Shown: piece by piece, positions 1 through 64,000 of the stretch | Numbering within the stretch: the stretch's first letter is position 1 | How the letters are laid out: each line of letters begins with the position of its first letter | NCBI GenBank assembly: GCA_050947035.1 | Contig: JBMNVW010000001.1 | Location: forward strand, 48,967-112,966 | Length of the DNA stretch: 64,000 nucleotides | Reading direction: 5' to 3' | From: Patescibacteria group bacterium | GTDB taxonomy: Bacteria; Patescibacteriota; Microgenomatia; 0-14-0-10-38-17 | Made by a program: the position numbers and the translations under genes | The notes under the pieces: generated by a model | What the model was told of the DNA's origin: nothing | The model's input: only the letters and a program-made list of their open reading frames with translations | Databases searched by the model: none

Positions 1-1403
1 TCACCCTTCTTATCGGTAACGATACCAATAGCAATTCCGGCTACAGGATCAGAAATGGGAACTCCGGCATCCATTAGTGACAAAGATGAGGAGCAAACTG
101 AAGCCATCGAAGTGGAACCATTGGAAGACATCACTTCAGAAACCAAAAGAATCGTGTAAGGAAAATCTTCCTCCGAAGGAATAACCGGCAACAGGGCTTT
201 TTCAGCCAAAGCGCCATGGCCAATTTCTCTTCTACCCGGACCACGCATAAAGCCGGCTTCACCAACAGTAAAGGGAGGCATAGAATAATGATGAATATAG
301 CGTTTTTCTTCTTCACCCTCAGGGCTTTCAATCATTTGACCCAAAGATAATGGCCCCAAAGTAGCAATATTCAAAACATGAGTTTGGCCTCTTTTGAAAA
401 GAGAACTACCGTGAGTCCGAGGCAAAAGATCGATCTCAGCACTAATTGGCCGAACCTCGTCTGTCTTTCGGCCATCAGGACGAAGCCCTTTTAGAAGACG
501 TTTCTTAATCGCTTTCTTAAAGAGTTTTTCAACTATCTTGCCAACCTCTTTGGAATCGTCATCTTGAAAATGATCAATGGCTGCCTCTTTAATGGCTGAT
601 AAATGATCTAAGCAATTCCCCTTCTTTTCAAAAATTGCCGATAGATCTTTGCTTGCAAAGCGGGAAACTTCTTCTTCCAAAACCTTGTTTTCGGTCGGTT
701 TGAAAGTAACCTTATCTTTACCCGCCTCTTTACCCATATCGACAATAAAGTCTATCAATTTGCCATTGCCTTTCATAGCAAAATCAATCGCTGAATCAAC
801 GGTTTCTTCTTTAACTTGGTTGCCTTCTGCCTCAATCATAACCGCTCTCTTATCGGTACCAGCCACAATTAAATCTAGGGCCGACTTCTCTTTTTGATCA
901 GTAGTAGGGTTAAGAATTAGCTCTCCCTTTTCATCTTGACCAACACCAACAATTCCTAATGGTCCTTGCCAGGGGGCTGGTGAAAAGGTTAAAGCAGTAA
1001 AAGAGGCAATTGCTCCCAGCAAAACCGGATCATTTTGTCCATCAACTGACAAAACAGTAATAACAATATGTGTCTCATTCAAATAGCCTTCAGGGAAAAA
1101 TGGTCTAATAGAACGATCAATTAAGCGCCCTGCCAAAACCGCCTCATCGGAAGGGCGGCCCTCACGCTTTACCCAACGACTACCCTTAATACGACCACCG
1201 GCATAAAGCTTTTCTAAATAATCAACGGTTAGGGGAAAATAACCCAATTCCGGCTTCTCCCTACCGGTAACTACTGTTGCTAAAACACAAGTATCGCCAT
1301 ATTGGGCCAAAACCGCCATATCGGCTTGAGGAGCAAAACGCCCCACTTCTAAGCTTAGGGACCGACCACCTAATTTGATTTCTTTTTTAATAACTTTGGT
1401 CAT
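1..1403 (-). CDS. pnp: Polynucleotide phosphorylase (PNPase), N-terminal ~467 aa; gene continues beyond the window start
   Basis: Reverse strand reads MTKVIKKEIKLGGRSLSLEVGRFAPQADMAVLAQYGDTCVLATVV...GRIKGSRWVKREGRPSDEAVLAGRLIDRSIRPFFPEGY..., typical of the RNase PH domains of PNPase. ATG is at 1403..1401. No stop before position 1, so it is absent from the ORF track. Directly downstream of rpsO as in the conserved rpsO-pnp operon. Confidence 0.9.
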   Translation of the reverse strand, partial: MTKVIKKEIKLGGRSLSLEVGRFAPQADMAVLAQYGDTCVLATVVTGREKPELGYFPLTVDYLEKLYAGGRIKGSRWVKREGRPSDEAVLAGRLIDRSIRPFFPEGYLNETHIVITVLSVDGQNDPVLLGAIASFTALTFSPAPWQGPLGIVGVGQDEKGELILNPTTDQKEKSALDLIVAGTDKRAVMIEAEGNQVKEETVDSAIDFAMKGNGKLIDFIVDMGKEAGKDKVTFKPTENKVLEEEVSRFASKDLSAIFEKKGNCLDHLSAIKEAAIDHFQDDDSKEVGKIVEKLFKKAIKKRLLKGLRPDGRKTDEVRPISAEIDLLPRTHGSSLFKRGQTHVLNIATLGPLSLGQMIESPEGEEEKRYIHHYSMPPFTVGEAGFMRGPGRREIGHGALAEKALLPVIPSEEDFPYTILLVSEVMSSNGSTSMASVCSSSLSLMDAGVPISDPVAGIAIGIVTDKKG

Positions 1404-1507
1404 AATAATGTTTGTTCTTTAAACTTCGAATAATTTTTAATAACAAGAGGGATTTGGCCAAGGGAAATTCTTTATTTGGAAGGTCCTTGGGGAAACAATC
1501 CTTAAGT

Positions 1508-1777
1508 TTATCTTTTTAATTCTAATTTTTTGATTAATCCTTGATAGCGTTTTTGATAACGGTTAGACAGATAGTTTAATAATCGACGTCTTTTAGAGAC
1601 CATCGAAAGCAAGCCTCGACGAGAATGAACGTCTTTTTTGTGTTCTTTCAAATGATCAGCCAACTTGTTGATTTGGGCGGTTAAGAGAGCAACTTGAATC
1701 TCGGGAGAACCAGTATCACCTTTTTCAACCGCAAACTCTTTAATAATCTTCTCTTTTTCCTCTTTTTTTAAAGACAT
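1508..1777 (-). CDS. rpsO: 30S ribosomal protein S15
   Basis: 89 aa, [70 protein letters not shown], the classic S15 sequence; sits upstream of pnp. Confidence 0.92.
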
Positions 1778-1869
1778 TTTAAGTGGACTTGATTTTTTTT
1801 ATCCTTTTTAATCGTTCTTATTCTAACACCTTAATGGGGAAAAAAACAAGAGGCAATTTTTTCATCACT

Positions 1870-2697
1870 TTATTGACCGCTGCCTCGATAAATTTTGGGC
1901 TTATTAAAACGGCCTGGCTCTTTTTGCTTTTCTTGACTTTGACTGACTTCTTTATCTTTAAGTTGACCGCCAGCCCTCAGACAAAAAGCCGCCGCTTCAA
2001 AAGGACCAGGACCAATTTCCGAAAGAGAAAAAGAATTAGTGGCCGCTTGAAGCCCCAATAATAAATTCTGGGCCGCCTCTGATCCAAAAGACAACGATAG
2101 ACCTTCAATAACCCCAGCAACAACCTCGGAAAAAGAGAAGGCCTCAGTATCAATTAACTTAATTTGACCAAAAAACTCCGCCTGGTCAATGTTAATGTTA
2201 ATCAAGTTTAAATTATTAGGAATATCTTTGGCTCCCACAGACTGAATGGCTTGATCAAGCTGGGCTCGAGAAGAAAAACCCAAAGCAATAATATTATTAA
2301 TTTGGCCATCGCCTTTTTTAAACTTGACTAGATCCTGGCTAATAGCCGGAGCCTGGGTTTTTGGTTCAATTACCAAACTAACCCGTTCTTCTTCTTGATC
2401 ATCCCAATTAATTTTCTCAATATTTTTTAAAGGATAATTAATATTAATAATAAAGCTTCTTCCTTCCGCCTGATCGGTGATTTTGTCAACACCAATAACT
2501 TGACTAAACTCGACTGTCAATGATCGGGGACAAAGAACCTGAGTTTTTTTACCACTTTTATTTAATGAATCAGAAAGAGCAGCGGCAGCGGCCACCTGAT
2601 CTAAACGAGGCTTTTGGGGAAGCAAAATCTTAATCTCTTCAACCTGGCTTAACCAAGCATTGAGATCAGAAAGTGGATAACTTTTTTTATTCATCAA
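1870..2697 (-). CDS. DHH/NrnA-like protein with degenerate catalytic motifs (hypothetical)
   Basis: 275 aa between infB and rpsO, where many bacteria carry rbfA/truB/nrnA. The N-terminus LLPQKPRLDQVAAAAALSDSLNKSGKKTQVL aligns in shape with the DHH motif region (HxxPDGDAIGSxLAL) but lacks DHH/GGGH residues. Confidence 0.35.
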   Translation of the reverse strand: MMNKKSYPLSDLNAWLSQVEEIKILLPQKPRLDQVAAAAALSDSLNKSGKKTQVLCPRSLTVEFSQVIGVDKITDQAEGRSFIININYPLKNIEKINWDDQEEERVSLVIEPKTQAPAISQDLVKFKKGDGQINNIIALGFSSRAQLDQAIQSVGAKDIPNNLNLININIDQAEFFGQIKLIDTEAFSFSEVVAGVIEGLSLSFGSEAAQNLLLGLQAATNSFSLSEIGPGPFEAAAFCLRAGGQLKDKEVSQSQEKQKEPGRFNKPKIYRGSGQ

Positions 2698-2713
2698 TAT
2701 AGTGAATCAAACT

Positions 2714-4153
2714 TTAATCTTGCTGATATTTTATCATATCGCCAATCTTAAAATCAACGGCCGGAGAAAATGTTGCCCCAAACTCTTGGCCTTTTTTGAC
2801 ACGGTCAATTTTCTTCGATCCCTGTTGTAAAGAAACAATTTTAGTTTTTTTCTTCTTCCCTCCCTGGTTAATAATTGTTACTCTGGTTCCTTTTTCAATT
2901 TCACCTAAAATAACTTTAGCTCCTGCCACTCGGCCATCAGGAACGGTAAAATCGGCAATAATTTCTGCTTGACCGAGAATTTTTTTCTCCTCTTCGATTG
3001 TTTCCAAAGCTTTCAACTTTTCTTCAATAGACTGAAGTAGCTCATAAATTATTTCTTCCGTCTGGACATCAACTTCTTCGGCTTCAGCCAAATCAGCCAC
3101 TCGCCGAGAAAGAGAAACATTAAAACCAATAATTTCCGCCCCACCTGAAGAAGCAAAGAAAACATCAGAATCATTAATGTCACCGACTCCACTTTCAATT
3201 ATAGAGATTTTCTTCTGGGGGATTGAATTAATCAATGCCTCCAGAGTTCCTTGAGTATCGGCCTTAACAACTAATCTTAATAGGGTCTTTTCTTCTTGAT
3301 CAGCGGAGACTTCCTTTAAAAAGGGACGATCCGATTTGCCTACTTCAAGGGCAGGATCAGAAATTAAGCTTCCCGCCGCCAAGGGTTTGGTAAAACCCAA
3401 AATTGATACCGGCTGACTAATAAGGGCCTCTTTAATTGGCTGACCAGAATCATCAAAAAGGGCCCGAACCTTAGCCTCCTCTTCTTCGGCAACTAATTTC
3501 TGACCAACCAATAGCTTGCCCTGCTTAACAATCGCTGTTACTAGCATCCCTCTTTTGACATCAAGACCAGATTCAAGTACCACTCCTTGAAACGGCTTCT
3601 GGGGTTGATAGTCAAGTTCATTCATTTGAGAAAGCAGGACAATCATTTCTAAAAGTTCGTCAATTCCTTCCCCAGTTTTGGCCGAAACGGGCACCAAAAC
3701 AATATCTCCACCTCGATCCTCAGCAACAATCCCAAATTGGGTTAATTTATTTTTAACTTCTTCTTGATTGGCATTGGGTAAATCCATCTTGTTTAGGGCA
3801 ATTAGAAAGGGTACACCGGCACTTTTTATATGGTCAAGACATTCTTTGGTTTGAGGCTTAATTCCCTCATCGGCGGCAATAACCAAAACAACTAAATCGG
3901 TAATTTTAGCTCCTTGGGCCCTCATTTTCTCAAAAACCTTGTGACCAGGAGTATCAATAAAAGTAATTTTTTGATCATTGAAAACAATCTGATAAGCACC
4001 AACGTGCTGGGTAATACCACCAGCCTCCTTGTCTTGCAGTTTGCTTTGACGAATCCGATCTAAAAGAGATGTTTTACCATGATCAATGTGCCCCATTAGG
4101 GTAACGACAGGGGGGCGAGAAGGGGTGGAGGAATTTGTCTTTTTCTTGACCAT
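2714..4153 (-). CDS. infB: Translation initiation factor IF-2 (short form lacking N-terminal domains)
   Basis: 479 aa with a GTPase G-domain (GHIDHGKTSLLD, DTPGH, NKMD) followed by typical IF-2 domains; directly downstream of nusA. Confidence 0.95.
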   Translation of the reverse strand: MVKKKTNSSTPSRPPVVTLMGHIDHGKTSLLDRIRQSKLQDKEAGGITQHVGAYQIVFNDQKITFIDTPGHKVFEKMRAQGAKITDLVVLVIAADEGIKPQTKECLDHIKSAGVPFLIALNKMDLPNANQEEVKNKLTQFGIVAEDRGGDIVLVPVSAKTGEGIDELLEMIVLLSQMNELDYQPQKPFQGVVLESGLDVKRGMLVTAIVKQGKLLVGQKLVAEEEEAKVRALFDDSGQPIKEALISQPVSILGFTKPLAAGSLISDPALEVGKSDRPFLKEVSADQEEKTLLRLVVKADTQGTLEALINSIPQKKISIIESGVGDINDSDVFFASSGGAEIIGFNVSLSRRVADLAEAEEVDVQTEEIIYELLQSIEEKLKALETIEEEKKILGQAEIIADFTVPDGRVAGAKVILGEIEKGTRVTIINQGGKKKKTKIVSLQQGSKKIDRVKKGQEFGATFSPAVDFKIGDMIKYQQD

Positions 4154-4209
4154 AAATATTAATTAATAAATTGTTTTCGAAAATCTGGCTAATTAGAAAA
4201 TTCTTGCCT

Positions 4210-5370
4210 TTATTCATCTTTTCCAGACTGCTTTTTGTCTTGATCAGGCTTTTTGTCTTGATCAGGCTTTTTCTTTTTAGTCTTCTTGGCTTTTTTATTT
4301 TTTTTGGTTTCTTTAGCCTCATCAGCCGTTTCATTAGCGGACTCATCAGCGGATTTTTTATCAGCCTTTTTGGTCTTTTTTTCAGGCAAGGCTGAGGAGT
4401 CGATGTCAATCTCAAAATCAGTTAATTGACTGGCCAAACGAACGTTTTGACCATCTTTGCCAATTGCCAAAGATAATTGGTCCTCAGGAGCAGAAACTTT
4501 AGCTTTTTTTTCTTCTTGATCAAGATCAATAACTAAGTCCTCGGCCGGTAAAAGAGCCGCCGCAATCAATTTCTCCGGATCGGAAGAAAACTGAATAACA
4601 TCAACCTTTTCTCCTCCCAAAGCCTTAATAACTTCGGCCACTCGAACTCCTTTTTGGCCAACACAAGCTCCCACCGGATCAACGCCCCGCCGATTAGAAT
4701 AAACCGCCAACTTTGTTCTAACACCGGCTTGACGAGCGATAGCCCGAATTTCAACCGTGTTGTTGTTAATTTCCGGTACTTCTCGACGAAAAAGAGATTT
4801 AACCAAATCCGAACTTGTCCGAGAAAGAACAATTTGCCGCCCTCTTTCTTCGCTTTGGGTAATTTCTTTAATTAAAAAGTTAAGCTTAACTCCAATCGAG
4901 TAATCTTCGCCGTGAATTTGCTCTGATAAAGGCAAAATCCCATAAGTTCGACCAATATCAACAACCACCCTCCGACCATCTTGGCGAATAACTGTTCCCA
5001 TTGTCACCGAACCCACCTTGTCTTTATAATCATCAATAATGGCCGATTTTTCTGCCTCACGCACTTTTTGTAAAATAACTTGTTTGGCTGTTTGAGTAGC
5101 AATTCGGCCAAAACCGGGCGGAGTTACTTCCAACTTTTGGTCCGGTTTTTCTTCTGGAAACCCATAAATTTTTACTCCACCAGTTTTATTATCCAGACTA
5201 ACCTGATACTCCCAGTCCTCATGAAAACTACCCTCTTCTTGGGCATCACGGACAAAGGCGGCTAAAATTGCCTCCTCAATACTCAATAAAACCACCTCTG
5301 GGTCAATACTTCTTTCCCGAGCTAGCTCAGCAACGGCAATAGAAAATTCTGTTCTTGATAATTGGGCCAT
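4210..5370 (-). CDS. nusA: Transcription termination/antitermination factor NusA with Lys-rich C-terminal tail
   Basis: 386 aa, MAQLSRTEFSIAVAELARERSIDPEVVLLSIEEAILAAF..., S1/KH architecture, nusA-infB order. C-terminus is KK/PDQDKK repeat-rich. Confidence 0.93.
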   Translation of the reverse strand: MAQLSRTEFSIAVAELARERSIDPEVVLLSIEEAILAAFVRDAQEEGSFHEDWEYQVSLDNKTGGVKIYGFPEEKPDQKLEVTPPGFGRIATQTAKQVILQKVREAEKSAIIDDYKDKVGSVTMGTVIRQDGRRVVVDIGRTYGILPLSEQIHGEDYSIGVKLNFLIKEITQSEERGRQIVLSRTSSDLVKSLFRREVPEINNNTVEIRAIARQAGVRTKLAVYSNRRGVDPVGACVGQKGVRVAEVIKALGGEKVDVIQFSSDPEKLIAAALLPAEDLVIDLDQEEKKAKVSAPEDQLSLAIGKDGQNVRLASQLTDFEIDIDSSALPEKKTKKADKKSADESANETADEAKETKKNKKAKKTKKKKPDQDKKPDQDKKQSGKDE

Positions 5371-5599
5371 AAATAATTAATAAAAAATTAAAAAAAATGG
5401 TGGGCTCTCCCCACCACCAACTTCTTCTCTTAAAAAATAACTAACGCTACTACTAATGGTAGTTTTCTTTATCGCTATTAACCGTCTAACTTTCTAAACC
5501 TTCTTGTTCGTTATTCGATTAAAAGCTATCAAAACCACCCTCTAATCTAACATAAAAAGGCTCCCTAGTCAATGAAAAATATAGACAAAATTGCTCTTT

Positions 5600-5652
5600 C
5601 TAAGGGTCCGAAGCTATCCGACCCTTAGGGTTAAACAGCTTCGGACCTTTGG
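5600..5652. repeat. REP-like palindromic element, copy A (full, one mismatch in left arm)
   Basis: CTAAGGGTCCGAAGCTATCCGACCCTTAGGGTTAAACAGCTTCGGACCTTTGG. Outer inverted repeat GGTCCGAAGCT/AGCTTCGGACC encloses an inner near-palindrome CCGACCCTTAGGGTT. It is the reverse complement of the copies at 14860 and 34201. Confidence 0.8.
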
Positions 5653-5689
5653 TTTTGATTGGCAAGGACCAGCCAAGCTTGACATCTTC

Positions 5690-5716
5690 TTAGCAATCGT
5701 GATATAGTTTTGCTAA
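5690..5716 (+). promoter_or_regulatory. CIRCE-like HrcA operator (TTAGCAATC-N9-TTTTGCTAA) overlapping a -10-like TATAGT
   Basis: TTAGCAATCGTGATATAGTTTTGCTAA lies 16 nt upstream of the hrcA ATG. Consensus CIRCE is TTAGCACTC-N9-GAGTGCTAA; the 7-bp inverted repeat TTAGCAA/TTGCTAA is conserved. Confidence 0.7.
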
Positions 5717-5732
5717 TCAAGGCGAGAAAAAT

Positions 5733-6458
5733 ATGGCCCCAACTAATCGTCAAATTGCCATCTTGAAAGCTCTAATCGAAGAATACATTGAAACAGCCGA
5801 ACCCGTTTCTTCTGATGCGGTAGAAAAAAAATATAACCTTGGAGTTTCTCCGGCTACCATTAGAAATGAAATGGCCGTTTTAACTGAGGAGGGCTTCATC
5901 AAAAAACCTCATGTTTCGGCCGGACGAGTCCCTACCCCAATGGGGCTCAAGTTTTATATTCAAAATCTTCTGGAAACCAAGCCTGTTCCCGTTACTCAAG
6001 AAGTCACGGTAAAAGAGCGGGTTTGGGATTATCGCCAAGAAGTTAATAAATTAATTGACGAAGCCCTTAGTGAGTTAGCCAGATTAACCGGTTCGATGGC
6101 TTTGGCGATATCAGAAAAGGACCAAGAGTTTAATTGGTCGGGGGTAGCTAATATTTTAGATTTCCCCGAATTTTGGGATATTGACCTAACCCACGCCCTA
6201 CTTTCTCTTTTAGATGATGTTTCTTTTTGGCAAAAATTAGCCAATCAAGTTCACGGCGAAGCTCGAGTTAGCGTTTTATTGGGGGATGATTTTGGCAACG
6301 AAATCTTAGAGCCTTGTGGTTTTGTTTTTACTAAAATTAAGCTTGGCTCCAAAGACTATATCTTGGGAATTGTCGGCCCTAGCCGCTGTCCATACCAACA
6401 AGTTATTCCTTTAGTTGATTATTTTGGCCGATTAATTAGTGAAATTGGCCAAGAGTAA
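5733..6458 (+). CDS. hrcA: Heat-inducible transcription repressor HrcA (short, 241 aa)
   Basis: MAPTNRQIAILKALIEEYIETAEPVSSDAVEKKYNLGVSPATIRNEMAVLTEEGFIKKPHVSAGRVPT is a winged-helix HrcA N-terminus; first gene of the hrcA-grpE-dnaK-dnaJ operon. Confidence 0.85.
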   Translation: MAPTNRQIAILKALIEEYIETAEPVSSDAVEKKYNLGVSPATIRNEMAVLTEEGFIKKPHVSAGRVPTPMGLKFYIQNLLETKPVPVTQEVTVKERVWDYRQEVNKLIDEALSELARLTGSMALAISEKDQEFNWSGVANILDFPEFWDIDLTHALLSLLDDVSFWQKLANQVHGEARVSVLLGDDFGNEILEPCGFVFTKIKLGSKDYILGIVGPSRCPYQQVIPLVDYFGRLISEIGQE

Positions 6459-6557
6459 GAAATAAAAATTTCCAATTCCCAAGTCCCAATTTCCAAATCC
6501 CAGACATTAAATCATTAAAAATTAACTAAAAACCTTAAATTAATAATTTTTAATATT

Positions 6558-7025
6558 ATGGTTAAGAAAAAAACCGAAAAAAGCAAGAAAAATTCAAAAA
6601 AAGATCAAGATTTTCGTCAAGAACTTAAAAAATTAGAGGAACAATTAAAAAGGGCTCTGGCTGATTATGATAATTTGGAAAAAAGAATTAATCGGGAAAA
6701 AAATAATTGGATCAATTCGGCCAATGAGGCTCTAATTGACAAGTTGCTGTTTGTTTTTGATGATTTAGAACGAGCCTGTCAAAGCATCTCTGATCCCGGT
6801 CTGTCCATGGTTCGAGATCAGTTTTGGAAAATTTTATCTAACGAGGGTGTGGAAAAAGTTGACAGTCAAGGCAAAAAATTCAACGCCCAAACCATGGACG
6901 CCCAAGAATTGGTACCCGGAGAAAAAGAAAAAGTTATTGAGGAAACTTGTCCTGGCTATTTATATCAAGGCAAATGTCTTCGTCCAGCCAAAGTCAAGGT
7001 TGGCCAAGGAAAAAATGGCTCTTGA
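6558..7025 (+). CDS. grpE: Nucleotide exchange factor GrpE
   Basis: 155 aa, coiled-coil N-terminus, LKRALADYDNLEKRINREK... GrpE signature; between hrcA and dnaK. Confidence 0.9.
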   Translation: MVKKKTEKSKKNSKKDQDFRQELKKLEEQLKRALADYDNLEKRINREKNNWINSANEALIDKLLFVFDDLERACQSISDPGLSMVRDQFWKILSNEGVEKVDSQGKKFNAQTMDAQELVPGEKEKVIEETCPGYLYQGKCLRPAKVKVGQGKNGS

Positions 7026-7068
7026 CAACTCTTTAGCAGTCATGATAACTTATTGCTAAGAATTAATT

Positions 7069-8982
7069 ATGACCGACAAAACAAGCGCAAAAATTATTGG
7101 CATTGATCTGGGTACCACCAACTCCTGTGTGGCCGTTATGGAGGGAGGCAAACCCACCGTTATCCCCACTGAAGAAGGCGGCCGACTTATTCCTTCTGTG
7201 GTTGAACCCACTAAAAGCTTGGTTGGCGAACCAGCCAAAAGGCAAATGATCATTAATCCCCAAAATACTTTCTTTTCTATTAAGCGATTGATGGGCAAGC
7301 GTTTTGATGCCGATTCCGTCAAAAAGGACAAAAAATGGCTCCCCTACAAAGTAGTTAAAGGAAAAAACGATTTGGCGGTTGTCGAAACTGAAGATGGCAA
7401 ACAGTTTACCCCCCAAGAAATTTCGGCCAAAATTTTACAAAAGGCCCGAGCAGACGCTGAGAGCTATTTGGGTGAAAAAGTAGGCCAAGCCGTTATTACT
7501 GTTCCGGCCTATTTTGATGATTCTCAACGCCAAGCCACCAAAGAGGCCGGCGAGATTGCTGGCTTAAAAGTGGCCCGAATTATCAACGAACCAACCGCTT
7601 CGGCTCTAGCTTATGGTTTAGATAAAAAAAAGGCCGAGAAAGTAGCTGTTTTTGATTTAGGCGGGGGAACCTTTGATATTTCTATTTTAGAAATCAGTGA
7701 TGGGGTCTATGAGGTCCTTTCCACTAACGGCGATACCCACCTGGGGGGAGACGACTGGAATCAAAAAATTATCGAATATGTTTTAGCTGAATTTAAAAAG
7801 GAACAGGGCATCGACCTGTCCAGCGACTCCCAGGCCAAACAAAGAATAAAAGATGCCGCCGAAAAAGCTAAAATTGAACTTTCTTCTTCCCAAAAAACCG
7901 AAATTAACCTCCCCTTTATCACTCAAGGAGAGTCTGGCCCTCTTCATCTTAACGTTTCCTTAACCAGAGCCAAACTAGAACAAATTACCAACGATCTGAT
8001 AGATCGGCTTCTGTCCCCAGTCAAAGCCGCCCTAAAAGATGCCAAGCTTAAGGTTGACGACATTGATGAGATTTTATTAGTAGGCGGTCAAACTCGAATG
8101 CCCAAAATCCGTCAAATAGTCAAAAAATTCTTTGATAAAGAGCCTAATAAATCGGTTAATCCTGACGAGGTAGTGGCTCTGGGAGCCGCCGTCCAGGGCG
8201 GGGTTTTGGCTGGTGAAGTCAAAGATGTAGTTTTACTAGATGTTACCCCACTCACCTTGGGTTTGGAAACTTTGGGCGGAGTGGCGACGCCTTTAATTGA
8301 AAGAAATACTACTATCCCAGTTAGTAAATCCCAAGTTTTTTCCACCGCCGCCGATAACCAAACCCAAGTAGAAGTTCACGTTGTTCAAGGCGAGCGGCCA
8401 ATGGCGACTGACAATAAATCTCTGGGCCGTTTTATTCTTGATGGCCTACCACCAGCTCCTCGAGGCGTACCCCAAATTGAAATTACTTTCGATATCGATT
8501 CTAACGGAATTTTAACCGTTACCGCCAAAGACAAGGCTACTGGCAAATCTCAAGATATTACTATTAAAGGTTCAACCGGCTTGTCAGAAGAAGAAATTGA
8601 AAAAATGACCCAAGAAGCTAAAGCCCATGAAGAAGAAGACCAAAATAAAAAAGCCCTAATTGAAGCCAAAAATAAAGCCGACAACTTGGTCTTCAGCGTA
8701 GAAAAAAACTTAAAAGACCTGGGTGATAAAATGGGCAAAGACGATCAAAAAACCCTAAAAAGCCAAATTGAAAAAATTAAAAAACTGTTAGAAAAAGAAT
8801 CGGTCACCAAAGAAGAGCTGGATAAAGAAACTAACCAATTAATGGAAACCTGGCAAAAATTAGGCCAAAAAATTCACCAAGCTGCTCAAAAAAATAAAGA
8901 CGACCAAGCCAAGGGATCAGCCAAATCAAAAAATAAAGAAAATGATAAGGGGGAAGCTGAAGAAGGCGAAGTAGTTAATTAA
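7069..8982 (+). CDS. dnaK: Chaperone DnaK (Hsp70)
   Basis: 637 aa, [30 protein letters not shown] Hsp70 signatures. Confidence 0.97.
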
Positions 8983-9012
8983 TTTACCTTTCCCCTACCA
9001 ATTTATTAATAG

Positions 9013-9039
9013 GGCGCCCTTTTTAGGAGCGCCTTTTTT
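9013..9039 (+). terminator. Rho-independent terminator after dnaK
   Basis: GGCGCCC...GGAGCGCC stem (7 bp with a 1-nt bulge) followed by TTTTTT. Confidence 0.5.
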
Positions 9040-9090
9040 GTTAAAATAAATTACATTGCTAGATTCTAAATACTAAATACTATTTTACTT

Positions 9091-9924
9091 ATGGCCAAAG
9101 ACTATTATCAAATTCTAGGTTTAGAAAAGGGGGCCAGCCCTGAAGAAATCAAAAAAGCTTATCGAAAATTGGCTCTTAAATGGCATCCGGACAAAAACAA
9201 GTCGGCTGAAGCGGAAAAGCGTTTTAAGGAAATTAATCAAGCCTACGAAGTCTTGTCTGACCCACAAAAAAAACAAGCCTACGACCAATATGGAAAAGCG
9301 GCTTTCTCGGGCGACTCTCCTTTTGGTCAAAACAAAGGCCAGCAAGGCCCTTTTACTTATAGTTACTCCTGGGGTGGGCAGGGTGACGATTTTTTTGCCG
9401 GTTTCTCCGATCCTTTTGATATTTTTGAATCATTTTTTGGCGGTCGGTCTCCTTTTGGTCGTCGAGAACAAGTTCCCGGATATCAAATTAATCTTCCCCT
9501 AAAAGAGGCAATTACCGGCACAGAAAAAGAAATTGAAATTAACGGGGAAAAAAGGAAAGTTAAAATTCCCCCCGGTGTTGAAACCGGCTCTCGCATTAAG
9601 TTTAAAGACTTTTACTTAATCACCCAAGTTTTACCTGATGACAATTTCTCTCGTCAGGGCACTGATTTAATTACCAAAAAAAAGATCAAATTTAAAACCG
9701 CCATCTTGGGCGATACCGTTACTATTACCAATATCGATGGTGAAAAAATTAAATTCCGGGTTCGACCGGGAACCGATTCTGGTAAGGTTATTCGGCTAAG
9801 AGGTTACGGAGCCCCAAAAAGAATTGGTTCCGGACGAGGCGATTTATATGTCCGCTTGGAAATTAAGACTCCAAAAAAATTATCAAGAAAGGAAAAAGAA
9901 ATAATTAAAAACCTAAATTTTTAA
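9091..9924 (+). CDS. dnaJ: DnaJ-family co-chaperone lacking the Cys-rich zinc-finger domain (CbpA/type II-like)
   Basis: J domain with HPD ([13 protein letters not shown]), G/F-rich region and a C-terminal substrate-binding domain; no CxxCxGxG repeats. Confidence 0.8.
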
Positions 9925-10625
9925 TCCTCGAGGCTTTGGGCTTGTTGGCCAATTAGATAGGTGATTTTGGCTTCTTCTCTTAGAGTCTGATACCAATCTT
10001 GAAATTTTTGGTTCATCTTGTCCATTCTTATCGCCTCAGTGGCTTCATCGGTTCGCTCTTTCTCACCCTCAGCCATAATTGTTTCCTCATTATCAACCAA
10101 ATATTGATCAATTTCCTCCTGAGACACTTCCACTCCTGACGATAATAGCTCTTCTAAAATCAACTGGTTCTTAATTTCTTCTCTTAGACCGGCCATCGTC
10201 ATTCCCTGAAAAGTCAAAATTTCTTCTAAGGAATTGTCTGGACCCAAGCTTTCTTTAATCTGATCAATTTCTTGATCGATAACCTCTTGATCAACAACCA
10301 CTCCTTCTTCCTTAGCCTTTTGCTCAATCAAACGCTTATCAATTATTTGATCCAACACCTGAGTGCCATATTGCTCTTCTAGAGTCTGATTATACTGCCA
10401 ACGCCAAATTGGTTGACCATTAACAACCGCCACCACCAGCCAGTGACGCTTAAAATAAAAAAAGCCCAATAAAAACAGGCCAATAACTATGGCGATAGTT
10501 GTTTTTCGAGAAAAACGAGGAAAATTTTTGCCTTTTTGAGTAGTTTTTTTCAGGCTGGTTTTAGAGGCTTTCTTGGCTTTGGAATCTTTGCTTTTAGTTT
10601 TAACCATCGCTAAATATTGTATCAT
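9921..10625 (-). CDS. Membrane-anchored SurA N-terminal-domain-like chaperone (PrsA/SurA family, no obvious PPIase domain)
   Basis: 234 aa, Lys-rich N-terminus, one TM helix, then an acidic helical domain resembling the SurA_N domain. Confidence 0.45.
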
Positions 10626-10667
10626 AAGTTTTTTTAAAACAAAATGTTATTTACATTATCCGAGGTC

Positions 10668-10704
10668 ATCCGACCCTTAGGGTTAAACAGCTTCGGACCT
10701 TTAG
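10668..10704. repeat. REP-like element, copy B (right half only)
   Basis: ATCCGACCCTTAGGGTTAAACAGCTTCGGACCTTTAG; lacks the left arm. Confidence 0.7.
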
Positions 10705-10785
10705 AATTAAGTAAAAAAAGGGCAAAAAAACAACCAACGGGGTTGCCAAGAAGCCCTCTTCTTGATAATAATATTCTATAAATAA

Positions 10786-11379
10786 ATGGCCAATCCAGAA
10801 AGAAGTAATCTCGATCGCTTAAAAACAATTTATGGTTCCCAAACTGGTGACCTTTGGGCTGAACCCACTACCCCCTTAGAAATTCAAAGAAGAGTTTTGG
10901 CCAGCCAAGACCGGCTCGAGGAACTGCCTTTTTCCTATTTGGTTGATCAATACCCTCCCTTCCAGGAAGATGTTCTGGCCAAGGGAGATGGACCAGAAAA
11001 CAAGGAAAATCTTAACCAAGAAAAAGAAAAAAGTTTTCTTCTTGGGATTAAGACAATTTTTGAAGAAATAAGCTCTTGGCCTGATTTTCCTTACCAACAA
11101 TGCGATCGAGCCTCGCGTTTCTTAGCCAAAAAAATGAAAAATATAAGCGTGGTCATGGGTTGGTTTCATCTTGATCGACCCATTGGCCTTTACTTGCCCT
11201 CTTGGGACAAGCCAATTGAACCTCATACTTGGAATGTCGACCAGAGAGGACGCATTATTGATCTAACTGTTTTTCAATTTAATCAGGGCCTTGATGATCC
11301 TTTTCCCAAACAACCCCTAATCATTGAAAAAGACATCTTTGTTGCTAATCGCTACCAAAAATCAGGCGGCCAAATTTAA
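10786..11379 (+). CDS. Hypothetical protein (197 aa)
   Basis: ORF only; no recognisable motifs. Confidence 0.3.
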   Translation: MANPERSNLDRLKTIYGSQTGDLWAEPTTPLEIQRRVLASQDRLEELPFSYLVDQYPPFQEDVLAKGDGPENKENLNQEKEKSFLLGIKTIFEEISSWPDFPYQQCDRASRFLAKKMKNISVVMGWFHLDRPIGLYLPSWDKPIEPHTWNVDQRGRIIDLTVFQFNQGLDDPFPKQPLIIEKDIFVANRYQKSGGQI

Positions 11380-11435
11380 AAAACTTCTTTTTTCCTCTTT
11401 TCAAAACACCTTCCTCTGTTATACTAAAAACCAGA

Positions 11436-13067
11436 ATGATCAATAGGGCTTTTAAAAACGGTAAAAAGTTTTTTTCTCAACAACAAACCAGCATTTTTTC
11501 CGCTGCTTTTACCATCGGCTTGGCTATGTTGGGGTCAGCAATTTTAGGAATTTTGCGCGACCGGCTTCTTTACGCTAAATTCTTTGCTACCAACCCGGCC
11601 CAATTAGACGTCTATAACGCCGCCTTTAAAATTCCTGACATTCTCTTCCAAATTTTAATCACCGGCGCTCTTTCGGCTGCTTTCATCCCTATCTTTTCCG
11701 AATGGATTAACAAAGATAAAAAAACCGCCAATCGCATTGCCTCCATTATGCTCAATTGGCTGTTGTTGGCTTTTATGGGTTTGGGAGTGCTCATTTTTAT
11801 TTTTGCCCGGCCATTGTCTGGCTTAATTACTTTTGGATTTTCGGCTGATCAGCTAGGCCTAATGGCCCTGTTGACCCAAATTTTAATTTTGGCCCAACTC
11901 TTTCTTTTGACTTCTAATTTCTTAACCGGCATTATTCACTCTCATCAACGCTTTGTTATGCCCGCCCTATCGCCGATTGTTTACAATCTCGGCATTATCG
12001 GCGGGATTATCTTTTTTTCTGATCAGGTCGGCATTCTTGGTCCTACCATTGGCGTAGTTATTGGTGCTTTTTTCCATCTCTTAATCCAGGTACCACTGGC
12101 GCTATCTTTAGGCTTTTCTTTCAAGCCATTTCTTTTTGATTTTTCTGATCCGGTTATCAAAAAAATTGTCAATCTTATGGCCCCAAGAAGTATCAGCCTA
12201 ATTATTTCTCAAGTTGAAGCGGCTATTATTATCTATTGGGCCACGGCAGTCGGGGAGGGGATGTTGTCTTTATTTTATCTAGCCCAGCACTTATCACAAT
12301 TACCGGTTCGGTTAATTGGCGCCACTATTGGCCAGGCCACCCTGCCCGCCTTGTCTCATCAAAAAGTCAAAAACGGCCTAAATTCTTTTGGTAAATTACT
12401 TCGACAAACTTTTTCTCAAACCGCCTACCTGGCTCTGCCGGTAACCGCTCTTTTATTAACCCTAAGGATTCCCTTGGTTCGCTTGGCTTTCGGAGCTCAA
12501 GAATTCCCCTGGGAAGCCACTGTTTTAACTGGGCAAATTTTGGCCATTCTTTCCGTGGCTATTTTTACCCAAACCCTTTGCGAAATTACCCGTCGGGCCT
12601 TTTATGCTTTTACCGATACCAAAACCGTTCTAATCATCGATGGTTTAGCCACCGTTTTTAATCTAATCTTCATTGCCATTGCTGTTAATTTTAGTTGGGG
12701 AATTTTGGGGTTAACCGCCGGCATTTCCTTATCCAACCTCATTCGCCTAATTTTATTCACAGCAAAACTGGAGAAAAAAATTAATCTTATCACCAAACCA
12801 GCAGTCTACTCTTGGTTAAAGATGGGGATTTCGGCCATGGTCAGTATTTTAATTTCCTGGCAGGCAATGCGGCTTTTAGATCGTTTTGTCTTTGATACTA
12901 GCCGGGTTATTCCTTTGGTTTTTTTGACCACTTTTTCTGCCCTTTTGGGAGGAAGCGCTTACTTGGCTTCTTCTTGGATCTTAAAAATTGCTGAATTTAC
13001 TCAATTTGCTAATTTGGCCCAGAAATTAATTAAAAAATCTCTCCTTCTTAAAAGTAAAAAAACCTAA
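11436..13067 (+). CDS. murJ: Lipid II flippase MurJ/MviN
   Basis: 543 aa polytopic membrane protein; the N-terminus SQQQTSIFSAAFTIGLAMLGSAILGILRDRLLYAKFFATNPAQLDVYNAAFKIPD is typical of MurJ. Confidence 0.85.
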   Translation: MINRAFKNGKKFFSQQQTSIFSAAFTIGLAMLGSAILGILRDRLLYAKFFATNPAQLDVYNAAFKIPDILFQILITGALSAAFIPIFSEWINKDKKTANRIASIMLNWLLLAFMGLGVLIFIFARPLSGLITFGFSADQLGLMALLTQILILAQLFLLTSNFLTGIIHSHQRFVMPALSPIVYNLGIIGGIIFFSDQVGILGPTIGVVIGAFFHLLIQVPLALSLGFSFKPFLFDFSDPVIKKIVNLMAPRSISLIISQVEAAIIIYWATAVGEGMLSLFYLAQHLSQLPVRLIGATIGQATLPALSHQKVKNGLNSFGKLLRQTFSQTAYLALPVTALLLTLRIPLVRLAFGAQEFPWEATVLTGQILAILSVAIFTQTLCEITRRAFYAFTDTKTVLIIDGLATVFNLIFIAIAVNFSWGILGLTAGISLSNLIRLILFTAKLEKKINLITKPAVYSWLKMGISAMVSILISWQAMRLLDRFVFDTSRVIPLVFLTTFSALLGGSAYLASSWILKIAEFTQFANLAQKLIKKSLLLKSKKT

Positions 13068-13152
13068 TTTCACTTCTTTTTTTGTGTTAAAATAAACCTT
13101 GCCTCAACAAGCCCTATTTGTTCCTAAACAAACTTTGCTTGTTTTAATAATT

Positions 13153-13225
13153 GGCCTGGTCGCCAAGTAGTAAGGCAAGGGTCTGCAAAACCCTCATTTC
13201 GTGGGTGCAATTCCCACCCAGGCCT
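13153..13225 (+). tRNA. tRNA-Cys (GCA)
   Basis: Cloverleaf with acceptor GGCCTGG/CCAGGCC, anticodon stem AGGGT/ACCCT, loop CTGCAAA (anticodon GCA), T-arm GTGGG-TGCAATT-CCCAC, and discriminator U73 (a Cys identity element). No encoded CCA. Confidence 0.8.
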
Positions 13226-13248
13226 CAAAATTTTAAAATTAGCCAATA

Positions 13249-14103
13249 ATGAAAAAATTTGTTCTGCCCTTATCAGCCCTTTTGACAGCCGCTGCTTTTG
13301 GGCTTTTTTTTCGTCATTCCTTGTTTTCTGCTCAGGGAGTTTTAGAAATAAACTCTAATCCACCGGTATCAGTTTTCATAAATGACCAAAAAATGGGAAC
13401 AACACCATTTAAAAAAGAGTTTAAACCCCAAAAACTAACAATTAAATTGGTCTCAGAAGAAGACCCAGAAAAAGCGCTTTGGCAAGGAAAAGCTCCCATT
13501 ACCTCCTCGGCCATCACTTTAATAAAATATCAGTTTGGCCAAGAAAGACAAGAAGATTATGGCGAAATTTTAACTCTAAGCAAAATTCCCGATAGAAAAA
13601 ACGGCGCCCTTTTGGTTTCCTCCTATCCTGATAAGGCTATCGTTAATCTAGACGGAGAAACTAAGGGTTACACACCACTGCTTTTAGAAGAAATTTCTCC
13701 TGGTCATCATAGCCTAGAAATTAATCTCGATGGTTATAAAAATTCTATTATTGGTCTTAATATCGCCACTGGTTTTCAACTTAACGCCGAAATAAAACTG
13801 GCCGAAATTATGGCTAGCCAAGACCAGGAAACTATCCCAGAAGAACAAGCTTTAACCCAAAAAACCCTCGTCACTATTCTTTCTACTCCTACCGGTTGGC
13901 TCAGGGTTAGAAGTGGGCCGGGAACTGGTTTTGCCGAGATTGCCAAGGTCTCTCCCGGTGAAAAATATCCTCTTTTAGCAGAAGATGAGGGTTGGCTAAA
14001 AATCTCCCTAGAAGACGAAATTGAAGAAGCCGAAGGAAAACAAACCGAGGGCTGGATATCAAGCCAATACGCAGAAACAGATGAACAAGACACCCTCCCC
14101 TAA
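13249..14103 (+). CDS. Secreted PEGA-domain protein with C-terminal SH3b-like domain
   Basis: Signal peptide, two PEGA-like beta domains (VSVFINDQKMGTTP, AIVNLDGETKGYTPLLLEEISPGHHSLEI) and a C-terminal GWLRVRSGPGTGFAEIAKVSPGEKYPLL SH3b-like segment. Confidence 0.55.
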   Translation: MKKFVLPLSALLTAAAFGLFFRHSLFSAQGVLEINSNPPVSVFINDQKMGTTPFKKEFKPQKLTIKLVSEEDPEKALWQGKAPITSSAITLIKYQFGQERQEDYGEILTLSKIPDRKNGALLVSSYPDKAIVNLDGETKGYTPLLLEEISPGHHSLEINLDGYKNSIIGLNIATGFQLNAEIKLAEIMASQDQETIPEEQALTQKTLVTILSTPTGWLRVRSGPGTGFAEIAKVSPGEKYPLLAEDEGWLKISLEDEIEEAEGKQTEGWISSQYAETDEQDTLP

Positions 14104-14117
14104 TCCAACCCCTTCCA

Positions 14118-14152
14118 ACCCGACCCTAAGGGTCGGATAGCTTCGGACCTTT
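14118..14152. repeat. REP-like element, copy C (right half), immediately 3' of the RAYT gene
   Basis: AACCCGACCCTAAGGGTCGGATAGCTTCGGACCTTTGG; inner palindrome CCGACCCTAAGGGTCGG. Confidence 0.75.
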
Positions 14153-14155
14153 GGA

Positions 14156-14818
14156 TTATTCCAAAATTAAATGCTTAATGGCCTCCAACTTCTTGCCATA
14201 ATTAACCTGATCATAAACAAAAGTCTTTAATTCTTTTATAGAAGAAAAATAATCAAGAATAGGCTTTTTGTTACAAATTCCCCTTTTCTTATCTAAATAT
14301 TCAAAAAAAGAAGAATAAGGATAGTGGTCTAACTCGGCTTCTTTTATTACCAGAGAAACTACCGGATTAATTTGAATATATCGCCAAACATGAATAAATT
14401 GGTCATCGTCTTCTACTCTCACCGCTTTAAAAACCCCTTGGAAAAGATGGCCGACTCTTTTGTATTTAATATTAAGGTAACGAGTATAGCTGTTAGAAAA
14501 ATCACTCATAAACTTGGCGATGCCATTGTCAATTAATTGCTTAAGGAGAAAATGAAAATGGTTGGGCATTAAGCAATAACCGAGAATGTCTACCCGTTTT
14601 TTGCCATCTTTTAATAATTGAGAGAAAAAACGGCTTTTTTCTTCTTCTCCCAACTTAGAAAACTGGCTTAATCCAAAAGGAAGATCGTCAAATCGATAAA
14701 AGTTCAAGGCTGACAAGGCCTTGCCATATTCTCGTTTACTGGTAAAAACCGGCCGTTTCTCGACACCAAGATTAAAAACATGGTAAATTTCTCCATTAGC
14801 AAAAATTGTTTTTCTCAT
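14156..14818 (-). CDS. REP-associated tyrosine transposase (RAYT) / IS200-like HuH Y1 transposase
   Basis: 220 aa, MPNHFHFLL (HuH motif) and WRYIQINPV (catalytic Tyr motif, compare YxxxNP of TnpA_REP); flanked on both sides by the REP-like palindromes. Confidence 0.75.
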   Translation of the reverse strand: MRKTIFANGEIYHVFNLGVEKRPVFTSKREYGKALSALNFYRFDDLPFGLSQFSKLGEEEKSRFFSQLLKDGKKRVDILGYCLMPNHFHFLLKQLIDNGIAKFMSDFSNSYTRYLNIKYKRVGHLFQGVFKAVRVEDDDQFIHVWRYIQINPVVSLVIKEAELDHYPYSSFFEYLDKKRGICNKKPILDYFSSIKELKTFVYDQVNYGKKLEAIKHLILE

Positions 14819-14859
14819 TTTAAAATCTCTCTAAAAAAAACATAAAAATTAATATTTTT

Positions 14860-14912
14860 CTAAAGGTCCGAAGCTGTTTAACCCTAAGGGTCGGATAGCT
14901 TCGGACCTTTAG
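14860..14912. repeat. REP-like element, copy D (full), immediately 5' of the RAYT gene
   Basis: CTAAAGGTCCGAAGCTGTTTAACCCTAAGGGTCGGATAGCTTCGGACCTTTAG; 16-bp perfect outer inverted repeat. Confidence 0.85.
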
Positions 14913-14988
14913 ATTAGTGCCTACTTCAATTTTTACTAATACCCCAATACCCTTCTATTGCCTCTTATTCCCTCTCTGTTGTCCTCTC

Positions 14989-16065
14989 TTACTGTTTTCT
15001 TTTGATAAAAAACAACTTAAACCAAACCGAAAAGGCCAATAAAATAACAAAAACCATTACTATGGCATAGGCTTTTTGCTGAGAATTAAGGGATAAAGCA
15101 ATTAGGCCTAAAGCCAGAGAGGAAAGCAAATAAAAAAGGGCAATTGTTCGTTTGCTAAAACCAAGGTCTAAAAATTTATGATGCAAGTGGCCCCGATCGC
15201 CCCAAACCGGAGATTTCCCCTTAGATACTCTTCTTGCGATGGTAATCAACGCATCCATCGTCGGCACTCCCAAAACCAAAATAGCGGTGGCAATTTTTGC
15301 CCCAGAAAGAATCGCCAGCACTCCTAAAAAAAACCCGGCCAAGCTTTTGCCGCTATAACCGGGCATAATTTTTTGAGGATAAAAGTTCCAAGGCAAAAAA
15401 CCAAAATATGCCCCAGAGACAGAGGCTGACAAAACAATGACCGGCCACTGAGTAATATCAGCCCCAAAACGAGCCCCCAAAATCGCCATTACTAGAGCGG
15501 CGATAAAAACAAAAGCCGGTAGCTGACCATCCACCCCCGAAGACCAACCAACAATATTCATATTCCAAACTATCCATAACAAACCAAACAAACAAGACAG
15601 GAGCCAAATGGAGTGTGGTTGACCCCAGAAATTAAAAATAATTTGCGGTTGGTCAAGACGAACCAAACCATTAAAGGGGTTAGTAATAAAAGCAATGCCA
15701 ATTCCGGCCCCAACTACGCAAAGAGCCGCTAGACAATTAAAAAAGAGTCGCAAATAAGGACTAAGATCGTATTTATCATCAAACAAGCCCACTATCAGAG
15801 TTATTAAGGCCCCAGTAAAAATCCCCCACCAGTGTTTGTCCATTGGCAACCAAAAAAAACCGGTTAAAAAAACTGCTAAAAATATAGGCAACCCCCCACC
15901 CCGAGGAACCGGATACTGATGAACCACCTTAGGATGATGGTGCTCTTGGGGATCATCAATACCAATTAAGTTTGTCCGCCAAGCCAAAAATATCGTTGCC
16001 TTGGTAAGAACAAAACTTAACAAGAAAGAGAGTAAAAAGGGGCCAAAAAATAAACCATTCACCAT
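14989..16065 (-). CDS. Polyprenyl-phosphate sugar-1-phosphate transferase (WecA/MraY/TagO family, GT4 of the GPT superfamily)
   Basis: 358 aa, about 10 TM helices, motifs DDKYDLSP and NMNIVGWSSGVDG typical of the MraY/WecA family. Confidence 0.75.
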   Translation of the reverse strand: MVNGLFFGPFLLSFLLSFVLTKATIFLAWRTNLIGIDDPQEHHHPKVVHQYPVPRGGGLPIFLAVFLTGFFWLPMDKHWWGIFTGALITLIVGLFDDKYDLSPYLRLFFNCLAALCVVGAGIGIAFITNPFNGLVRLDQPQIIFNFWGQPHSIWLLSCLFGLLWIVWNMNIVGWSSGVDGQLPAFVFIAALVMAILGARFGADITQWPVIVLSASVSGAYFGFLPWNFYPQKIMPGYSGKSLAGFFLGVLAILSGAKIATAILVLGVPTMDALITIARRVSKGKSPVWGDRGHLHHKFLDLGFSKRTIALFYLLSSLALGLIALSLNSQQKAYAIVMVFVILLAFSVWFKLFFIKRKQ

Positions 16066-16470
16066 CTAGATAATAATAACAATAATCCGAAAGAGAGTAA
16101 AAAAAGATAAAAAAGAAAAAACAACTGAGGCCCACATGAGAACCTGAACCAAAAAGGGTCGATCAAAAAAAAGCCCGCTTAAAATAAAATTCAACAAACT
16201 AATAAAAAAAGACAGGGCCGGTAAAACTAATAATAACCAAGGAGAAGCTAATTGGGCCTCTCCCCAAGGTCGACTATAAAACAGGGGTACCTGAGGGGGC
16301 AATTTATTATAAACAACAAAAAATAATCCCACCATAAGAAAAATCAACCCCAAGCTAATAAATAGGGCCAACTTAACTGTCTTTTGGCCTAAAACAACCC
16401 CCGATAATAAGCGATTTTGAGACGACACTCTAAGTTTAGGCAAAGTCTTTTCTATTAAAATAAAAACCAA
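16066..16470 (-). CDS. Small hydrophobic membrane protein (hypothetical)
   Basis: 134 aa, about 4 TM helices; overlaps the upstream GT-C gene by 16 nt (same operon). Confidence 0.3.
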   Translation of the reverse strand: MVFILIEKTLPKLRVSSQNRLLSGVVLGQKTVKLALFISLGLIFLMVGLFFVVYNKLPPQVPLFYSRPWGEAQLASPWLLLVLPALSFFISLLNFILSGLFFDRPFLVQVLMWASVVFSFLSFFTLFRIIVIII

Positions 16471-17948
16471 ACTTGTAATGAGCCAAATTCTTCAATCGGA
16501 TAATAATTTTTGTTTAAAAAAGTTAATAAATCAGGAAAAGAATATCGATAATCTCGATCATAAACGACAATTTTAGGTAAATTCGTTTTAATGGCCGATA
16601 ACACTTCTTGGTGACGATCAAAATCACGAATATGATAAGCAACCGTATAACGACCAGCCGGCAAATGTCGAGACAGGGCATAAATATGAGGCTGATTTCC
16701 CCAAACAAAAATTTCCTCATTCCAAGGCAAGGCTTGGCTGATAAATTCGACCACTTGATAGTTCTCCAAAACATCTTGACCAAACCAACTAAAATATTCC
16801 TGCCGATTCTTTCTTCCTAAAGCAAACTGAGCGAAGTTTTGATAATAAGAAACAACGGTGTGGGTATAAAAATGATAACTAAAAAAACCGGCTACTAAAA
16901 AAACAACCGGGATTATGCCAACCAAAAGAAGTCGAATTTTCTTCTCAAAAAGAAAAACAAATAAAAACCCAAATAGAATTAACAAGGGGGCAACAACTTG
17001 AAGCAAATAATGGGGATAGGGTCGGGATGATAAAAAAGCCCCAAAAATAGCCAAAAACAGCCACAAAAAAACCAAAAGAAATCGTTTATTTTTTAAGAAA
17101 AATTTTCTTTGCCAAAAAATTCCCAACAAAACGATCATTAAAATTATCCCCCGCCAAAATAGTTGGTTAGATAAAAGAGAAGCTTCTTTTTGTCCTCCCC
17201 AAGAAGACAAATAGGGAAGGTTTTGCAACCAGGCTGATTCCCAATAATAAAAAAGAGCTCCCGGCCTTAGGGCATAAAAAACAAAAGTTAAAAGAGGGGG
17301 AATTAAAAAGCCGATCACCAATGGCGCCTTTGCTTTTACTTTGGCAAAAAAATCTTCTTTATTTTTGGCGAGGGTGAAACTTAATAAAAAAGAGAAAATT
17401 AACAGGGCCGACCAATCAAAAAGAGGCGGACTTTTAAAAAGAAAAGCCGCTCCCATCATCAAACCAGAGTGCCAAAGTTTTTCTTCCAAGAAAAAATAAA
17501 CTCCTAAGATAACTAAACCGATAAAAAAATGTTCGGCGTTGGTAATTGGTCCCTCAAAAATAGGCAAAGAGGTTAAAAAAACAAACAAGGTGGTTAAAAC
17601 CAGAGTCAGATTCTTTGACTTAAAAAACTTCTTGGCCAATTTAAAAAATGCTATTGTGGTTCCCATCATCCAAACCAGCAAAATAAAGCGGAACCAAAAA
17701 ACATTTCCGGCTATAGCGGCTAGCCAATATAAAAGCGGAGGCTTGTTGTCGTGAATATCCCGATAGAGAGTTTGGCCTTGACGAACGGATTGGCCGAGAG
17801 TTAAATAAATTCCCTCATCGCCATACCAAAAGGGCTCAAACAAAGAGGGCAACCTTAAAACCAAAATCAAAAACAACAAAACAAGCAAAAAAGCCGGCCA
17901 GTTTTTGGTTTTTGATTCAATTTTTTCTAAAAAAGATGAAAGTTTCAT
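16455..17948 (-). CDS. GT-C fold membrane glycosyltransferase (GT39/GT83, ArnT/PMT-like)
   Basis: 497 aa polytopic protein with a periplasmic-loop acidic motif (FEPFWYGDEGIY), as in ArnT/PMT-type transferases. Confidence 0.55.
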   Translation of the reverse strand: MKLSSFLEKIESKTKNWPAFLLVLLFLILVLRLPSLFEPFWYGDEGIYLTLGQSVRQGQTLYRDIHDNKPPLLYWLAAIAGNVFWFRFILLVWMMGTTIAFFKLAKKFFKSKNLTLVLTTLFVFLTSLPIFEGPITNAEHFFIGLVILGVYFFLEEKLWHSGLMMGAAFLFKSPPLFDWSALLIFSFLLSFTLAKNKEDFFAKVKAKAPLVIGFLIPPLLTFVFYALRPGALFYYWESAWLQNLPYLSSWGGQKEASLLSNQLFWRGIILMIVLLGIFWQRKFFLKNKRFLLVFLWLFLAIFGAFLSSRPYPHYLLQVVAPLLILFGFLFVFLFEKKIRLLLVGIIPVVFLVAGFFSYHFYTHTVVSYYQNFAQFALGRKNRQEYFSWFGQDVLENYQVVEFISQALPWNEEIFVWGNQPHIYALSRHLPAGRYTVAYHIRDFDRHQEVLSAIKTNLPKIVVYDRDYRYSFPDLLTFLNKNYYPIEEFGSLQVWFLF

Positions 17949-18020
17949 TAGATAATCTTTTTAAACCACAAAAATGATTTATGGTCAAGAAAAAAGCGAA
18001 ATTAATTTGAATTTTTTAAC

Positions 18021-19508
18021 CTATACCTTCTCTGTTACTCGATATTCTAGATACTTACCTAACATTAATCTAGTGTGAGCATCAATGCCGGGAAGAGCAC
18101 CAAAGAAAAAGCCGGAAATAGGCATCAAGAAAAACTCAAAAGGAATTAAAAGAGCCCGAAGTCGAGAAACACTTTTTGGTCTTTGAGGCCGCTGTTTACC
18201 ATTAACCCAAAGGGCCATCGCCAGGGAAAGCAAAGTCAAAGAAAGAATCGCTGAAGAAAAATTGGCCATCATATAACCCATCGATGATTTAGTAAATTGG
18301 GGATTTATAAGGGCGGGAATGTTCACTCCCAAAGTAACAACAAACCAATGAACCGGCCACAAAAAATGATCCCGCAAAACATGCAAAACCCGAACCGTTT
18401 TATTCCAAAAAGAAATTGACCCGGAAGTTAAATAACGATAAATTATATAAGCATCATCAACCACTCCCCACGCCCAACGTTTATATTGTTCATATTGATT
18501 AATTAGGGTTTTCCAAGTTGAGGTCGATTCGGCCGCATCAACCAAAACCGGCAAAGAAATTGGGTCAACTTCTACTTGGCCTTGCTTGTCAAAATAGGCC
18601 TTGAAAAAAATTCGATAATCTTCCGGAATAACATCCGGGTCCCAATAACCAACTTCGTCAACCAATCTTAACGAAGTTGAATAATTAGCACAACTAACAA
18701 CTCGATAAGAATGAACTGATAAAGAAATGTGGCGAATGGAGGAAAAAGTATTGCTAATTCTGGTTAGGGCCGGCAAATTCCAAAAGTTGTTATAAAACAA
18801 AACCACCGGCTGCCAAAACCTTAAGTATCGCTTAGGATTATCTAAAAAGTGATAGGCAAGAGCGGAAAAATACTTGGGATGATAAACGTGATCGGCATCG
18901 CAACTGGAAATAGTTAAATAATTAATGTCATAACCGTTCTCATCAACCAAATATTTTTTTGCCTTTTGAGCGGCCCAACGTTCATTGGAAGATTTACCCG
19001 CTACTTCACCAGACTGAAGCTCGTGAACCGTTACTAAAAAATGACCAAACTTATCACCAAATTCTTTCTTCAAAGCTCCAACCTTCCTTTGCCTTGCCTT
19101 AGCCTCCTCTTTGGCTTCAGTAGCCAAAACAACGGTAATATTTTCTAAAGGAAAATCCTGCTGAGCAATTGCCTTAAGGGTCCTTTTCAAAACATGAAGC
19201 GGTTCTTTATAAGTGACTACCATAACAATATGATGAACCCTCTTCCAATCACCAAAGCCCTTGGCCTCGCCTAACCAATCGGTAATCTTTGAGGCTTCCA
19301 TTTTATAATGGCCCATAACCGCTCCCACCCCAAAAACGGCCGACTGATAAAGCCAATAAATATCATAAAAAAGAATTAAATAAGCTACCGCCAAAGGAAA
19401 GAAAAACGATCCCCAAAACAAAAAAAGGATTAAGTTCCAAGAAGCAAGCCCGGGTAGAATTTCTAAAAACCGAATAACTAAATGACGGTGTTTTTTCAAA
19501 AAACTCAT
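18021..19508 (-). CDS. Processive family-2 glycosyltransferase (cellulose-synthase/NodC-like, QxxRW type)
   Basis: 495 aa, DAD (SSCDADHVY) and QYEQYKRWAWG (QxxRW) motifs, N- and C-terminal TM segments. Its ATG overlaps the metG stop (TAATG). Confidence 0.8.
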   Translation of the reverse strand: MSFLKKHRHLVIRFLEILPGLASWNLILFLFWGSFFFPLAVAYLILFYDIYWLYQSAVFGVGAVMGHYKMEASKITDWLGEAKGFGDWKRVHHIVMVVTYKEPLHVLKRTLKAIAQQDFPLENITVVLATEAKEEAKARQRKVGALKKEFGDKFGHFLVTVHELQSGEVAGKSSNERWAAQKAKKYLVDENGYDINYLTISSCDADHVYHPKYFSALAYHFLDNPKRYLRFWQPVVLFYNNFWNLPALTRISNTFSSIRHISLSVHSYRVVSCANYSTSLRLVDEVGYWDPDVIPEDYRIFFKAYFDKQGQVEVDPISLPVLVDAAESTSTWKTLINQYEQYKRWAWGVVDDAYIIYRYLTSGSISFWNKTVRVLHVLRDHFLWPVHWFVVTLGVNIPALINPQFTKSSMGYMMANFSSAILSLTLLSLAMALWVNGKQRPQRPKSVSRLRALLIPFEFFLMPISGFFFGALPGIDAHTRLMLGKYLEYRVTEKV

Positions 19509-20908
19509 TACTTCTTTCTAATAAATAAAGTCTTGGGGGGGGTAATTTTTTGGGCCAAAAAAGTCTCTTTGATTATTTTGGTTGTCCGAGGCAAAAATGG
19601 CTCAATCATCACCGCAACTAACAAAATATCATCAACAAACCCAGCCAGTAGTTGGCCTTTTTTCTTCTTATCCTTAATTTTCCAGGGTTGAGCCCGATTA
19701 AGCCTTTGATCAATTAAGGTAATTTTTTGCCAAATTAATTTTAAAGATTTTAAAATTTGGTAATTATTTAGGGCCTGGCCAGCTTCTCCCTGAAAAACCT
19801 TTTCGGGATTTGGCCAAGAAGCAAAAAATTCTTGTTCCGATAATTGACAAAGCCTAGAAAGACGAGCCACCAAATTACCCAGGCCATTAGCTAAATCAGC
19901 ATTATATTTTTCCTTCATTTTAGACCAAGAAATATCACCATCACCACTTAGAGTTTTGGCGGTAGCCAATAAATACCGGGCTCCATCAGAACCAAACTCT
20001 TCGGCTAATTCCTGAGGACGAATAATATTACCCAAAGATTTGCTAATTTTTTGACCATTAAGAGTCAAAAAACCATGAGCATAAATTGTTTTAGGCAAGG
20101 GGTAACCGGCTGATTTTAACATTGCCGGCCAAAGTAGAGCGTGCCAGCGAGTATTGTCTTTGCCTAAAAGATGAAGGTCGGCCGGCCAAAAATCTTTTGG
20201 CGCCCCCGTTAAATAATTAATCAAAGCATCAAACCAAACATAAAGAGTTTGATCCGGATCATCAGGAACAGGAATTCCCCAGCTAACATTTTGCCGAGAA
20301 ATAGAAATATCCTTTAAGTCCTGGTCTAAAAAAGCCAACATTTCCTTGGCCCGACTTTGGGGTTTAATAAATTCAGGGTTATTTTTAATATGATCCTTTA
20401 AGAAGTCCTCATATTTTGACCAAGCAAAAAAATAGTTTTCTTCGGCTAATTTTTTAATTGACAAATTGGGGTGATGGGGGCAATGACCGTCCTCAAGATC
20501 GGCCACCGTCTTATACTCCTCACAACCGGAGCAATAAAAACCAGAAAACTTATCTCGATAGATATCGCCTGATTTTTTAACCCGAAGATAAAAGTCCGTT
20601 GCTTGTTTGACATGGTCTTTGTCGGTAGTACGAATATAGCGGTCAGGACAAATATCAAGAGCGGATAATTGTTTTTTGTTACCCGAAACTACTCGATCAA
20701 CAAAATCAGCCACCTTGAAACCGGCTTCTTTGGCCGCCTCTTCGGCTTTGCCACCATGCTCATCAGACCCAGTCAAGAAGAAAACCTCCTCACCCAAAAG
20801 CCGGTGAAAACGAGCCAAAATATCGGCTACTACCTTTTGATAGGCATGACCGATATGAACCACATCATTGACATAATCAATGGCCGTAGTAAGATAAAAT
20901 CTTTTCAT
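19508..20908 (-). CDS. metG: Methionyl-tRNA synthetase (short form)
   Basis: 466 aa, class I aaRS with HIGH (VHIGHAY) and KMSKS (KISKS) motifs and a CxxC zinc knuckle; the N-terminus is MetRS-like. Confidence 0.9.
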   Translation of the reverse strand: MKRFYLTTAIDYVNDVVHIGHAYQKVVADILARFHRLLGEEVFFLTGSDEHGGKAEEAAKEAGFKVADFVDRVVSGNKKQLSALDICPDRYIRTTDKDHVKQATDFYLRVKKSGDIYRDKFSGFYCSGCEEYKTVADLEDGHCPHHPNLSIKKLAEENYFFAWSKYEDFLKDHIKNNPEFIKPQSRAKEMLAFLDQDLKDISISRQNVSWGIPVPDDPDQTLYVWFDALINYLTGAPKDFWPADLHLLGKDNTRWHALLWPAMLKSAGYPLPKTIYAHGFLTLNGQKISKSLGNIIRPQELAEEFGSDGARYLLATAKTLSGDGDISWSKMKEKYNADLANGLGNLVARLSRLCQLSEQEFFASWPNPEKVFQGEAGQALNNYQILKSLKLIWQKITLIDQRLNRAQPWKIKDKKKKGQLLAGFVDDILLVAVMIEPFLPRTTKIIKETFLAQKITPPKTLFIRKK

Positions 20909-20979
20909 AATTTGTTAAAAAAAATTATCAGTGCTTTTTATTAATCTTACCACTCTCCAGAAGAAGGTAAAGGGTTTTT

Positions 20980-21339
20980 TTAAGAGGAAAGGCTAAAAAT
21001 ATTCTTAATCTTCTTTTCCCAATTAGCTGCCCATTCTTCTGCTTCTAGTTTTTCTAAGATCTTTTTAACCCCCGGTTTAGTAAGATCATTTTGAAGCTTG
21101 GCAATCGTGGCTGGGGAAATGTGAAACCTGGCCCTAATTTGACTATATTTTTGGCCTTTTTTTAAGGCCCAAAGAATGGCTAATCTTTTGGCTAAAGCAA
21201 TTTGTTCGGCCGAGCTTAATAATTGACGACAAAAACTTTCGGCCTCTTTGGGAGAGCCAATATCAGCAATCAACTGATAAAGATAAGCAAAAATCTCCTC
21301 TTTAACTTTGGGATCTAATTTCTTGCCGGATAGGCGCAT
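20980..21339 (-). CDS. TrpR-like DNA-binding protein (YerC/YecD family)
   Basis: 119 aa; SFCRQLLSSAEQIALAKRLAILWALKKGQKYSQIRARFHISPATIAKLQNDL aligns with the YerC/YecD TrpR-fold family. Confidence 0.6.
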   Translation of the reverse strand: MRLSGKKLDPKVKEEIFAYLYQLIADIGSPKEAESFCRQLLSSAEQIALAKRLAILWALKKGQKYSQIRARFHISPATIAKLQNDLTKPGVKKILEKLEAEEWAANWEKKIKNIFSLSS

Positions 21340-21454
21340 AATTCAATAGATTAATGATTATTACAATATAGTATAGCATATTTTTTCTTCTGACTATCTT
21401 GCATAATTAGTTGTCTACTGATAGAATGGCACCAGATAAACAAAATAATAATTT

Positions 21455-21703
21455 ATGCCTATTACCAAATCGGCCAAAGGGGCCCTTAAAAAAGACCAGC
21501 GACGCCAAGCAGAAAACCTAAAAACCAAAAGCGCCTATAAAAAGGCGATTGACTATTTTAAGAAAAATATTTCTGCCAAAGCTTTATCTAAGGCTTATAC
21601 CAAAATTGACCGAGCCGCCAAAAAACACGTAATTCATAAAAACAAAGCCTCCCGTCTTAAGTCCCAGCTGGCCAAACTCCTAAAAGAAAAGGGGGAAAAA
21701 TAA
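21455..21703 (+). CDS. rpsT: 30S ribosomal protein S20
   Basis: 82 aa basic protein, MPITKSAKGALKKDQRRQAENLKTKSAYKKAI... S20 pattern. Confidence 0.85.
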   Translation: MPITKSAKGALKKDQRRQAENLKTKSAYKKAIDYFKKNISAKALSKAYTKIDRAAKKHVIHKNKASRLKSQLAKLLKEKGEK

Positions 21704-21831
21704 TCAAGATCGTATTTATCTTTCCTCTTTCTTTCTTAGACTTTTACTTTTCTTCCGACTAACAATAATAGCAAATAATTAAAACCTTATTTAGCTAAAG
21801 ACCAAGGACAAAAGACCAAAGACCAAAGTCT

Positions 21832-21860
21832 TTGACAATCCCTCAAAAAATGCCTATACT
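21832..21860 (+). promoter_or_regulatory. Sigma-70-type promoter (TTGACA-N17-TATACT) for the pilN/pilO-like operon
   Basis: Exact -35 TTGACA (21832..21837), a 17-nt spacer, and -10 TATACT (21855..21860), 25 nt upstream of the 21885 ATG. Confidence 0.65.
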
Positions 21861-21884
21861 GGTTTTTAAGATTGTTTATCTTTC

Positions 21885-22418
21885 GTGCCTAAAAAAAAGC
21901 CAGAAATTTCACTATTACCAAAAGAGGGGGGACGATTTGACCAAGTCTCCGATTGGGTTATCGAAACTGGCCGCTGGATTGTAGTTTTAACGCTTTTTTT
22001 TGTTCTCTTGGCCTTTTTATCTCGTTTTTGGTTAGATCAAAAAATTGCCGACCTTTACGCCCAAACGGCTCAAAGAGTGGCTATTGTTGAGGCCACTCAA
22101 GATTTTGAAGAAGAATTTCGTTTTTTACAAAACCGGCTTGAAAAAATAAAAGCTCTTGATGGGCAAAAACCCGACCAAGCAGAAAAAATTGAAAAAATTG
22201 TTGCTATTCTACCCGAAAAAATTAACCTAACCTCTCTCGAAATCAGCCAAGATCAAGTTAGTTTTTCTGTTGTTTCTCGAAACGAGACCGACTTAAATAC
22301 TTTTTTCCAAAACTTAATCCTTTGCCCTTATCTAGATCAAATCAATATTGCTAGCATTTCTAGCAAAACCTTTGGCCTAGAAACAGAACTATCTATTAAG
22401 GCCAAATTTAATGATTAA
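21885..22418 (+). CDS. pilN: Type IV pilus assembly protein PilN-like
   Basis: 177 aa; N-terminal ISLLP (INLLP-like) motif, single TM, periplasmic coiled coil plus a ferredoxin-like domain. Confidence 0.5.
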   Translation: MPKKKPEISLLPKEGGRFDQVSDWVIETGRWIVVLTLFFVLLAFLSRFWLDQKIADLYAQTAQRVAIVEATQDFEEEFRFLQNRLEKIKALDGQKPDQAEKIEKIVAILPEKINLTSLEISQDQVSFSVVSRNETDLNTFFQNLILCPYLDQINIASISSKTFGLETELSIKAKFND

Positions 22419-22420
22419 AA

Positions 22421-23068
22421 ATGATTAACCTGCCAAAACCATCTTTTCGCCATTATCTGTCTCAAGTTCCCGCTCCGGTTCGGGAAAAAAGTCAAAAATG
22501 GGCCCCCACTGTCGCCGCTCTTTTCTTAACCACTTTTTTTATTATTTTTGCCATTCGGCCAACCGTTATTACTATTTCTGAGCTTTTGGCCGAAATTAAA
22601 GCCCGAGAAGAATTAAACCAAAAGTTAGGGGTAAAAATTGATCAAATCTTTGCCGCCCAAGCCCTTTACAATCAGGTTTATGATCGTCTTTATCTTCTCG
22701 ATCAGACTTTACCCACCAATCCCGACTTTGCCCACTTTTCTCAAACTCTGGAAGGCAATCGCTTAGAGACTAATTTGGCTCTAAAAACCCTTAACTATTC
22801 TTCAATTGTTTTAACAGAAAAAAAAGATCAGGGGTTAACAAAAGAAAGTCAAAGTTTTATTTTCTCTTCTGGTCTAGCCGGCAATTATCCCAATTTAAAA
22901 ACCCTTCTTGATAATATTTTTCATCAAAGAAGAATTGTCTATATCGACAACCTTAAAATTAGCCAAACCAAAAACAATCAAGATGAGGAAGAATCAACTA
23001 ATTTACCATTGACAATTAGCCTTAACGGCAAAGCTTTTTATCTGGGTTATGAACAAAACAAAGAATAA
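22421..23068 (+). CDS. pilO: Type IV pilus assembly protein PilO-like
   Basis: 215 aa bitopic protein with a coiled coil, immediately after pilN (3-nt gap). Confidence 0.4.
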   Translation: MINLPKPSFRHYLSQVPAPVREKSQKWAPTVAALFLTTFFIIFAIRPTVITISELLAEIKAREELNQKLGVKIDQIFAAQALYNQVYDRLYLLDQTLPTNPDFAHFSQTLEGNRLETNLALKTLNYSSIVLTEKKDQGLTKESQSFIFSSGLAGNYPNLKTLLDNIFHQRRIVYIDNLKISQTKNNQDEEESTNLPLTISLNGKAFYLGYEQNKE

Positions 23069-23393
23069 AATAAAAAAAGACAACGACTGGTTGATTATTG
23101 CTATTTTTGTCTTGATTTGCGCTCTTGCTTGGGTAGGCACCAACACTTATCACAGTTATGTTGATAAAAAAGAAGTTGTGGCTCAAAAAGATTTGCTTGT
23201 TCCTCTAGAACCGAAAATAGACCAAGCCCTGTTTGATATTTTGGAAACAAAAAATTATTTAGAGGAAGGAAGACTAATCGAAATTCTTTCTGATTCTGAT
23301 ATCAGCCTAATAACCCCAACCCCAAGCCCAGTTGAATTGCCAACCGAAGAGGATTTGGCCCCTATTCCACCAGAAGAAATAGAAATTCCGTAA
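23049..23393 (+). CDS. Small bitopic membrane protein with Pro-rich C-terminus (hypothetical, pilus-operon associated)
   Basis: 114 aa, one TM helix, overlaps the pilO-like gene by 20 nt. Confidence 0.3.
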   Translation: MNKTKNKIKKDNDWLIIAIFVLICALAWVGTNTYHSYVDKKEVVAQKDLLVPLEPKIDQALFDILETKNYLEEGRLIEILSDSDISLITPTPSPVELPTEEDLAPIPPEEIEIP

Positions 23394-23397
23394 AATT

Positions 23398-24807
23398 ATG
23401 GGGAGAAAAAAAAGAACAAGGACAATCCCCAGTATCGTCGGTCTATTAATCTTATCCAGTCTTGTTTTGGGTGGTGTTTATCTGACGCAAAGGTTAAAAA
23501 CAGGCCGACAGGTTTCCGCCTCCGCTCAACCGGTGTCAGTAAGGGTAGCCAATATCAAGGCTCAATCGGCCACCATATATTGGTTAACTGAAGAGCCGGC
23601 CCAGGGCAGCGTTAAAATTAATAATCAAGTTTATCTTGACGACCGAGACAAAAATCTTAACCAACCCCAAAACTATCTAACCCACTACGTCACCCTTGAC
23701 AATTTAAAGCCAGAAAAAAATTATCAATTTACTATTATTAGCCAAGGCCAAGATCATCAAGAAAATAATTTCCAATTTACTACCGCCCGCTCTTTGGCTG
23801 GTCCGACTAAAGAGGCTGATTTGGCCTTTGGCCTAGTCTTGGACCAAACAGGCCAACCCTCGTCTGGAGCCCTGGTTACTTTATCTTTAACCGGGGCGGC
23901 TAGTCTTGCCAGCCTAACCGATCAGGCCGGCTTTTGGTCTATTCCCTTAAGTACGGCTTATCAAAAAAATTTAACTAATCCAATTGATTACGACCAGGAA
24001 AAACAAATCTTGGAAATTTTTGTTGAGGCTAAAATTGGCACAGCGGCTACCGTTATCACCAATACCGGTAACGATCACCCTGTTCCCCCCATTACTATTG
24101 GCCAAACTTATGATTATTCCCAAAATCCCCCCTCTCCTAAACAACACCCCCAAGATTTCGACTGGTCAAGTCCGGAAATAAAAGAAGAAATAAATAATCA
24201 TTTTTCTCAAGAGGAACCGGCCAAAACCGAGACAACAACTCAAGAAGCAGAGAAGCTTCTTCTTGATATTGACAACCCTCAAGAAGGAGAAACTGTTCTT
24301 ACTACTCGACCAAAATTTTCCGGTCAAGGACCGGCCAATCAAAAAATTAAAATTACCCTAGAATCGGAAAAAAAGTTTGAAGAAGAGGTGGCTGTTTCTT
24401 CTTTTGGCTCCTGGCAATGGACCCCGCCGGAGGGCCTTGCCCCCGGCCAACATACCATTACTGTTGAATATTACGATGATAATAATCTTCTTCAAACTAT
24501 CTCTCGAACTTTTGTTGTCCAAGCCGCCAGCGCTTCTCCTTCGCCAACCCCAATTACCCCCCTGCCAACCAGACCAGCCAATACCCCAACCCCAACTCCA
24601 AAACCACAAAATACAATTACCCCTTTATCATCACCAACAACAACTTTAACCAGCCAGCCTTCTCCCACTACAGTCTCTCCCATCCAAGAAGATCCCGGCC
24701 CGGAAAAAATTGTTTCCGGCAGCTTGACTCCCTTGGTCATTCTTGCTATCTTGGGTTTAGGCCTTATCTGTTTTGCGGTTAATATTTATCAAAATAAATG
24801 GCAATGA
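23398..24807 (+). CDS. Cell-surface protein with N-terminal FN3-like domain, Pro/Thr-rich stalk and C-terminal TM anchor
   Basis: 469 aa; signal/TM at the N-terminus, an FN3/purple-acid-phosphatase-N-like domain (SATIYWLTEEPAQGSV...KPEKNYQFTII), a PTPxP linker, and a C-terminal hydrophobic helix. Confidence 0.45.
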   Translation: MGRKKRTRTIPSIVGLLILSSLVLGGVYLTQRLKTGRQVSASAQPVSVRVANIKAQSATIYWLTEEPAQGSVKINNQVYLDDRDKNLNQPQNYLTHYVTLDNLKPEKNYQFTIISQGQDHQENNFQFTTARSLAGPTKEADLAFGLVLDQTGQPSSGALVTLSLTGAASLASLTDQAGFWSIPLSTAYQKNLTNPIDYDQEKQILEIFVEAKIGTAATVITNTGNDHPVPPITIGQTYDYSQNPPSPKQHPQDFDWSSPEIKEEINNHFSQEEPAKTETTTQEAEKLLLDIDNPQEGETVLTTRPKFSGQGPANQKIKITLESEKKFEEEVAVSSFGSWQWTPPEGLAPGQHTITVEYYDDNNLLQTISRTFVVQAASASPSPTPITPLPTRPANTPTPTPKPQNTITPLSSPTTTLTSQPSPTTVSPIQEDPGPEKIVSGSLTPLVILAILGLGLICFAVNIYQNKWQ

Positions 24808-26171
24808 TACCACCTAAGCCCCAAAAACCACCCCTACCACCGAAACCCGACCAAAAACCCTTAAAGGTTAACACTAAAACCGCTAACATTAATCAACCAA
24901 AAGAAGGAAAAACTTCCTCCTCCCAAAACCAAAAAAGAAAAAATATTTTTATAATTGTGGCCCTTATTCTTTTGGCGGCGGCGGCCATAGCCGGAGCCTT
25001 CTTCCTGCTTCAAGAAAGGCAAGATATTAGAAAAGCGGCCGCCCCATCAGATCTACCCTCATGTGATAATTACACGACAACCCGTTGCTATGGTGAATGT
25101 GAGGGATGTATAGAATATGAAATTTGCGAAATTGACGGAGGAGGTTGGTGCCGAAATCGTCTAATTAATCCTGATTCTCCCCGGTGCGGCCCCGATTGTG
25201 GTGAGGATAGCGGTGGTGGTGATGATGGTGGAAGTGGCGACGAAGAAGCCCAAACTTGCTCACCAGAAAATCCGGGAGCAGAAAACAGCTGGTGTGTTAG
25301 CCAACACAGTCAGGAAACCAAAGAAAATGCTACTTGGTCTTGCGAACCGAATAGCCCGGATTCCGGCGATGACGGCTGCTTGCAAATTTGCCAATCCGGC
25401 TACGTTTGGGAAAGCGATTTTAGCAAATGTATAAAAACCGCCGGAGAATCGGGCCAGCTAATTTGTCAAAGAATTAACAACCACGAAATCAAAATTACCA
25501 ACAATACGGGCACGACTATTCCTTATGAGAAAATTGTCTTCCGCGGCTGCCCCTATGATAGTGCTGATTGCCAAGGCAGTCAATATCGAACCGAATATGT
25601 CCAGCCCTCAATTAATACCGGCCAGACTAAAACCGAATCCACCGCCCCAGCCTATTGCGAAACAATCCAGCTTGATATTAAGAGTCTTTCTTCCCAATAC
25701 TCCTGCCTTACTTCTGAGGGCCAACCTTGGGACGGAGGAGTCGCTTTTGCCATTGATCATCATTGGGACGAAACCTGCGAAGAAGATGAACCCCCAACAC
25801 CAACAGAACCAGAACCCACTATTACTCAACCCGAATATAGTTGCAACTGTCATACGATAAAAATTTACGATCAAGATAAAAACCTAATCAACGCTGACAA
25901 TCTAGAAAATTTAAGGGCCGGCGATCTAATTTATATTGGCGTTGTTGCCAACAACGGCTATCCCAATTACCCGGTTACCAAGGCCCAGATCCGGGTTAAT
26001 CGCAATTACTGGCTCGAACAAGACGAAACAACGGAAAAAATTGATCACGACCATCCGGCCCATCTAGTGGAATTTATTAAGCCCTACACAATCCCTGACG
26101 GTATTTTAAACTTTAAGGTTGAAGCAGAAGTTTATCTTGATGCCCCGGGCGATCTTGGGGGCTGGTTATAA
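24798..26171 (+). CDS. Cys-rich surface protein with N-terminal signal anchor (hypothetical)
   Basis: 457 aa, Pro-rich cytoplasmic head, one TM helix, about 30 Cys in the extracellular part. Confidence 0.4.
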   Translation: MAMIPPKPQKPPLPPKPDQKPLKVNTKTANINQPKEGKTSSSQNQKRKNIFIIVALILLAAAAIAGAFFLLQERQDIRKAAAPSDLPSCDNYTTTRCYGECEGCIEYEICEIDGGGWCRNRLINPDSPRCGPDCGEDSGGGDDGGSGDEEAQTCSPENPGAENSWCVSQHSQETKENATWSCEPNSPDSGDDGCLQICQSGYVWESDFSKCIKTAGESGQLICQRINNHEIKITNNTGTTIPYEKIVFRGCPYDSADCQGSQYRTEYVQPSINTGQTKTESTAPAYCETIQLDIKSLSSQYSCLTSEGQPWDGGVAFAIDHHWDETCEEDEPPTPTEPEPTITQPEYSCNCHTIKIYDQDKNLINADNLENLRAGDLIYIGVVANNGYPNYPVTKAQIRVNRNYWLEQDETTEKIDHDHPAHLVEFIKPYTIPDGILNFKVEAEVYLDAPGDLGGWL

Positions 26172-26177
26172 GTTATT

Positions 26178-26909
26178 ATGACAATTAAAAAATTCTTTAA
26201 AACTATTGCTATTGTTCTTTCGGTCCTTTCCCTTTTAGGACTAACGGTTTTTTTGGCTTATAAAATCCATCAAACCCGGCAGGAAAGCCTGGCCCCCACC
26301 GAGCCGGAAGCGGTGAGTCAGGACTGTACCCTAGAATTTAGCATTAAGCCGGCCCCGGTAGAACCGGAATGTTATCAAACCTGTGACCTTGATAATGACC
26401 TTTGTCCTGATGGTCTAGCCTGCCAAGAAGTCGATGGAAGCCCGGTTTGTGTTAATCCCGATTGTCCGGAAGAGGAAGATTGCCTTTGTCCGGAACCTAT
26501 TCCTGAATGCTATCAAACCTGTGACCTTGATAATGATCTCTGCGCTGGCGATTTAGTTTGCCAAGAAGTCGATGGAAGCCCGGTTTGTGTTAATCCCGAT
26601 TGTCCGGAAGAGGAAGATTGCACCTGCCCGGGGGAACCAACCGCCACTCCCACCCCCACCGCTACTCCGACTCCAACCGCTACCGCTACTCCTTCCCCAA
26701 CAGTAACTCCTACTCCCACTTCTCAACCAGAAGCCACTACTACCCCTGGCCAAGATGAGCCCACCCAAAAACCAGCCACCGTTGCTCAGACTACTCCTAC
26801 CAGTCCACCCCCAACAACCCTACCGGAAGCTGGCAGTATCTTGCCTACTTTGGGAGTAATTTTGGGCGGGTTAACCCTGGCTGCTCTAGGCTTCTTTTTC
26901 GTCTTTTAA
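26178..26909 (+). CDS. Surface protein with 2 x 46-aa Cys-rich tandem repeat, TP-rich linker and LPEAG sorting-signal-like C-terminus
   Basis: 243 aa; a repeat unit ECYQTCDLDNDLC..CQEVDGSPVCVNPDCPEEEDC.CP occurs twice, then TPTPTATPTPTAT, then LPEAG followed by a hydrophobic helix at the extreme C-terminus. Confidence 0.5.
   Translation: MTIKKFFKTIAIVLSVLSLLGLTVFLAYKIHQTRQESLAPTEPEAVSQDCTLEFSIKPAPVEPECYQTCDLDNDLCPDGLACQEVDGSPVCVNPDCPEEEDCLCPEPIPECYQTCDLDNDLCAGDLVCQEVDGSPVCVNPDCPEEEDCTCPGEPTATPTPTATPTPTATATPSPTVTPTPTSQPEATTTPGQDEPTQKPATVAQTTPTSPPPTTLPEAGSILPTLGVILGGLTLAALGFFFVF
26367..26642 (+). repeat. Tandem 138-bp near-identical direct repeat inside the CDS (2 units)
   Basis: Units 26367..26504 and 26505..26642 are about 90% identical at the nucleotide level. 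Confidence 0.85.
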
Positions 26910-26921
26910 CCACTTTTAACA

Positions 26922-28145
26922 ATGACCAAGAAAAAAATCGCTATTGTCGGCGGCGGTATTACCGGTTTATATCTTGGCTACCGATTAGGCGCCAAAAACA
27001 AAGTAACTATCTTTGAGAAAAAAAAAGCCCTCGGCGGACTGTTATCGAGTTTTTCTCTAGGCAATAACGGTTGGGCCGTTGATAATTTCTACCACCACTT
27101 TTTTCCCTCCGATAAAAATTTAATCAGCCTCCTAAAAGAACTTTCCTTACCATACTCTTTTAGTAAACCAACCAGCGCCATTTGGCATAACGGAAAAATT
27201 AGCCGCTTTTCTTCCCCCGCTGATTTAATTGCTTTTCCCAACCTTGGTCTTATTAATAAACTGCGCTTTGGGGCAACCATCGCCTTGGCAAAATTAATTC
27301 CTAATTATCACCTAATCCCCGATCAAAAAACAAAAAAGATTTTTTTACCCCTTGGCGGTAAAAAAGCCTATCAGGTGGTTTGGGAACCGTTAATGAGGGG
27401 CAAGTTTGGTCCCAAAAGCGAGCAAATATCGGCCATTTGGCTTTGGGCCAGAATCAAAAAAAGATCAGCCCGTCTTGGCTATCCTAAGGGAGGATTTATT
27501 ACCCTAAACCAAAAATTAGCCCAAGAAATAATTAATCAGGGCGGGCAAATTAAAACAAAAAATAAAATAAGCCAAATAAAGCAGCTGGAAAATTTTGACC
27601 AGATTATTTTCACCACTCCCAAAGCCGTCTTCAACCAAATTACCAAGCAAAAAAGGACCGATAACATTGACTATTTAGCCAGCCTTAACTTGGTTCTATC
27701 TGGAAAAGAACCTATTCTTAATAACAATCTTTACTGGCTTAGCATTGCCGATGCCTCCTTTCCTTTTGTGGCCGTTGTCAACCAGGCCGGATTAGTTGAT
27801 AAAAAAAATTACCATAATCTTTACCCGACCTATATCGGTGGCTACTACCAGCAAGACGATCCCTTATTGGCCGCTTCACCTCAGGAAATTTTGGCCCGAT
27901 TTGCTCCTTTTATTAAAAAAATTAACCCCCGCTTTGAAGAAAAAAATTTTCAAGCAAAAATAACTAAATACCGCTGGGCCCAACCGATCGTCGAGCCGGG
28001 CTACCAAAAAAAACGCCCCGCCTTTAAAACTAAATGGCCCAATACCTATCTGGTTAATATGGCCCAAATTTACCCTTGGGACAGGGGGGTTAATTATGCC
28101 ATTTTTCTAGCCGATCAATTCTTGAAAACAGTTGCTTTTGGATAG
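26922..28145 (+). CDS. FAD/NAD(P)-binding oxidoreductase (amine-oxidase / protoporphyrinogen-oxidase-like fold)
   Basis: 407 aa; N-terminal Rossmann dinucleotide motif IAIVGGGITGLYLGYRL...E....GG. Confidence 0.6.
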   Translation: MTKKKIAIVGGGITGLYLGYRLGAKNKVTIFEKKKALGGLLSSFSLGNNGWAVDNFYHHFFPSDKNLISLLKELSLPYSFSKPTSAIWHNGKISRFSSPADLIAFPNLGLINKLRFGATIALAKLIPNYHLIPDQKTKKIFLPLGGKKAYQVVWEPLMRGKFGPKSEQISAIWLWARIKKRSARLGYPKGGFITLNQKLAQEIINQGGQIKTKNKISQIKQLENFDQIIFTTPKAVFNQITKQKRTDNIDYLASLNLVLSGKEPILNNNLYWLSIADASFPFVAVVNQAGLVDKKNYHNLYPTYIGGYYQQDDPLLAASPQEILARFAPFIKKINPRFEEKNFQAKITKYRWAQPIVEPGYQKKRPAFKTKWPNTYLVNMAQIYPWDRGVNYAIFLADQFLKTVAFG

Positions 28146-28169
28146 TTAATTAGTTTAGAATAAGGCTAA

Positions 28170-29081
28170 ATGAACAACCTTAAGGCCGTAATCACCTCCC
28201 TAAGGCCCTATCAGTGGATTAAAAATTTAGCTATTTATTCGGCGATTCTTTTTACTGGTCATCTTTTTGACGAAAACTATTTTCTAATCACCACCGCCGG
28301 TTTCGTAATTTTTTCTCTTCTTTCTTCAGCCTCATACTTGCTAAATGATATCGCTGATATTGCCCATGATCGGCTTCATCCAGTGAAAAAAAAGCGGCCC
28401 ATTGCCTCCGGTAAATTGCCAATAAACACCGCTTTTCAAATTTCAATTTCTCTTTTTATTTTTGGTTTAGCGGGAGCCTTTTTAATCAATAAAAATTTCT
28501 TTTTTATTTCTTTAGTTTTTTCTCTTCTTCATCTTGTCTACTCCTTTTTTCTAAAAAAACACCCCCCCCTAGATATCTTGGCTATTGCCACTTCCTTTGT
28601 TTTGCGCACCTTGGCCGGGGAAACACTAACCGGATTCCATATCCCTATCTGGTTAATCTTTTCAGTAATTTTCTTGTCTTTATTCATTGCCAGTGGTAAA
28701 AGAAGGTCGGAATTATTAAAAGAGGGCCAAGAAACCAGACCAGCTCTAAAACAATATCGCCAGGAATTGCTAAATTCTTATTTATCTATTTTTGGCACCG
28801 CCACTCTAATTTCTTATGCCCTTTTTACCTTTACCGCCTCACCACCAGACTTTAGTGGTAAGCTTTTAAGTTTTTTATTGGCCAATTATCCTAAAACTGT
28901 TGACCGAAAATGGCTAATGCTCTCTGTCCCCTTTGTCATCATCGGCCTAATGCGCTACGCTCAACTGGTCTTCTTGGTTCAAGAAGGGGAAGCACCGGAA
29001 AAAACCATCAAAGATCCTTACCTATTTCTTTCTATTTTGAGTTGGGGAGCCACTATTTTTGCCATCATTTATGTCTTCTAG
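28170..29081 (+). CDS. UbiA-family polyprenyl-phosphate 5-phosphoribosyltransferase (DPPRT-like, Rv3806c family)
   Basis: 303 aa, 8-9 TM helices. LRPYQWIKNLAIYSAIL, YLLNDIADIAHDRLHPVKKKRPIASGKL (NDxxDxxxD) and ASGKRRSELL align closely with mycobacterial decaprenyl-phosphate phosphoribosyltransferase. Confidence 0.85.
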   Translation: MNNLKAVITSLRPYQWIKNLAIYSAILFTGHLFDENYFLITTAGFVIFSLLSSASYLLNDIADIAHDRLHPVKKKRPIASGKLPINTAFQISISLFIFGLAGAFLINKNFFFISLVFSLLHLVYSFFLKKHPPLDILAIATSFVLRTLAGETLTGFHIPIWLIFSVIFLSLFIASGKRRSELLKEGQETRPALKQYRQELLNSYLSIFGTATLISYALFTFTASPPDFSGKLLSFLLANYPKTVDRKWLMLSVPFVIIGLMRYAQLVFLVQEGEAPEKTIKDPYLFLSILSWGATIFAIIYVF

Positions 29082-30675
29082 GAAAAAAGTCTTTTTCCTA
29101 ATTATTATTTTAGCTTTGGCGCTTTTCTTTCGCTTTGCTGGTCTTGATTGGGGAGGAGGCCACTATTTTCATCCTGACGAAAATAATATGGCCCAAGCCG
29201 TTCTTTCCCTAGAAAAAAATGGTCAACCCGATTTTTATGCTTATGGTCAGTTACCGCTTTTTTTGACCCTTTTTTCGGCTCGAACCTATAAACTGTTTTC
29301 TTTTATTCACCAGCAAAACCAGCTGGACTTTTCGGAGGCCATATTTTTCCTCCGCTTTTGGTCAGCAATAGCCGGAGTAACCACTGTTTTTTTGGTTTAC
29401 CTATTGGGAAAAAAACTAATTAACACCCAATCAGGGATAATGGCCGCTTTGGTTACCGCCTTTTTGCCCGGTTTAATTCAAGCCAGCCACTTCGGTACCA
29501 CCGAGTCTTATTTGGCCCTTTTCTATTTGGCAACTGCTTATTTTTCTTTAAATATTTACCAAGAAAAAAATCGCAAAAACTTCTTGTTCACCGGTTTATT
29601 TTTAGGGCTAGGACTAGCTACTAAAATATCAGCCGCTGCCTTTTTCCTCTTGCCGCTTACTGCCAGCGCTCTGGCCGGTAAAAACAAAAAAAGGCCGATA
29701 GGGGATTTAGCTAAAAATCTTTTTGCTGGCGGTCTTCTTGCCGTTATCACTTGGCTGATCTTTTCTCCTTTTTTAATCATTAACTTTTCCCAAACTCTAA
29801 CCACCCTAAAGTATGAAATTGCTGTTGCCAAAGGGGAAGTTATTCCTTTTTATACTCGACAATTCCTAAACACTATCCCTTTTTGGTTTCAGGCCAAAAG
29901 GGTCTTGCCCTTTTTGCTGGGCTGGCCGGTTTTTATTATTTACTTATTGGGAATAGTTAGATTAGTGAAAGAAAAAAAGAAGGCTCCTCTCTGGTTGATT
30001 ATTCTTTTACCAAGTTTGATTTTCTTTCTTTATCAGGGACAGTTATTTGTTAAGTGGACTCGTTTTATGGTACCGATCGTCCCTGTTTTTCCACTGCTGT
30101 TTGCTAAAGCAATTAATAAAATATCTAAGCCACTACAATATATTGTACTAATAGTTTCTTGCTTGCCGGGACTTTTTTTCTTCGACTTAGTTTATAATCA
30201 ACCCAATATTCGCTGGCAATTTTCCTCTTGGGCTAAAGAAAATCTACCTAAAAATTCACTTATCTTATCCGAATCAGGCAACGTTATTAATCTTCCCATT
30301 AATACTAACCATCAAGTCATTAACTTTGATTTTTATCAACTAGAAGAGGGGCAAAATTTAAAACTCCTTTGTCAACATCTTGAAGGGGCTGATTATATTC
30401 TTGTTCCCAGCCGAAGAGTTTTTGCCAACCACCAAGAGAACCAATTTCCCAATATTGCCGACTACTACCAAAAGCTTTTTTCCAACCAATTAGGTTTCTC
30501 TTTAGTAAAAACCTTTTCTCCTACTAGTCGTTATCCTTTAGCTAATCTTTATTATCAAAAAAGCGAAATCAGGGCTGAGGAGACCTGGACTGTCTTTGAT
30601 CATCCCACCATTAGGCTGTATCAAAAAAATAAACCCCTATCAACAGAGGAATATTGTCACATTTTAACCTATTAA
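29059..30675 (+). CDS. GT-C fold membrane glycosyltransferase, paralog 1 (PMT/ArnT-like, HPDE motif)
   Basis: 538 aa polytopic protein; first extracytoplasmic loop GGHYFHPDENNMAQAV. The start may be the internal Met at 29071. Confidence 0.6.
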   Translation: MPSFMSSRKKVFFLIIILALALFFRFAGLDWGGGHYFHPDENNMAQAVLSLEKNGQPDFYAYGQLPLFLTLFSARTYKLFSFIHQQNQLDFSEAIFFLRFWSAIAGVTTVFLVYLLGKKLINTQSGIMAALVTAFLPGLIQASHFGTTESYLALFYLATAYFSLNIYQEKNRKNFLFTGLFLGLGLATKISAAAFFLLPLTASALAGKNKKRPIGDLAKNLFAGGLLAVITWLIFSPFLIINFSQTLTTLKYEIAVAKGEVIPFYTRQFLNTIPFWFQAKRVLPFLLGWPVFIIYLLGIVRLVKEKKKAPLWLIILLPSLIFFLYQGQLFVKWTRFMVPIVPVFPLLFAKAINKISKPLQYIVLIVSCLPGLFFFDLVYNQPNIRWQFSSWAKENLPKNSLILSESGNVINLPINTNHQVINFDFYQLEEGQNLKLLCQHLEGADYILVPSRRVFANHQENQFPNIADYYQKLFSNQLGFSLVKTFSPTSRYPLANLYYQKSEIRAEETWTVFDHPTIRLYQKNKPLSTEEYCHILTY

Positions 30676-30696
30676 ATAAAATTAATAATCAACTAA

Positions 30697-32361
30697 ATGA
30701 CTAACAAAAAAAAACTTCTTTTTTTCTTAATCATTATTTTGTTAGCCGGTTTTTTTCGGTTTTTGGGTTTAAGTTGGGACCAAGGCCAAATGCTTCATCC
30801 CGACGAAAGGTTCTTAATGATGGTAACCAACAACCTTGATTGGCCCCAAAACTGGTCTAGTTTTTTTAATACCGATCTTTCTCCCCTTAATCCCCATAAT
30901 CGAGGTTACGATTTTTTTGTTTATGGCACTTTGCCGATTTTTTTGCTTAAAAAATTGGCCAATATTTTTGGCATAAGCGGCTATCAAGACCTTCTTCTGT
31001 TAGGTCGATCTTTGTCGGCCACTTTTGATCTTGCTTCTGTGGTTTTGGTCATCCTTATCGGCCAAAAACTTTTCCCCAAAAAATCGATCGGTCTTTGGGC
31101 CGGTCTTTTCTACGCTATTAGCGTTTTACCTATGCAACTGGCTCATTTTTACACCACGGATGTCTTTTTAAACTTTTTTTTACTAGTCGCTTTTTATTGG
31201 CTGGTGCTTTTTAGCCAAAAGGGAAAGGTCGGCCCTTTAATCTTGTCGGCAGTTTTTTGGGGAATGGCAGCCGCCTGCAAAATTACCGCCCTATTTTTTG
31301 GCCCCGTCTTAGCCGCCGTAGTTTTTTTCCAAAATAAAAAAAGATTTTTATCTAAACTGATAATTGCTCTTTTGGCTTTTTTTATTACCTGGCGCCTTTT
31401 CCAGCCCTATGCTTTTACCGGCCTTTTTACCCCTAATCAAAAATTCTTGGCTAATCTTGCCTCACTTAAAAATTTTAGCCGACCCGATTCTCTCTATCCT
31501 CCCTCTGTCCAGTGGCTAAACACCCGGCCGATTCTTTATTCTTTAAAAAACTTGACCCTTTGGGGCCTAGGGATACCGCTATTCGTTATTATAATTACCA
31601 GCCTATTCTTTTTCCCTCTTTATCTTAAGAAGAAAAAAATATTTTCCCAAGAGATAATCTATTATTGTCTTTATTTTTGGCCCCTGGCTCTTTTCTTTTA
31701 CCAAGCTTGCCAGTTTGTTAAACCAATGCGCTATCTTCTGCCTATTTATCCCTTTTGGTCAATTATTGGCGCCTGGGGGATAAGAAAAATTATAAATAAT
31801 AATGGCCAAGTTGGTTCTAAAATAGTTTGGGTTTTGGCTGGGTTAGCCTTTATTTGGCCCTTAAGTTTTATCAGTATTTATCTTCGCCCCCATTCCCGCC
31901 TCCAAGCCTCAAGCTGGATTTATGATCACATTAGCCCCGGCTCAACTTTATCTTGTGAGCACTGGGATGACTGTTTGCCCTTATCGGTCGAGAGCAAAAG
32001 CTGGCAGAGTCAGCCTTACCAAATCGAAACTCTTTCTCTTTATGATCCAGAAAGCCCGGAAAAATGGCAGAAAATAAATCACCAGCTGGAAAAAATCGAC
32101 TATTTAATCTTGTCTTCTAATCGTCTTTGGGGCAGTATTCCCAAAAACCCCAAGCGATATCCCAAAACAACCAAATTCTATCAAGATTTGTTTCGAGATA
32201 AACTGCAATTTAAAAAAGTGGCCGAGTTTACCTCTTTGCCCTGTTTTCCTCCCGGCCTGGACTGGTTTTGTTTTAATGACCAGGGGGCGGATGAATCTTT
32301 TACTGTTTACGACCACCCTCAAGTTATTATTTATCAAAAAGCCAATCATAGCAGTCAATAG
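30697..32361 (+). CDS. GT-C fold membrane glycosyltransferase, paralog 2 (PMT/ArnT-like, HPDE motif)
   Basis: 554 aa; N-terminus LLFFLIIILLAGFFRFLGLSWDQGQMLHPDERF parallels the upstream paralog. Confidence 0.6.
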   Translation: MTNKKKLLFFLIIILLAGFFRFLGLSWDQGQMLHPDERFLMMVTNNLDWPQNWSSFFNTDLSPLNPHNRGYDFFVYGTLPIFLLKKLANIFGISGYQDLLLLGRSLSATFDLASVVLVILIGQKLFPKKSIGLWAGLFYAISVLPMQLAHFYTTDVFLNFFLLVAFYWLVLFSQKGKVGPLILSAVFWGMAAACKITALFFGPVLAAVVFFQNKKRFLSKLIIALLAFFITWRLFQPYAFTGLFTPNQKFLANLASLKNFSRPDSLYPPSVQWLNTRPILYSLKNLTLWGLGIPLFVIIITSLFFFPLYLKKKKIFSQEIIYYCLYFWPLALFFYQACQFVKPMRYLLPIYPFWSIIGAWGIRKIINNNGQVGSKIVWVLAGLAFIWPLSFISIYLRPHSRLQASSWIYDHISPGSTLSCEHWDDCLPLSVESKSWQSQPYQIETLSLYDPESPEKWQKINHQLEKIDYLILSSNRLWGSIPKNPKRYPKTTKFYQDLFRDKLQFKKVAEFTSLPCFPPGLDWFCFNDQGADESFTVYDHPQVIIYQKANHSSQ

Positions 32362-33457
32362 TTTTTTGATAAGAAAAAATCTCTTCAGCCTTGCTTTTAT
32401 CAACGGCTGTTTTAGGACCACTTAAAAGGCTAACAATTTTTTTAGCTAAATCGGAAGAATCGCCCACCAAGAAAGTCTTGCCAAAACCGGTTTTTTCAAC
32501 CGGCTCTCTTACTCCAGGTAAATTAGCCGCCACTACCGGCCTACCAAAAAGCATCGCCTCAACTTGAACAATACCAAAAGATTCCAGAGTATCATCGCTT
32601 GGCAAAACCAAAAGGTCAATGACTTGATAAAAAGCGGCCAATTGTTTTTGGTCAAGAGGGCCTAAAAAAAGAATATTTTCGGAATATTTTTTAATTTCTG
32701 GGGCAATTTCTTGGGCAAAATCTTCGCCAATAATTTTCTTTGGACCGGCTAAAATAATCTTAAAAGAGGCCAGCTCTTTTTTTAAAATGGGAATCGCCTT
32801 TAGCAAGATCGGCAAACCCTTTTGGCGGGCAATTCTACCCGAAAAACCGATCCGATATTTTACTCCCGACAACTTTTGAGACAATTCTTTTTTATAAGCC
32901 TTGTCAGGCTGGGCAACGACTACCGGCGGATAGGTAAAAACCAACTTTTGCCTAAAGCGCGATAAAAACCGAGAATGATTAGCATAGTCTTTGGTATAAA
33001 CCACGATTTTATCAGCCAGACTGGCCGTTATAATCTGCGACAGGTTAACCACCCCTTCCGACAGACGATTAAAAAATCCCGGCCAGCCGGAAAGATCAGT
33101 ATGATGAGTCAAAATTAGCCTTTTTTTTAAAATTTTGGCCCAAAAGGCTAAAAAAATTGCCTCAAATTGAGGCAAGTGGCAATTGACTACATCGGCTTCT
33201 TTTACTAGTCGATAAGAAGAAAAGGGAAAAAGGGGCATTATTACTCCCTTGCCCAAACAAAAAGCTACCCAGTCCCGAATAATTGTTAAACCGGCTTTTT
33301 TTTCTCTCTTAGGCAAATCTGGTTGGTGCCGAGAAGTTAAAATCGTAACTTGATGGCCTCGGGCTAACAAGCCTTGGGCTAACCTTTTAGCATAAATTGT
33401 TACCCCGGAAATATTGGGCTCAAAGTAGGTTAAAGAGATTAAAATTTTCATCGTCAA
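32327..33457 (-). CDS. Glycosyltransferase family 4 (GT-B fold)
   Basis: 376 aa; C-terminal EAMLFGRPVVAANLPGVREPVE (E-x7-E) motif. Confidence 0.8.
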   Translation of the reverse strand: MTMKILISLTYFEPNISGVTIYAKRLAQGLLARGHQVTILTSRHQPDLPKREKKAGLTIIRDWVAFCLGKGVIMPLFPFSSYRLVKEADVVNCHLPQFEAIFLAFWAKILKKRLILTHHTDLSGWPGFFNRLSEGVVNLSQIITASLADKIVVYTKDYANHSRFLSRFRQKLVFTYPPVVVAQPDKAYKKELSQKLSGVKYRIGFSGRIARQKGLPILLKAIPILKKELASFKIILAGPKKIIGEDFAQEIAPEIKKYSENILFLGPLDQKQLAAFYQVIDLLVLPSDDTLESFGIVQVEAMLFGRPVVAANLPGVREPVEKTGFGKTFLVGDSSDLAKKIVSLLSGPKTAVDKSKAEEIFSYQKTIDCYDWLFDK

Positions 33458-33941
33458 CCCAATAAAACTTCGTTTGGGGAAGGTTCTCTTTCAAGAAAGA
33501 AACAATCTGCTCATCATCCTCCAAATAAATATCTAAATTAAGCTTTTTAATAATCTTTTCTTTAAAAAGATGAGGAGGCAAATTTTCTTCATTAAGGAAA
33601 ATACCACCAATGCCATTGTTTATTCCCCATCTATTAAGCCATTTTTGGGTTTCTTTTTTCAAAAAACCATAACGGCCGGAAATTAAATAAACTTCAACAT
33701 CTGGGTCCTGAGCCAGCTTTTTTAAAAAGGTCAAATTTTCTTTTATCGGCGGCCGAAAAAAATAATGATGAGATAATTTTCTTAAGTGTTGCTGAAATTT
33801 GCTAGTGGGAAAACGATAAACCAACCCCTCTTTTCCACCGCGAAAAAGCCTCTCTAAAAACTTCTTTGGTACTAAGGGAGGGCGGCCAATAATCACCCCA
33901 TCCAAATCAAAACCAATTTTTATTTTTTTTCTTTGGGCCAT
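33420..33941 (-). CDS. HAD-superfamily hydrolase/phosphatase-like protein
   Basis: 173 aa; motif I FDLDGVII near the N-terminus. Confidence 0.55.
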   Translation of the reverse strand: MAQRKKIKIGFDLDGVIIGRPPLVPKKFLERLFRGGKEGLVYRFPTSKFQQHLRKLSHHYFFRPPIKENLTFLKKLAQDPDVEVYLISGRYGFLKKETQKWLNRWGINNGIGGIFLNEENLPPHLFKEKIIKKLNLDIYLEDDEQIVSFLKENLPQTKFYWVDDENFNLFNLL

Positions 33942-34020
33942 TATTCAAAAATCTTTCTTAGATTATAACAAGTTTTGGACTTTGTTTTTTTCTTAAAATT
34001 CATACCCTAAAAATAGATAC

Positions 34021-34118
34021 CCACGGGCAAAGCCCGTGGTTCTTGTGTTTCGCCCTGAGCACTCGTCTTCGGCGAGTGAACTATTGATATCGGCTTTATC
34101 CATGGGTATAACCCATGG
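34021..34118. other. Cluster of three GC-rich perfect hairpins (candidate structured RNA / terminator array)
   Basis: CCACGGGC-AAA-GCCCGTGG (34021..34039), CACTCG-TCTTCGG-CGAGTG (34060..34078, UUCG-type loop), CCATGGGT-ATA-ACCCATGG (34100..34118), in an otherwise AT-rich spacer. Confidence 0.5.
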
Positions 34119-34200
34119 TTTTCACCTTTCTTAAAATAAAAGAGCCAACCCAACCCTTAGAGTAGCTTAGGTTTCCCATCTCTGCCTGTTTGCTTGTTTT

Positions 34201-34255
34201 TCTAAAGGTCCGAAGCTGTTTAACCCTAAGGGTCGGATAGCTTCGGACCTTTAGA
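34201..34255. repeat. REP-like element, copy E (full), 3' of the 1024-aa secreted-protein gene
   Basis: TCTAAAGGTCCGAAGCTGTTTAACCCTAAGGGTCGGATAGCTTCGGACCTTTAGA; identical to copy D. Confidence 0.85.
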
Positions 34256-34300
34256 AGGAGCCGGATAAATAGGCTAAATACTAAATACTAAATACTATTT

Positions 34301-37300
34301 TTACGGGGCCAGTTCCTGCCAAATTTGGGGACTGTAACGAAAAACTTTTGGAGCAGTAAAAAAGTATTTCGGGTCAAAACGGAAAAATTCCGCTGATAAA
34401 GTTTCATTATTCGAGCCCAAATCCCGGCCTAAAGAGAAACCATTACGAGCAAAGAAAATCCCCCGGCCAATAAAGCGACTAGAAGAAACGCTAGTGGTTA
34501 TCTGATCACCGGCAACAAAAACACCCAAGGCCGAAGCGGTACCAATGTAAACACCGGAGGTGTCACCAGTGTTACCGGTGAAGTTAATACTGCCTGAAGC
34601 AATTAAGGCAAAAAAGTCAGCCGGAGCCAATTGTTCACCATCTTCCAAACTAACCTCAACATCGCCATCAAAGAGAACAATTACTTTTCGCCCCGAAAAA
34701 TCAGCCGAATCAGTAAATAATAAGGTTCCGTCACCACCCGGCTCCTGATAAACAAAAACCTCCTTACTGGGATTACCATTAATGGCATTAACAACTGCAT
34801 CCCCCTCACCGCCTTCAACCCAAACAATCTCTTCGTTGGCCTGGTTTAGATCCAAAAGAGAAGCAAAATAATTATAAGTGTAACGATCGGCCAAACGGGA
34901 AAGATCAGCCTCAACCAACCAATCATCATTATCAGGATTAGATTTTGTCGCCGCTAGGGCGTCACCAAATTCCTTAGCGGTTCCTTGCGGGGAAGCAATA
35001 ATAGCAGAAGAACCAAAATCACCAGAATCAAGGGAAAAATATCTGGCCCAATCGGAAACACTGCTAGAAACCAAAGAAGAAACACCATTATGGCCATATA
35101 CATTGCCCGATTGGCCCTGGAACCAGCCAACCGGAGACAGAGTTTCAAAGCACCAAACTTCGGAATCGGCCGTTAGAGCGCCATTGTCGGCCCGCACCCC
35201 CCAACAATAGCGGGTATCATAACTAACGTCCAAGCCAACGCTGCTCGTGTTCTCATCAACCGTCTGGTAACTACCCAAGGCAGAAAACTCCGGTGTGCCG
35301 GAAGGAACTTCGTTAACAAAAACCTCGAAGCTGTTATTATTGCCGGCGGAATTTACCCCCCACGCTCCATCATGGGTCCAGACTAAGGAAACATCATCAA
35401 TCCGAATTTGGGCTCCATCAGGAGGCTGGGAAAGAGAGGGGGCAGTTGGCGGTGAAATCGGTTCTGGACACTCGCAAATACTAAAATTTTCAAAAGCCGA
35501 TTGCTGAAGATACCCGCCACAGCCGTGCTTAGTTCCCTTGCTCGTTAGGGTGGCCGTTATGGTACCATCCTGAGGAACAATCCTCATTGTTTTTTCCTGC
35601 CAGTCACATTCTTTATCCACTATCATATAGTCTACCGTGCTTAAACTGCCTGATTCCAACTTCATAAAGGGTCTGGTTTGAGATTCACAATCAAAACCGG
35701 GAGCGTGGGCATTAACACCATAACCATAAACAGACACTAAATACTCCCGATCAGAATCCAAATTCTGGATATCTAAAGATACACTATAGTCATCGTTATC
35801 ATCGTTTGATGTACCCAAAAAATTACTAGCATTATATCCTTCAATACCAGCGCAACCATCTGGACAACTATCACTTCCCCTCAAATAACAAGTCCAACTA
35901 GAACCAGTACTTTTCGGATCCCCATATTCTGTTCTCCAAACCCGCAGAAAACCACCCCAATCAAAGTTTGATACCCACTCATTATCAGTCCAAATACCAT
36001 AATCAATATAATCACCGCTGGTAAGATCTAATGGAACACATTCCCCTCCATAGCTACAAGTCTGCGAAGCGGTAAAATAAATTTCAGATTCCCCCCACAA
36101 AGTAGTATCGTCAGAGGCATCGGCTGATTCATCCTTGCAAACGGGGTCGCTATGACCACCATAGTAAACCCCGGCCGTATACGGCCCGGCCGGATACTGC
36201 CTCACCGGCAACTCATAGGCCCGATCATCAGGAGCCGCCTGAACATTATTAGTATTCCAAATACAGGTTCGGCATCTTCCCTCATCTCCTCCCCAACTAC
36301 AGCCATTGTCCACCGATTCATCTTTGAACCCTCCAGCCTCACAAACAACATAATCAGGTGGCAAAACTATTCCTCCCGGATTGTTTACCTTCACCTCAAT
36401 ACTGGCATAATAGCAATCATCATTGGGAGTATCAGTATTGGCCGGCTCTTGATAAACTTGAATTGTTACCGGCTCTCCCACCTCGTGTTCTGTGCCAACA
36501 ATATTGACTTTTATCCGGGCAGCTTCTTCCTGAGAAGAAGGACAGCTACAGCAAATATCCCCCTCAATAGCACAGGCCCCATAGGGAGTATCGGCCACAG
36601 TGCAACCACTAGCCGCACACTGGTCAGGATTAGTGCACCACTGAGCCCCCACAGCACAACTTCCTGTTGTCGGAGTGGGATCACCGGGGGCTGAAGTTGG
36701 AGCGGTAGTCGGAACTCCACCACAAGGACCCACTGTCCAGGTGCCATAAGCATCAACTGAACCTAAACAACCATCGCAGCTGGTCCCCCAGACTCTGGCC
36801 CCACTACTACAACCACCACCATTGGTACAGCTAGTCCGATTTCCTGTTAGTTGGGCTCCCGACTGAACGACGCCGCTAACTTGACAGCAAGTCTTATACC
36901 AACCGCCATTAGCACAGCCCGTAACACAAGAGGTACTGCACCAACCAGCCAAAATTTTACCAGTATCATTTGACCCTGAAGGGTCACCATCGCAGGCATA
37001 AGCGACATTGGAACTACCTTCACAGCGATCAGCCGCCGAGCAATCCCGATATTGCCACTCCCAAGAACACTCAAAGCCAAGATCGTCAACACGAGTAACC
37101 TTACATTGAGCATCATAGGCATAGTCCCAGGTGTCCCAACCCTCAGGACAATCGGCGTTTGGCAAACAGCAAATATCCTCCGGCTTATTCCCGGGGCAGT
37201 TAGGAGTACTACAAGAAGACCCAACATAACAATCTGATGGTGGAGAACAATAAACATAATCCTCTATTTCACAAATACCATTACCGCAATACGGCGATTG

Positions 37301-37375
37301 GGCCCAAGCAGAAAAAGCCCCAAAAAACAACCCGCCCAAAAAAATTGATAAAAACAATAAGAATTTTCTAGTCAT
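34301..37375 (-). CDS. Large secreted Cys/Gly/Ser/Thr-rich protein (1024 aa; hypothetical adhesin/toxin-like)
   Basis: Signal peptide (FGAFSAWA|QSP), then more than 60 Cys in CxxC/CC-rich modules (CGNGICE, CSTPNCPGNKPEDICC), a Pro/Thr linker and a long C-terminal beta-rich region. Codon composition is visibly more GC-rich than neighbouring genes. Confidence 0.5.
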   Translation of the reverse strand: MTRKFLLFLSIFLGGLFFGAFSAWAQSPYCGNGICEIEDYVYCSPPSDCYVGSSCSTPNCPGNKPEDICCLPNADCPEGWDTWDYAYDAQCKVTRVDDLGFECSWEWQYRDCSAADRCEGSSNVAYACDGDPSGSNDTGKILAGWCSTSCVTGCANGGWYKTCCQVSGVVQSGAQLTGNRTSCTNGGGCSSGARVWGTSCDGCLGSVDAYGTWTVGPCGGVPTTAPTSAPGDPTPTTGSCAVGAQWCTNPDQCAASGCTVADTPYGACAIEGDICCSCPSSQEEAARIKVNIVGTEHEVGEPVTIQVYQEPANTDTPNDDCYYASIEVKVNNPGGIVLPPDYVVCEAGGFKDESVDNGCSWGGDEGRCRTCIWNTNNVQAAPDDRAYELPVRQYPAGPYTAGVYYGGHSDPVCKDESADASDDTTLWGESEIYFTASQTCSYGGECVPLDLTSGDYIDYGIWTDNEWVSNFDWGGFLRVWRTEYGDPKSTGSSWTCYLRGSDSCPDGCAGIEGYNASNFLGTSNDDNDDYSVSLDIQNLDSDREYLVSVYGYGVNAHAPGFDCESQTRPFMKLESGSLSTVDYMIVDKECDWQEKTMRIVPQDGTITATLTSKGTKHGCGGYLQQSAFENFSICECPEPISPPTAPSLSQPPDGAQIRIDDVSLVWTHDGAWGVNSAGNNNSFEVFVNEVPSGTPEFSALGSYQTVDENTSSVGLDVSYDTRYCWGVRADNGALTADSEVWCFETLSPVGWFQGQSGNVYGHNGVSSLVSSSVSDWARYFSLDSGDFGSSAIIASPQGTAKEFGDALAATKSNPDNDDWLVEADLSRLADRYTYNYFASLLDLNQANEEIVWVEGGEGDAVVNAINGNPSKEVFVYQEPGGDGTLLFTDSADFSGRKVIVLFDGDVEVSLEDGEQLAPADFFALIASGSINFTGNTGDTSGVYIGTASALGVFVAGDQITTSVSSSRFIGRGIFFARNGFSLGRDLGSNNETLSAEFFRFDPKYFFTAPKVFRYSPQIWQELAP

Positions 37376-37928
37376 TTTTAATAAAGTTCTGCGGCTCCAG
37401 TTTTAGCCTATCCTGATCATCGTAAACTGAGACCAAAAGATTAACTTTAAAATTAGCAATATTACCGACTCGGGCGGTTGAAATTTCTTCTGTTTGAATA
37501 ACATTATCAAAGCCTAGATAATCATCCCCCGTTAATATGTAATGGACTCTAAGATCGTTGCTGGGACTAGAAATTATCAGACCCGGATAACGACCGGTGC
37601 CGCCGCCGCTTTCTTTTAAAACAACTCCACTACCCTTTATGTGGCCAGGTAATACTGCCAAAATCGGCGTTCCCTCTGGCACCCGATAACCAACGCCAAC
37701 ATATTCCCCCTCAAGCTCAATTATTTTACCCTTAGAACAGTATTCTCTTGGAACTGGACAAGAAAAACTTTTTTGACCTTCTTCTTCTTTTAAAAAGTCA
37801 ACCCTATTATTACCGAAAAGCAGAAAATAAAAAGTCAAAAAAATACCGAAAGAAAGAAAGAGAAAAAAAACCAAAAACAAAAGCTTCTTCATAAATTTCA
37901 GTTTAGGAAAAAGGGGGGACAATGTCAA
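37368..37928 (-). CDS. Membrane-anchored hypothetical protein (186 aa)
   Basis: N-terminal TM helix; overlaps the downstream large gene by 8 nt (operon). Confidence 0.3.
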   Translation of the reverse strand: MTLSPLFPKLKFMKKLLFLVFFLFLSFGIFLTFYFLLFGNNRVDFLKEEEGQKSFSCPVPREYCSKGKIIELEGEYVGVGYRVPEGTPILAVLPGHIKGSGVVLKESGGGTGRYPGLIISSPSNDLRVHYILTGDDYLGFDNVIQTEEISTARVGNIANFKVNLLVSVYDDQDRLKLEPQNFIKND

Positions 37929-37933
37929 GAATT

Positions 37934-39907
37934 TTACTCATTATCCAAACTAAAAACGGGGGCATCATCAATCATCAAAATTCGATTTACGGAAAAATCA
38001 ATTGGACCCCTTAGACTACCGCCGGTAATAATAATTTGATTATCACTAGATACAGACGGATGAGATAAATAAGAATTATCAATATTAGCAAAAATAAGTT
38101 CATCAAAATTAACTTTCCGGCCAAAATTATCCATCGTTACCTTTTCCGCCGAAACGAAAGTAAACCCCAAGGAATAATTAATTCCCTTCTGAGAATCAGC
38201 CAAGAGATTTTCCGGAATCCATAAACCAACAGAATCGCGTGTTTGATGAAAAAATCTTTTAGCAAGAACCGCCTCAATAAACGGAGACCTAAACTCCACC
38301 CTATTAGGCAAATTAGCAATCCCGATAGAATTAACAGTTATTTTAATATGCCTTATCGTTATTCCTTCTCCTTTCGGATCAAAGGGGAAAGTCATTCGCC
38401 ACTCACCTCTCTCGATCGCCTCTGGCGTATTGGCCTGCTCTAACAATCTTCTCCTTACTTCACCAGCCAAAACCAAACCTTGTCCGGAGGAAACACTAGT
38501 CTCATCATCAAATTCAAATAAATACCCGGCATATTCGCCCTCTTTCATATTGTAAGGATTACCAGATTCAGCTCGATAAATTATTTTATCTCCCTCCTCA
38601 AAGGCCGATAAGCCCTCGATAATTGGTGCCCGGTTTAACAAATCCTCCGCGCTAGAACCTCCCATCTCCTCCCACCCCCACGCCTCTTTCTCCTGATCAT
38701 AACTGGCCTTAAAGGTAATTTCTTTGCCTTCCTCGTTTTGGCCGGTAAAGATGAATTGATTATCCTCTCTTTCCAACTGGTATCTATCTTGGACTCCTTG
38801 AGGATAGGGCAAGATAGGATTTTTAATCTGCTCCCCATCAAGCTGGTCAACAAAGGTTAAACCAGCCGCTCGGTAAAGATCAGAAGACAAATCCTGACCA
38901 ACAAGCTTATTTAACTGCCAAATTGTTTTTTGATCAGTATCCGGATCAACAAAAGAAACGGCTCTTTGGACAGGATCATAATCATAACCATTGCCCTCCA
39001 AGAGGTTGGCTAATGTTAGGGCTTGTTTGTTGTCCGGATCAGCCGGGAAGTGAGTAGGAAGAAGGGCCAAATAGTGGCGGGGAGCGCCGCTATCTTCATC
39101 GGCCCGATTATAATCGGTGAAAGCTGTTAAAGCATAAACCAGCTCTGAGCCTTCTTTTCCCTGGTCAATAACCAGCTTGCCTTCTCTATCTTGCTCGAGA
39201 TAGCCCAAAACAGTCATTTGAGTGTCTCTTAAAAGCTCTAACCCTTGAGGAAAAGTCCACTCTGAATAATCTTCTCCAGAAGGATCTTTTGAGGGTAAAT
39301 TTTCAAGCTCCAATCTTAATAGAGTCAGGGGTTTTTCCTGGCCTTCTTTGTCTTCAACCAAACCGGGAAAGGCAATTGTTTCTCCTTCCTTGCCCGGGCA
39401 AAAGAAACCAAGTCGACCCTGATAAGCCCCCAAAGAAACTAGATATTTTAATGAGGTAATAGAATCTTCTGATAAAGAGGCAAAATCAATTTCCTCACCC
39501 CAAGATCGTCTAACATAGTCTTGGCCAAACTGGGCAAAGGAGACCTCTTTCCCTCCATTGTCAATTGTTTCTCCCCCGCCGATACCGGTAAAAGCATTTT
39601 GTAAATATTCCCGGTCAATATCAACCCCCTCCAGTAATTTGGCCTCCGGGGTGGGGGTCACTTCCGGAGTAGGAATGCCGGTGGGTTCTTCGGTAGCTGT
39701 GGGTAATGAGGTAGGCGAGACTTCTTTAGTAGGGGTTTTGCTGGGTTGATCGGTGGGGCTTTTTTCCGGTTGAGAAGAAGGGGTTTCTGGCTGACAACCA
39801 GAACCAACCAAAGCGCTAGCTCCCAAGGCTAAGGCGCCTTTCAAAAACTGCCTTCGAGTAAAGCCTTTCTTTTCTTTAGTCGGCTGGTTCTCTTTCCTGT
39901 TAGCCAT
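37934..39907 (-). CDS. Tat-signal lipoprotein (657 aa, hypothetical extracytoplasmic protein)
   Basis: N-terminus KGFTRRQFLKGALALGASALVGSGC has a twin-arginine motif (T-R-R-Q-F-L-K) followed by a lipobox-like LVGSGC, then a Pro/Thr/Glu-rich linker. Confidence 0.5.
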   Translation of the reverse strand: MANRKENQPTKEKKGFTRRQFLKGALALGASALVGSGCQPETPSSQPEKSPTDQPSKTPTKEVSPTSLPTATEEPTGIPTPEVTPTPEAKLLEGVDIDREYLQNAFTGIGGGETIDNGGKEVSFAQFGQDYVRRSWGEEIDFASLSEDSITSLKYLVSLGAYQGRLGFFCPGKEGETIAFPGLVEDKEGQEKPLTLLRLELENLPSKDPSGEDYSEWTFPQGLELLRDTQMTVLGYLEQDREGKLVIDQGKEGSELVYALTAFTDYNRADEDSGAPRHYLALLPTHFPADPDNKQALTLANLLEGNGYDYDPVQRAVSFVDPDTDQKTIWQLNKLVGQDLSSDLYRAAGLTFVDQLDGEQIKNPILPYPQGVQDRYQLEREDNQFIFTGQNEEGKEITFKASYDQEKEAWGWEEMGGSSAEDLLNRAPIIEGLSAFEEGDKIIYRAESGNPYNMKEGEYAGYLFEFDDETSVSSGQGLVLAGEVRRRLLEQANTPEAIERGEWRMTFPFDPKGEGITIRHIKITVNSIGIANLPNRVEFRSPFIEAVLAKRFFHQTRDSVGLWIPENLLADSQKGINYSLGFTFVSAEKVTMDNFGRKVNFDELIFANIDNSYLSHPSVSSDNQIIITGGSLRGPIDFSVNRILMIDDAPVFSLDNE

Positions 39908-40080
39908 AAAATTTTGATTAAAATATCAAAAAGCCTATAACAAGAACAACTACTTTGCTATAATAAACTTTAATCCCGGCTTTGTCAAGTCTTGCCCCCT
40001 CAACAACCAAGACCCTATAGTAAATGTGGGGTCAATCAAAAATTTCTTGGAAAAGAATATCACGCCCCCCCCAAACCTCC

Positions 40081-40116
40081 AACCCGACCCTTAGGGTTAA
40101 ACAGCTTTGGACCTTT
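40081..40116. repeat. REP-like element, copy F (right half, one mismatch)
   Basis: AACCCGACCCTTAGGGTTAAACAGCTTTGGACCTTTATTC. Confidence 0.65.
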
Positions 40117-40951
40117 ATTCCGGCTTGGAATCCTCAATTTCAGATAGGGCTTCAGAAACGGTAATCATCTTTAAACTTTTTTCTTTAATGCCGGCAGCTA
40201 TGGTTTCTAAACAAGTCGTGTCCCACTTATTCCAGTGAAGAAGAAAAATTGAGCCCCTTTGGGAAGCACCAACAACATGATCGGCCACCTCTTGGGCGAT
40301 AGGTAAAACCGGATCAACCTTAAGATCGTAGTGTCTTAAAATGGCATAATAAGTATCGGCCGACCAAGCAATCGGGCGGTAACCGGCTTCGGCCACGGCA
40401 GCCAAAACCTGTTCGTCTTTATGACCAGCCCCTCCGGGAAAACGAATAAAAGGGTGTTTTTGTTTAACTTTCTCAAGATAATCCTGGCCCAAAACTTCTT
40501 TTGCTGCTTCCTCCCAACGAAAAATTTCTTTCTTAATTTGTTCCGAAGAAAGAGAGGTTAAATAAGTATGGCTATAGGTGTGGTTGCAAATCTCATGGCC
40601 ATCAATGGCCGCCTGCTGCCAAAGATCAGGATAGGCTTCTAACTGCCGGCCAATAACAAAAAAGCTGCTTTTAATTTCATTGGCCCGCAAAACTTCTAAG
40701 CTGGTAGCCACTGATTGACGACAAAAGCCGTCGTCAAAGGTTAGAGCCATTTCCGGACGCTGGCGATTTCCCCAAAAAACAGGCCGATAAACCCTGACTG
40801 GCGCTTCTTTTTCAATAGGAGAATCTTTTTTTATCTGGGGTTCAGGCCAATTAGGAGAAATTTGGTCCAAAAATAAACCGCCCGCCACCCCTCCAGATAA
40901 ACGCAGAAATTCCCGTCGAGAAAATTTGGGTTCTTTTTCACTATCTCTCAT
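40115..40951 (-). CDS. Polysaccharide deacetylase (NodB-homology, CE4) with twin-arginine signal peptide
   Basis: 278 aa; FSRREFLRLSGGVAGGLF Tat-like signal; TFDDG and HTYSH catalytic motifs. Confidence 0.8.
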   Translation of the reverse strand: MRDSEKEPKFSRREFLRLSGGVAGGLFLDQISPNWPEPQIKKDSPIEKEAPVRVYRPVFWGNRQRPEMALTFDDGFCRQSVATSLEVLRANEIKSSFFVIGRQLEAYPDLWQQAAIDGHEICNHTYSHTYLTSLSSEQIKKEIFRWEEAAKEVLGQDYLEKVKQKHPFIRFPGGAGHKDEQVLAAVAEAGYRPIAWSADTYYAILRHYDLKVDPVLPIAQEVADHVVGASQRGSIFLLHWNKWDTTCLETIAAGIKEKSLKMITVSEALSEIEDSKPE

Positions 40952-41085
40952 AAATAATTCTTGCTGAGTAAATAGTCTTGGATCAGGGTTGGCCCAATCT
41001 TACTATTAAAATAACTATAAGTCAACTAATCGATAATCATTTTGGCCCCTTTATCTTGAACCCCTGATCAATTAAAATAAAATCC

Positions 41086-43104
41086 ATGATTAATGATTTT
41101 TTAATTACTTTTTACTGGTGGTTTTTGCTCTTTGCTTTAGGATTAATTTTTTTGCCGATCAGCCAAAAATTATTTAAAAATTTCTTTGACCGGGGCTATT
41201 TGCTCTCCAAAACCATCGCCATTGCTCTTCTTTCCTGGCCAATGTTTTTGCTGGCCCACTTAAAAATTCTACCCTTTAGCCAAATTGGGATCTTATTTCT
41301 TTTGATTTTAGCAATGGCGATTAATATTTTTTTGGCCCAAAAAAAAGCTTTCTTAGATAAAAAACTCATTAAAACCATTATTTTCGAAGAGGGGTTTTTC
41401 TTACTGGCCCTGCTTTCCTGGTCTTATATCCGCAGCCTAAGACCCGACATCGCCGGTTTAGAAAAATTTATGGACTTTGGCTTTATGAAAAGCTTAGTTA
41501 ACAGCCGTTTCTTGCCCCCGACCGATATGTGGTTTGCTGGCCAAACTATTAATTATTATTATTATGGTCATTTTATCGCCGCCCTTTTAACTAAATTCTC
41601 CGGCTTAACGGCTGATATTACCTATAATTTAATGATCGCCACCCTTTTTGCCCTAACTACCACCGGAGTTTTTTCTCTCATTGCCAGTCTTCTTGCCAAG
41701 ATAACCAAAAATAAAAAGACGATTATTTTTGCCGCCCTTATTGGCGCCCTAATTATTGGCCTGGGTAGTAATTTTCACACCCCCTATCATCTTTTAAAAG
41801 ACGGTTTCCAAAATTATTGGTATCCCAATGCCACCCGCTATATCGGTTATGATCCTCCCACCAATGACAAAACTATTCACGAATTTCCTGCTTATTCTTT
41901 TATTGTCGCCGACCTGCATGGTCATGTTTCCGGACTACCATTAGTAATTTTATTTATTGGCCTGGCCTGGTCGATTTTTCAAGAAAAGAAAACCGCTTGG
42001 ACAAAACTTGTTTTTTTGGGTTTTCTTTTAGGACTTGTCTATATGACTAATGCCTGGGATTTGCCAATTTATCTTTTGCTCTTGGGGCTGGTTTTATTAG
42101 TTAAAAAACTAGCCAAAGAAAAGACTTGGCAAGGAAAAAAAACTTTCTTTTCTATCCTATCAATTATTCCACCCCTCCTGGTTGTTATCGGCCTATTTTT
42201 TCTAACCTCCCTGCCTTTTAATCTTAACTTTGACTCCATGGCCGAAGGCGTTGGCCTGGTGCATAGTCAAACTCCCATTTTTCAGCTTATTATTCTTTGG
42301 GGAGCTTTTATGTTTTGGGCAATAAGTTTTCTTGTTTTTCTAAAGCTTTTTCCCCAAACTAAAAACGCTGACCTTTTCATTCTTAGCCTAACCTTAACTG
42401 CCCTAATTTTAATCATCTTGCCGGAAATAATTTATATCAAAGATATTTACGGAGCGGATTTTTACCGGGCTAACACCATGTTTAAGTTCACTTTTCAGGC
42501 CTATTTAATGTTAACGATTGTCTCCGGCTATAGTCTTATTCGCATCAGCCAACAATTAAAAACACCAATCAAAATTATTTTCTTAACAATTAGTTTTGTT
42601 TTAATTTCTGGGGTATTAATTTATCCGGCTTACTCTATTCCAGGTTTTTACGGCAAGATCAGTCTTAAAAATTTTCAAGGCCTGTCAGGACAAAACTTTT
42701 TGGCTCAACGCTACCCAGAAGATTATCAAGCAATTGTCTGGATTGAAAAAAATCTCCCCCAAGAAGCAGTCATTTTGGAGGCCGCCGGAGACAGCTATAC
42801 TGATTATGGCCGAGTGTCCACCTTTACCGGCCGGCCCACTATTCAGGGCTGGATCGTTCATGAATGGCTTTGGCGGGGAGGTTACGATTTACCGGCCAAA
42901 AGGGCTAGCCAAGTTAAGCAGGTCTATCAAGAGGCTAATATTAAACTGGCCCAAAATATTCTAAACCAATATTCGGTCGATTATGTTTTCTTTGGTAAAC
43001 TAGAACAAGAAAAATATCCTAACGCCGATTTTGATCGCCTAAGCCTTCTGGGAAAGCCTGTCTTTAGAGCCGGGGAAACAGTAGTCTTTGAAGTAGGGAA
43101 ATAG
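41086..43104 (+). CDS. Large polytopic membrane protein of the DUF2298 / Chlor_Arch_YYY family (putative GT-C-like)
   Basis: 672 aa, more than 12 TM helices, motif GQTINYYYYGHF (YYY motif). Confidence 0.55.
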   Translation: MINDFLITFYWWFLLFALGLIFLPISQKLFKNFFDRGYLLSKTIAIALLSWPMFLLAHLKILPFSQIGILFLLILAMAINIFLAQKKAFLDKKLIKTIIFEEGFFLLALLSWSYIRSLRPDIAGLEKFMDFGFMKSLVNSRFLPPTDMWFAGQTINYYYYGHFIAALLTKFSGLTADITYNLMIATLFALTTTGVFSLIASLLAKITKNKKTIIFAALIGALIIGLGSNFHTPYHLLKDGFQNYWYPNATRYIGYDPPTNDKTIHEFPAYSFIVADLHGHVSGLPLVILFIGLAWSIFQEKKTAWTKLVFLGFLLGLVYMTNAWDLPIYLLLLGLVLLVKKLAKEKTWQGKKTFFSILSIIPPLLVVIGLFFLTSLPFNLNFDSMAEGVGLVHSQTPIFQLIILWGAFMFWAISFLVFLKLFPQTKNADLFILSLTLTALILIILPEIIYIKDIYGADFYRANTMFKFTFQAYLMLTIVSGYSLIRISQQLKTPIKIIFLTISFVLISGVLIYPAYSIPGFYGKISLKNFQGLSGQNFLAQRYPEDYQAIVWIEKNLPQEAVILEAAGDSYTDYGRVSTFTGRPTIQGWIVHEWLWRGGYDLPAKRASQVKQVYQEANIKLAQNILNQYSVDYVFFGKLEQEKYPNADFDRLSLLGKPVFRAGETVVFEVGK

Positions 43105-43116
43105 TAGCGCTATGGT

Positions 43117-43154
43117 CTGGCGCGAACTGTAAGTTCGCTAGTCCAGTCTTTTTC
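43117..43154 (+). terminator. Rho-independent terminator downstream of the 41086..43104 gene
   Basis: CTGG-C-GCGAAC-TGTAA-GTTCGC-TAGT-CCAG stem-loop followed by TCTTTTTC. Confidence 0.55.
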
Positions 43155-43299
43155 AAAGAGGTTTAAGAAATAAATAATAATTTAAATTAAGCTTGGGATT
43201 TAAAAACTTGTAGTTTATTTGTAATTTGGAATCCTGCCTACCGGCAGGCAGGTTGATATTTGAAATTTATTTTTAATTTGAAAAATTAAAAACTATCTT

Positions 43300-45102
43300 A
43301 TGTCTTTACTCGATTCTCTAAACCCTCAACAAAAAAAAGCCGTTTGCTTTAGCCAGGGACCATTGTTGGTTTTGGCTGGCGCCGGTTCAGGCAAAACTAG
43401 AGTAATTACTTACCGAACCGCCTACTTAATTGAACAAAAACTGGCCAATCCGGACGAAATTCTTTGTATTACCTTCACCAACAAAGCCGCCCAAGAAATG
43501 AGAAAAAGACTAGAAGGATTGCTCTCCTCATCGCCAACTCTTCCCTGGGCCGGCACTTTCCACGCTTTCTGCGCTCGAACGCTGCGAATTGAGGGTGAAG
43601 CCATTGGCATACCGGCCAATTATGTTATTTGGGACAGGAATGATCAATTATCCACTATTAAAAAATTAATCAAGGACAAGAGTAGCAAAAAGTATTCTCC
43701 TAGCACCATTATTAATAATATCTCCAGCGCCAAAAGCGAGCTTATCGGACCGCTTGATTATGCTCGTTTTGCCCAAGGATCGTTTCAGGAACTAATAGCC
43801 GAAATTTATTTAGGCTATCAGAAAGAGCTTCGTCTATCAGGCGCTCTTGATTTTGACGACCTATTGGTAAAAACAGTTAGCCTCTTCGATCAGGCACCAA
43901 AAATTTTAGAAAAATATCAACAAAAATACCGTTATCTTTTTGTTGATGAATACCAAGATACCAATCGAGCCCAATATCGATTAACCAAAATTTTGGCCCA
44001 AAAACATCATAATCTTTGTGTGGTCGCCGATGCTTCGCAGTCTATTTATAGTTGGCGGGGGGCCGATTATCGCAATATCAATCGCTTATCAAAAGATTTT
44101 CCCCAAATTAAAACTATTAACCTAGAACAAAATTATCGCTCTACTCAAAATATTCTTGATGCTGCTTATCACGTTATTATTCAAAATCGATCCCATCCGA
44201 TTCTTGATCTTTGGACCAAGAATAACCAAGGAGAAAAGGTTGACCTTTATCAAGCCCAAAGTGCCCAAGACGAGGCTCGTTTTATTACGGAAAAAATTTT
44301 AGAGCTAAAAAAAAGGGGCTTTTCTCTAAATGAATGCGCTGTTCTTTATCGGACCAACGCTCAATCTCGAAGTCTGGAAGAAGCACTACTTCATTATAAT
44401 ATACCGTATCATCTGGTCGGCGGTTTTCGCTTTTATGAGCGTAAAGAAATCAAAGATGTTTTGGCTTTTTTAAAAATTATTGCCAACCCTAAAGACTTAG
44501 CTTCAAAAAGAAGGGTCGAGAAAATCGGCAAAAGAATTTCGGCAGCTATCAAAACCTTAACTAAAGACGAAGCTAATCAAAAATTAAAAACAAGCGAAAT
44601 TATTAATTTGGTTTTATCTAAAACTAACTATTTATCCCGCTTTAAAGTCGAAAACGAAGAAGACTTGGGCCGACTAGAAAATATTGAAGAGTTAAAAAGC
44701 GTTGCCCTTGAATTCCCTGATTTAAATAAATTTTTAGAAAATATTGCTCTAATGGAACAAGAATATTTCCCTCAAGGAAAAATAAAAGAAAAAGAAACAG
44801 AATCAGAAAAGGTTACTCTAATGACCCTTCACGCCGCCAAGGGCACTGAGTTTGGAGCGGTTTTTTTGGCCGGCTTTGAAGAAGGATTATTGCCTCACTC
44901 TCGGTCCTTATTTGAAAAAGAGGCCTTAGAAGAAGAGCGGAGGCTGGCTTATGTTGGCATTACTCGAGCCAAAAGAAAATTATTCTTAACTTATGCTTCT
45001 TCTAGATTAATCTTTGGCCGAAATCAAACTAATGGACCATCAAGGTTTTTGGCCGATATTCCCGAAGAAATAATTAATCAAGAGACTACTTCGTGGCTTT
45101 AA
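43300..45102 (+). CDS. pcrA: ATP-dependent DNA helicase PcrA/UvrD (compact form)
   Basis: 600 aa, SF1 helicase motifs (AGAGSGKT, DEYQDTN, ...VGITRAK...). Confidence 0.9.
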   Translation: MSLLDSLNPQQKKAVCFSQGPLLVLAGAGSGKTRVITYRTAYLIEQKLANPDEILCITFTNKAAQEMRKRLEGLLSSSPTLPWAGTFHAFCARTLRIEGEAIGIPANYVIWDRNDQLSTIKKLIKDKSSKKYSPSTIINNISSAKSELIGPLDYARFAQGSFQELIAEIYLGYQKELRLSGALDFDDLLVKTVSLFDQAPKILEKYQQKYRYLFVDEYQDTNRAQYRLTKILAQKHHNLCVVADASQSIYSWRGADYRNINRLSKDFPQIKTINLEQNYRSTQNILDAAYHVIIQNRSHPILDLWTKNNQGEKVDLYQAQSAQDEARFITEKILELKKRGFSLNECAVLYRTNAQSRSLEEALLHYNIPYHLVGGFRFYERKEIKDVLAFLKIIANPKDLASKRRVEKIGKRISAAIKTLTKDEANQKLKTSEIINLVLSKTNYLSRFKVENEEDLGRLENIEELKSVALEFPDLNKFLENIALMEQEYFPQGKIKEKETESEKVTLMTLHAAKGTEFGAVFLAGFEEGLLPHSRSLFEKEALEEERRLAYVGITRAKRKLFLTYASSRLIFGRNQTNGPSRFLADIPEEIINQETTSWL

Positions 45103-45382
45103 TTTCAAAACCGGAGAAAAAATTCTTGTTAATTTTTTTCCGATCAATTATTTCAATATCGTCCACTCTGGCCAAGGGCGAGCCTTGGTTTAGCCAAGCC
45201 AAAAAATCCTCTATCTTATCTTTTGGGCCAATCGCCTTAATTTCCACTCGACCATCCGTCCGATTTCTTACCCAACCAGACAAATCTAGTTTTTGAGCTT
45301 TCTGGCGAGTAAAAAAACGAAAACCAACCCCTTGCACCCGACCGGAAATAAAAAGGTGAATTTTAATCATCTTGAAAAACAA
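45086..45382 (-). CDS. acyP: Acylphosphatase
   Basis: 98 aa, GRVQGVGFR signature. Confidence 0.85.
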   Translation of the reverse strand: MFFKMIKIHLFISGRVQGVGFRFFTRQKAQKLDLSGWVRNRTDGRVEIKAIGPKDKIEDFLAWLNQGSPLARVDDIEIIDRKKINKNFFSGFEIKATK

Positions 45383-45441
45383 TTCATTATTATATAGCTG
45401 CTCTTTGAATTTGTTTTATCAGTAAGTTATTATAACAACTA

Positions 45442-46431
45442 ATGAAGGCTAATATAAACACCAACCCCGAACAAAAAAAATACGACTCGCTGGTTACTCA
45501 TCCCATCCAATCTTGGGCTTGGGGCCAATTTCGTCAAAAAATGGGCGCCCAGGTTGACCGCTTTATAATTGAAAAATTGGCCGGGGAAGTCTTTTTTTAT
45601 CAACTGCCCCTACTGCCATTCACCATCGGCCATTGCCCTAAAGTTAACTTTATTAATCAAAATTTAATCGATCATCTTACTTTACTTGGCCAAAAAAGAA
45701 AAGCCTTGTTTATTAAAATTGAACCTCATCTTTTGGCCAATCAAGAAAGAGAAAAAAAATTGATTGGGTGGGGTTTAAAAAGAGGTAAAGAAATTTTCTC
45801 TCAATACACCATGATTGTTGATTTAACCCAAAGCAAAGATCAGCTTTTAGCTGGCTTTAATTCCAAAACTCGCTATAATATTCGCTTGGCCAAAAGAAAG
45901 GGGGTAAAAATAATCGAAGATAATTCCCCAGCGGCTTTTAGGATCTATTGGCAATTAACCAAAAAAACTACCGCCAGGCAAGGATTTTATGCTCATAATT
46001 ACCAGTATCATGAAAAAATGTGGCAAACCATGAGTCAAGCCGGCATTGCCCACCTCTTTCGAGCCGAATTTCAAAAAGAAACTTTGGCCACTTGGATTCT
46101 TTTCAAGTTTAAAGACGCCCTTTATTATCCTTATGGGGCCTCCTCTAGAAAAAATCGCCAAGTTATGCCTTCAAATTTATTAATGTGGGAGGCTATTTTG
46201 TTTGGCAAAAAAAATGGCTGTCGGGAGTTTGATCTTTGGGGAACACCAGGACCAAATCCTAAAAAGACGGACCCCTGGTATGGTTTTCATCGTTTTAAAG
46301 CCGGCTATAGCCCTGAGATTATTAAACTCGTTGGTGCTTATGATTTTGTCATTCGCCCTGGCCTATATCGACTCTATCAAACAAGCGATTATCTTCGCCG
46401 CCAATTTCTAAAACTGAAAACCCGTCTTTAA
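45442..46431 (+). CDS. FemAB-family peptidoglycan interpeptide-bridge aminoacyltransferase
   Basis: 329 aa; NSKTRYNIRLAKRKGV and the overall FemX/FemA pattern. Confidence 0.7.
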   Translation: MKANINTNPEQKKYDSLVTHPIQSWAWGQFRQKMGAQVDRFIIEKLAGEVFFYQLPLLPFTIGHCPKVNFINQNLIDHLTLLGQKRKALFIKIEPHLLANQEREKKLIGWGLKRGKEIFSQYTMIVDLTQSKDQLLAGFNSKTRYNIRLAKRKGVKIIEDNSPAAFRIYWQLTKKTTARQGFYAHNYQYHEKMWQTMSQAGIAHLFRAEFQKETLATWILFKFKDALYYPYGASSRKNRQVMPSNLLMWEAILFGKKNGCREFDLWGTPGPNPKKTDPWYGFHRFKAGYSPEIIKLVGAYDFVIRPGLYRLYQTSDYLRRQFLKLKTRL

Positions 46432-46477
46432 CCTCTTTAGAAAAAATGCCAAAGAAGGCGTGGTAAAATTAGCCAAC

Positions 46478-46500
46478 ACGGGAAAAACCCCGTATTTTTT
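46478..46500 (+). terminator. Rho-independent terminator after the femAB-family gene
   Basis: ACGGG-AAAAAC-CCCGT stem-loop followed by ATTTTTT. Confidence 0.55.
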
Positions 46501-46508
46501 AAACCAAA

Positions 46509-47321
46509 ATGAAAATCGGCGTTTTTGATTCTGGCTTAGGGGGTTTGTCAATTTTAAAAGCTTTTAGAGAAAACCTTCCCCAATACAAATATCTTTATCT
46601 TGGCGATAATCTTCATGTCCCCTATGGCAATCAAAACCCGGAAAAAATTACCAATTGGGCCAGAAAAATTATCCCTTTTTTTATCGAAAAAGAATGCCCT
46701 TTGGTAATTTTTGCCTGCAATACTATCACTGCCACTTCTTTACCTAAAATCCAAAAAGAATTTGCCAATCAAGTTAAGGTTTTGGGAATTGTTAGGCCAA
46801 CAACAGAGTTTCTCCTTAGTCAAAGAGGCAAAAAAATTGGTCTTATCGGTACCACTAATACTATTAACTCCAATATTTTTAATCGAGATTTGGCCAAAAT
46901 AAATCAAGGCAAAACAATTAAATTTTATCAACATGATTGTCCCGGCCTGGTAAAAGAGATTGAAAAAGGCGCTTTCTATTCTAAAAAGTTAAAAAGATCT
47001 CTTCGCTCCTGTCTTGGCCCTTTACAAAAAAAGGAAATTAATCTCCTGGTTCTGGGTTGTACCCACTATAATCTAATTACCGACCAGATACAGGCTCTTT
47101 TACCCAAAACAAAAATTATTACTCAAGGGGCAATCGCCAGCCAAAAACTAGCTCAATATTTAAAAAAACACTTCGATATCGACCAAAAACTAGGCAAACA
47201 AAAAAAATTAGCCCTATATTTTACTAAAGAAAATGATAATTATCCTTCTTTAGTCAACTTAATTCTAGGTGAAGAGCATCAATATACTAAATTAAAGAAG
47301 GCAAAAATCGACTTTGAATAA
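46509..47321 (+). CDS. murI: Glutamate racemase
   Basis: 270 aa; GVFDSGLGGL, ACNTITA and GCTHY motifs. Confidence 0.9.
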   Translation: MKIGVFDSGLGGLSILKAFRENLPQYKYLYLGDNLHVPYGNQNPEKITNWARKIIPFFIEKECPLVIFACNTITATSLPKIQKEFANQVKVLGIVRPTTEFLLSQRGKKIGLIGTTNTINSNIFNRDLAKINQGKTIKFYQHDCPGLVKEIEKGAFYSKKLKRSLRSCLGPLQKKEINLLVLGCTHYNLITDQIQALLPKTKIITQGAIASQKLAQYLKKHFDIDQKLGKQKKLALYFTKENDNYPSLVNLILGEEHQYTKLKKAKIDFE

Positions 47322-47328
47322 AAAGAAA

Positions 47329-48366
47329 TCATTTTTCTAAAGAAATTCTCTTGGCCTGATAATCAAGATCAACATCTTCTGCTGAAGTTACCAGTGTCTG
47401 ATGATTAACAAAACTGGCTACCACCAACTTCTTATGTTCCTTGTCAAGTTCAGAAAAAATATCATCCAACAATAAAACCGGCCGTTTTTTAGTCATCTCT
47501 TCTAAGAATCTTAATTGGGCTAATTTTAGCCAAAGCACGCTTAATCTTTGTTCTCCCCGACTACCAAAAACAGCCAAACCCCGATCACCAGCAAAAACTA
47601 AAAAATCGTCTCGATGGGGACCAAAAAGAGTTTGGCCAGCGGCAATTTCAGCTGATTGTTTTTCCGATAATTTTTTAGGAGAAATAAGGCTGGGTTGATA
47701 AACTAATTTATAGCCAGCCGCCGACTCCTGCTGATTAACAAACTCTATTAAATTCCTTCTTTCTTGATTAATTTTTTGGCCATTTTCTATTAAAAGACGA
47801 TTCCAAAAAAACAAGGCCTTGGCTTCGGCTTGGCCATTTCTAATCTGTTCCAAAACCTTGTTTCGAGAACGCAAACCCTTTAGATAAGAACGCCTGGATC
47901 GATAATAATCTTTATCAGCCTGATCTAAAACATCATCTAAAAACCGCCTCCTAAAAGAAGGCGAGTCAGTAACAATATCCAAGTCTTGAGGGGAAAAAAG
48001 AACTGTTAGCAAATTGCCGACAAACTTGCTTTGGCTTCTTTTATTGCCATCAACAGAAAATTGCCTTAAAGGAGTTTTTTTACCATTAATTTCGCCTCGA
48101 GATAACACCGAAACCAAATTTTTTTCTTCCTGATCTCGACTGACCAAAGCCTTAACATGAGCCACTGGTGATTGATGGTTAATCATTTGAACAATTTTAC
48201 TGGCTCGAAAGCTTTTGCCAACTGAAAGAAGGACCACCGCCTCTAAAAGATTGGTTTTTCCAGAAGCGTTAGGGCCCAAAATCAAATTAATACCATCAGA
48301 AAAAGAAAAACTCTTTTCCTCTTTATAATTGCGAAAATCGGTTAAAGATAATTCTTTTAAAAACAT
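47329..48366 (-). CDS. recF: DNA replication and repair protein RecF
   Basis: 345 aa; Walker A GPNASGKTN and an SMC-like architecture. Confidence 0.9.
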   Translation of the reverse strand: MFLKELSLTDFRNYKEEKSFSFSDGINLILGPNASGKTNLLEAVVLLSVGKSFRASKIVQMINHQSPVAHVKALVSRDQEEKNLVSVLSRGEINGKKTPLRQFSVDGNKRSQSKFVGNLLTVLFSPQDLDIVTDSPSFRRRFLDDVLDQADKDYYRSRRSYLKGLRSRNKVLEQIRNGQAEAKALFFWNRLLIENGQKINQERRNLIEFVNQQESAAGYKLVYQPSLISPKKLSEKQSAEIAAGQTLFGPHRDDFLVFAGDRGLAVFGSRGEQRLSVLWLKLAQLRFLEEMTKKRPVLLLDDIFSELDKEHKKLVVASFVNHQTLVTSAEDVDLDYQAKRISLEK

Positions 48367-48581
48367 TCTAATTAATTTTCAATTTTTAATGATTTAATGT
48401 TTCTTCCTCCGTCATCATGAGCCTTCGGCGAAGGATCTTATTCTTAATTACCTTCTCGGTCGAGATTCTTCGAGAGTACTCTCAGAATGACGAAAACTGA
48501 GTTTTTTATTTTTAACTTTGCCCCAACACCACGTGGGGTGTGGGGCAACCCTGAACCCGACGTGGTTCACGGGTTGGACTG

Positions 48582-49445
48582 TTAACTGTTAACTGATCTT
48601 TGGCAGTCTGGACACCAAAAAGTACTCCGGCCACTTTGCTTGAATCTTTTTACTATTCCCTCACAACGATAACACTTTTGACCATCCCTCTGGTACACCC
48701 TAAGCTTTTCTTGATATCGGCCAGGTGAGGCATCCGGTTGAACATAGGCCTGATCAGCGGCGCTAGTTCCGCCATAACTAATTGCCTCCGACAAGATCTT
48801 CTTTATTGCCTGATGCAACTTGATAATCTCTTGCTCAGACAGGGAATTAGCCTGACGATGAGGGTCAATCCCGGCCCTGAATAAAGCTTCACTGACATAA
48901 ATATTGCCAATCCCGGCTACCACCTTCTGGTCCAAAAGAACCGTTTTTATCGCCCGCTTAGTTTGACCTAATTTATTAACCAAATATTTTTGGGTAAAGG
49001 CTTTTTTTAACGGCTCCGGACCAAATTTTGATAGCTCCCTTTTTACTTCTTTCTGATTTAATAATTTTAACCAGCCAAATTTCCTTAAATCATTAAAAAA
49101 TAGTTTTCCCCCATCGTCTAAATCAATAATTACTCGGGTAGTTTTATTGGGCAACTGATTAGCCGAAAACGGCAAGGGATGACCAACACTAACTAGTTCT
49201 TTTTCATTAGAAAGATAAATAATTTGACCCGTCATTTTGAGATGAATCAGTAAGGAAAGGCTATCAATATCAATAGCCAGTATTTTAGCTCGCCGCCAAA
49301 GACTTTTTATTTTTTGGCCAATAATTGCTTTCGGATCACCTAAAAACTGCTTTTCTTCCAAAACCTTTACTTTGGTAATTTGGCGACCGATAATCTTTTT
49401 TGTTAATTTTCTTTTGACTGTTTCTACCTCTGGTAATTCCGGCAC
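48582..49445 (-). CDS. mutM: Formamidopyrimidine-DNA glycosylase (Fpg/MutM), GTG start
   Basis: The track ORF runs to the ATG at 49571, but the conserved N-terminal PELPEVETV (catalytic Pro2) begins at the GTG at 49445..49443. The C-terminus has a CxxC...CxxC zinc finger. True product is about 287 aa. Confidence 0.85.
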   Translation of the reverse strand: MPELPEVETVKRKLTKKIIGRQITKVKVLEEKQFLGDPKAIIGQKIKSLWRRAKILAIDIDSLSLLIHLKMTGQIIYLSNEKELVSVGHPLPFSANQLPNKTTRVIIDLDDGGKLFFNDLRKFGWLKLLNQKEVKRELSKFGPEPLKKAFTQKYLVNKLGQTKRAIKTVLLDQKVVAGIGNIYVSEALFRAGIDPHRQANSLSEQEIIKLHQAIKKILSEAISYGGTSAADQAYVQPDASPGRYQEKLRVYQRDGQKCYRCEGIVKRFKQSGRSTFWCPDCQRSVNS

Positions 49446-49484
49446 AATGACAATTAAAAATTGATAATTAAAAGTTAAAAAATA

Positions 49485-49552
49485 AATGGCTAAATGGTTA
49501 TATGGCTGGCGCGCACTAAAGTGCGCTACTTCAAAAACTGAAGTGGCGGGCT
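49485..49552. other. Cluster of three GC-rich hairpins between mutM and the upstream GT4 gene (candidate terminator/structured RNA)
   Basis: GCGCAC-TAAA-GTGCGC, ACTTCA-AAAAC-TGAAGT, GCGGGCT-TT-AGCCCGC in series. Confidence 0.45.
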
Positions 49553-49628
49553 TTAGCCCGCGCTTTGGCATTAAAAAAACAATTTAACAATATAACAATT
49601 GGGTTTCGGGTTTTGCTTCATAAATAAT

Positions 49629-50747
49629 TCAGTCAAAGCTAACAACCCCACTAATAAAACCCCTAATCTTTTTTTTAAATCTTTCTTCGCTAAAGTTTTT
49701 AGCCCAAGACTGAAGAACTCTTTTGTCCCACTTTATTTTATTAAATCTCTTTATCGCCTGACTGATAGTCGAAACTTGAGTGCTATCAATTAAAATTCCA
49801 GTTTTGCCATCCTTAACCGATTCCTTAAACCCACCACCGTTGAAGGCAATTACCGGCGTTCCGGCAGCTTGAGCCTCAACAACCGTAATACCAAAATCTT
49901 CATCTTGGGCTAAGGCCAAAAAACCCTTGGCCCGAGCATAAAAATCAGCCAAAGCTTCATCAGAAACTCGACCCAAAAACTCGACTCTTCCCTGGCCAAT
50001 TTTTTCCAACTTCTTTTTAACAGTTTCATATCCGGCCGTGCCACCAATAATTTTTAAATTAAAGCCTAAATTTTTGGCGGCAACAATCGCTTCTTCCAAG
50101 CCCTTGGCCCCGACTAGGCGAGAAACAATTAAAAAATAGTCTTCTTTTTTATTTTTTTGGCTTGCTTTAATAAAGCGGTCAACCGCCACCGGTGGATAAA
50201 TAACCTTCGATTTGGCCCGATAAAATTTTTTCACCCGCTTGGCCACGTTATTGGAATTAACCAGCCAATGATCAACTCTTTGGGCTGATCGATAATCAAA
50301 TTGGCGCAAAAAGTGATTAACAACCAAACCATAAACCCGAACCGGCCAATATTTTTGCCAATCTCGACTAGTCTGATAACCATATAAAAACCTGGGCGGA
50401 GTATGACAATAAGCAACAATTTTAGTCGTCGGCCCAACTCGAAAACCTCGAGCAAAATAACCAGAACAAGAGGTGATCACCAAATCATAAGCGGACAAGT
50501 CCAGGCTTTTCCAAATTTGGGGAACAAGAAAGCGCAAGGGACTGTAAAGATTTTTTTTCTTAATTAAGCTGGCCCAAGAACTTTCAATAATCTTCCGATC
50601 GGCAAAAGATCGAGCCGCCAAAGAATCTTGATTGGCAAAAGCTGTATAAATCGGTGCCTGAGGAAAGATATCACACAGGGCCCGCAAAACTCTCTCGGCA
50701 CCACCAAATTCCTTTAAATAATCATGGATTAGAGCAACTTTTACCAT
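49629..50747 (-). CDS. Glycosyltransferase family 4 (GT-B)
   Basis: 372 aa; C-terminal E-x7-E region (GITVVEAQAAGTPVIAF). Confidence 0.8.
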   Translation of the reverse strand: MVKVALIHDYLKEFGGAERVLRALCDIFPQAPIYTAFANQDSLAARSFADRKIIESSWASLIKKKNLYSPLRFLVPQIWKSLDLSAYDLVITSCSGYFARGFRVGPTTKIVAYCHTPPRFLYGYQTSRDWQKYWPVRVYGLVVNHFLRQFDYRSAQRVDHWLVNSNNVAKRVKKFYRAKSKVIYPPVAVDRFIKASQKNKKEDYFLIVSRLVGAKGLEEAIVAAKNLGFNLKIIGGTAGYETVKKKLEKIGQGRVEFLGRVSDEALADFYARAKGFLALAQDEDFGITVVEAQAAGTPVIAFNGGGFKESVKDGKTGILIDSTQVSTISQAIKRFNKIKWDKRVLQSWAKNFSEERFKKKIRGFISGVVSFD

Positions 50748-50752
50748 TTTTT

Positions 50753-51637
50753 TTAAAATAAGTTCATCTGCTGGTCTTTTTTCTCTAAATCGGCCAAAAG
50801 AGAACGAAAACCCAAAAAAGAAAAAGCCAACCTTAGTTGTTCGGTATCAACCCTATCCAGCCGATATTCTTCTAAATTAATTTTAATCGGTACTTGGCAA
50901 TCAATTTTAGCTAAATCAGCCGATAAAAAAACATCATCTTTATAATCAACCAATTTTTCCCTTACCGCTGGTGAGTCAACCTTATCAAGATCATTATAAA
51001 TTGCTTTTATCGTTCCAAAATGATTTAACAGCTTGGCTCCGGTTTTGGGACCAATGCCCAGAGCGCCGGGATAATTGTCGGAATTATCACCCACCAACCC
51101 CTTATAATCAACCACTTGATCAGGCCTAACGTCTAAATCTTTCTTTACCTGAGATGGCCCAACAATTTGACCAGTGGATAGACCATTCTTAGGTAAAAAC
51201 AAACTAACCCGATCATTAACCAATTGCATTAAATCTTTGTCACCGGTAACAATTAAAACCGGCAATTTCTTGCTTACCTTTTTGGCAACCGTCCCGATAA
51301 CATCATCAGCTTCAAAACCCTCTTTTTGCTTGTTGGCAATTTTGGCTCGGTTAAGAATCTCCCCCACTAAAATAATTTGATCAACCAGCTTTTTGTCAGC
51401 TTTTGGTCGTTTGGCCTGGTAACCAACAAATTTTTCATGACGAAAGTTGGGTCCCGGAGCATCAAGGGCCACTAAAAAATATTTCGGAGAAAAATTGTCC
51501 CAAAGACGAAAAAGCATTTTAAAAAACCCATAAACCGCTCCTGTCGGCTGACCATCAGGAGAAGTTAGAGCGGGCAGGGCGTGAAAGGCTCGATGCAAAA
51601 CGGCGTGGCCGTCAACAATAATAAACTTTTTATTCAT
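50753..51637 (-). CDS. Stand-alone 5'-3' exonuclease (Pol I N-terminal/FEN-like)
   Basis: FIIVDGHAVLHRAFHALP... and EADDVIGT motifs. The start is reset to Met17 (51637) because the longer ORF would overlap ftsH by 56 nt. Confidence 0.8.
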   Translation of the reverse strand: MNKKFIIVDGHAVLHRAFHALPALTSPDGQPTGAVYGFFKMLFRLWDNFSPKYFLVALDAPGPNFRHEKFVGYQAKRPKADKKLVDQIILVGEILNRAKIANKQKEGFEADDVIGTVAKKVSKKLPVLIVTGDKDLMQLVNDRVSLFLPKNGLSTGQIVGPSQVKKDLDVRPDQVVDYKGLVGDNSDNYPGALGIGPKTGAKLLNHFGTIKAIYNDLDKVDSPAVREKLVDYKDDVFLSADLAKIDCQVPIKINLEEYRLDRVDTEQLRLAFSFLGFRSLLADLEKKDQQMNLF

Positions 51638-53504
51638 TGGCGTTTTTCTTTTTGCCAACCACCTTTTCAAATTCAGTTTGATCAAGAGTTTCTTTGGCTA
51701 ATAATTCTTTGGCTAATTTTGCCAAAACTTGCTTGTCTCCTTTTAATAATTTTTTGGCTTGCTGATAAGCCCGGTTAATAATTGTCTCTATTTCTTTATC
51801 AATTCTGGCTTTCATTTTGGCCGAAACAGGATCAATTATTGACCATTCACCTTCTTCGCCTTGGCTATCCCAAGTAACCGGACCCAAAGAGCCCATACCA
51901 AAATCAACCACCATTTTCCGCGCCAATTGATTGGCTTTTTTAATATCATCAGTGGCCCCAGTAGTCATTTCTGAAAAAATTAACTCTTCAGCCGCTCGTC
52001 CCCCCAACAAAACTGATATCCTTTCCATTAGTCGGCTTTTTGTCTCTTGGGTCCGATCTTGAACCGGCGAAATCATCGTGTGGCCCAAAGTAAGGCCTCG
52101 GGCTACAATTGAGACTCGCCCAATCGGATCAACATTGGGCAAAAGATGAGCAATTAAGGCATGGCCCGACTCGTGATAAGCGGCAATTTCGCGTTCTTTT
52201 TTACTCTGCAATCTTTTTCTTTGTGGACCCAGTTTAACTTTGGTAGCCGCTTCTTGCAAATCCTCCATTTCGATTGATTTTTTATTCCCCCTAGCCGCTA
52301 AAATTGCCGCTTCATTGAGCATGTTTTCTAAATCAGCACCAGAAAAGCCCACCGTTTGCTTGGCAATTCTGTCCCAATCAACCGACTTAGCAAATGGTTT
52401 GCCTTGAGCATGAATTTTCAAAATTGCTCCTCGCCCCTGAATATCAGGCATATCCAAAACCACTCGCCGATCAAAACGACCCGGACGAAGTAGAGCCGAA
52501 TCTAAAAGATCGGGCCGATTGGAAGCCCCAATGACAATCACATTATCATTAGGCGAAAAGCCGTCCATCTCCACCAACATCTGATTTAGAGTTTGTTCCC
52601 TTTCGTCATGGCCACTACTGACGGTGCGGGATCGGGACCGACCAATGCTTTCAATTTCGTCAATAAAAATAATGGCGGGGGCGTTTTTCTTGGCCGTTTC
52701 AAACAAATCGCGCATTCTGGCCGAACCAACTCCAACCAACATCTCCATAAATTCTGAACCGGCCATAGAATAAAAAGGAACACTGGCTTCTCCGGCTACC
52801 GCCCGGGCCAACAGGGTCTTTCCTGTTCCTGGCGGCCCAACTAAAAGAACCCCCTTGGGGGTTCTGGCTCCCAGGCGCCGATATTTGGCCGGATTTTTTA
52901 AAAAATCAACTACTTCTTCTAGTTCTCTTTTAGCCTCATCAACACCAGCCACATCACCAAAAGTGGCATCCTGCTTACCTTTAAAAAACTGTTTTGCTTT
53001 CGACTTCCCAAAAGAAAAAATTGAATTTTGCGCTCCTTTAGCCTGTTTAAAGGTGTAGTAAAAAAAGCCGCCAATCAAAACCAGGGGAACAATAGTAAGA
53101 AGAACATCAATCCAAACCTGAGAAAGGGTTTCGTCTTTTACCTTAATCTCCAGGCTTGAAGGATCAACTCCTTCTTGCTGTAAGATACTAACCAAGCTTT
53201 CGCCTGATTCTTTTCTGGTTGTTACCAAAGACTCATCCTGATAATAAAGACTAATTTGGTTGCCGGAAATTTCCGCTTCTTCAACTTTTTCATTCTTAAT
53301 ATCAGACAGAGCCTGAGAAAAAGGAATTTCTTCCGGTGAAACAGTAAAGCTCGCCAAAGCTCCCAAAAGCCAAAAAATTAAAAATATAGCTAATATCCAA
53401 GTAAAAATCTTCTTAAGATTAATTTTTATCTCCACCTTTTTAAATTTTTTTTGAGAAAATTTTGAAATCGGGGTCTTTTTTTTCTCTTTTTTAGCCATGG
53501 ACAT
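51630..53504 (-). CDS. ftsH: ATP-dependent zinc metalloprotease FtsH
   Basis: 624 aa; two N-terminal TM helices, AAA module ([18 protein letters not shown]), HESGHAL zinc site. Confidence 0.97.
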
Positions 53505-53571
53505 ATTGTATCAAATCAGCCACCAATAAAGTAGAGTTTCTTTTCTTAAAATATCTAGTAAATACCCCATT

Positions 53572-53636
53572 TCTAAAGGTCCGAAGCTATTTGACCCTAA
53601 GGGTCGGTTTGGTTTTGGACCCTAAGGGTCGGATTT
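53572..53636. repeat. REP-like element, copy G (variant with duplicated inner palindrome)
   Basis: TCTAAAGGTCCGAAGCTATTTGACCCTAAGGGTCGG...GGACCCTAAGGGTCGGATTTTC; has the left arm plus two copies of GACCCTAAGGGTCGG and no right arm. Confidence 0.7.
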
Positions 53637-53677
53637 TCTTTTAATAGCCGCCCTTTATGCTATAATATTTTTTGACG

Positions 53678-53747
53678 TGCGGGGTAGTGTACGGTGGCAC
53701 GTGAGGCTCATAATCTCACAGATCAGGTTCAACTCCTGACCCCGCAA
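53678..53747 (+). tRNA. tRNA with CAT anticodon (Met elongator or Ile2-lysidine type; not initiator-like)
   Basis: Acceptor TGCGGGG/CCCCGCA, short D-arm, anticodon stem TGAGG/TCTCA with loop CTCATAA (CAT), T-arm TCAGG-TTCAACT-CCTGA, discriminator A, no encoded CCA. A TATAAT -10 lies at 53661..53666. Confidence 0.7.
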
Positions 53748-53781
53748 CACTAGTCTTTAGTCGTTAGTCATTGGTCGTTGG
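53728..53781 (+). repeat. 54-bp perfect direct repeat, copy 1 (3' 20 nt of tRNA-CAT plus 34 nt of flank)
   Basis: TTCAACTCCTGACCCCGCAACACTAGTCTTTAGTCGTTAGTCATTGGTCGTTGG. Confidence 0.9.
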
Positions 53782-53933
53782 CAATTTGAAAAGTAAATAA
53801 TTAAGGCCTATTTAAGGCTTAGGGGCTCAGGTGGTGAACCTGATAAAGGATTCCTAAATTAACGCGGCACCTTAACTAACAGTCGTGGTGTTATTACACC
53901 AACCAGCGAGGAAAGAAAAAGGAGCGTGTCGTC

Positions 53934-53987
53934 TTCAACTCCTGACCCCGCAACACTAGTCTTTAGTCGTTAGTCATTGGTCGTTGG
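53934..53987 (+). repeat. 54-bp perfect direct repeat, copy 2 (not associated with a complete tRNA)
   Basis: Identical 54-mer 206 bp downstream of copy 1; the upstream context cannot form the tRNA 5' half. Confidence 0.9.
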
Positions 53988-54014
53988 TTCCTGATACTTT
54001 TTCTCTTTCCGAAA

Positions 54015-54383
54015 ATGTATAAATTCGAAAAATTAAGGGTTTGGCAATCGGCGATGGATTTGGTAGTTGAAGTTTACAAATTCACAAAACAGCTACCCAA
54101 AGAGGAAACTTATGGCCTAAGAGACCAAATAAGAAGAGCAAGCGTTTCTATTGCTTTAAACATTGCCGAAGGGACGGGAGATAAAAGCGACAAAGAATTA
54201 ATAAGATATCTTTATTTATCTAAAAAGTCTCTTTTTGAAACAATAACCGGATTAAAGCTTACTCAAAGAATTTATCAACTAAAGCCAGAACAAATTTTAA
54301 AAAATTGCGATAACCTTGGTAGATCGCTTCAAGCTTTAATAAACTCTTTATCTAAAAGCCAAAAACTAAAGACTAACGACTAA
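54015..54383 (+). CDS. Four-helix-bundle protein (TIGR02436 / 23S rRNA intervening-sequence protein family; Avd-like)
   Basis: 122 aa, MYKFEKLRVWQSAMDLVVEVYKFTKQLPKEETYGLRDQIRRASVSIALNIAEGTG.... The family signature is unmistakable. Confidence 0.8.
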   Translation: MYKFEKLRVWQSAMDLVVEVYKFTKQLPKEETYGLRDQIRRASVSIALNIAEGTGDKSDKELIRYLYLSKKSLFETITGLKLTQRIYQLKPEQILKNCDNLGRSLQALINSLSKSQKLKTND

Positions 54384-54400
54384 AGACCAAGGACTAACCT

Positions 54401-54474
54401 GGCAGGGTAGCTCAGGTGGTTAGAGCAGGCGAATCATAACCGTCAGGTCGTCGGTTCAACTCCGACCCCTGCCA
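54401..54474 (+). tRNA. tRNA with CAT anticodon (second, distinct species)
   Basis: Acceptor GGCAGGG/CCCTGCC, D-arm GCTC-AGGTGGTTA-GAGC, anticodon stem GGCGA/CCGTC (A31.C39 mismatch) with loop ATCATAA, T-arm GTCGG-TTCAACT-CCGAC, discriminator A, followed by a T5 run. Confidence 0.7.
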
Positions 54475-54478
54475 CTTT

Positions 54479-54826
54479 TTAAAAAAATAATTCCCACCAC
54501 TGGCGCCAATTGGGGACTGGACTAATTTCTTGACTATCAGCCTCATTTTGCCAGAGAATATCTTGAGGTAAGATTAAAATTGTTTCATCTTTTGTCAATC
54601 CCAAACTATTACGCGCTTCTTGCTCCAAGAATTCATCGGTTTTAATATAATCAAGGTGGGCCCTAAGCTGTTCGTTTTTTTCTTGTAAGGCCTCTAGTTC
54701 TTGGTGTTCTTTTCTAACCACCAAGCCGCGACTAATAAGATTGACAGTATTAGTGCCCAAAGAAATAATAACAAAAATTAAAAATATCAATAGTAGAATC
54801 TTAAAGGTCTTCTTTATGGTTGACAT
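54479..54826 (-). CDS. Septum formation initiator (FtsB/DivIC-like) protein
   Basis: About 115 aa from the internal Met (MSTIKKTFKILLLIFLIFVII...): one TM, a coiled coil (EHQELEALQEKNEQLRAHLDYIKTDEFLEQEARNSLGL) and a C-terminal tail. Confidence 0.55.
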   Translation of the reverse strand: MSTIKKTFKILLLIFLIFVIISLGTNTVNLISRGLVVRKEHQELEALQEKNEQLRAHLDYIKTDEFLEQEARNSLGLTKDETILILPQDILWQNEADSQEISPVPNWRQWWELFF

Positions 54827-54950
54827 ATGGGCCGATCCAGTGTTATTATAAGCCATACTTGAGCTAAAACCTCTTCGCTTGAAAAATTTTCTTATTTTGT
54901 CAAGAAAAAGCCAAGAAAAAGCCAAGAAAAAAATTAAATCTTACTAAAAA

Positions 54951-55823
54951 ATGAACAGCAATCTTACTTCTTTTGACGGGGCCATAGACAAATTTTTAAC
55001 CCACCTAAAAAACGAAAATCGCTCCAGCAACACTATCATAGCATACGAAAACGACCTTAAGCAGTTGGCGGACTTTATCAGGCCCCAAAAAATTACCGAA
55101 ATCGATCAGGTCAAGACCGACCACATTAAAGCCTTTAAAAACCATCTTTTAGAAGAAAAAAAATACACCAACAAAACCGTTTCCCGCAAACTAAACTCAA
55201 TTAAATCTTTCTTCCGCTTCTTAACTAATTCTGCCGTTATTAAAAAAGACCCGGCCGACGATATTGCCCACCCAAAAATTAAACAAAAACTGCCCCGAAT
55301 TCTTTCTCCTCTAGAATACCGAGCCCTAAGAGATGTCTGCCGAGACGACTCCCGAAGTTATGCCATTATCGAGCTGATGCTTCAGGCCGGTTTACGAATT
55401 TCGGAAGTGGCCAATTTGGAAATAGCCGATATCCAAGAAGACAAAATCATCATCCGCCCTTACGAGTCTCACGATGGACGAGTAATCCCTCTTAACAAGG
55501 CCGCCAAAAGAGCGATTGAGGACTATTTGGAGGAACGACCCAAAACTAGAAAATCAAATAACTTGTTTATTACCAAAAACGGCAACCCTTTGTTAGTAAG
55601 AAACATTAGAAACAGCATTAACCGCTATTTTAAAATCGCCGAAATTACCGATGTTTATGTTAATAATTTGCGGGACACTTTTGTCGTCCAGCAATTAAAG
55701 GCCGGCGTTCCTTTAAATGTTGTCTCCCAAATTATCGGCCACAAACGAGTCTCCTCAACCGAAAAATACCTAGAACTAGTCGAAGAAAAAGAAACTGACA
55801 ACGTTAAGCTAAAAGAGCTCTAA
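54951..55823 (+). CDS. Tyrosine recombinase (XerC/XerD-like / phage-integrase family)
   Basis: 290 aa; N-terminal core-binding domain, C-terminal catalytic domain with R...HxxR...Y (IGHKRVSSTEKYLEL). Confidence 0.75.
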   Translation: MNSNLTSFDGAIDKFLTHLKNENRSSNTIIAYENDLKQLADFIRPQKITEIDQVKTDHIKAFKNHLLEEKKYTNKTVSRKLNSIKSFFRFLTNSAVIKKDPADDIAHPKIKQKLPRILSPLEYRALRDVCRDDSRSYAIIELMLQAGLRISEVANLEIADIQEDKIIIRPYESHDGRVIPLNKAAKRAIEDYLEERPKTRKSNNLFITKNGNPLLVRNIRNSINRYFKIAEITDVYVNNLRDTFVVQQLKAGVPLNVVSQIIGHKRVSSTEKYLELVEEKETDNVKLKEL

Positions 55824-56564
55824 AGATATCCCTACCGGGCAATGATCAGAACCCAAAATTTTGGGTAAAATAAAAGCCTTCTTAACCTCTTTTTTTAAGT
55901 CTTGGCTGACAAAACAATAATCTATTCGCCAACCAACATTCCTTTCCCTTGCCCGGGCAAAATAAGCCCAAAAAGAATAATTGTTTCCCTCTTTATTAAA
56001 CATTCTAAAAGTATCTACAAAACCCAAATCCAAAAGTTGGTCAATCTTTTTCCTTTCTTCCGGAGTGAAACCAGTATTGTTTTTGTTTTCTTGCGGCCTA
56101 GCCAAATCAATCGCTTTATGGGCAATGTTAAAATCACCAATCAAAATCAGCCTTTTTTTATTTTTAATATAATCAAAAAGTTTATCGTAAGTTTTAAGTT
56201 TATAAGCCATGTCCTGTTTTTGCCGGCCGCCGTTGGGTAAATATAAATTCATTATATTAAAGTCGGCAAATTCTAATTCTATTAACCGGCCCTCATTATC
56301 AAAACGATCAAGGCCTAAGCTTTTGTTTGTTGGCTTTGGCTCTTTTTTAGAATAAACGGCTGTACCGCTATAGCCGGGCCTTTGGGCCGGATTTAGAATT
56401 AATTGATAACCGGCAACCTCAAGAAGATCAGTCGGCAATTGCTCTCTTTTGGCTTTAATTTCTTGAAGGCCGATAATATCGGGGTCAATCTTTTTTAAGC
56501 TAGCAAGAAAGTTTTTTCGATAAACTGCCCTTAGGCCATTGATGTTCCAAGAAACAATTTTCAT
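55809..56564 (-). CDS. xth: Exodeoxyribonuclease III
   Basis: The conserved start MKIVSWNINGLRAV is at 56564 (the track ORF extends further 5'). The EEP-nuclease motifs continue through to SDHCPV. Confidence 0.9.
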   Translation of the reverse strand: MKIVSWNINGLRAVYRKNFLASLKKIDPDIIGLQEIKAKREQLPTDLLEVAGYQLILNPAQRPGYSGTAVYSKKEPKPTNKSLGLDRFDNEGRLIELEFADFNIMNLYLPNGGRQKQDMAYKLKTYDKLFDYIKNKKRLILIGDFNIAHKAIDLARPQENKNNTGFTPEERKKIDQLLDLGFVDTFRMFNKEGNNYSFWAYFARARERNVGWRIDYCFVSQDLKKEVKKAFILPKILGSDHCPVGISLELF

Positions 56565-56648
56565 ATCACCAAAAACAAACAACTGAATTGTCCAAAGTAA
56601 ATAAACCAATGGAGGATGGTAAGGACGAAACGAACACAATACCCCCAG

Positions 56649-56723
56649 TGGGTCAGGGTGGATTCGAACCACCGAACCTCGATTTTATAAGAATCGCGCT
56701 CTTACCAACTGAGCTACTGACCC
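56649..56723 (-). tRNA. tRNA-Ile (TAT anticodon, AUA-reading)
   Basis: Minus-strand sequence GGGTCAG-TA-GCTC-AGTTGGTAA-GAGC-G-CGATT-CTTATAA-AATCG-...-GGTGG-TTCGAAT-CCACC-CTGACCC-A. The anticodon loop has U33, TAT at 34-36 and A37. Confidence 0.65.
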
Positions 56724-56763
56724 AAAAGACTGGCTTTCCCCATATTATACCCGAAAAAGGGGA

Positions 56764-59106
56764 TTATAATTTAGCTCGTCGGGTAATCTGCGCCTCAATT
56801 ACCGCTTTGTCCTTGCCATACTTTAGTCGAGACAGCTCAATAATATTCTTAGCCAGCTCCGGTTTCTCTAAAACCTTCTCCTTAGTCATATCCTTAGTCA
56901 AATCAAGAGAGAATGGCGGCACCGGTTCATTATTAACAATTGTTTTAACATAGGCGTTAAACCTCTCGATATTAAGAAGATCGTTTTCAGAAAAATCGGG
57001 CTGGAACTCATGTTGAAGGTAGGAGGCATCGGCTACCCCCACCCGAAAAGAAATCAAGCTCCCCACATTGCCAAAAACAGCGTTTTTAACTTCTTCTTCC
57101 ATCTGACCAATAAACTGATTGGCCACTGCCAAATTAAGATGATATTTTCTGGCTTCGGATAAAATCTGGGCAAAGTCTGGAGTAGCAAAATTTTGGAACT
57201 CATCAACATAAAGATAAAAATCGCGCCTTTTCTCTTCGGGAATATCCTGTCGGCTCATGGCGGCAATTAAAATCTTGGGTACCAAAACCAAACCCAAAAA
57301 GCTTGAGTTTTCTTCGCCAATCTTGCCTTTAGCCAAATTAATTAAAAGAATTTTCCCCTCATCCATTACTTTTCTAAAATCAAAAGATGATTGAGATTGA
57401 CCGATAATGTTGCGCATCATACTATCAGTAACAAAACGGCCAAATTTGGAAACAATATAATCCAAAACTTCGCTTTTATGAAAGTCTGATGTTTGAGCAA
57501 TCTGATCGGTCCAATAACGTTTAACCATTGGGTCCTTAATTTTAGGCAGTAACTCTTGAACATAGGAAACATCGGTTAGGACCCGAACCACCTCAACAAA
57601 AGTCGCTCCCGGTTCCGACATTACCGTTAACATCGCATTCCTAATAGCATGCTCAAAACGGGGACCAATAATACCGGTTTTATAAGGATCATAAAGCTTG
57701 TACATCAAATTAATAATTGAAGAAACAACAAAGTTTTTTTGCTCCTCAGTATAAGCCTCCAGTAAATTAAGACCCATGGGGCGAGCAGTATCGGAAGGGT
57801 CAAAATAAATTACATCTTCGGCCCGATCGGCAGGAATTCTAGGCAGAATTTTTTCAATCGTATCGTGGGGATCAATAAAACAAACTCCTTTGCCTTCTTC
57901 AATATCCTGGACAATCATCTGTTTTAATAGCTCGGACTTACCGGTGCCAGTTTTACCAATAATATAAAGGTGGCGACGACGATCGTCATCAGATAAACAA
58001 ACCGGACGAACCTCACCCCGATGAACGCTTTTGCCTAAATAAAGACCGGTTTTGGGCACTTCCGACGGCACTGGGGCTCGTTTGGCATTAAGCCAAGCAA
58101 TATTGGGCGTTTCAACAGTCTTGTTAGGAAGATGAAATATCGTCGCCAATTCGGCTGAATTAAGAATAATCTTTTTTCTATTCCATGGCCAAAGCGGCCA
58201 ATATCGATAAATAAAATTAATCATAAAAGCTCGCTTCCACCAAACTTTTTTACTGCTCAGGCCATTTTGGTCAGAATTAAATTGAGAAAGAGCGCTTTTG
58301 ATTGATGACAAATGCGCCTTGGCTTGATCGGTAGTTTTAGAACAAACCACTACCCGCAATTCCACCTCAAAACCGGGCTTAGCACACTTTTCTTCTATTT
58401 TTTCCAAAGTCTTACTATCCATCTTAAACTCGGCCTCTTCAGGATCAGCCTCTTTCTTTTTGGTCGAAGATAAAAACGACTTACCAATTTTTTGCCACTT
58501 ATTTCCTGCTGGCGATATTAAAATTTGGATAGCCACTCCTTCACCTTCAGCTAATTTAGATAAGGTTGAGGTTAAAGAAGAAAGGGGATCAACCGAAAAA
58601 TCCTGATAGGTTTTAATTGGATAAAAGGGTGAGTTTTTGAATTCGAAGGTTTTATAAACGACTTTGCCTTTTTGGGAGAAAATATTATACTCATCAATCC
58701 GTTTAATTACCGCATTCGGATAAAGACCATAAATTTGTCTCTCTAAAAGATTAACTTTTCCCTGAGGAATGGCAAAATAAAAACGAATGCTGTCCGGAGT
58801 ACCGACAATTTCGGCACTAAAGAAAAATTTCGGCTTTAAAAAAGAAAATTTACCGCCAGCTTTTAAAGAGTGTAGGTTAGTAAACAGTTGTTCGGCGGCG
58901 TCAATTTTAATTTCATTATCTCGAGGCAAAATTACTTGCAGTAAGACCAAATCAAGAGAGTGTTTTTCCCGATTTCTTTCCCGCCAAAGCAAAAACAAAA
59001 AATAAAACAAAAAACCCAAAAGGGCAAGACAAAAAAAACCCACTACCAACAAGATAATAGAACGGGCTAGAAAATAAAATAAATCATTTAAATTATAAAT
59101 CGTCAT
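56764..59106 (-). CDS. VirD4/TraG/TraD-like type IV coupling protein family membrane ATPase (FtsK-HerA superfamily)
   Basis: 780 aa; N-terminal TM helix, Walker A IIGKTGTGKSE, Walker B LYVDEFQNF. Translationally coupled to the upstream small ORF (ATGA overlap). Confidence 0.55.
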   Translation of the reverse strand: MTIYNLNDLFYFLARSIILLVVGFFCLALLGFLFYFLFLLWRERNREKHSLDLVLLQVILPRDNEIKIDAAEQLFTNLHSLKAGGKFSFLKPKFFFSAEIVGTPDSIRFYFAIPQGKVNLLERQIYGLYPNAVIKRIDEYNIFSQKGKVVYKTFEFKNSPFYPIKTYQDFSVDPLSSLTSTLSKLAEGEGVAIQILISPAGNKWQKIGKSFLSSTKKKEADPEEAEFKMDSKTLEKIEEKCAKPGFEVELRVVVCSKTTDQAKAHLSSIKSALSQFNSDQNGLSSKKVWWKRAFMINFIYRYWPLWPWNRKKIILNSAELATIFHLPNKTVETPNIAWLNAKRAPVPSEVPKTGLYLGKSVHRGEVRPVCLSDDDRRRHLYIIGKTGTGKSELLKQMIVQDIEEGKGVCFIDPHDTIEKILPRIPADRAEDVIYFDPSDTARPMGLNLLEAYTEEQKNFVVSSIINLMYKLYDPYKTGIIGPRFEHAIRNAMLTVMSEPGATFVEVVRVLTDVSYVQELLPKIKDPMVKRYWTDQIAQTSDFHKSEVLDYIVSKFGRFVTDSMMRNIIGQSQSSFDFRKVMDEGKILLINLAKGKIGEENSSFLGLVLVPKILIAAMSRQDIPEEKRRDFYLYVDEFQNFATPDFAQILSEARKYHLNLAVANQFIGQMEEEVKNAVFGNVGSLISFRVGVADASYLQHEFQPDFSENDLLNIERFNAYVKTIVNNEPVPPFSLDLTKDMTKEKVLEKPELAKNIIELSRLKYGKDKAVIEAQITRRAKL

Positions 59107-59441
59107 GACTGCTCCTTAAAGCCAACTTGGGCGCCAAAAATTTTAACCAATCTTTTCGACCATTCGGCCAACCAACGCCAAGAATCTTCTATTTTAGTTC
59201 TTAAGCCCTGTTCATATTCTTCTAGGCTTAAGGGCAAAACAACCTTAGGGTCTTGAGCCTTAGAAGAGGTTACTAAAGTCTGGCCGGTTTGGTCGTCTTG
59301 AATCGGCTGAATTAAATCATGCTCAGCTTTTTTTACTTCTTCAATATGACCGGCCATTTCCGGAGGAATACCCGAGGGTTTTATTTCTATAATCGGATAT
59401 TGATCAAGAGGAGCTAGTCGTTCTTTTTTGGCCGCTGACAT
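59103..59441 (-). CDS. Hypothetical small protein coupled to the T4CP-like ATPase
   Basis: 112 aa; its stop overlaps the start of the 56764..59106 gene. Confidence 0.3.
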   Translation of the reverse strand: MSAAKKERLAPLDQYPIIEIKPSGIPPEMAGHIEEVKKAEHDLIQPIQDDQTGQTLVTSSKAQDPKVVLPLSLEEYEQGLRTKIEDSWRWLAEWSKRLVKIFGAQVGFKEQS

Positions 59442-59462
59442 ATTAGCTATTAGTATACAAGA

Positions 59463-60215
59463 TTACTCCCGTCCTCGCCAAATAGTTTGGGGCAAAATTT
59501 CCTGAACGGTCTTTAAAAATTTTTCTTCTTGATTATAGGAAAAGGGGGTTAGTTTGCTGAACTTATTGTCAAGACAATTTTGGGGGCGAAAACTTTGCAA
59601 CGCCCAAAAACGGTCTTTTTCTTCAATCTCTTGCTCAACAAAAAAAGCCTTAAGCTGATTGGCCATTATTAACAACTCTTTTTCATTGTGAAGACTAGGA
59701 ACCACCGTTGTCCTAAAATCATATTGGCCGCTACCGGTTAAAAACCAATCTAGCACTAGTTTAAAACTCTCCTGAACCTTTTCTGACGGAAATTTCACTC
59801 CAACTGCTTCGGCGTATCTTGACCAGCTAATTTTATAATCTAGAGCAAAATAATCAACCACACCTGCCGTTATCAATTTCTTAACTATTTCGGGCCGGCT
59901 GCCATTGGTGTCTAACTTAAGAGCCAGGCCTCGATCTTTTATCTTTTGACAAAACCCAACAAGATCTTTCTGCAAGGTTGGTTCGCCCCCAGTAATACAA
60001 ACCCCATCCAAAATTTTTTGACGAGAAGATAAAAAATTAAAAAAATCCTCTTCTTTTACCTGCTTATAATCAGATTTTTCAAACGCCTCACGGGAAAGAA
60101 TGTCTTTGTTGTGACAAAAAGGGCAAGCAAAATTGCAACCAACCGTAAAAACTGTACAAGCAACCTTGCCAGGATAATCAACCAAAGTGGTTTTTTCTAA
60201 TCCTCCTAATAACAT
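59463..60215 (-). CDS. nrdG: Anaerobic ribonucleoside-triphosphate reductase activating protein (radical SAM)
   Basis: 250 aa, CNFACPFCHN (CxxxCxxC) cluster motif; downstream of nrdD. Confidence 0.85.
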   Translation of the reverse strand: MLLGGLEKTTLVDYPGKVACTVFTVGCNFACPFCHNKDILSREAFEKSDYKQVKEEDFFNFLSSRQKILDGVCITGGEPTLQKDLVGFCQKIKDRGLALKLDTNGSRPEIVKKLITAGVVDYFALDYKISWSRYAEAVGVKFPSEKVQESFKLVLDWFLTGSGQYDFRTTVVPSLHNEKELLIMANQLKAFFVEQEIEEKDRFWALQSFRPQNCLDNKFSKLTPFSYNQEEKFLKTVQEILPQTIWRGRE

Positions 60216-60241
60216 TTTAAGTCGACCGTTTTTAATTTAAT

Positions 60242-60401
60242 CTCAAACCTTATATTCTTTTCTATCACTGTATTCGGAAGACTTGCCGTTATTCCATTGA
60301 TTAACCGGACGTAAATAACCGACAACACGAGAATAAACTTCGCAAGGAGTACGATCGGCGTTTGTTACTTTTTTGGCAGATTTTTTTGCTTTTTTGTTCA
60401 T
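60242..60401 (-). CDS. Separately encoded NrdD C-terminal glycyl-radical tail (mini-ORF with its own SD; needs a +1 shift at 60300-60302 to read the conserved WNNGK segment)
   Basis: ATG at 60401 is preceded by AAAGGGGGTGA. It encodes MNKKAKKSAKKVTNADRTPCEVYSRVVGYLRPV; frame 0 stops at 60288, whereas the +1 frame continues NQWNNGKSSEYSDRKEYKV* to 60242. Together these match the NrdD C-terminus (compare E. coli RRVCGYLGSPDARPFNAGKQEEVKRR). Confidence 0.6.
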
Positions 60402-60623
60402 TTTTCACCCCCTTTATAAAAAATTTATAATTGTTAAAAATAATTTTTTATAAAGCCCACCAACGATTGCGACAAGAGCCATATACGAATAGTATTAAAA
60501 AGGCGACTGCGAAAATTGGGTGGGGCCCACCTTTTAAATTCAAAGCCCTAAGCTCAAAATTAATTTTTAAATTTTAAAATTTCTTTTGGAATTTAGAGTA
60601 TTTGGAATTTCCAGGAAAAGTGT

Positions 60624-63600
60624 TTACTTTTCCTGGTACCCTATTTCTTCATCGCACTTAGGACAAAATTGCCATTCACCCTTAAGGTAGCCATGAATTG
60701 GACAAATCGAAAAAGTAGGCGTAATCGAAAAATAGGGAAGCTTATAATTTTGAGAAACTTTTTTTATTAAGTTCTTAACGCTTTCGGTATCCGGCAGGCT
60801 TTCTCCTAAAAAACCATGTAAAACTGTATTATGAACAAACACCAGACAGTCCTTGCCAGCCAAATAATTATGGTTTTTCTTGGTCATCAAGTCATAGAAC
60901 AATTTGTTTTCTTTGGGCTTCAGCTTGGTTGTTCTCTTAACCCGCACCACCGGCAGTTGTCTTTTGGTTCGCCGTGATAATTGATTATTTATTCTTGAAA
61001 AATTAAAAGTATTTGTTAATCTATCGCTTATTCTCGTCATCTCATAAGCCGGAATTTTCAATCGCCAGATGTTTTTTTCATTTTTTCTCTTGGTCGGTTT
61101 TTCACTCTTGCTAATTAATATCCCGGCCAGAGTAAATATTTCTAATAAGTCGTCCGTTAATTTAGGGGAAACCGTATAATATTCAAAACTCCCGTCCCGC
61201 CTGGACAAATGTCCGTCACTATCCATTAATCCCGATAAAAATGAAAAAATATTATCGTTGCCAATTATATCTTTTACTTTCTTGGGCACCCCAACACTAT
61301 AAACCTTGCTGCCCGGCAAAAAACCCTTTTTTAGAAAAAAATCTACCGCTTCTTTCTTTGAGGTACTAACCTCCAGCAACCGATCGGATCTTTTGTCATT
61401 TTTTATAACATTAACCATACAGCCAAAATTGTCATTTAAAACTTGGGCAACTTTATTCATCGCCTCTTGATGTTCACTAAAAAACCTCAGTTTATATTTT
61501 TTAAGCTTATTACCGCCCCGATTGTCAATAAATTCTGACAGACAACCATCGCCAATATAAAAACCAATTAACCACATCAATTGATTTTCTAGCTCTCCCT
61601 TATTCGGTAAAATATTATTATTATTTTGTAAAATATAGTCTCCTTTTTTAAGTTCATCGGCCCGCCTGGTAACTACCTGATACTTGGATAGCTGGTGGTA
61701 TTTTTTTCGACAATCAGGATGATAACGCAAATGGGCGGCAAAAGCTTTAACATTTATAACCGGCTGATCACAAATCGGACATTTTTTAGCAACCCGTCTT
61801 TTTTTCATGACAAAAAATGGATGCCAATCAGAAGTAACAATATCAAGACCTCGCTCTCCTTCTATTCTTACTTTCCTCTTGCGCTCAACGTCAATTTCAA
61901 CCGCCTCCAACACTTCGTCCCACTCCGAAACCTCTTTCCCGGAATGATAACTTACCACCCGCAAAGGGCGCAATTTATTAAATTTCTCTACAATCTCCTC
62001 TATGGGCATCAACCCCTTATCGGTTAAAACTTTATTGCCTTCTTCGATACAACCTCCCGTATACTTACACTGCAACTTATCTTGCAAGTCTAGAGCTTCA
62101 AAAATATCCGTCGTATAATCAACTGGTAAATGTGAAGAATTGGTGTAATAAGGGGAGGCGCCATTTTCCTGATAATTCTTTTCGTTGGCACAAATTATTT
62201 TAGGAAATTGTTCTTTATCAAGGCGAGCAAAACGATAGGCAGTACTCTCGGCGGGGGTAGCTTCCAAATTAAACATTTCGCCTGTTTCTTGTTGATAAGC
62301 CAATAGTTTTCCTCTCATATAATCCATTATCTCAAGAGCAAAGGCTTGTCCTTCGGGATCGGCAATATTTTTACCTAAAAAATTAACCATCGCTTCATTC
62401 ATACCGTTTAAGCCGATCGTATTAAAATGGTTGCGCCAATAAACTTTGTTGCGCTTTTTTATGTCTTGTAAATAATGACGACAATAGGGGTAAAGCCCTT
62501 TTTCGGTAAATTCTTCTACGGTTTCTCTTTTGATCATCAAAGAATCTTTAGCCAAATCCATTAAGTGCCCAAGAAGAGTAAAAAACTTTCTTTTAGCAAA
62601 CCCTGGTGTCTTGGAATTAGTCTTAGCCAAATAACCAATTCGAGGTAAATTAATGGTTACCACCCCCAAAGAGCCAGTTAAGGGGTTAGCAGAAAAAAGA
62701 CCACCTCTTCGGCGCAATTCCCGATTATCCAAACGAAGTCGGCAGCACATACTCCGGGCATCATCTGGGTCCATATCAGAATTAACAAAATTAGAAAAGT
62801 AAGGAATACCGTATTTTCTAGTCATCTCCCAAACCGGCTCTAAGTTTTTATTATCCCAATCAAAATCTTTGGTAATTGAATAGGTGGGGATTGGGAAAGT
62901 AAAGACTCGGCCTTGAGCATCACCTTCCATCATATTTTCGGCAAAAGACCGATTGATCATGTCCATCTCTTTTTGGAAATCCTTATACTTGTCTTTCGTT
63001 GGCTTTCCGCCGATAATAACCATCTCTTCTCCCACCATCTTGGTTGGGTGAATATCTAGGGAAATATTAGAAAAAGGGGTTTGAAATCCGACCCGAGTAG
63101 GAACGTTCATATTAAAAACAAATTCCTGAAGGGCTTGCTTAGTCTGCTTATAAGTCAGACCATCATAGCGAACAAACGGGGCCAGGTAAGTATCAAAATT
63201 GGAAATGGCTACCGCCCCGGCCACTTCCCCCTGAATGGTATACATAAAATTAACAATTTGGCCCAAGGCGGAAGAAAAATGCTTGGGGGGGGCGCTATTA
63301 ACCTTACCGGAAACACCACCAAAACCCTTAGCCAAAAAATCTTTTAAATCCCAACCGGTACAATAAGCCGAAAGAGAAGACAGGTCATGAATATGAAGAT
63401 CACCCTGGCGATGAGCTTTTCTTATTTCCCGAGAATAAATTTTATTAAGCCAAAAGTTAGCCGAAATAATGCTAGCCACATGGTTATTTAAGCCCTGCAA
63501 AGAATAAGTCATGTTGGCATTTTCCTTCACTCGCCAATCACCTTGATTTAAATATTTTTCCGTTAGCTCATCAGCATCCACCAAACTACTAACACTTCTT

Positions 63601-63935
63601 AATTTATGGTGAAGTTGACGATAAAGGGTATAGGCGTTATGAACCTCGTCGTGGGAATGTTTAAGCAAGGTTTGCTCGACAATATCCTGAACTTGTTCGA
63701 CTTCGGGAACAATCGAAGAATTAAAGCGCTTTTCTAGTTCTGAAATCACCTCTTTGGCTAATCGACGAACCTCTTGGGCATCATCTTTACCGGCGGCTTT
63801 AAAAGCAGACTTAATCGCCCGGGCAATTTTGCTTGGGCTAAAGGCAACTACTCGACCGTTTCTTTTTTTTATCTTGGCAATTTTTGATTTTATTGCTTTT
63901 CTGGCCATCAATAACACCCTAAAAACCCTCTTCAA
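60624..63935 (-). CDS. nrdD: Anaerobic ribonucleoside-triphosphate reductase (class III) with ATP-cone, containing an intein; ORF ends just after the zinc ribbon, before the glycyl-radical motif
   Basis: 1103-aa ORF. ATP-cone N-terminus (KIKKRNGRVVAFSPSKIARAI), NrdD core, KYTGG|[intein]|TVLHGFLGE, and a C-terminal CPIHG...CPKC zinc ribbon, then stop. The likely start is Met10 (63908). Confidence 0.9.
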   Translation of the reverse strand: MKRVFRVLLMARKAIKSKIAKIKKRNGRVVAFSPSKIARAIKSAFKAAGKDDAQEVRRLAKEVISELEKRFNSSIVPEVEQVQDIVEQTLLKHSHDEVHNAYTLYRQLHHKLRSVSSLVDADELTEKYLNQGDWRVKENANMTYSLQGLNNHVASIISANFWLNKIYSREIRKAHRQGDLHIHDLSSLSAYCTGWDLKDFLAKGFGGVSGKVNSAPPKHFSSALGQIVNFMYTIQGEVAGAVAISNFDTYLAPFVRYDGLTYKQTKQALQEFVFNMNVPTRVGFQTPFSNISLDIHPTKMVGEEMVIIGGKPTKDKYKDFQKEMDMINRSFAENMMEGDAQGRVFTFPIPTYSITKDFDWDNKNLEPVWEMTRKYGIPYFSNFVNSDMDPDDARSMCCRLRLDNRELRRRGGLFSANPLTGSLGVVTINLPRIGYLAKTNSKTPGFAKRKFFTLLGHLMDLAKDSLMIKRETVEEFTEKGLYPYCRHYLQDIKKRNKVYWRNHFNTIGLNGMNEAMVNFLGKNIADPEGQAFALEIMDYMRGKLLAYQQETGEMFNLEATPAESTAYRFARLDKEQFPKIICANEKNYQENGASPYYTNSSHLPVDYTTDIFEALDLQDKLQCKYTGGCIEEGNKVLTDKGLMPIEEIVEKFNKLRPLRVVSYHSGKEVSEWDEVLEAVEIDVERKRKVRIEGERGLDIVTSDWHPFFVMKKRRVAKKCPICDQPVINVKAFAAHLRYHPDCRKKYHQLSKYQVVTRRADELKKGDYILQNNNNILPNKGELENQLMWLIGFYIGDGCLSEFIDNRGGNKLKKYKLRFFSEHQEAMNKVAQVLNDNFGCMVNVIKNDKRSDRLLEVSTSKKEAVDFFLKKGFLPGSKVYSVGVPKKVKDIIGNDNIFSFLSGLMDSDGHLSRRDGSFEYYTVSPKLTDDLLEIFTLAGILISKSEKPTKRKNEKNIWRLKIPAYEMTRISDRLTNTFNFSRINNQLSRRTKRQLPVVRVKRTTKLKPKENKLFYDLMTKKNHNYLAGKDCLVFVHNTVLHGFLGESLPDTESVKNLIKKVSQNYKLPYFSITPTFSICPIHGYLKGEWQFCPKCDEEIGYQEK
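60828..62051 (-). mobile_element. Intein (408 aa) with LAGLIDADG homing-endonuclease domain inserted in NrdD after KYTGG
   Basis: Begins with Cys (CIEEGNKVL) and ends VFVHN followed by the +1 Thr; LAGLIDADG blocks LIGFYIGDGCL and FLSGLMDSDGHL; internal CPICD...HPDC zinc knuckle. Removing it restores the conserved NrdD motif KYTGGTVLHGFLGE. Confidence 0.85.
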
Positions 63936-64000
63936 AAAAATAAATAAAGAACAAGCGACCTGAGAAAAGGCCTATTTTGCCGGGGCAGGCTACCTCTTGT

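Follow-up and report, generated by a model that had tools for sequence, protein, structure and literature searches.

Intervening sequences (IVSs) in 23S rRNA, such as the helix-45 IVS of Coxiella burnetii and those of Leptospira and others, carry an ORF of the PF05635 family between complementary ends that pair into a long stem; they are embedded in a stable-RNA precursor and are regarded as horizontally acquired selfish elements (PMC4990558). In the Coxiella IVS, tandem heptamers lie upstream of S23p, immediately 5' of the start codon, and cleavage by RNase III at the first of them has been demonstrated experimentally (PMC4990558). ORFs for this intervening-sequence protein (IVP) have also been found, beside LAGLIDADG and GIY-YIG ORFs, within insertions in CPR 16S and 23S rRNA genes, in a survey of rRNA genes only (Tsurumaki et al. 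2024, PMC11270868). The locus described here lies in a window of 64,000 nt from the same phylum-level group and shares the PF05635 ORF, the complementary ends and the heptamers of the 23S rRNA IVS. Its host site, however, is a tRNA operon spacer rather than an rRNA helix, so that excision would fragment no functional RNA, and a recent interspecies exchange is demonstrable by sequence comparison. As in the CPR rRNA insertions, GIY-YIG and IVP genes are found at this tRNA locus, scattered patchily across relatives, whereas the site is intergenic and no intron ribozyme is involved (Rfam gave no match to one). In phage T4, segB is a free-standing homing endonuclease gene in a tRNA gene cluster, and the present locus resembles that type in that small selfish genes, GIY-YIG genes among them, sit between tRNA genes and are passed on together with flanking markers; it differs in lying on a bacterial chromosome and in its RNA stem bracket, and the IVP is not known to have nuclease activity.

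Layout of the locus and the tRNA-CAT spacer

All features listed in an initial annotation made from the sequence alone (tRNAs, repeat, four-helix-bundle gene, recombinase, ftsB-like gene, xth and ATPase) were recovered in place (Table 1). The three tRNAs scored 52–69 bits against Rfam (gathering score 29), and tRNA2 is directly followed by a T-run. The 5' half of tRNA1 is kept in 110 species loci; its acceptor stem (UGCGGGG/CCCCGCA), in which position 1 is U, C or A opposite A72 among relatives, and the acceptor end of E. coli tRNA-fMet, which we take to resemble it, make an initiator identity probable. The sequence TGCTATAAT, 11 nt upstream of tRNA1, is a candidate extended -10 promoter element of the tRNA operon; it went uncalled in a simple sigma-70 scan because it lacks a -35, and a TATAAT-like box is kept at equal distance in L001, L135, L036, L010, L012 and L020. 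The TIGR00633 match began at residue 37 of the listed xth ORF, suggesting a start near 56564.

Table 1. Features of the tRNA-dense region, in window coordinates.
Feature	Position	Strand	Evidence or remark
Candidate extended -10 promoter element of tRNA operon (TGCTATAAT)	53658..53666	+	read from sequence
tRNA1, tRNA-CAT, probable initiator tRNA-fMet	53678..53748	+	ARAGORN; Rfam 52.3 bits
Direct repeat copy 1: tRNA1 3' end (21 nt) followed by 33 nt with four heptamers (GTCNTTR)	53728..53781	+	
tRNA-fMet-derived element, ~135 nt	53819..53954	+	inverted repeat search
Direct repeat copy 2: tRNA1 pseudo 3' end (21 nt) plus left heptamer arm of IVP cassette	53934..53987	+	
Left arm of IVS-type stem; tandem heptamers GTCTTTA GTCGTTA GTCATTG GTCGTTG	53955..53997	+	repeat search
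IVP gene, 122-aa four-helix-bundle protein, PF05635 / TIGR02436	54015..54383	+	profile search
Right arm of IVS-type stem; inverted heptamers	54348..54394	+	repeat search
tRNA2, tRNA-CAT, elongator Met or Ile2 type	54401..54475	+	ARAGORN and Rfam
DivIC/FtsB-like septum protein	54479..54925	-	PF04977 33.8 bits
Xer-like tyrosine recombinase	54951..55823	+	profile search; below NCBIfam XerC/XerD cut-offs
xth, exodeoxyribonuclease III	55809..56564	-	TIGR00633 300.6 bits, cut-off 99
tRNA-Ile(UAU), third of conserved tRNA trio	56648..56723	-	ARAGORN and Rfam
780-aa ATPase, DUF8128 N-domain plus VirB4/VirD4/HerA-class P-loop domain, membrane-anchored	56764..59106	-	
112-aa acidic ORF	59103..59441	-	stop overlaps ATPase start by 4 nt

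Mobility in the region is confined to the stretch separating the two tRNA-CAT genes, a spacer in which small selfish genes have landed repeatedly and which they occupy in many species. Across the 110 species loci, its length ranged from 4 nt to more than 2 kb, with different small genes inside: GIY-YIG nucleases (as in L036, Pfam E 1.5e-14), HTH proteins, a Bro-N protein and the IVP. The usual size was 4–160 nt; among the 69 loci with a same-strand tRNA2 downstream, the median was 143 nt, 39 spacers were at most 160 nt and 18 exceeded 400 nt, and close relatives had empty sites of 64 nt (L020) and 4 nt (L025). In many species the tRNA genes were mutually inverted, and partial tRNA-end duplications recurred in independent lineages. 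In line with these findings from the 110 loci, the suggestion of the initial annotation that tRNA genes form a recombination and insertion hotspot here was borne out.

Anatomy and exchange of the IVS-type cassette

In the window, the spacer holds an IVS-type selfish cassette built like the 23S rRNA IVS of Coxiella and set in a tRNA operon. Its ORF matched PF05635 (E 5e-32) and TIGR02436 (112 bits) and lies between two heptamer arrays in inverted orientation (about 53959–53987 and 54359–54394), which the initial annotation had missed; the right arm extends into the 3' end of the IVP gene, covering its last codons and stop. The two arms formed a duplex of -41.7 kcal/mol in RNAduplex (z = -7.8). 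A heptamer bracket, differing in heptamer sequence, was present in every other IVP context examined, and IVP genes also lay between tRNA-Leu(CAG) and tRNA-Ser(GCT) in L124 and between tRNA-Val(TAC) and tRNA-Leu(TAA) in L146. When arm pairing was tested in 12 loci (13 pairings, as both left arms of the window were counted), no shuffle matched the arm duplex in 11 of the 12 (z -3.2 to -8.5), the duplex of L143 being weaker (z -2.3). The IVP is under strong purifying selection, as shown by dN/dS values of 0.05–0.11 against five homologues, whereas the Coxiella ORF is decaying. The IVP family is that of the intervening-sequence protein of 23S rRNA (S23p), which is related to Avd.

Comparison with L001, from a different species, revealed that the IVP ORF segment is identical at 341 of 341 nt, as are 27/27 nt upstream of the ORF and 45/45 nt over the right arm, while the flanks are just 72–80% identical. 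By contrast, the conspecific strain L135 is 97.6% identical to the window over 5.4 kb but matches the IVP segment at only 318 of 341 nt (dS 0.30), 19 of the 23 differences being synonymous. This mosaic, in which the own species differs and the other species is identical, indicates that the cassette was recently swapped between species. With metagenome-assembled genomes, an assembly chimera across the 120-nt stretch identical between species remains a small possibility, but L003 (an independent Logan contig of this genome) is in agreement, as are several independent assemblies. We consider it very improbable that the identity reflects extreme purifying selection on nucleotides, for example on RNA structure, instead of exchange: the cassette does sit in a structured precursor, and tRNA2 and the arms are also conserved, but the synonymous differences in L135 and the dS values of other homologues (0.33 for L136; 1.5–2.3 for L137, L010 and L009) argue that the IVP sequence is free to change.

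The best explanation, and in our judgement a likely one, is a conserved stable-RNA operon with an exchanged IVS-type cassette in its tRNA-CAT spacer rather than an integrated element. The core would be a small stable-RNA operon comprising the initiator-type tRNA-CAT, the second tRNA-CAT and the nearby tRNA-Ile(UAU). The scan predicted no sigma-70-like site between tRNA1 and the IVP gene, and the cassette would be transcribed from the tRNA promoter within the tRNA precursor. The heptamer arrays are predicted to pair in an imperfect duplex of ~40 nt per arm, which would draw the upstream tRNA 3' side and the tRNA2 5' end together; by analogy with the homologous Coxiella 23S rRNA IVS, RNase III would then cut the duplex, and RNase P and RNase Z would finish the tRNAs. 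The IVP protein would be made and, as a guess, might bind the heptamer arrays. With the stop codon of the IVP gene within the right arm, RNase III cleavage there would give a non-stop mRNA, which counts against the mechanism; for Coxiella, S23p is presumed no longer to be produced once the IVS has been excised (PMC4990558). The cassette could spread through recombination in the conserved arms and flanking tRNA sequences, homologous recombination via 30–45-nt arms and a 75-nt tRNA being plausible, and active, protein-mediated mobility may contribute.

The 54-nt repeat and the tRNA-fMet-derived element

The perfect 54-bp duplication of a tRNA 3' end (53728–53781 and 53934–53987) was confirmed, with a chance expectation of 0 matches and no further copies within the window at up to three mismatches. 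The proposal that it is att-like was not upheld: the repeat encloses just 152 nt of non-coding DNA and appears from sequence comparison to be an older duplication of the last 21–23 nt of tRNA-fMet that predates the strain, not the att site of a Xer-borne element. The repeat was also present in L010, with a spacing of 135 nt, and in L001, L004, L005, L006 and L136, with a spacing of 204 nt in those loci that allowed measurement and an arm part that is ~86% identical. In L135, the arm part differs (28/33 identical) and the 54-nt extension is absent; the extension is therefore strain-specific, and the heptamer arm was probably homogenised with the repeat in this strain alone, through gene conversion that went along with the cassette swap. 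From 53958 on, L003 matches the window at 100% identity; it begins 30 nt before the end of repeat copy 2, a break that fits an assembly with an inferred k of 31 stopping at a true repeat.

The second tRNA end closes an element of ~135 nt. Its 5' strand (53822–53844), an inverted and diverged copy of the tRNA1 T-arm that the initial annotation had missed, is complementary to the T-stem and acceptor 3' strand of tRNA1, and its 3' end (53934–53954) reproduces that of tRNA1 exactly. Elements of like architecture and size (124–136 nt) were found in L001, L010, L021 (two tandem copies) and L095. The 3' copy matches the local tRNA-fMet exactly despite T-stem differences (CCTGA in the window, CCTGG in L010 and L095, CCTAG in L021), which is hard to obtain via conversion of such short tracts and fits either selection on an RNA or an end generated de novo, time and again, from the local target.

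An alternative reading is that the duplicated tRNA-fMet 3' end and the upstream complementary strand form a functional small RNA of ~125–135 nt, or a cis-acting RNA signal, with a long hairpin whose terminal helix and 3' tail would mimic the initiator tRNA acceptor/T-stem minihelix; it might punctuate the downstream mRNA as a signal for processing by RNase P, RNase Z or the CCA enzyme or, alternatively, act as a decoy for an initiator-tRNA-recognising protein. The constancy of architecture and size in five lineages whose interiors share little sequence similarity, the agreement of the 3' copy with lineage-specific T-stem changes, the pairing retained via G:U at 5'-strand differences in L001 and the closing helix predicted by RNAalifold are all consistent with this possibility, as are the hairpin plus T-run after the element in L095 and L021, where it is present without any cassette gene, and the terminator-like hairpin after the tRNA-end copy in L036. 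We nevertheless regard it as unlikely, since folding energies of the element were unremarkable (z -0.9 to -2.6; terminal duplex just -1.6 to -3.4), 5' strands showed no preference for their own 3' strand in a cross-lineage matrix, Rfam gave no match, and an exact tRNA-end duplication search found the element in just a handful of species loci, only five or six sequences being to hand.

The initial annotation had instead favoured a decayed integrative or conjugative element in a tRNA gene, with the repeat as attL/attR, Xer as integrase and the ATPase as a conjugation leftover. The classic signature of tRNA-targeted integrases is a tRNA 3' end duplicated as a direct repeat, and the locus is like tRNA-targeted integrative elements and their non-autonomous derivatives (genomic islands, CIMEs, IMEX) in having such a duplication flanking an insert and, in L021, in tandem accretion; tRNA-end duplications also recur at this locus in other species. 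Moreover, a tyrosine recombinase, the only one in the window, lies 1 kb away, and the ATPase has a T4SS-ATPase fold. Here, however, the enclosed DNA is 115–185 nt, non-coding and without an integrase, and both Xer and the ATPase lie outside the repeat, in synteny with the tRNA trio: Xer adjoins tRNA1 in 88 of the 110 species loci and the ATPase is present near it in 70, loci scored as lacking either often ending at the edge of available sequence. In L020, with its empty spacer, Xer is still in the same place (the locus ends before the ATPase position). The integrative-element reading of the Xer/ATPase block is thus largely refuted, and for the region as a whole we hold it to be highly unlikely; in a residual version, a tyrosine recombinase acting in trans would move the 135–206-nt unit, which would be an integrative mini-element of the non-autonomous kind.

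Core genes of the neighbourhood

On this reading, the 6 kb make up a chromosomal neighbourhood that is conserved in Candidatus Shapirobacteria (CPR), not an integrated element. The block of small ORF, DUF8128 ATPase, Xer, DivIC, two tRNA-CAT genes and tRNA-Ile(UAU) recurs across the 110 Shapirobacteria species loci, and Xer and the ATPase are therefore core chromosomal genes rather than island cargo. The DivIC/FtsB-like protein, with one hydrophobic TM-like stretch (Kyte-Doolittle), is likewise syntenic among relatives, a conserved neighbour outside the cassette. GC skew gave no terminus or dif region here. No other T4SS gene (VirB4, VirB6 or another transfer gene) and no relaxase gene was found in the scanned window ORFs of at least ~170 aa or in relatives' neighbourhoods. 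The T4CP label given to the ATPase in the initial annotation is valid at the fold level only: the 780-aa protein matched the T4SS-DNA_transf, TrwB (TrwB_AAD_bind) and TraG-D_C profiles, albeit weakly, and the best Foldseek matches were VirB4/TrwK, HerA, Cag-beta and TrwB (E 4e-16 to 1e-9), while sequence similarity to solved T4CPs was confined to ~50 residues around Walker A. The ATPase shares an N-terminal membrane anchor and P-loop fold class with T4CPs and VirB4 ATPases (TrwB, VirD4/Cag-beta, DotL, TrwK) but has the extra DUF8128 N-domain and always adjoins xer-divIC, not T4SS or relaxase genes. Its homologues gave more than 7,000 matches and were 66–69% identical across Microgenomates, in which it ranks as a core gene. 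The coupling to a small ORF noted earlier was also confirmed (overlap at 59103–59106); this 112-aa ORF, which matched neither Pfam nor NCBIfam, is a conserved partner of the ATPase, with homologues upstream of it in many species (tblastn).

An IVS-type cassette between two tRNA genes

The main finding of this analysis is an IVS-type cassette, consisting of a gene for an intervening-sequence protein (IVP, S23p family) and inverted heptamer arms, in a tRNA operon, at a locus that is a repeated catcher of small selfish genes. All features listed in the initial annotation (three tRNAs, the repeat and the surrounding genes) were recovered, the tRNAs with ARAGORN and Rfam and the genes with Pfam and NCBIfam. 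An Rfam search (E ≤ 1) of positions 50–64 kb of the window matched the three tRNAs only, with no family for the spacer between tRNA1, a probable initiator tRNA-fMet, and tRNA2, and with no rRNA match.

Features of the tRNA locus in the window and the searches by which they were identified
Feature	Position	Strand	Basis
FtsH	51630–53504	−	Pfam/NCBIfam
tRNA1, tRNA-CAT	53678–53748	+	ARAGORN, Rfam
IVP, four-helix-bundle "23S rRNA intervening-sequence protein"	54015–54383	+	PF05635 / TIGR02436
tRNA2, tRNA-CAT	54401–54475	+	ARAGORN, Rfam
DivIC-like	54479–54925	−	Pfam/NCBIfam
Xer-like tyrosine recombinase	54951–55823	+	Pfam/NCBIfam
xth	55809–56564	−	Pfam/NCBIfam
tRNA-Ile(TAT)	56648–56723	−	ARAGORN, Rfam
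780-aa ATPase, weak T4CP-type matches	56764–59106	−	Pfam/NCBIfam
112-aa ORF, stop overlapping the ATPase start by 4 nt			ORF coordinates (no Pfam or NCBIfam match)
NrdG and intein-containing NrdD			Pfam/NCBIfam

The IVP ORF matched PF05635 with an E-value of 5.2e-32 and 110.7 bits (cut-off 33.8) and TIGR02436 with 112 bits, and the identical protein is present in annotated Candidatus Shapirobacteria MAGs. Its identity as the DGR accessory protein Avd was rejected, as its scores fell below the cut-offs of the Avd models (NF033474, 21 bits, cut-off 80; PF22296, 17 bits, cut-off 40) and the scanned ORFs of the window included no reverse transcriptase. Upstream of the IVP start lie four tandem heptamers (GTCTTTA, GTCGTTA, GTCATTG and GTCGTTG, 53959–53986), and the right array, which is the reverse complement of the left, extends over the final codons of the gene and its stop. 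The two arms pair at −41.7 kcal/mol (z = −7.8; 0 of 200 shuffles as stable). An inverted tandem-heptamer bracket was found around IVP homologues in all contexts examined; the heptamer sequence is lineage-specific and the right array always complementary (TTAGTCN in the window and, in loci of relatives designated by L-numbers, TTAGCNN in L146, TTCACGA/TTGACGT in L148 and GGTTCGG in L130). When the arms were analyzed with RNAduplex, 11 of 12 loci gave a duplex unmatched by any shuffle (z −3.2 to −8.5), the other being L143 (z −2.3); the arms of L142, L144/145, L147 and L148 come from repeat finding only and lie outside this set.

The cassette of the window is located outside any rRNA helix, between two tRNA genes. 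In L124, IVP lies exactly between tRNA-Leu(CAG) and tRNA-Ser(GCT), and in L146 exactly between tRNA-Val(TAC) and tRNA-Leu(TAA), while simple forms of Shapirobacteria (L137–L141, L012 and L009) have their arrays within a few nucleotides of the tRNA ends and no tRNA-end duplication. The IVS of the Coxiella 23S rRNA, considered to be a selfish element, carries an S23p ORF with three or four tandem heptamers directly upstream of its start codon, and RNase III cuts at the first repeat (PMC4990558); insertions in CPR 16S and 23S rRNA contain IVP ORFs alongside LAGLIDADG and GIY-YIG genes (PMC11270868). The Coxiella element and the window cassette share an S23p-family ORF and tandem heptamers before the start codon, whereas the host site is an rRNA helix in the former and a tRNA operon in the latter. 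Since its anatomy agrees with the literature on classical IVS elements, we file the cassette as a putative IVS-type element for which a tRNA operon is a new host site; our literature search returned no report of IVP genes in tRNA operons.

A conserved TGnTATAAT motif is present 11 nt upstream of tRNA1, and no sigma-70-like site was predicted between tRNA1 and IVP. Most likely, the cassette would be co-transcribed with the tRNAs and, by analogy with the Coxiella IVS, RNase III would excise the heptamer stem from the precursor. The dN/dS of IVP against five homologues was 0.05–0.11, showing that the protein is functional; in the L012/L141 lineage the IVP copy is frameshifted. Five heptamers resembling those of the IVP arms (AAAGACC-like, + strand) form an orphan array at 21800–21835, just downstream of rpsT, with neither an IVP gene nor a partner arm; a cassette since lost may have left them behind, or the repeat may be used there independently.

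Spacer variation and recent exchange of the cassette

To compare the locus among relatives, one genome per species was scanned with the 5′ half of tRNA1, which yielded 110 loci, most of them labelled Shapirobacteria or Patescibacteria. tRNA2 was located downstream of tRNA1 on the same strand in 69 loci (median spacer 143 nt; ≤ 160 nt in 39 and > 400 nt in 18), inverted in 7 and upstream in 10. Empty sites were found in L020, a close relative with the gene order of the window (64 nt), and in L025, from another clade (only 4 nt). The contents of long spacers include zinc-ribbon membrane proteins, IVP, GIY-YIG genes of about 90 aa (L036, L050, L054 with two, L074 and L110; Pfam E-value 1.5e-14 for the one GIY-YIG ORF examined), ~229-aa proteins with an HTH (L021, L034 and L107, with broken copies in L069 and L099) and a Bro-N protein (L116). 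The ~229-aa ORFs were also considered as LAGLIDADG endonucleases, which was rejected as Pfam shows an N-terminal HTH only. Partial duplications of tRNA ends have arisen in independent lineages, comprising tRNA1 3′ ends in L021 (two tandem units) and L095 and tRNA2 5′ fragments in L048, L016, L074 and L105. Small selfish genes have been captured repeatedly by the tRNA1–tRNA2 spacer, and of the two proposals made in the initial annotation, a recombination hotspot agrees with the variable spacer and the recurrent tRNA-end duplications, whereas an integrative-element remnant does not hold (see below).

In L048, a tandem array of ~70-nt units, interrupted by assembly gaps, extends from ~280 to 900 nt downstream of tRNA1, each unit corresponding to the 5′ portion of tRNA2, truncated and with ~30 nt inserted into the D-loop. 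Elsewhere in the window, an IS200/Y1-transposase-like ORF (14156–14818, − strand; PF01797, E-value 4e-9) adjoins tRNA-Cys and a PEGA/SH3 gene. In L012, the same tRNA-Cys/PEGA genes directly follow tRNA2, indicating that large interspecies rearrangements break at tRNA genes.

The flanking genes of L001, L002 and L103, which belong to a species different from that of the window, showed 72–80% DNA identity to the window. Between the end of the left arm and the T-loop of tRNA2, these loci matched the window completely, at 27/27 sites, at 341/341 sites of the IVP ORF and at 45/45 sites of the right arm, and tRNA2 was identical at 74 of 75 positions. By our own arithmetic, the probability of 341 unchanged sites at ~20% divergence is of the order of 1e-33. 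L004 has the IVP allele of the window and L001, with flanks that are different again. The conspecific strain L135 (NPIE01000344.1) is 97.6% identical to the window over 5.4 kb. Its IVP shows differences at 23 of 341 sites, and a 13-nt indel is located beside the left arm; over the whole IVP ORF there are 25 substitutions, 19 of them synonymous (dS 0.30). Because IVP is identical to that of a foreign species yet different from that of its own, these alignments provide evidence of a very recent interspecies transfer of the cassette, with breakpoints that fall within the left heptamer arm on one side and, on the other, within or past the right arm and tRNA2. A Logan contig (SRR27676593, L005) carries at 924–2219 a tRNA1–IVP–tRNA2 module identical to that of L001, and its left flank contains, in mirrored orientation, the Xer/DivIC pair of a species that is more distant; it may show the module in a real second context, or be a short contig chimerically joined across the shared module, and is not relied on here.

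For decades, IVS elements and the S23p/IVP proteins that they encode have been recognised and viewed as a peculiarity of rRNA, and we know of no function for these proteins. An IVS-type cassette in a tRNA operon makes this long-unexplained family experimentally approachable: the occurrence, in several CPR lineages, of the cassette and its heptamer arrays between tRNA genes, the strong purifying selection on the protein and the recent move between species provide testable biology, and the family can be framed as a selfish cassette exploiting stable-RNA operons.

The xer-divIC neighbourhood and the DUF8128 ATPase

The initial annotation had grouped the Xer recombinase, the ATPase and the repeat as a possible decayed or rearranged integrative element. 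A direct repeat of a tRNA 3′ end is indeed present (21 nt of tRNA within a 54-nt repeat), yet it flanks just 152 nt, which contain neither an integrase nor cargo, and both Xer and the ATPase lie outside it. Pfam scans of 39 window ORFs revealed no relaxase, VirB4, VirB6 or other conjugation or mobilisation gene, the remaining large ORFs being ordinary CPR housekeeping genes; no Pfam match (E ≤ 1e-6) was obtained for the ORFs at 34301–37375, 37934–39907 and 16455–17948 (all − strand; 1024, 657 and 497 aa). In the species loci, tblastn and ARAGORN showed a recurring block of the 112-aa ORF, the DUF8128 ATPase, Xer, DivIC, tRNA1(CAT), tRNA2(CAT) and tRNA-Ile(UAU). Xer adjoined tRNA1 in 88 of the 110 loci and the ATPase in 70, and many of the loci lacking one of them end at the edge of the available DNA. 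The Xer orthologues adjoining tRNA1 are 46–88% identical, in agreement with vertical inheritance, and Xer is retained in the empty-site relative L020, the locus of which stops short of the ATPase position. More than 7,000 homologues of the ATPase were found at E ≤ 1e-20, with 66–69% identity across Microgenomates, and the gene has a small acidic ORF as its partner and almost always lies beside xer and divIC (homologues P0040–P0159; 56764–59441, − strand, in the window). On account of this conserved block and of the ATPase identity across Microgenomates, we regard Xer and the ATPase of Shapirobacteria as core chromosomal genes of a conserved xer-divIC neighbourhood and not as mobile-element remnants. 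A tRNA-targeted integrative element or ICE remnant was rejected, and for these two genes we essentially found what the initial annotation had named as speaking against its own reading, namely relatives with the same gene order and a chromosomal recombinase.

Xer contains a catalytic domain (PF00589, 93.6 bits) and a SAM-like N-terminal domain (PF02899, 60.2 bits), and scored under the NCBIfam equivalog cut-offs for XerC (172.6, cut-off 335), XerD (172.1, 330) and XerA (167.4, 220). A tblastn search with Xer itself identified it as the sole tyrosine recombinase in the window. The GC skew is uniformly negative across the 64 kb, indicating that the window contains no terminus and is probably not the dif region; on this basis, a location of Xer beside the replication terminus was rejected, and one beside its dif site seems unlikely.

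The ATPase has a hydrophobic segment at residues 6–43 and a nearly invariant Walker A motif (GKTGTGKS) with one variable position. An AlphaFold model built from 31 homologues (mean pLDDT 78.5) shows a long N-terminal helix (residues 3–42) that corresponds to the hydrophobic segment, the DUF8128 domain with an alpha/beta fold, and a P-loop domain interrupted by a helical insertion. Foldseek searches of this model against the PDB ranked TrwK/VirB4 first (E-value 4e-16), followed by HerA, Cag-beta, TrwB and DotL, with FtsK absent from the best 50 matches. An FtsK analogue, as the xer-divIC synteny might suggest, was set aside given these matches to VirB4, HerA and coupling proteins and remains speculation. 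Like type IV coupling proteins (VirD4/TraG/TrwB), the ATPase has an N-terminal membrane anchor and a P-loop domain of the FtsK/HerA superfamily, but its best structural matches are VirB4/TrwK. At the sequence level, PF02534 (22.5 bits, cut-off 20.1) and PF10412 (21.6, cut-off 20.5) matched barely above and PF12696 (21.7, cut-off 22) below threshold, NCBIfam TraD models gave 30–47 bits (cut-offs > 360), and similarity to solved coupling proteins was restricted to the Walker A region. No association with a T4SS or a relaxase was seen in the contexts examined, the neighbours being consistently xer, divIC and tRNAs. The view of this protein as a T4CP-like ATPase of a type IV system was thus borne out in part: the predicted structure supports a T4SS-class ATPase fold, whereas a coupling-protein role is unsupported in view of the high conservation across Microgenomates and the constant xer-divIC neighbourhood. 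Public annotations name the DUF8128 ATPase a type IV secretion DNA-binding protein, without supporting context, and a literature search on DUF8128/PF26449 returned nothing. The core-gene status of Xer and this ATPase corrects a tempting misannotation and bears on claims of type IV systems in CPR bacteria.

The tRNA-Ile(UAU) gene is a constant partner of both tRNA-CAT genes across Shapirobacteria (loci L014–L123), suggesting that AUA may be decoded by a UAU anticodon in these bacteria instead of a lysidine-modified CAU tRNA.

Copies of the tRNA1 3′ end

The perfect 54-nt direct repeat (53728–53781 and 53934–53987) comprises the last 21 nt of tRNA1 and 33 nt downstream. None would be expected by chance in 64 kb, and a search of the window for further copies or related sequences returned just these two and the heptamer array at 21.8 kb. 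Between the copies, at 53822–53844, lies an inverted, diverged copy of the T-arm and acceptor strand of tRNA1. The Logan contig L003, which comes from the same genome, begins at position 53958 of the window, 30 nt before the end of the second copy, and shows full identity from there; this would be the expected break of a k=31 assembly at a true repeat. An assembly artefact was rejected given this break and the duplication in independent assemblies of relatives. The tRNA1 3′ end is also duplicated in L001, L004, L005, L006 and L136 (spacing 204 nt where measurable; 21-nt tRNA part perfect, heptamer part ~86% identical), in L010 (135-nt spacing) and, beside a GIY-YIG gene, in L036, indicating that the duplication predates the window strain. 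In L135, the second arm matches the first at 28 of 33 positions, and the 54-nt extension is thus specific to the window strain, where it would most simply be a gene-conversion tract tied to the cassette swap.

Each time, the 3′-end copy tracks the local tRNA (CCTGA in the window, CCTGG in L010 and L095, CCTAG in L021), and a complementary G-rich strand is always located 124–136 nt upstream. L021 (3175–3502, two tandem units of ~163 nt) and L095 (1374–1498, one unit of ~125 nt) have no IVP gene, and their units end in the last 16–20 nt of the local tRNA-fMet followed by a terminator-like hairpin and a T-run, which points to a small element or sRNA that derives from tRNA-fMet and does not depend on the cassette. 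The 3′-end unit may be a recombination scar or mini-element, or it may be a functional tRNA-mimic, a putative RNA of ~130 nt with the 3′ end ...CCCCGCAAC(CA). A closing helix predicted in the consensus fold of three sequences (RNAalifold) speaks for a tRNA-mimic RNA, but single-fold energies, z-scores of the terminal duplex and the cross-lineage matrix were not convincing.

Taken together, we consider it possible, albeit rather doubtful, that IVP and inverted heptamer arrays form a widespread, active class of selfish cassettes and that, separately, the fMet 3′-end copy is an undescribed initiator-mimic element or sRNA. On this joint reading, IVP cassettes may colonise stable-RNA transcription units generally, both in rRNA helices and in the spacers of tRNA genes; they may be excised harmlessly by the RNA-processing machinery of the host and move between species through portable arms, with the IVP protein possibly binding to the heptamer arrays, and the ~130-nt fMet-end element may be regenerated from, or co-evolve with, the local initiator tRNA.

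A second selfish element with presence/absence polymorphism was observed within the same 10 kb as the cassette: NrdD (60624–63935, − strand, 1103 aa) contains an intein bearing a LAGLIDADG endonuclease domain, and its orthologue in L001 (686 aa) is intein-free. A separate 52-aa ORF (60243–60401, − strand), ~220 nt after the main NrdD stop, codes for the glycyl-radical tail of the protein (motif RVVGYLRP), and L001 is likewise split (49 aa). The gap up to 60624 gave no Rfam match, and the gene may be naturally split or may contain an intervening element that has escaped recognition.

Follow-up and report, generated by a model that had tools for sequence, protein, structure and literature searches.

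Direct repeats of tRNA 3' ends are routinely taken as integrase scars, and the locus considered here raises the question of what such a repeat marks when it encloses only a tiny, gene-less and apparently selected segment. In the window, the whole 64-kb stretch of DNA that was analysed, a repeat search found positions 53728-53781 and 53934-53987 to be 100% identical over 54 nt, with a start-to-start distance of 206 nt and 152 nt in between, as a preliminary description of the sequence had reported. The public contigs matching the window are MAGs of Candidatus Shapirobacteria, within the Candidate Phyla Radiation (CPR). The explanation that we favour, with somewhat better than even confidence, is that the core of the repeat bounds a selected, co-transcribed RNA module, here called module S, and that its outer flank stems from a recent lateral swap and gene conversion. 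Module S is defined as a spacer plus an exact 21-nt 3' fragment of the tRNA gene tRNA1 (~53749-53954), located directly behind tRNA1. The locus contains the following features:

53658-53666, + strand: extended -10-like box TGCTATAAT, read in the sequence, ~11 nt upstream of tRNA1
53678-53748, + strand: intact tRNA-Met(CAT) gene, 'tRNA1', CCA not encoded (ARAGORN; Rfam RF00005, 52.3 bits)
53728-53781, + strand: repeat copy 1, 21 nt of tRNA end plus the 33-nt heptad flank (repeat family, 100% identity)
53782-53933, + strand: unique spacer of module S, ORF-less and conserved in five lineages (alignments, nhmmer)
53822-53844, + strand: antisense box GGGGCTCAGGTGGTGAACCTGAT, 5' strand of closing helix P1 (inverted repeat, 22 nt, 86% complementary)
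53864-53870, + strand: 5' strand of helix P2, GCGGCAC (RNAalifold consensus)
53887-53900, + strand: hairpin P3, GGTGT-TATT-ACACC (fold; nearly invariant in four of five lineages)
53926-53933, + strand: 3' strand of helix P2, GTGTCGTC, abutting the tRNA fragment (RNAalifold consensus)
53934-53954, + strand: 3' fragment of tRNA1, TTCAACTCCTGACCCCGCAAC, of displaced type, which supplies the 3' strand of P1 and is the ancient repeat core
53934-53987, + strand: repeat copy 2 (repeat search)
53955-53987, + strand: left heptad arm of the 4HB cassette stem (duplex with 54359-54399, -41.7 kcal/mol)
54015-54383, + strand: four-helix-bundle (4HB) gene, 23S_rRNA_IVP (PF05635), 122 aa (Pfam 110.7 bits, E 5e-32)
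54359-54399, + strand: right arm of the cassette stem, inverted heptads overlapping the 4HB stop (repeat, heptad and fold searches)
54401-54475, + strand: second tRNA gene with CAT anticodon, 'tRNA2' (ARAGORN; Rfam 58 bits)
54951-55823, + strand: Xer-like tyrosine recombinase gene, context outside the element (Pfam PF00589/PF02899)

Layout and authenticity of the repeat

The first T-loop base of the tRNA-Met(CAT) gene, placed by ARAGORN and Rfam at 53678-53747/8, is also the first base of copy 1, which reaches 33 nt beyond the gene; the 54 nt are composed of 21 nt of tRNA, from the T-loop to the 3' end, and a 33-nt flank. That copy 1 combines a tRNA end, beginning in the T-loop, with flanking sequence had been proposed in the preliminary description and agrees with the gene predictions. 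Copy 2 is without a tRNA 5' half, as had also been recognized. A search of the 64-kb window that tolerated up to 3 mismatches located the 21-nt tRNA part in the two repeat copies and nowhere else, at a chance expectation of 0.01. A larger island delimited by a third copy was considered and rejected, since the 64 kb contain no further 21-mer even at 3 mismatches.

The 33-nt flank is made up of four AGTCNTT heptads (AGTCTTT AGTCGTT AGTCATT GGTCGTT GG). A 17-mer of this flank, GTCTTTAGTCGTTAGTC, has an inverted copy at the 4HB stop codon (54371-54387), which bears out the earlier observation that the distal part of the repeat is present in inverted orientation at the end of a four-helix-bundle gene. 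The inverted heptads recur over 54359-54399, where they overlap the stop of the ORF at 54015-54383 and end 1 nt before tRNA2. The neighbouring genes are ftsH and a DivIC-like gene, both on the - strand, and the Xer-like tyrosine recombinase gene on the + strand, and the gene order ftsH / tRNA1 ... tRNA2 / divIC / xer is kept in relatives. No rRNA genes were found in the 64-kb window by ARAGORN or Rfam. Judged from its sequence, the box at 53658-53666 is likely the promoter of a tRNA1-S-4HB-tRNA2 transcript, and S is likely co-transcribed with the tRNAs from it; the box is kept in the form ATGCTATAAT in four homologous loci (L001, L004, L021 and L026), and a promoter scan returned no full -35/-10 pair at this position.

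The perfect repeat could in principle be an assembly artefact, either a duplicated or collapsed contig end, the case that the preliminary description had reserved against itself, or a chimeric join of co-occurring species. Chimeric joins at tRNA sequences do seem to have been made at this locus: in L004, the part beginning with tRNA2 matches L027 at 100% identity and the left side is L001-like, and L005 connects a distant genome, at a point within tRNA1, to an L001-type cassette. As probable chimeras, the two contigs were discounted as evidence, including as evidence for mobility. A scaffold gap also lies between the two copies in L014. However, the strain is also represented by an independent Logan assembly (L003, k=31), which is identical to the window and opens with exactly the 30 terminal nt of the repeat, running on into the 4HB gene. 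Such an opening is the k-1 overlap that graph branching at a true repeat of at least 31 nt would produce, and the contig reproduces the heptad-4HB junction. The two-copy layout is also present in independent assemblies from NCBI, JGI, ENA and Logan. In addition, the heptads of window type and the junction of the L001-type cassette share 11 nt, an overlap too short for a de Bruijn mis-join, which together with the reproduction in L003 makes such an error unlikely. An artefactual origin is so improbable that we give it practically no weight. Assemblers do, though, break or mis-join contigs at tRNA-fragment repeats of this kind.

Distribution and conservation of module S

To find relatives, the 21-mer was searched against JGI metagenomes and a genome set with one representative per species, and genomes with Xer homologues of 95% to 63% identity were examined as well. 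Module S was seen in at least five Candidatus Shapirobacteria lineages. Each has, behind this tRNA gene, a homologous spacer of 110-189 nt and then an exact copy of the 21-nt tRNA end. The copies are spaced by 206 nt in the window and its sister strain L023, 210 nt in L026, 204 nt in the L001 clade, 139 nt in L021 and 131 nt in L024. In all five lineages the identity block begins at the first T-loop base, and the fragment is exact (21/21) in the window, L023, L026, the L001 clade, L021, L024 and L014; the fragments of the window, the L001 clade and L026 were found without using the fragment as search pattern. Matches to the spacer in nhmmer searches (E 1e-20 to 1e-31) lie at this position alone in relatives.

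The region between the two tRNA genes is occupied in several ways. The complete arrangement of tRNA1, spacer, fragment and 4HB cassette is present in the window and L023, L026 and the L001 clade; tRNA1, spacer and fragment occur with neither a 4HB gene nor heptads in L021 and L024; and in L014 two fragment copies lie on either side of a 100-N scaffold gap and are followed by a GIY-YIG gene. The 4HB cassette is found directly behind tRNA1, with no duplication, in L029/L030 and L038. L034/L035, whose Xer is 95% identical to that of the window, have GIY-YIG only and no S, and a plain tRNA1-tRNA2 arrangement with 47-263 nt in between is seen in L009, L015, L027, L028 and L036. Since S occurs without 4HB and 4HB without S, the duplication is independent of the cassette, and three independent modules therefore use the tRNA1-tRNA2 spacer. 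The empty and GIY-YIG-only sites interleave phylogenetically with S-bearing genomes (Xer identities 95% to 53%) and are observed only between species; S is present or absent as a discrete unit, and the clean empty sites are what deletion between the repeats would give. Counts of gain and loss rest on ~15 lineages.

Module S is much more conserved than neutral sites. Its core is identical to the window at 0.72-0.92 of aligned positions in S-bearing relatives, compared with 0.31-0.63 at the four-fold degenerate sites of ftsH and xer, which are essentially saturated, and 0.55-0.63 in the intergenic DNA upstream of tRNA1. The identity of the S core follows that of the host genes in 10 of 10 pairwise comparisons, the window-L026 pair being exceptional in its degree (S core 0.92 versus genes 0.80). 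This is the pattern of vertical inheritance under purifying selection and not that of a neutral scar or a recently spreading element; S is old and vertically inherited, with some lateral movement possible between the window and L026 lineages. The perfect conservation of the fragment could stem from gene conversion alone. No ORF of at least 50 aa is present in 53782-53933, and a coding function of the spacer was rejected, with stop codons in all frames and just a GTG micro-ORF left that reads through the conserved fragment.

These data bear on the proposal that a tyrosine integrase acted in the T-loop of tRNA-Met, with copy 1 as attL, copy 2 as attR, the 152 nt as a deletion remnant and all else a neutral relic kept alike through gene conversion. 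The standard mark of a tDNA island is an intact tRNA gene accompanied by a direct copy of its 3' part [PMC4383910], and the locus fits it. The recognised crossover sublocations are the anticodon loop, the T-loop and the 3' end [10.1101/2020.11.02.365908], the T-loop having been described as such more than once [10.1101/2020.11.02.365908; PMC1762012], and the identity block starts exactly there. Relatives have empty sites; a partial second unit in L021 is what tandem accretion would leave; and fragments of the same tRNA beginning in the anticodon loop are found in L010 and L019, suggesting that this tRNA is probably an attB in CPR bacteria. On the other hand, no ORF lies between the repeats, and the sole recombinase gene nearby, the Xer-like one, lies outside them and keeps its position in relatives regardless of whether they carry S. 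The IMG/VR database gave no viral contig with an attP match, either for the 21-mer or for two spacer motifs, and a phage or plasmid origin was rejected on the same blank result for the fragment, the two motifs and the 4HB protein. The interior of the spacer is far more conserved than four-fold sites, unlike a neutral relic, and this unique interior cannot be preserved by gene conversion from the tRNA. An integrase footprint is an unlikely description of the locus as it stands, and the fresh footprint considered in the preliminary description did not hold up on these grounds; an integrase may well account for the origin of S, though not for its present state, template switching being another possible origin.

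A related proposal is that S is a non-autonomous miniature mobile element of CIME- or MITE-like type, inserted repeatedly into the T-loop by a recombinase acting in trans. In this case GGGG.TCAGG..TGAA / TTCA..CCTGACCCC would be TIR-like arms and every insertion would duplicate T-loop-to-flank sequence. Consistent with this, S is patchy among close relatives and stands in three downstream contexts (4HB, GIY-YIG and native spacer), the repeat runs into the local flank for 33 nt in the window, ~12 nt in L021 and 3 nt in L024, and the S cores of the window and L026 are more alike than their host genes. Otherwise, however, the divergence of S tracks that of its hosts. Moreover, no second copy of S was found in the 64-kb window or the 39 loci, no duplication of this kind was found behind any other of the 79 tRNAs scanned in the window and all loci, and no candidate for a mobilising enzyme is specific to S-bearing genomes. 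We consider repeated insertion of a miniature element to be improbable.

Predicted structure and possible role of module S

The antisense box at 53822-53844 is an inverted, imperfect copy of tRNA1 positions ~48-70, that is, of the T-arm/acceptor strand, with 86% complementarity. On the + strand, it can pair with the downstream tRNA fragment to form the closing helix P1 of 9 bp plus UGAA/UUCA, which encloses helix P2 (GCGGCAC / GUGUCGUC) and hairpin P3 (GGUGU-UAUU-ACACC). Among the five variants, 92% of the pair cells of the consensus structure are standard versus 37-49% in slid controls, with 94% of cells paired in P2. Double changes are found in two pairs, for instance C-G to U-A in P2, and most of the supporting changes are wobble changes on one side of a pair. 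In the box, variation is confined to C/U opposite G and A/G opposite U, pairing with the fragment being held in all five variants, and G-U occurs in eight columns versus A-C in two, a bias for the + strand, on which the tRNAs are encoded. L021 carries a mutated local partner of the box (CCUAA) and retains pairing with the fragment, a pattern that favours the long-range helix and disfavours a conserved DNA dyad. This signal is modest: with just five distinct S sequences, the covariation score was reached by 22 of 500 shuffles, and the folding energies are unexceptional (z-scores -0.2 to -2.5).

Several other identities for S were tried and rejected. Rfam 15 gave no credible family match on S up to an E of 10 in three lineages (window, L021 and L024), the tRNAs alone being matched, which speaks against a known RNA family. 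A T-box leader was rejected on the grounds that GGGUGGU is present in four lineages and deleted in L024, with no RF00230 match. An origin of the S interior as a decayed inverted copy of the remaining tRNA1 and its promoter was dismissed since the alignment score was reached by 243 of 500 shuffles. An interpretation of the antisense box as a conserved recombinase dyad or dif site was likewise rejected, since L021 has a disrupted dyad (TCGGG..CCTAA) and S is missing from relatives in which the Xer gene is retained.

For the favoured reading, we hypothesize that S, consisting of the spacer with the antisense box, the two internal helices and the exact last 21 nt of the tRNA, was inserted straight behind tRNA-Met(CAT) in the tRNA1-tRNA2 operon of a Candidatus Shapirobacteria genome. 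In the transcript, the antisense box would pair with the duplicated tRNA end in P1 and hence be held off the real tRNA, and the normal tRNA-processing nucleases could trim the folded module away. Selection on the fold and gene conversion from the tRNA gene may together hold the 21-nt copy identical. Recombination between the copies would remove S precisely and repeatedly, giving rise to the empty sites of relatives; deletion of S here would place tRNA1 directly against TTCCTGATAC. S could function in the processing or insulation of the tRNA transcript, or as a mimic of the acceptor/T-arm helix.

We tentatively extend this to the possibility that S represents an undescribed structured RNA family of Shapirobacteria, 110-190 nt in length, co-transcribed with tRNA-Met and selectively maintained, whose closing helix would be formed by an antisense box and an exact mimic of the T-loop/acceptor 3' end of the tRNA. 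Such a family would act in the processing of the tRNA operon or, for enzymes and selfish cassettes (4HB, GIY-YIG) docking at the 3' end of the tRNA, serve as a decoy or platform. S is in this sense a candidate for a new non-coding element in the little-known CPR bacteria.

The 4HB cassette, the 33-nt flank and known systems

The outer part of the repeat has a different history. In the sister strain L023, a 152-kb contig that is ~98% identical to the window over 5.5 kb, the tRNA part is likewise present twice and the spacer is identical to that of the window, and the repeat copies share only ~21 nt. The window and L023 differ at 114 of ~5,540 positions, 53 of which fall in the bins covering 53900-54399; this cluster begins just past the tRNA fragment and takes in both the heptads and the 4HB gene, with no difference in the spacer or in tRNA1. 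From ~53988 through the 4HB gene into tRNA2, the window matches the L001 clade base for base, a clade whose flanking genes outside the cassette are 72-80% identical to those of the window with saturated synonymous sites. A cassette that is 100% identical to that of the L001 clade, with the sister strain differing, implies a lateral exchange after the split of the two strains; 4HB cassettes thus seem to have moved between species very recently.

The left arm of the cassette departs from this identity. Here the window and the L001 cassette, which agree elsewhere, disagree at 4 positions, and the arm of the window is strongly different from that of L023. The donor-type left arm is ATTAGTCGTTAGTCTTTAGTCCTTGGTCGTTGG and the arm of L023 differs again, and the arm of the window, ACTAGTCTTTAGTCGTTAGTCATTGGTCGTTGG, is the exact flank of copy 1, which L023 also has. 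Four differences in 21 nt beside ~470 nt without any cannot have come from point mutation; they are most simply explained by gene conversion over a short tract, with copy 1 as donor and copy 2 as recipient, which would have made the 33-nt flank identical. This tract would have been seeded in the identical tRNA block and have ended at the shared GGTCGTTGG, and by overwriting the arm after the lateral swap of the cassette it would have turned a 21-nt repeat into the perfect 54-nt repeat.

Gene conversion, one of several options raised in the preliminary description, is hence the best fit for the identity of the flank, copy 1 being the same in L023 and the flank of copy 2 differing. The argument made there that exact identity implies a recent event stands for the 33-nt flank; it fails for the 21-nt core and the spacer, which are common to saturated lineages. 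The comparison of orthologous loci, which had been recommended as a check and was carried out here, gave the two-copy layout in relatives, an old core and only the flank as recent. A recent event confined to this genome, whether a fresh integration or excision or a partial tandem duplication, would agree with the perfect identity of the 54 nt and with the sister strain lacking perfect identity of the flank. However, the duplication and spacer are present in distant relatives and, in identical form, in the sister strain, and the sole recent change is in the 33-nt flank. A simple tandem duplication would need head-to-tail copies, and 152 nt of unique conserved sequence separate them instead. We regard a recent event of this kind as very improbable.

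Heptad arms bracket each of the six 4HB alleles (window, L023, L001, L026, L020 and L038), and despite their differing sequences the arms form imperfect duplexes of 30-40 bp (-37 to -46 kcal/mol), which are also obtained in the full-region fold. The encoded protein matches PF05635 with 110.7 bits, compared with a cut-off of 33.8, and had no match in IMG/VR. The cassette replaces the entire tRNA1-tRNA2 spacer, to within 1-3 nt of both tRNAs, and is sporadic, being absent from close relatives and swapped in allele between the sister strains. The filled, empty and swapped sites form a comparable set for asking how such cassettes move.

Module S shares with tDNA islands and prophages an intact tRNA gene followed by a direct copy of its 3' part, an onset in the T-loop and an uninterrupted site in relatives. 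In contrast to these, it encloses 110-189 nt without an integrase or other ORF, its interior appears to be under purifying selection across saturated lineages, it contains an antisense copy of the same tRNA segment, and it is without a viral form in IMG/VR. Annotators of CPR genomes should accordingly not take every repeat of a tRNA fragment as the mark of an island. CIMEs, the cis-mobilisable elements of the Streptococcus ICE literature, are att-flanked remnants of integrative elements without recombination genes. S resembles them as an integrase-less segment between short att-like direct repeats, and the partial unit in L021 resembles accretion; however, S is smaller by a factor of roughly ten to a hundred, has no known parental element and would be mobilised only hypothetically. 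The attachment region of IMEX of the CTX-phi type contains two inverted dif-like sites ~90 nt apart beside a direct hybrid site. Its topology is similar to that of S, in which a site, an inverted site, ~80-95 nt and a direct site follow one another near the gene of a Xer-type recombinase, but the inverted-site dyad of S is not conserved (L021), the fragment duplicates just half a site, no phage genome is associated with S and relatives with the same Xer gene are without it.

The cassette, in turn, can be compared with the intervening sequences (IVS) of rRNA genes. IVS of 23S rRNA encode S23p/23S_rRNA_IVP proteins and are cut out by RNase III, as described for the Coxiella IVS [PMC4990558], and insertions in CPR rRNA genes carry 23S_rRNA_IVP or GIY-YIG ORFs [PMC11270868]. 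Similarly, the 4HB cassette contains a PF05635 ORF of ~120 aa in a ~440-nt unit with a long terminal stem, lies inside a stable-RNA operon, is sporadic and laterally transferred, and has a GIY-YIG gene as alternative cargo at its site. In contrast to rRNA IVS, it is located between two tRNA genes and not in a helix of 23S or 16S rRNA, and its stem arms are built of 7-nt AGTCNTT repeats. The 4HB cassette has the architecture of an IVS with a tRNA operon as its host, RNase III excision being hypothetical here, and 4HB genes of the 23S_rRNA_IVP family, known from rRNA IVS, in this way form stem-closed cassettes that colonise a tRNA operon.

Exchange of the four-helix-bundle cassette

The four-helix-bundle (4HB) gene lies in a cassette between tRNA1, a tRNA-Met(CAT), and tRNA2, the second CAT tRNA of the same operon. 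The cassette with its heptad stem arms (window 53955-54400) was compared with the loci L001/L002/L004-L008, L023, L026, L020, L038 and L029 of relatives. It is identical at every base to that of the L001 clade, which belongs to another species, despite flanks only 72-80% identical, yet the allele of the sister strain L023, itself 98% identical to the window, differs by ~12%. This discordance indicates that the ~440-nt IVS-like cassette moved between species very recently.

In other Shapirobacteria, a small GIY-YIG gene (91-95 aa) takes the place of the 4HB gene in the tRNA1-tRNA2 spacer. In one of these loci, L014, a ~50-nt hairpin (TGAGGTTAT..CCAACCTCA) follows the tRNA1 fragment and recurs after tRNA2. 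Short modules, GGTGTGAACG.AG.GAACATAAT, recur in relatives 3' of tRNA2 and flanking the GIY-YIG gene; the window has none.

Spacer features in relatives
L014:360-880; L034:1640-2400; L035; L031:1836-2099: spacers with the GIY-YIG gene
L026:2893-2915; L034:1734-1756; L035:331-353: GGTGTGAACG.AG.GAACATAAT modules

Surroundings of the operon

Two contigs, compared over their whole length, change genome type at the tRNAs, L004 exactly within tRNA2 (70% identical to L027 on the left, 100% on the right) and L005 exactly within tRNA1; they are either real recombinants or assembly chimeras formed at conserved tRNAs. The ftsH-tRNA1 interval of the window carries two tandem hairpins, and at the equivalent position relatives have a longer palindrome (GGTCCGAAGCTATCCGAC...GTCGGATAGCTTCGGACC). 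The position of a tRNA-Ile is kept in relatives together with the two CAT tRNAs. Intein and LAGLIDADG matches are recorded for the window's NrdD, which has 1094 aa versus 686 aa for the L001 orthologue.

Features in the window
53590-53635: two GACCCTAAGGGTC hairpins with T-runs
56648-56723 (-): tRNA-Ile, anticodon TAT, 68.7 bits
60624-63908 (-): NrdD, anaerobic ribonucleotide reductase

Fragments and mimics of tRNA ends

A micro-ORF with a GTG start (VSSSTPDPAT..., window 53926-53973) runs across the tRNA1 fragment. It is present in all five variants of the module holding this fragment, with variable C-termini, and is probably a by-product of the fragment's conservation. At cassette-free sites, the tRNA2 leader holds a hairpin, GGCAGGCTTGCCTGCC, which copies the tRNA2 acceptor stem (L027:2825-2860; also 5' of tRNA2 in L021, L034 and L036) and is a second tRNA-end mimic in the operon. 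Elsewhere, pieces of the same tRNA-Met as tRNA1 start within the anticodon loop and lack the 5' half (L010:417-457; L019:2677-2720 (-)); these look like the termini of true integrated elements whose target in this tRNA is the anticodon-loop sublocation.

Follow-up and report, generated by a model that had tools for sequence, protein, structure and literature searches.

The window analysed here, a stretch of 64,000 nucleotides from a Patescibacteria group bacterium, carries a class III ribonucleotide reductase (RNR) locus with the gene order nrdD-body, nrdD-tail, nrdG (Table 1). Translation of the body from the ATG at 63908 gives a product of 1094 aa that ends in ...FCPKCDEEIGYQEK and is closed by a TAA at 60624-60626 directly after the zinc ribbon, as originally predicted. 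The body scored above the curated cut-offs for the class III RNR catalytic subunit NrdD: 590 bits against Pfam PF13597 (NRDD; cut-off 26.2, E = 4.7e-177), 970 bits against NF006126 (cut-off 548) and 506 bits against TIGR02487 (cut-off 326). The ARSMCCRL finger loop was found in this body and in each of the 20 split bodies whose sequence spans this part, and all four putative ligands of the zinc ribbon, C-P-I-H ... C-P-K-C, lie on the body side. The chain extends 9 aa past the ribbon. Its C-terminus, ...CPKCDEEIGYQEK before the stop, lacks the RV.GY glycyl-radical motif, and SRVVGY is carried by the separate 52-aa ORF. The C-terminal motif is thus missing from the body chain and present in the two-gene system.

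Table 1. Features of the split nrdD locus, in window coordinates
Feature	Position	Strand	Basis or remark
nrdD body	60624..63908	minus	ATP-cone, catalytic barrel, ARSMCCRL Cys finger loop, zinc ribbon; 1094 aa including intein
Intein, 408 aa	60828..62051	minus	Intein_splicing, LAGLIDADG_3 and TIGR01445/01443 matches
Zinc ribbon of body (CPIH...CPKC)	60654..60704	minus	Sequence; alignment with contiguous homologues
D-E-E-I-G-Y motif	60636..60653	minus	Directly 3' of zinc ribbon; specific to split bodies
Stop-codon hairpin	60611..60636	minus	Perfect stem
Spacer, 222 nt, non-coding	60402..60623	minus	Between body and tail
Leader hairpins H1 (60456-60524) and H2 (60412-60455)	60412..60524	minus	Predicted
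Shine-Dalgarno site AAAGGGGGTGA of tail gene	60405..60415	minus	4 nt 5' of tail ATG
nrdD tail gene, 52 aa, glycyl-radical peptide	60243..60401	minus	Pfam NRDD match
nrdG, radical-SAM activase	59463..60215	minus	TIGR02495 NrdG2 match; 27 nt downstream of tail

The body gene also contains an intein of 408 aa, which was absent from the original prediction. Its boundaries are C...VHN/T, it includes a LAGLIDADG homing-endonuclease domain and it is inserted in the body at KYTGG/TVLHGF. Predicted splicing leaves a mature body of 686 aa; orthologues without the intein are 689-692 aa long. The same intein is present in P0277 and P0279.

The tail gene and its expression signals

The tail ORF is one unbroken frame, MNKKAKKSAKKVTNADRTPCEVYSRVVGYLRPVNQWNNGKSSEYSDRKEYKV, that carries RVVGY, with Gly28 (codon 60318-60320) as the putative radical residue, and ends at a TGA (60243-60245). 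It had first been read as containing a frameshift (+1 from the AAA run at 60300-60302). This frameshift was rejected, as the ORF is contiguous, and programmed frameshifting as an explanation of the locus is therefore void. An in-frame TGA lies two codons 5' of the tail ATG, leaving the ATG at 60401 as the only possible start. Shine-Dalgarno (SD) sequences also precede the tail in relatives (AAGGAGGTGA and AAGGTGGTGA). These signals indicate that the tail is translated separately, by initiation at its own SD and ATG.

The tail matched positions 532-562, the last 31 positions only, of the 562-position Pfam NRDD profile (E = 2.7e-10). The Pfam search of the 52-aa peptide otherwise returned one weak lipoprotein family (E = 0.035) and no PFL-type family, hence no GrcA-type homology. 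A profile built from the tail matched NrdD chains in the PDB, and the tail aligned to residues 612-646 of Thermotoga maritima NrdD (4COI; RIVGY). The tail is thus a homologue of the last ~35 residues of a crystallised NrdD. The 37 codons of the tail core showed 16 synonymous as against 2-3 non-synonymous differences, and the core motif was near-invariant across 120 free-standing tails. The leader of the tail is about 16 aa, Met-led and Lys-rich.

The downstream nrdG is intact (178 bits against TIGR02495 NrdG2, cut-off 131, E = 1.1e-52). Its integrity had been offered as an argument that the system is in use; the argument is right, and it generalises, as 19 of 20 split loci have nrdG immediately after the tail, often with a 4-nt overlap.

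A stop codon ahead of an essential motif has the look of a fresh pseudogene, and a few other loci (L026, L075) do resemble frameshifted or broken genes. The chance is nevertheless negligible that nrdD is decaying here, or that the split is an artefact of assembly or sequencing, with the mini-ORF as the remnant of a broken gene. Two other assemblies, Logan SRR31066156 and ENA ERZ773285, carry the locus at 100% identity. An NCBI MAG at 99.3% identity, representing a diverged strain, keeps the split with stop and spacer unchanged and one synonymous change in the mini-ORF. Re-inspection of the reads or assembly had been proposed as a check; the same split in these three further assemblies excludes sequencing error. 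Pseudogenisation is excluded by strong purifying selection on body and tail together with intact catalytic motifs. The intact nrdG, the conservation of the split-specific motif, the SD and the ATG, and the existence of 149 or more distinct clusters of free-standing tails and of 95 bodies without a tail likewise argue against decay.

The spacer between body and tail

The 222-nt spacer, the strong ribosome-binding site and the mini-ORF with the RVxGY motif were all as first described. The body stop codon lies at the tip of a hairpin, CCAGGAAAAG-TAAACA-CTTTTCCTGG, which can be drawn with 10 bp and a loop of 6 nt or with 11 bp and a loop of 4 nt; the T of the TAA can form the eleventh base pair, with AA in the loop. 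A perfect 10-bp hairpin embedding the stop had been predicted, correctly except that it was placed at 60612-60637 and lies at 60611-60636. About 1.3 hairpins of such quality are expected by chance within the window, and therefore only the position of this one on the stop codon is of note. It is kept with one loop change in L094 and L095, where the sequence 3' of it is not conserved, is degenerate in L092 and is absent from L084, L088 and L096. Spacers elsewhere in the same clade measure 24, 90, 123, 124 and 304 nt and have unrelated content. Comparison of orthologous loci, also proposed initially, therefore recovered the split widely among relatives but not a shared spacer length or hairpin. 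Leader hairpins H1 and H2 are common to the L084-L087 group at about 86% identity. Because two sequences only were compared, the 2 compensated pairs, 4 one-sided changes and 0 broken pairs seen there are weak evidence.

Several kinds of element were sought in the spacer. No coding-strand promoter consensus was found, and the stop hairpin has no T-run, as an intrinsic terminator would. A MITE- or REP-like repeat was rejected since the spacer is not repeated in the window, where it gave short AT-rich matches only. A permissive Rfam scan of 60100-60800 (cmscan, E up to 10), which covers the covariance-model search first suggested, gave no intron or riboswitch match, returning chance-level sRNA matches only (best E = 0.22). 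At gathering thresholds the whole window yielded 4 tRNAs only. A split intein would need halves of ~130 aa or more flanking the break, a Cys/Ser at +1 and a terminal Asn, and the extensions here are far too short. No intein motifs were seen in the 9-aa body extension or the ~16-aa tail leader, and the sole intein is complete and lies 1.2 kb upstream.

If the spacer were a small self-splicing intron, or were crossed by ribosome hopping, the two parts would be rejoined into a single-chain NrdD. In the hopping version, ribosomes would take off at the AAG codon before the hairpin TAA and land near the SD, as in T4 gene 60. The hairpin of L094 and L095, conserved where the sequence downstream is not, would fit such a scheme, as would an in-frame AAA codon between SD and ATG, and a group I intron is known in T4 nrdD (PMC2988022). 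We consider rejoining extremely unlikely all the same. The proposal of an intron is unsupported, since the Rfam scan gave no intron match and in most split relatives the gap is between -4 and 41 nt. Hopping of the gene-60 type was not accepted as the main mechanism, given that the hairpin is missing from some relatives and the gap in others is 24 nt, and documented hopping spans ~50 nt as against 222 nt here (10.1101/2022.08.31.505936). The variable length and unrelated content of the clade's spacers, and the absence of the hairpin from three of its loci, count against both versions. In other split lineages, moreover, the stop and start codons overlap or adjoin (in L013 a bare TGA followed by ATG separates body from tail). 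Each split-locus tail has its own ATG and most have an SD; both signals of the present tail are conserved, and its leader changes in the manner of coding sequence. We take the spacer for an intergenic region that has grown, with hairpins that vary between lineages, and not for a splicing element. Its hairpins probably act on the stability of the mRNA or on how strongly body and tail are expressed relative to each other.

Distribution and evolution of the split

The tail profile retrieved mainly free-standing peptides: 149 of the best 150 cluster representatives (50% identity) were 48-115 aa long. Correspondingly, among the 120 closest homologues of the body, 95 have no Gly motif; their chains finish in CxxC-D-x-E-I-G-[YWF], just past the zinc ribbon. 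About 20 of 80 species-representative loci were split at the same point, and split loci were found in Patescibacteria, Leptospirales, Anaerolineales, Hippea and DPANN archaea. Within the 95 split bodies the D-x-E-I-G-[Y/W/F] extension is strongly conserved (D in 94, E in 91, I in 91, G in 92 and Y/W/F in 90), and it is absent from contiguous forms with short linkers. This restriction to split bodies suggests an adaptation to the split state, and the extension may help to keep the separate tail in place or to orient it.

Fused intermediates with long linkers also occur (P0306, P0314, P0315, P0328 and L078). Most likely, the break would have arisen by creation of a stop and a start within a lengthened linker joining zinc ribbon to Gly loop. 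A first tree suggested one all-split clade, but denser sampling interleaved split and contiguous forms, and the claim of a single ancient origin was therefore dropped. In the neighbour-joining trees, which carry no support values, split forms occupy several separate positions interleaved with contiguous ones. This pattern indicates many switches, in either direction, between the one-gene and the two-gene state. The split is widespread in sequence databases, and the openly accessible papers searched contained no account of a split NrdD tail.

A probable two-subunit reductase with a detached radical peptide

The locus very probably encodes a two-gene class III (anaerobic) RNR whose radical glycine resides on a small, separately translated subunit. 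Among the explanations first listed, a true split of NrdD, with a glycyl-radical peptide acting in trans, is the one supported by the conserved break, the selection and the own signals of each piece. The likeness to a GrcA-type spare part beside an intact enzyme did not survive: the enzyme has no other glycyl-radical segment, and the peptide is therefore an obligate small subunit. The body carries ATP-cone, catalytic barrel, Cys finger loop and zinc ribbon; in the two-subunit model the glycine that becomes the radical is contributed by the 52-residue peptide. With the C-terminus of single-chain NrdD as a model, the peptide would bind the body non-covalently and place its Gly loop in the barrel beside the finger-loop Cys; NrdG would install the radical on it. 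In E. coli NrdD the zinc site is reported to be needed for radical formation, and a peptide detached from the ribbon may therefore require the assembled complex for activation. In solved NrdDs the glycyl-radical domain is already a mobile unit that can become disordered (PMC11226230).

AlphaFold modelling of the body joined to the tail reproduced the NrdD fold (TM 0.6-0.73 against solved NrdDs), with low confidence at the Gly loop, the finger loop and the junction, which is predicted to be disordered. The structure model suggested at the outset thus bears out the fold but gives no confident support for docking of the Gly loop. Charge complementarity between body extension and tail leader was considered and was inconsistent by eye.

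Single-chain NrdD/NrdG systems (T. maritima 4COI/4U3E, phage T4 1H78, P. copri 8P23) have the same domains in the same order, with ATP-cone, barrel, MCCR finger loop, zinc ribbon and RV.GY loop on one chain, and share the nrdG partner. Here, by contrast, the chain is broken between zinc ribbon and Gly loop and the glycine is on a 52-aa product; the body has gained the D-x-E-I-G-Y extension and the tail its Met-led, Lys-rich leader. The coding sequence is also interrupted in phage nrdD genes (T4, by a group I intron with I-TevII; Aeromonas phage phiAS4, in three pieces), and these carry homing-type elements as the present nrdD carries an intein. In those phages the interruption is either an intron or intein, whose removal restores a single chain, or a recent and unexplained break-up of the gene (PMC3653736). 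Unlike the phage genes, the present locus has no splicing element at the break, a conserved break point and translation signals for each piece. A cellular RNR split at one site into adjacent operon genes is also known in class II, NrdJa/NrdJb of Pseudomonas aeruginosa, which needs both polypeptides and whose C-terminal piece attaches close to the C-terminus of the large one (PMC4520616). That enzyme belongs to a different class, however, and NrdJb (229 aa) carries a redox-active Cys pair and a zinc finger, not the radical site.

GrcA/YfiD and T4 Y06I resemble the tail as small free-standing proteins with only a glycyl-radical motif, and the tail, at 52 aa with its own SD and ATG, is such a carrier. 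GrcA is about 127 aa long and is encoded away from pflB, and so differs in size and position from the ~50-aa tail between nrdD and nrdG. GrcA is activated by its cognate radical-SAM activase and acts in trans with a large protein (PMC8683613, PMC13450708), and by analogy the tail may do both. GrcA, however, serves formate lyase, backing up after oxygen damage a PFL that has its own Gly domain; the tail belongs to an RNR whose body has none, which makes the peptide obligatory. According to a 2026 review, formate lyases are the only enzymes for which spare-part proteins are known.

The peptide might still be a spare part of the GrcA/YfiD type that rescues an oxygen-cleaved, complete single-chain NrdD encoded elsewhere, as GrcA does for pyruvate formate-lyase (PMC8683613). 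The survey covers 64 kb of the genome, and no second nrdD or second tail was found within this window. This reading is very unlikely: the adjacent body, without a Gly motif of its own, needs the peptide for function, and body, tail and nrdG form a standard nrdD-nrdG operon with a break. Patescibacteria genomes are small, moreover, and a second class III RNR would be unusual in them.

Why the split persists is a separate matter. It is quite possible that it reflects neutral gene fission, with body and tail assembling once and permanently and no repair or regulatory benefit. Such a reading shares the two-subunit model and departs from it only on persistence. The interleaving of split and contiguous forms among close relatives, which implies easy switching, the predicted disorder of the junction and the highly variable length and content of the spacer are consistent with it. 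Such frequent switching fits near-neutrality as well as it fits a selective benefit. Against neutrality stand the D-x-E-I-G-aromatic extension, conserved in 90-94 of 95 split bodies and missing from short-linker contiguous forms, and the use of the same break point in distant lineages.

Oxygen cleaves glycyl-radical enzymes at the radical glycine. In a split enzyme such damage would cost only a cheap 52-aa peptide, not the 686-aa mature body, and a cheap, replaceable radical carrier would be a plausible benefit of the split. A stronger proposal, which we put forward tentatively and hold to be rather unlikely, is that the tail is a replaceable radical cartridge, swapped after oxygen cleavage so that activity returns without remaking the body. 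NrdG would load the radical onto the peptide, whether free or bound to the body, and a cleaved peptide would be released and a fresh one take its place, with the D-x-E-I-G-aromatic motif as the docking site. The structured leader with its own SD would allow the tail to be made in excess. Small-genome anaerobes at oxic-anoxic interfaces could then regain DNA-precursor synthesis and keep their large intein-bearing body. If true, this would be the first built-in self-repair architecture for ribonucleotide reductase and a natural minimal substrate for target recognition by a glycyl-radical activase.

Glycyl-radical enzymes are seen as single chains in which the C-terminal domain swings out to the activase and then buries the radical in the barrel. 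A separate radical segment of ~50 residues, if real in function, would mean that covalent linkage is unnecessary and would extend to ribonucleotide reduction the spare-part idea, so far confined to pyruvate formate-lyase, and the split system would offer a ready-made test bed for activase recognition and radical-loop docking. The small subunit has no annotation-pipeline model, so that a split locus may pass for a truncated or broken gene. Such misreading would affect the metabolic capacities inferred for Patescibacteria and DPANN archaea, and RNR surveys built on full-length proteins may under-count or misjudge split enzymes.

Gene content and integrity of the nrdD locus

The nrdD body is, to judge by its profile matches, the catalytic subunit of anaerobic ribonucleotide reductase (RNR). 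Its C-terminus reads ...ICPIHGYLKGEWQFCPKCDEEIGYQEK, and the stop codon falls just past the zinc ribbon, ahead of any glycyl-radical motif. The original prediction was right about this position but had left the complete intein inside the ORF unmentioned. The window body keeps the finger-loop catalytic motif ARSMCCRL, and so does each of the 20 other split bodies with coverage of the region. Of the Pfam NRDD profile, the separate 52-aa peptide (the tail) matches the final 31 positions. It also aligns with the crystallised T. maritima NrdD at residues 612-646, where the radical glycine lies. The observation was real save for the frameshift proposed within the mini-ORF, where the continuation NQWNNGK... 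stays in the same frame.

Features of the nrdD locus and its surroundings
Feature	Position	Strand	Remarks
nrdD body, 1094 aa	ATG 63908, TAA 60624-60626	minus	Pfam NRDD E = 4.7e-177; ATP-cone; NCBIfam NF006126 970 bits
Complete 408-aa intein with LAGLIDADG endonuclease domain	60828-62051	minus	inside nrdD, between KYTGG and TVLHGF
Stop-codon hairpin	60611-60636	minus	10-bp stem, 6-nt loop
Spacer, non-coding, 222 nt	60402-60623	minus	between body stop and tail
Leader segment with two predicted hairpins	60412-60524	minus	counterpart in L084: 3456-3578
Tail ORF, 52 codons	ATG 60401, end 60243	minus	preceded by Shine-Dalgarno site (SD) AAAGGGGGTGA; encodes MNKKAKKSAKKVTNADRTPCEVYSRVVGYLRPVNQWNNGKSSEYSDRKEYKV
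Tail Cys20 codon	60342-60344
nrdG	59463-60215	minus	intact; start 27 nt beyond tail
112-aa ORF and 780-aa DUF8128/DUF87 ATPase	56764-59441	minus	after nrdG; 112-aa ORF without Pfam match
tRNA-Ile, anticodon TAT (UAU)	56648-56723	minus
Two tRNA genes, anticodon CAT	53678-53748 and 54401-54475		near tRNA-Ile(TAT)

Sequencing error and early pseudogenisation had both been offered as explanations. The exact 52-aa peptide is encoded by three further assemblies, and the window is 100% identical to one Logan assembly and one ENA contig over nrdD, tail and nrdG. An NCBI Patescibacteria MAG is 99.3% identical over the same genes; none of its 33 differences falls in the stop or the spacer and one is a synonymous change in the mini-ORF, so that stop, spacer and mini-ORF are all kept in this strain. 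Across the 37 codons of the tail core, syntenic relatives differ by 16 synonymous and 2-3 non-synonymous codons. We reject the artefact and pseudogene readings because further assemblies share the locus, the tail changes mostly synonymously and the body retains ARSMCCRL.

Several further features of the locus were recorded. The intein includes a Cys/His-rich insert (CPICDQ...HLRYHPDC). This intein also occurs, at the same site, in two body homologues (P0277 and P0279, bodies 85% identical), and the orthologues at loci L084-L087 (689-692 aa) have none. Other relatives of ~990-1020 aa failed the intein junction patterns and may contain a different insertion. At four loci (L032, L036, L052 and L057) the open frame containing the tail has just 154-208 codons and also spans the C-terminal ~60 residues of the body; its upstream end lies near the position of the window's intein, not at the zinc ribbon. 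Tail Cys20 sits eight residues ahead of the radical glycine (x-C-E-V-Y-S-R). At least 90% of the aligned free tails share this Cys, as do most of the contiguous relatives in the window's clade; the matching position of T. maritima NrdD is not a Cys. The four zinc ligands all seem to lie in the body, leaving Cys20 as a fifth Cys. A UvrD-type helicase carrying a PD-(D/E)XK domain is encoded upstream of nrdD, and the synteny of the 112-aa ORF and the ATPase is conserved in close relatives (loci L001, L084, L088 and L092). UAU tRNA-Ile is uncommon in bacteria, in which AUA is mostly read by a lysidine-modified CAU tRNA.

Distribution and origin of the separate tail gene

The 52-aa peptide was searched against 5.8 billion proteins and gave 351 matches. 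The best 120 were all 40-78 aa long and 118 of these were Met-initiated; their core (R-[TQ]-x-C-E-V-Y-S-R-V-V-G-Y-L-R-P-V-x-Q-W-N-x-G-K) is nearly invariant, and leaders and ends are variable. An exhaustive tail-profile search of 1.84 billion cluster representatives yielded 5045 matches, the best 150 of which comprised 149 proteins of 48-115 aa and one 711-aa NrdD. Among the closest 120 homologues of the intein-free body, 95 end past the zinc ribbon without the glycine motif and 25 are contiguous. A scan of species-representative genomes provided 80 loci. Most are contiguous (~700-740 aa), with only ~5 residues between CPKC and CEVYSRVVGY, and about 20 are broken at exactly the split point of the window. 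Hosts of the split loci are Patescibacteria (including Saccharibacteria, Dojkabacteria, Beckwithbacteria and Falkowbacteria), Leptospirales, Anaerolineales, Hippea and DPANN archaea, together with two MAGs labelled Gammaproteobacteria. Judged from these genomes, the arrangement is widespread in Patescibacteria and recurrent elsewhere.

Most split loci have a body-to-tail gap (stop to start) of -4 to 41 nt, and a minority one of 115-222 nt. Most tails have an ATG plus a recognisable SD, and nrdG directly follows the tail in 19 of 20 split loci, often with a 4-nt overlap. This layout shows an operon of three cistrons, each with its own predicted initiation. An intervening or self-splicing element had also been suggested; the short or overlapping gaps, the tail's own ATG and SD and the gene order leave no room for one as a general explanation. 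The split is smallest at locus L013 (Nanobdellota archaeon, ~5771-5776), where body and tail share a frame and only TGA then ATG stand between them (...EVEVN-stop-MERTKCEV...), so that read-through of the TGA would yield one chain. A GAGGTGA lies within the final part of this body's coding sequence.

Split bodies extend 7-37 aa (median 10) past the ribbon. The extension starts with the hexapeptide D-x-E-I-G-[Y/W/F], each fixed position being conserved in 90-94 of the 95, and this motif is missing from contiguous forms with short linkers. Tail leaders are Met-led and 5-42 residues long. In some contiguous proteins, such as P0306 (CPKCDEENGYNKAKGAKKRKIERTRCEIYSR), a long linker unites extension and leader in one chain, and the linker is likewise expanded at L078, the contiguous sister of split locus L041. 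In neighbour-joining trees, which carry no support values, split forms turn up in several distinct places: the Patescibacteria group of the window, a Leptospirales group whose ribbon reads CPYEH, and DPANN cases beside contiguous relatives. The closest 106 bodies show split and contiguous forms intermingled. The simplest reading of these sequences is that the linker between ribbon and glycine loop would first expand, and that a stop and start would then arise within it, or vanish again, many times.

A second type of split NrdD was seen at L030, L062 and L080 (Leptospirales) and L053 (Anaerolineales). The second CxxC of its ribbon is replaced by C-P-Y-E-H and its tail lacks the conserved Cys (VPVEVYSRVVGYF); in the tree this group adjoins contiguous Syntrophomonas enzymes.

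The spacer and its hairpins

In the syntenic clade (UvrD, nrdD, tail, nrdG, 112-aa ORF, DUF8128 ATPase) the spacer measures 24, 90, 123, 124, 222 or 304 nt, and only ~30 nt adjoining the SD are broadly common. The window and the L084 group have a further ~125 nt in common (~86% identity), which form two predicted hairpins in the tail leader. Between the two sequences compared, all eight substituted stem positions still pair, with full compensation at two base pairs and no pair lost. The hairpin predicted at the body stop codon is present, at slightly different coordinates and with a shorter loop than first described. About 1.3 perfect hairpins of this size are expected by chance per window. 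L094/L095 keep the stop-codon hairpin with one loop change, but the sequence downstream of it cannot be aligned. In L092 the hairpin is degenerate, and L084, L088 and L096 lack it. Spacers of other relatives have unrelated GC-rich hairpins. On the coding strand the spacer matched no Rfam family, including the intron-type elements sought by covariance search, and no promoter or terminator consensus; no Rfam match was found for the two leader hairpins, and the spacer is not repeated elsewhere within the 64-kb window. In our reading the spacer is intergenic sequence that has expanded and collects small palindromes, which may influence mRNA stability or the body:tail ratio.

A proposed two-part enzyme

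By homology, the tail corresponds to the segment that in single-chain NrdD places the radical glycine in the barrel beside the finger-loop cysteine. Cryo-EM and HDX of P. copri NrdD found the glycyl-radical domain to be mobile and able to become wholly disordered (PMC11226230), which by analogy makes a tail bound non-covalently plausible. We infer that the tail's own SD would drive its translation, that the peptide would bind the body, with the D-x-E-I-G-Y extension as a candidate docking element, and that NrdG would generate the radical on it. An AlphaFold model of the body joined to the tail has the class III fold (pLDDT 77, pTM 0.74, TM 0.6-0.73 against solved NrdDs); junction residues 686-705 are predicted to be disordered, and the glycine and finger loops are of low confidence.

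The system agrees with class III RNR in every respect tested, except that the radical motif is off the catalytic chain. Like GrcA/YfiD it includes an autonomous glycyl-radical protein, but it departs from that family in two defining features: the tail is not of the PFL type, and the partner has no glycine domain of its own. A split NrdD with a trans-acting peptide, as originally suggested, is the supported reading, but the peptide would be an obligate subunit rather than a spare part because the body lacks that domain. The split class II RNR NrdJa/NrdJb is likewise a two-gene RNR of cellular organisms, and was described in 2015 as the only split RNR known from any non-viral organism (PMC4520616). 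The phage nrdD interruptions on record trace to introns or inteins, or are cases of unexplained fragmentation (PMC3653736, PMC2988022). No NCBIfam model for the small subunit was found, and full-text searches of openly accessible literature returned no published description of a split NrdD tail.

Oxygen cleaves glycyl-radical enzymes at the glycine. A possible benefit of the split is that oxygen damage would cost merely a small peptide. Near-neutral fission would account for the split equally well, and matches the ease of switching between split and fused states. The split NrdD implies no new chemistry; its value is in showing how glycyl-radical enzymes may assemble and in the experiments it opens up.
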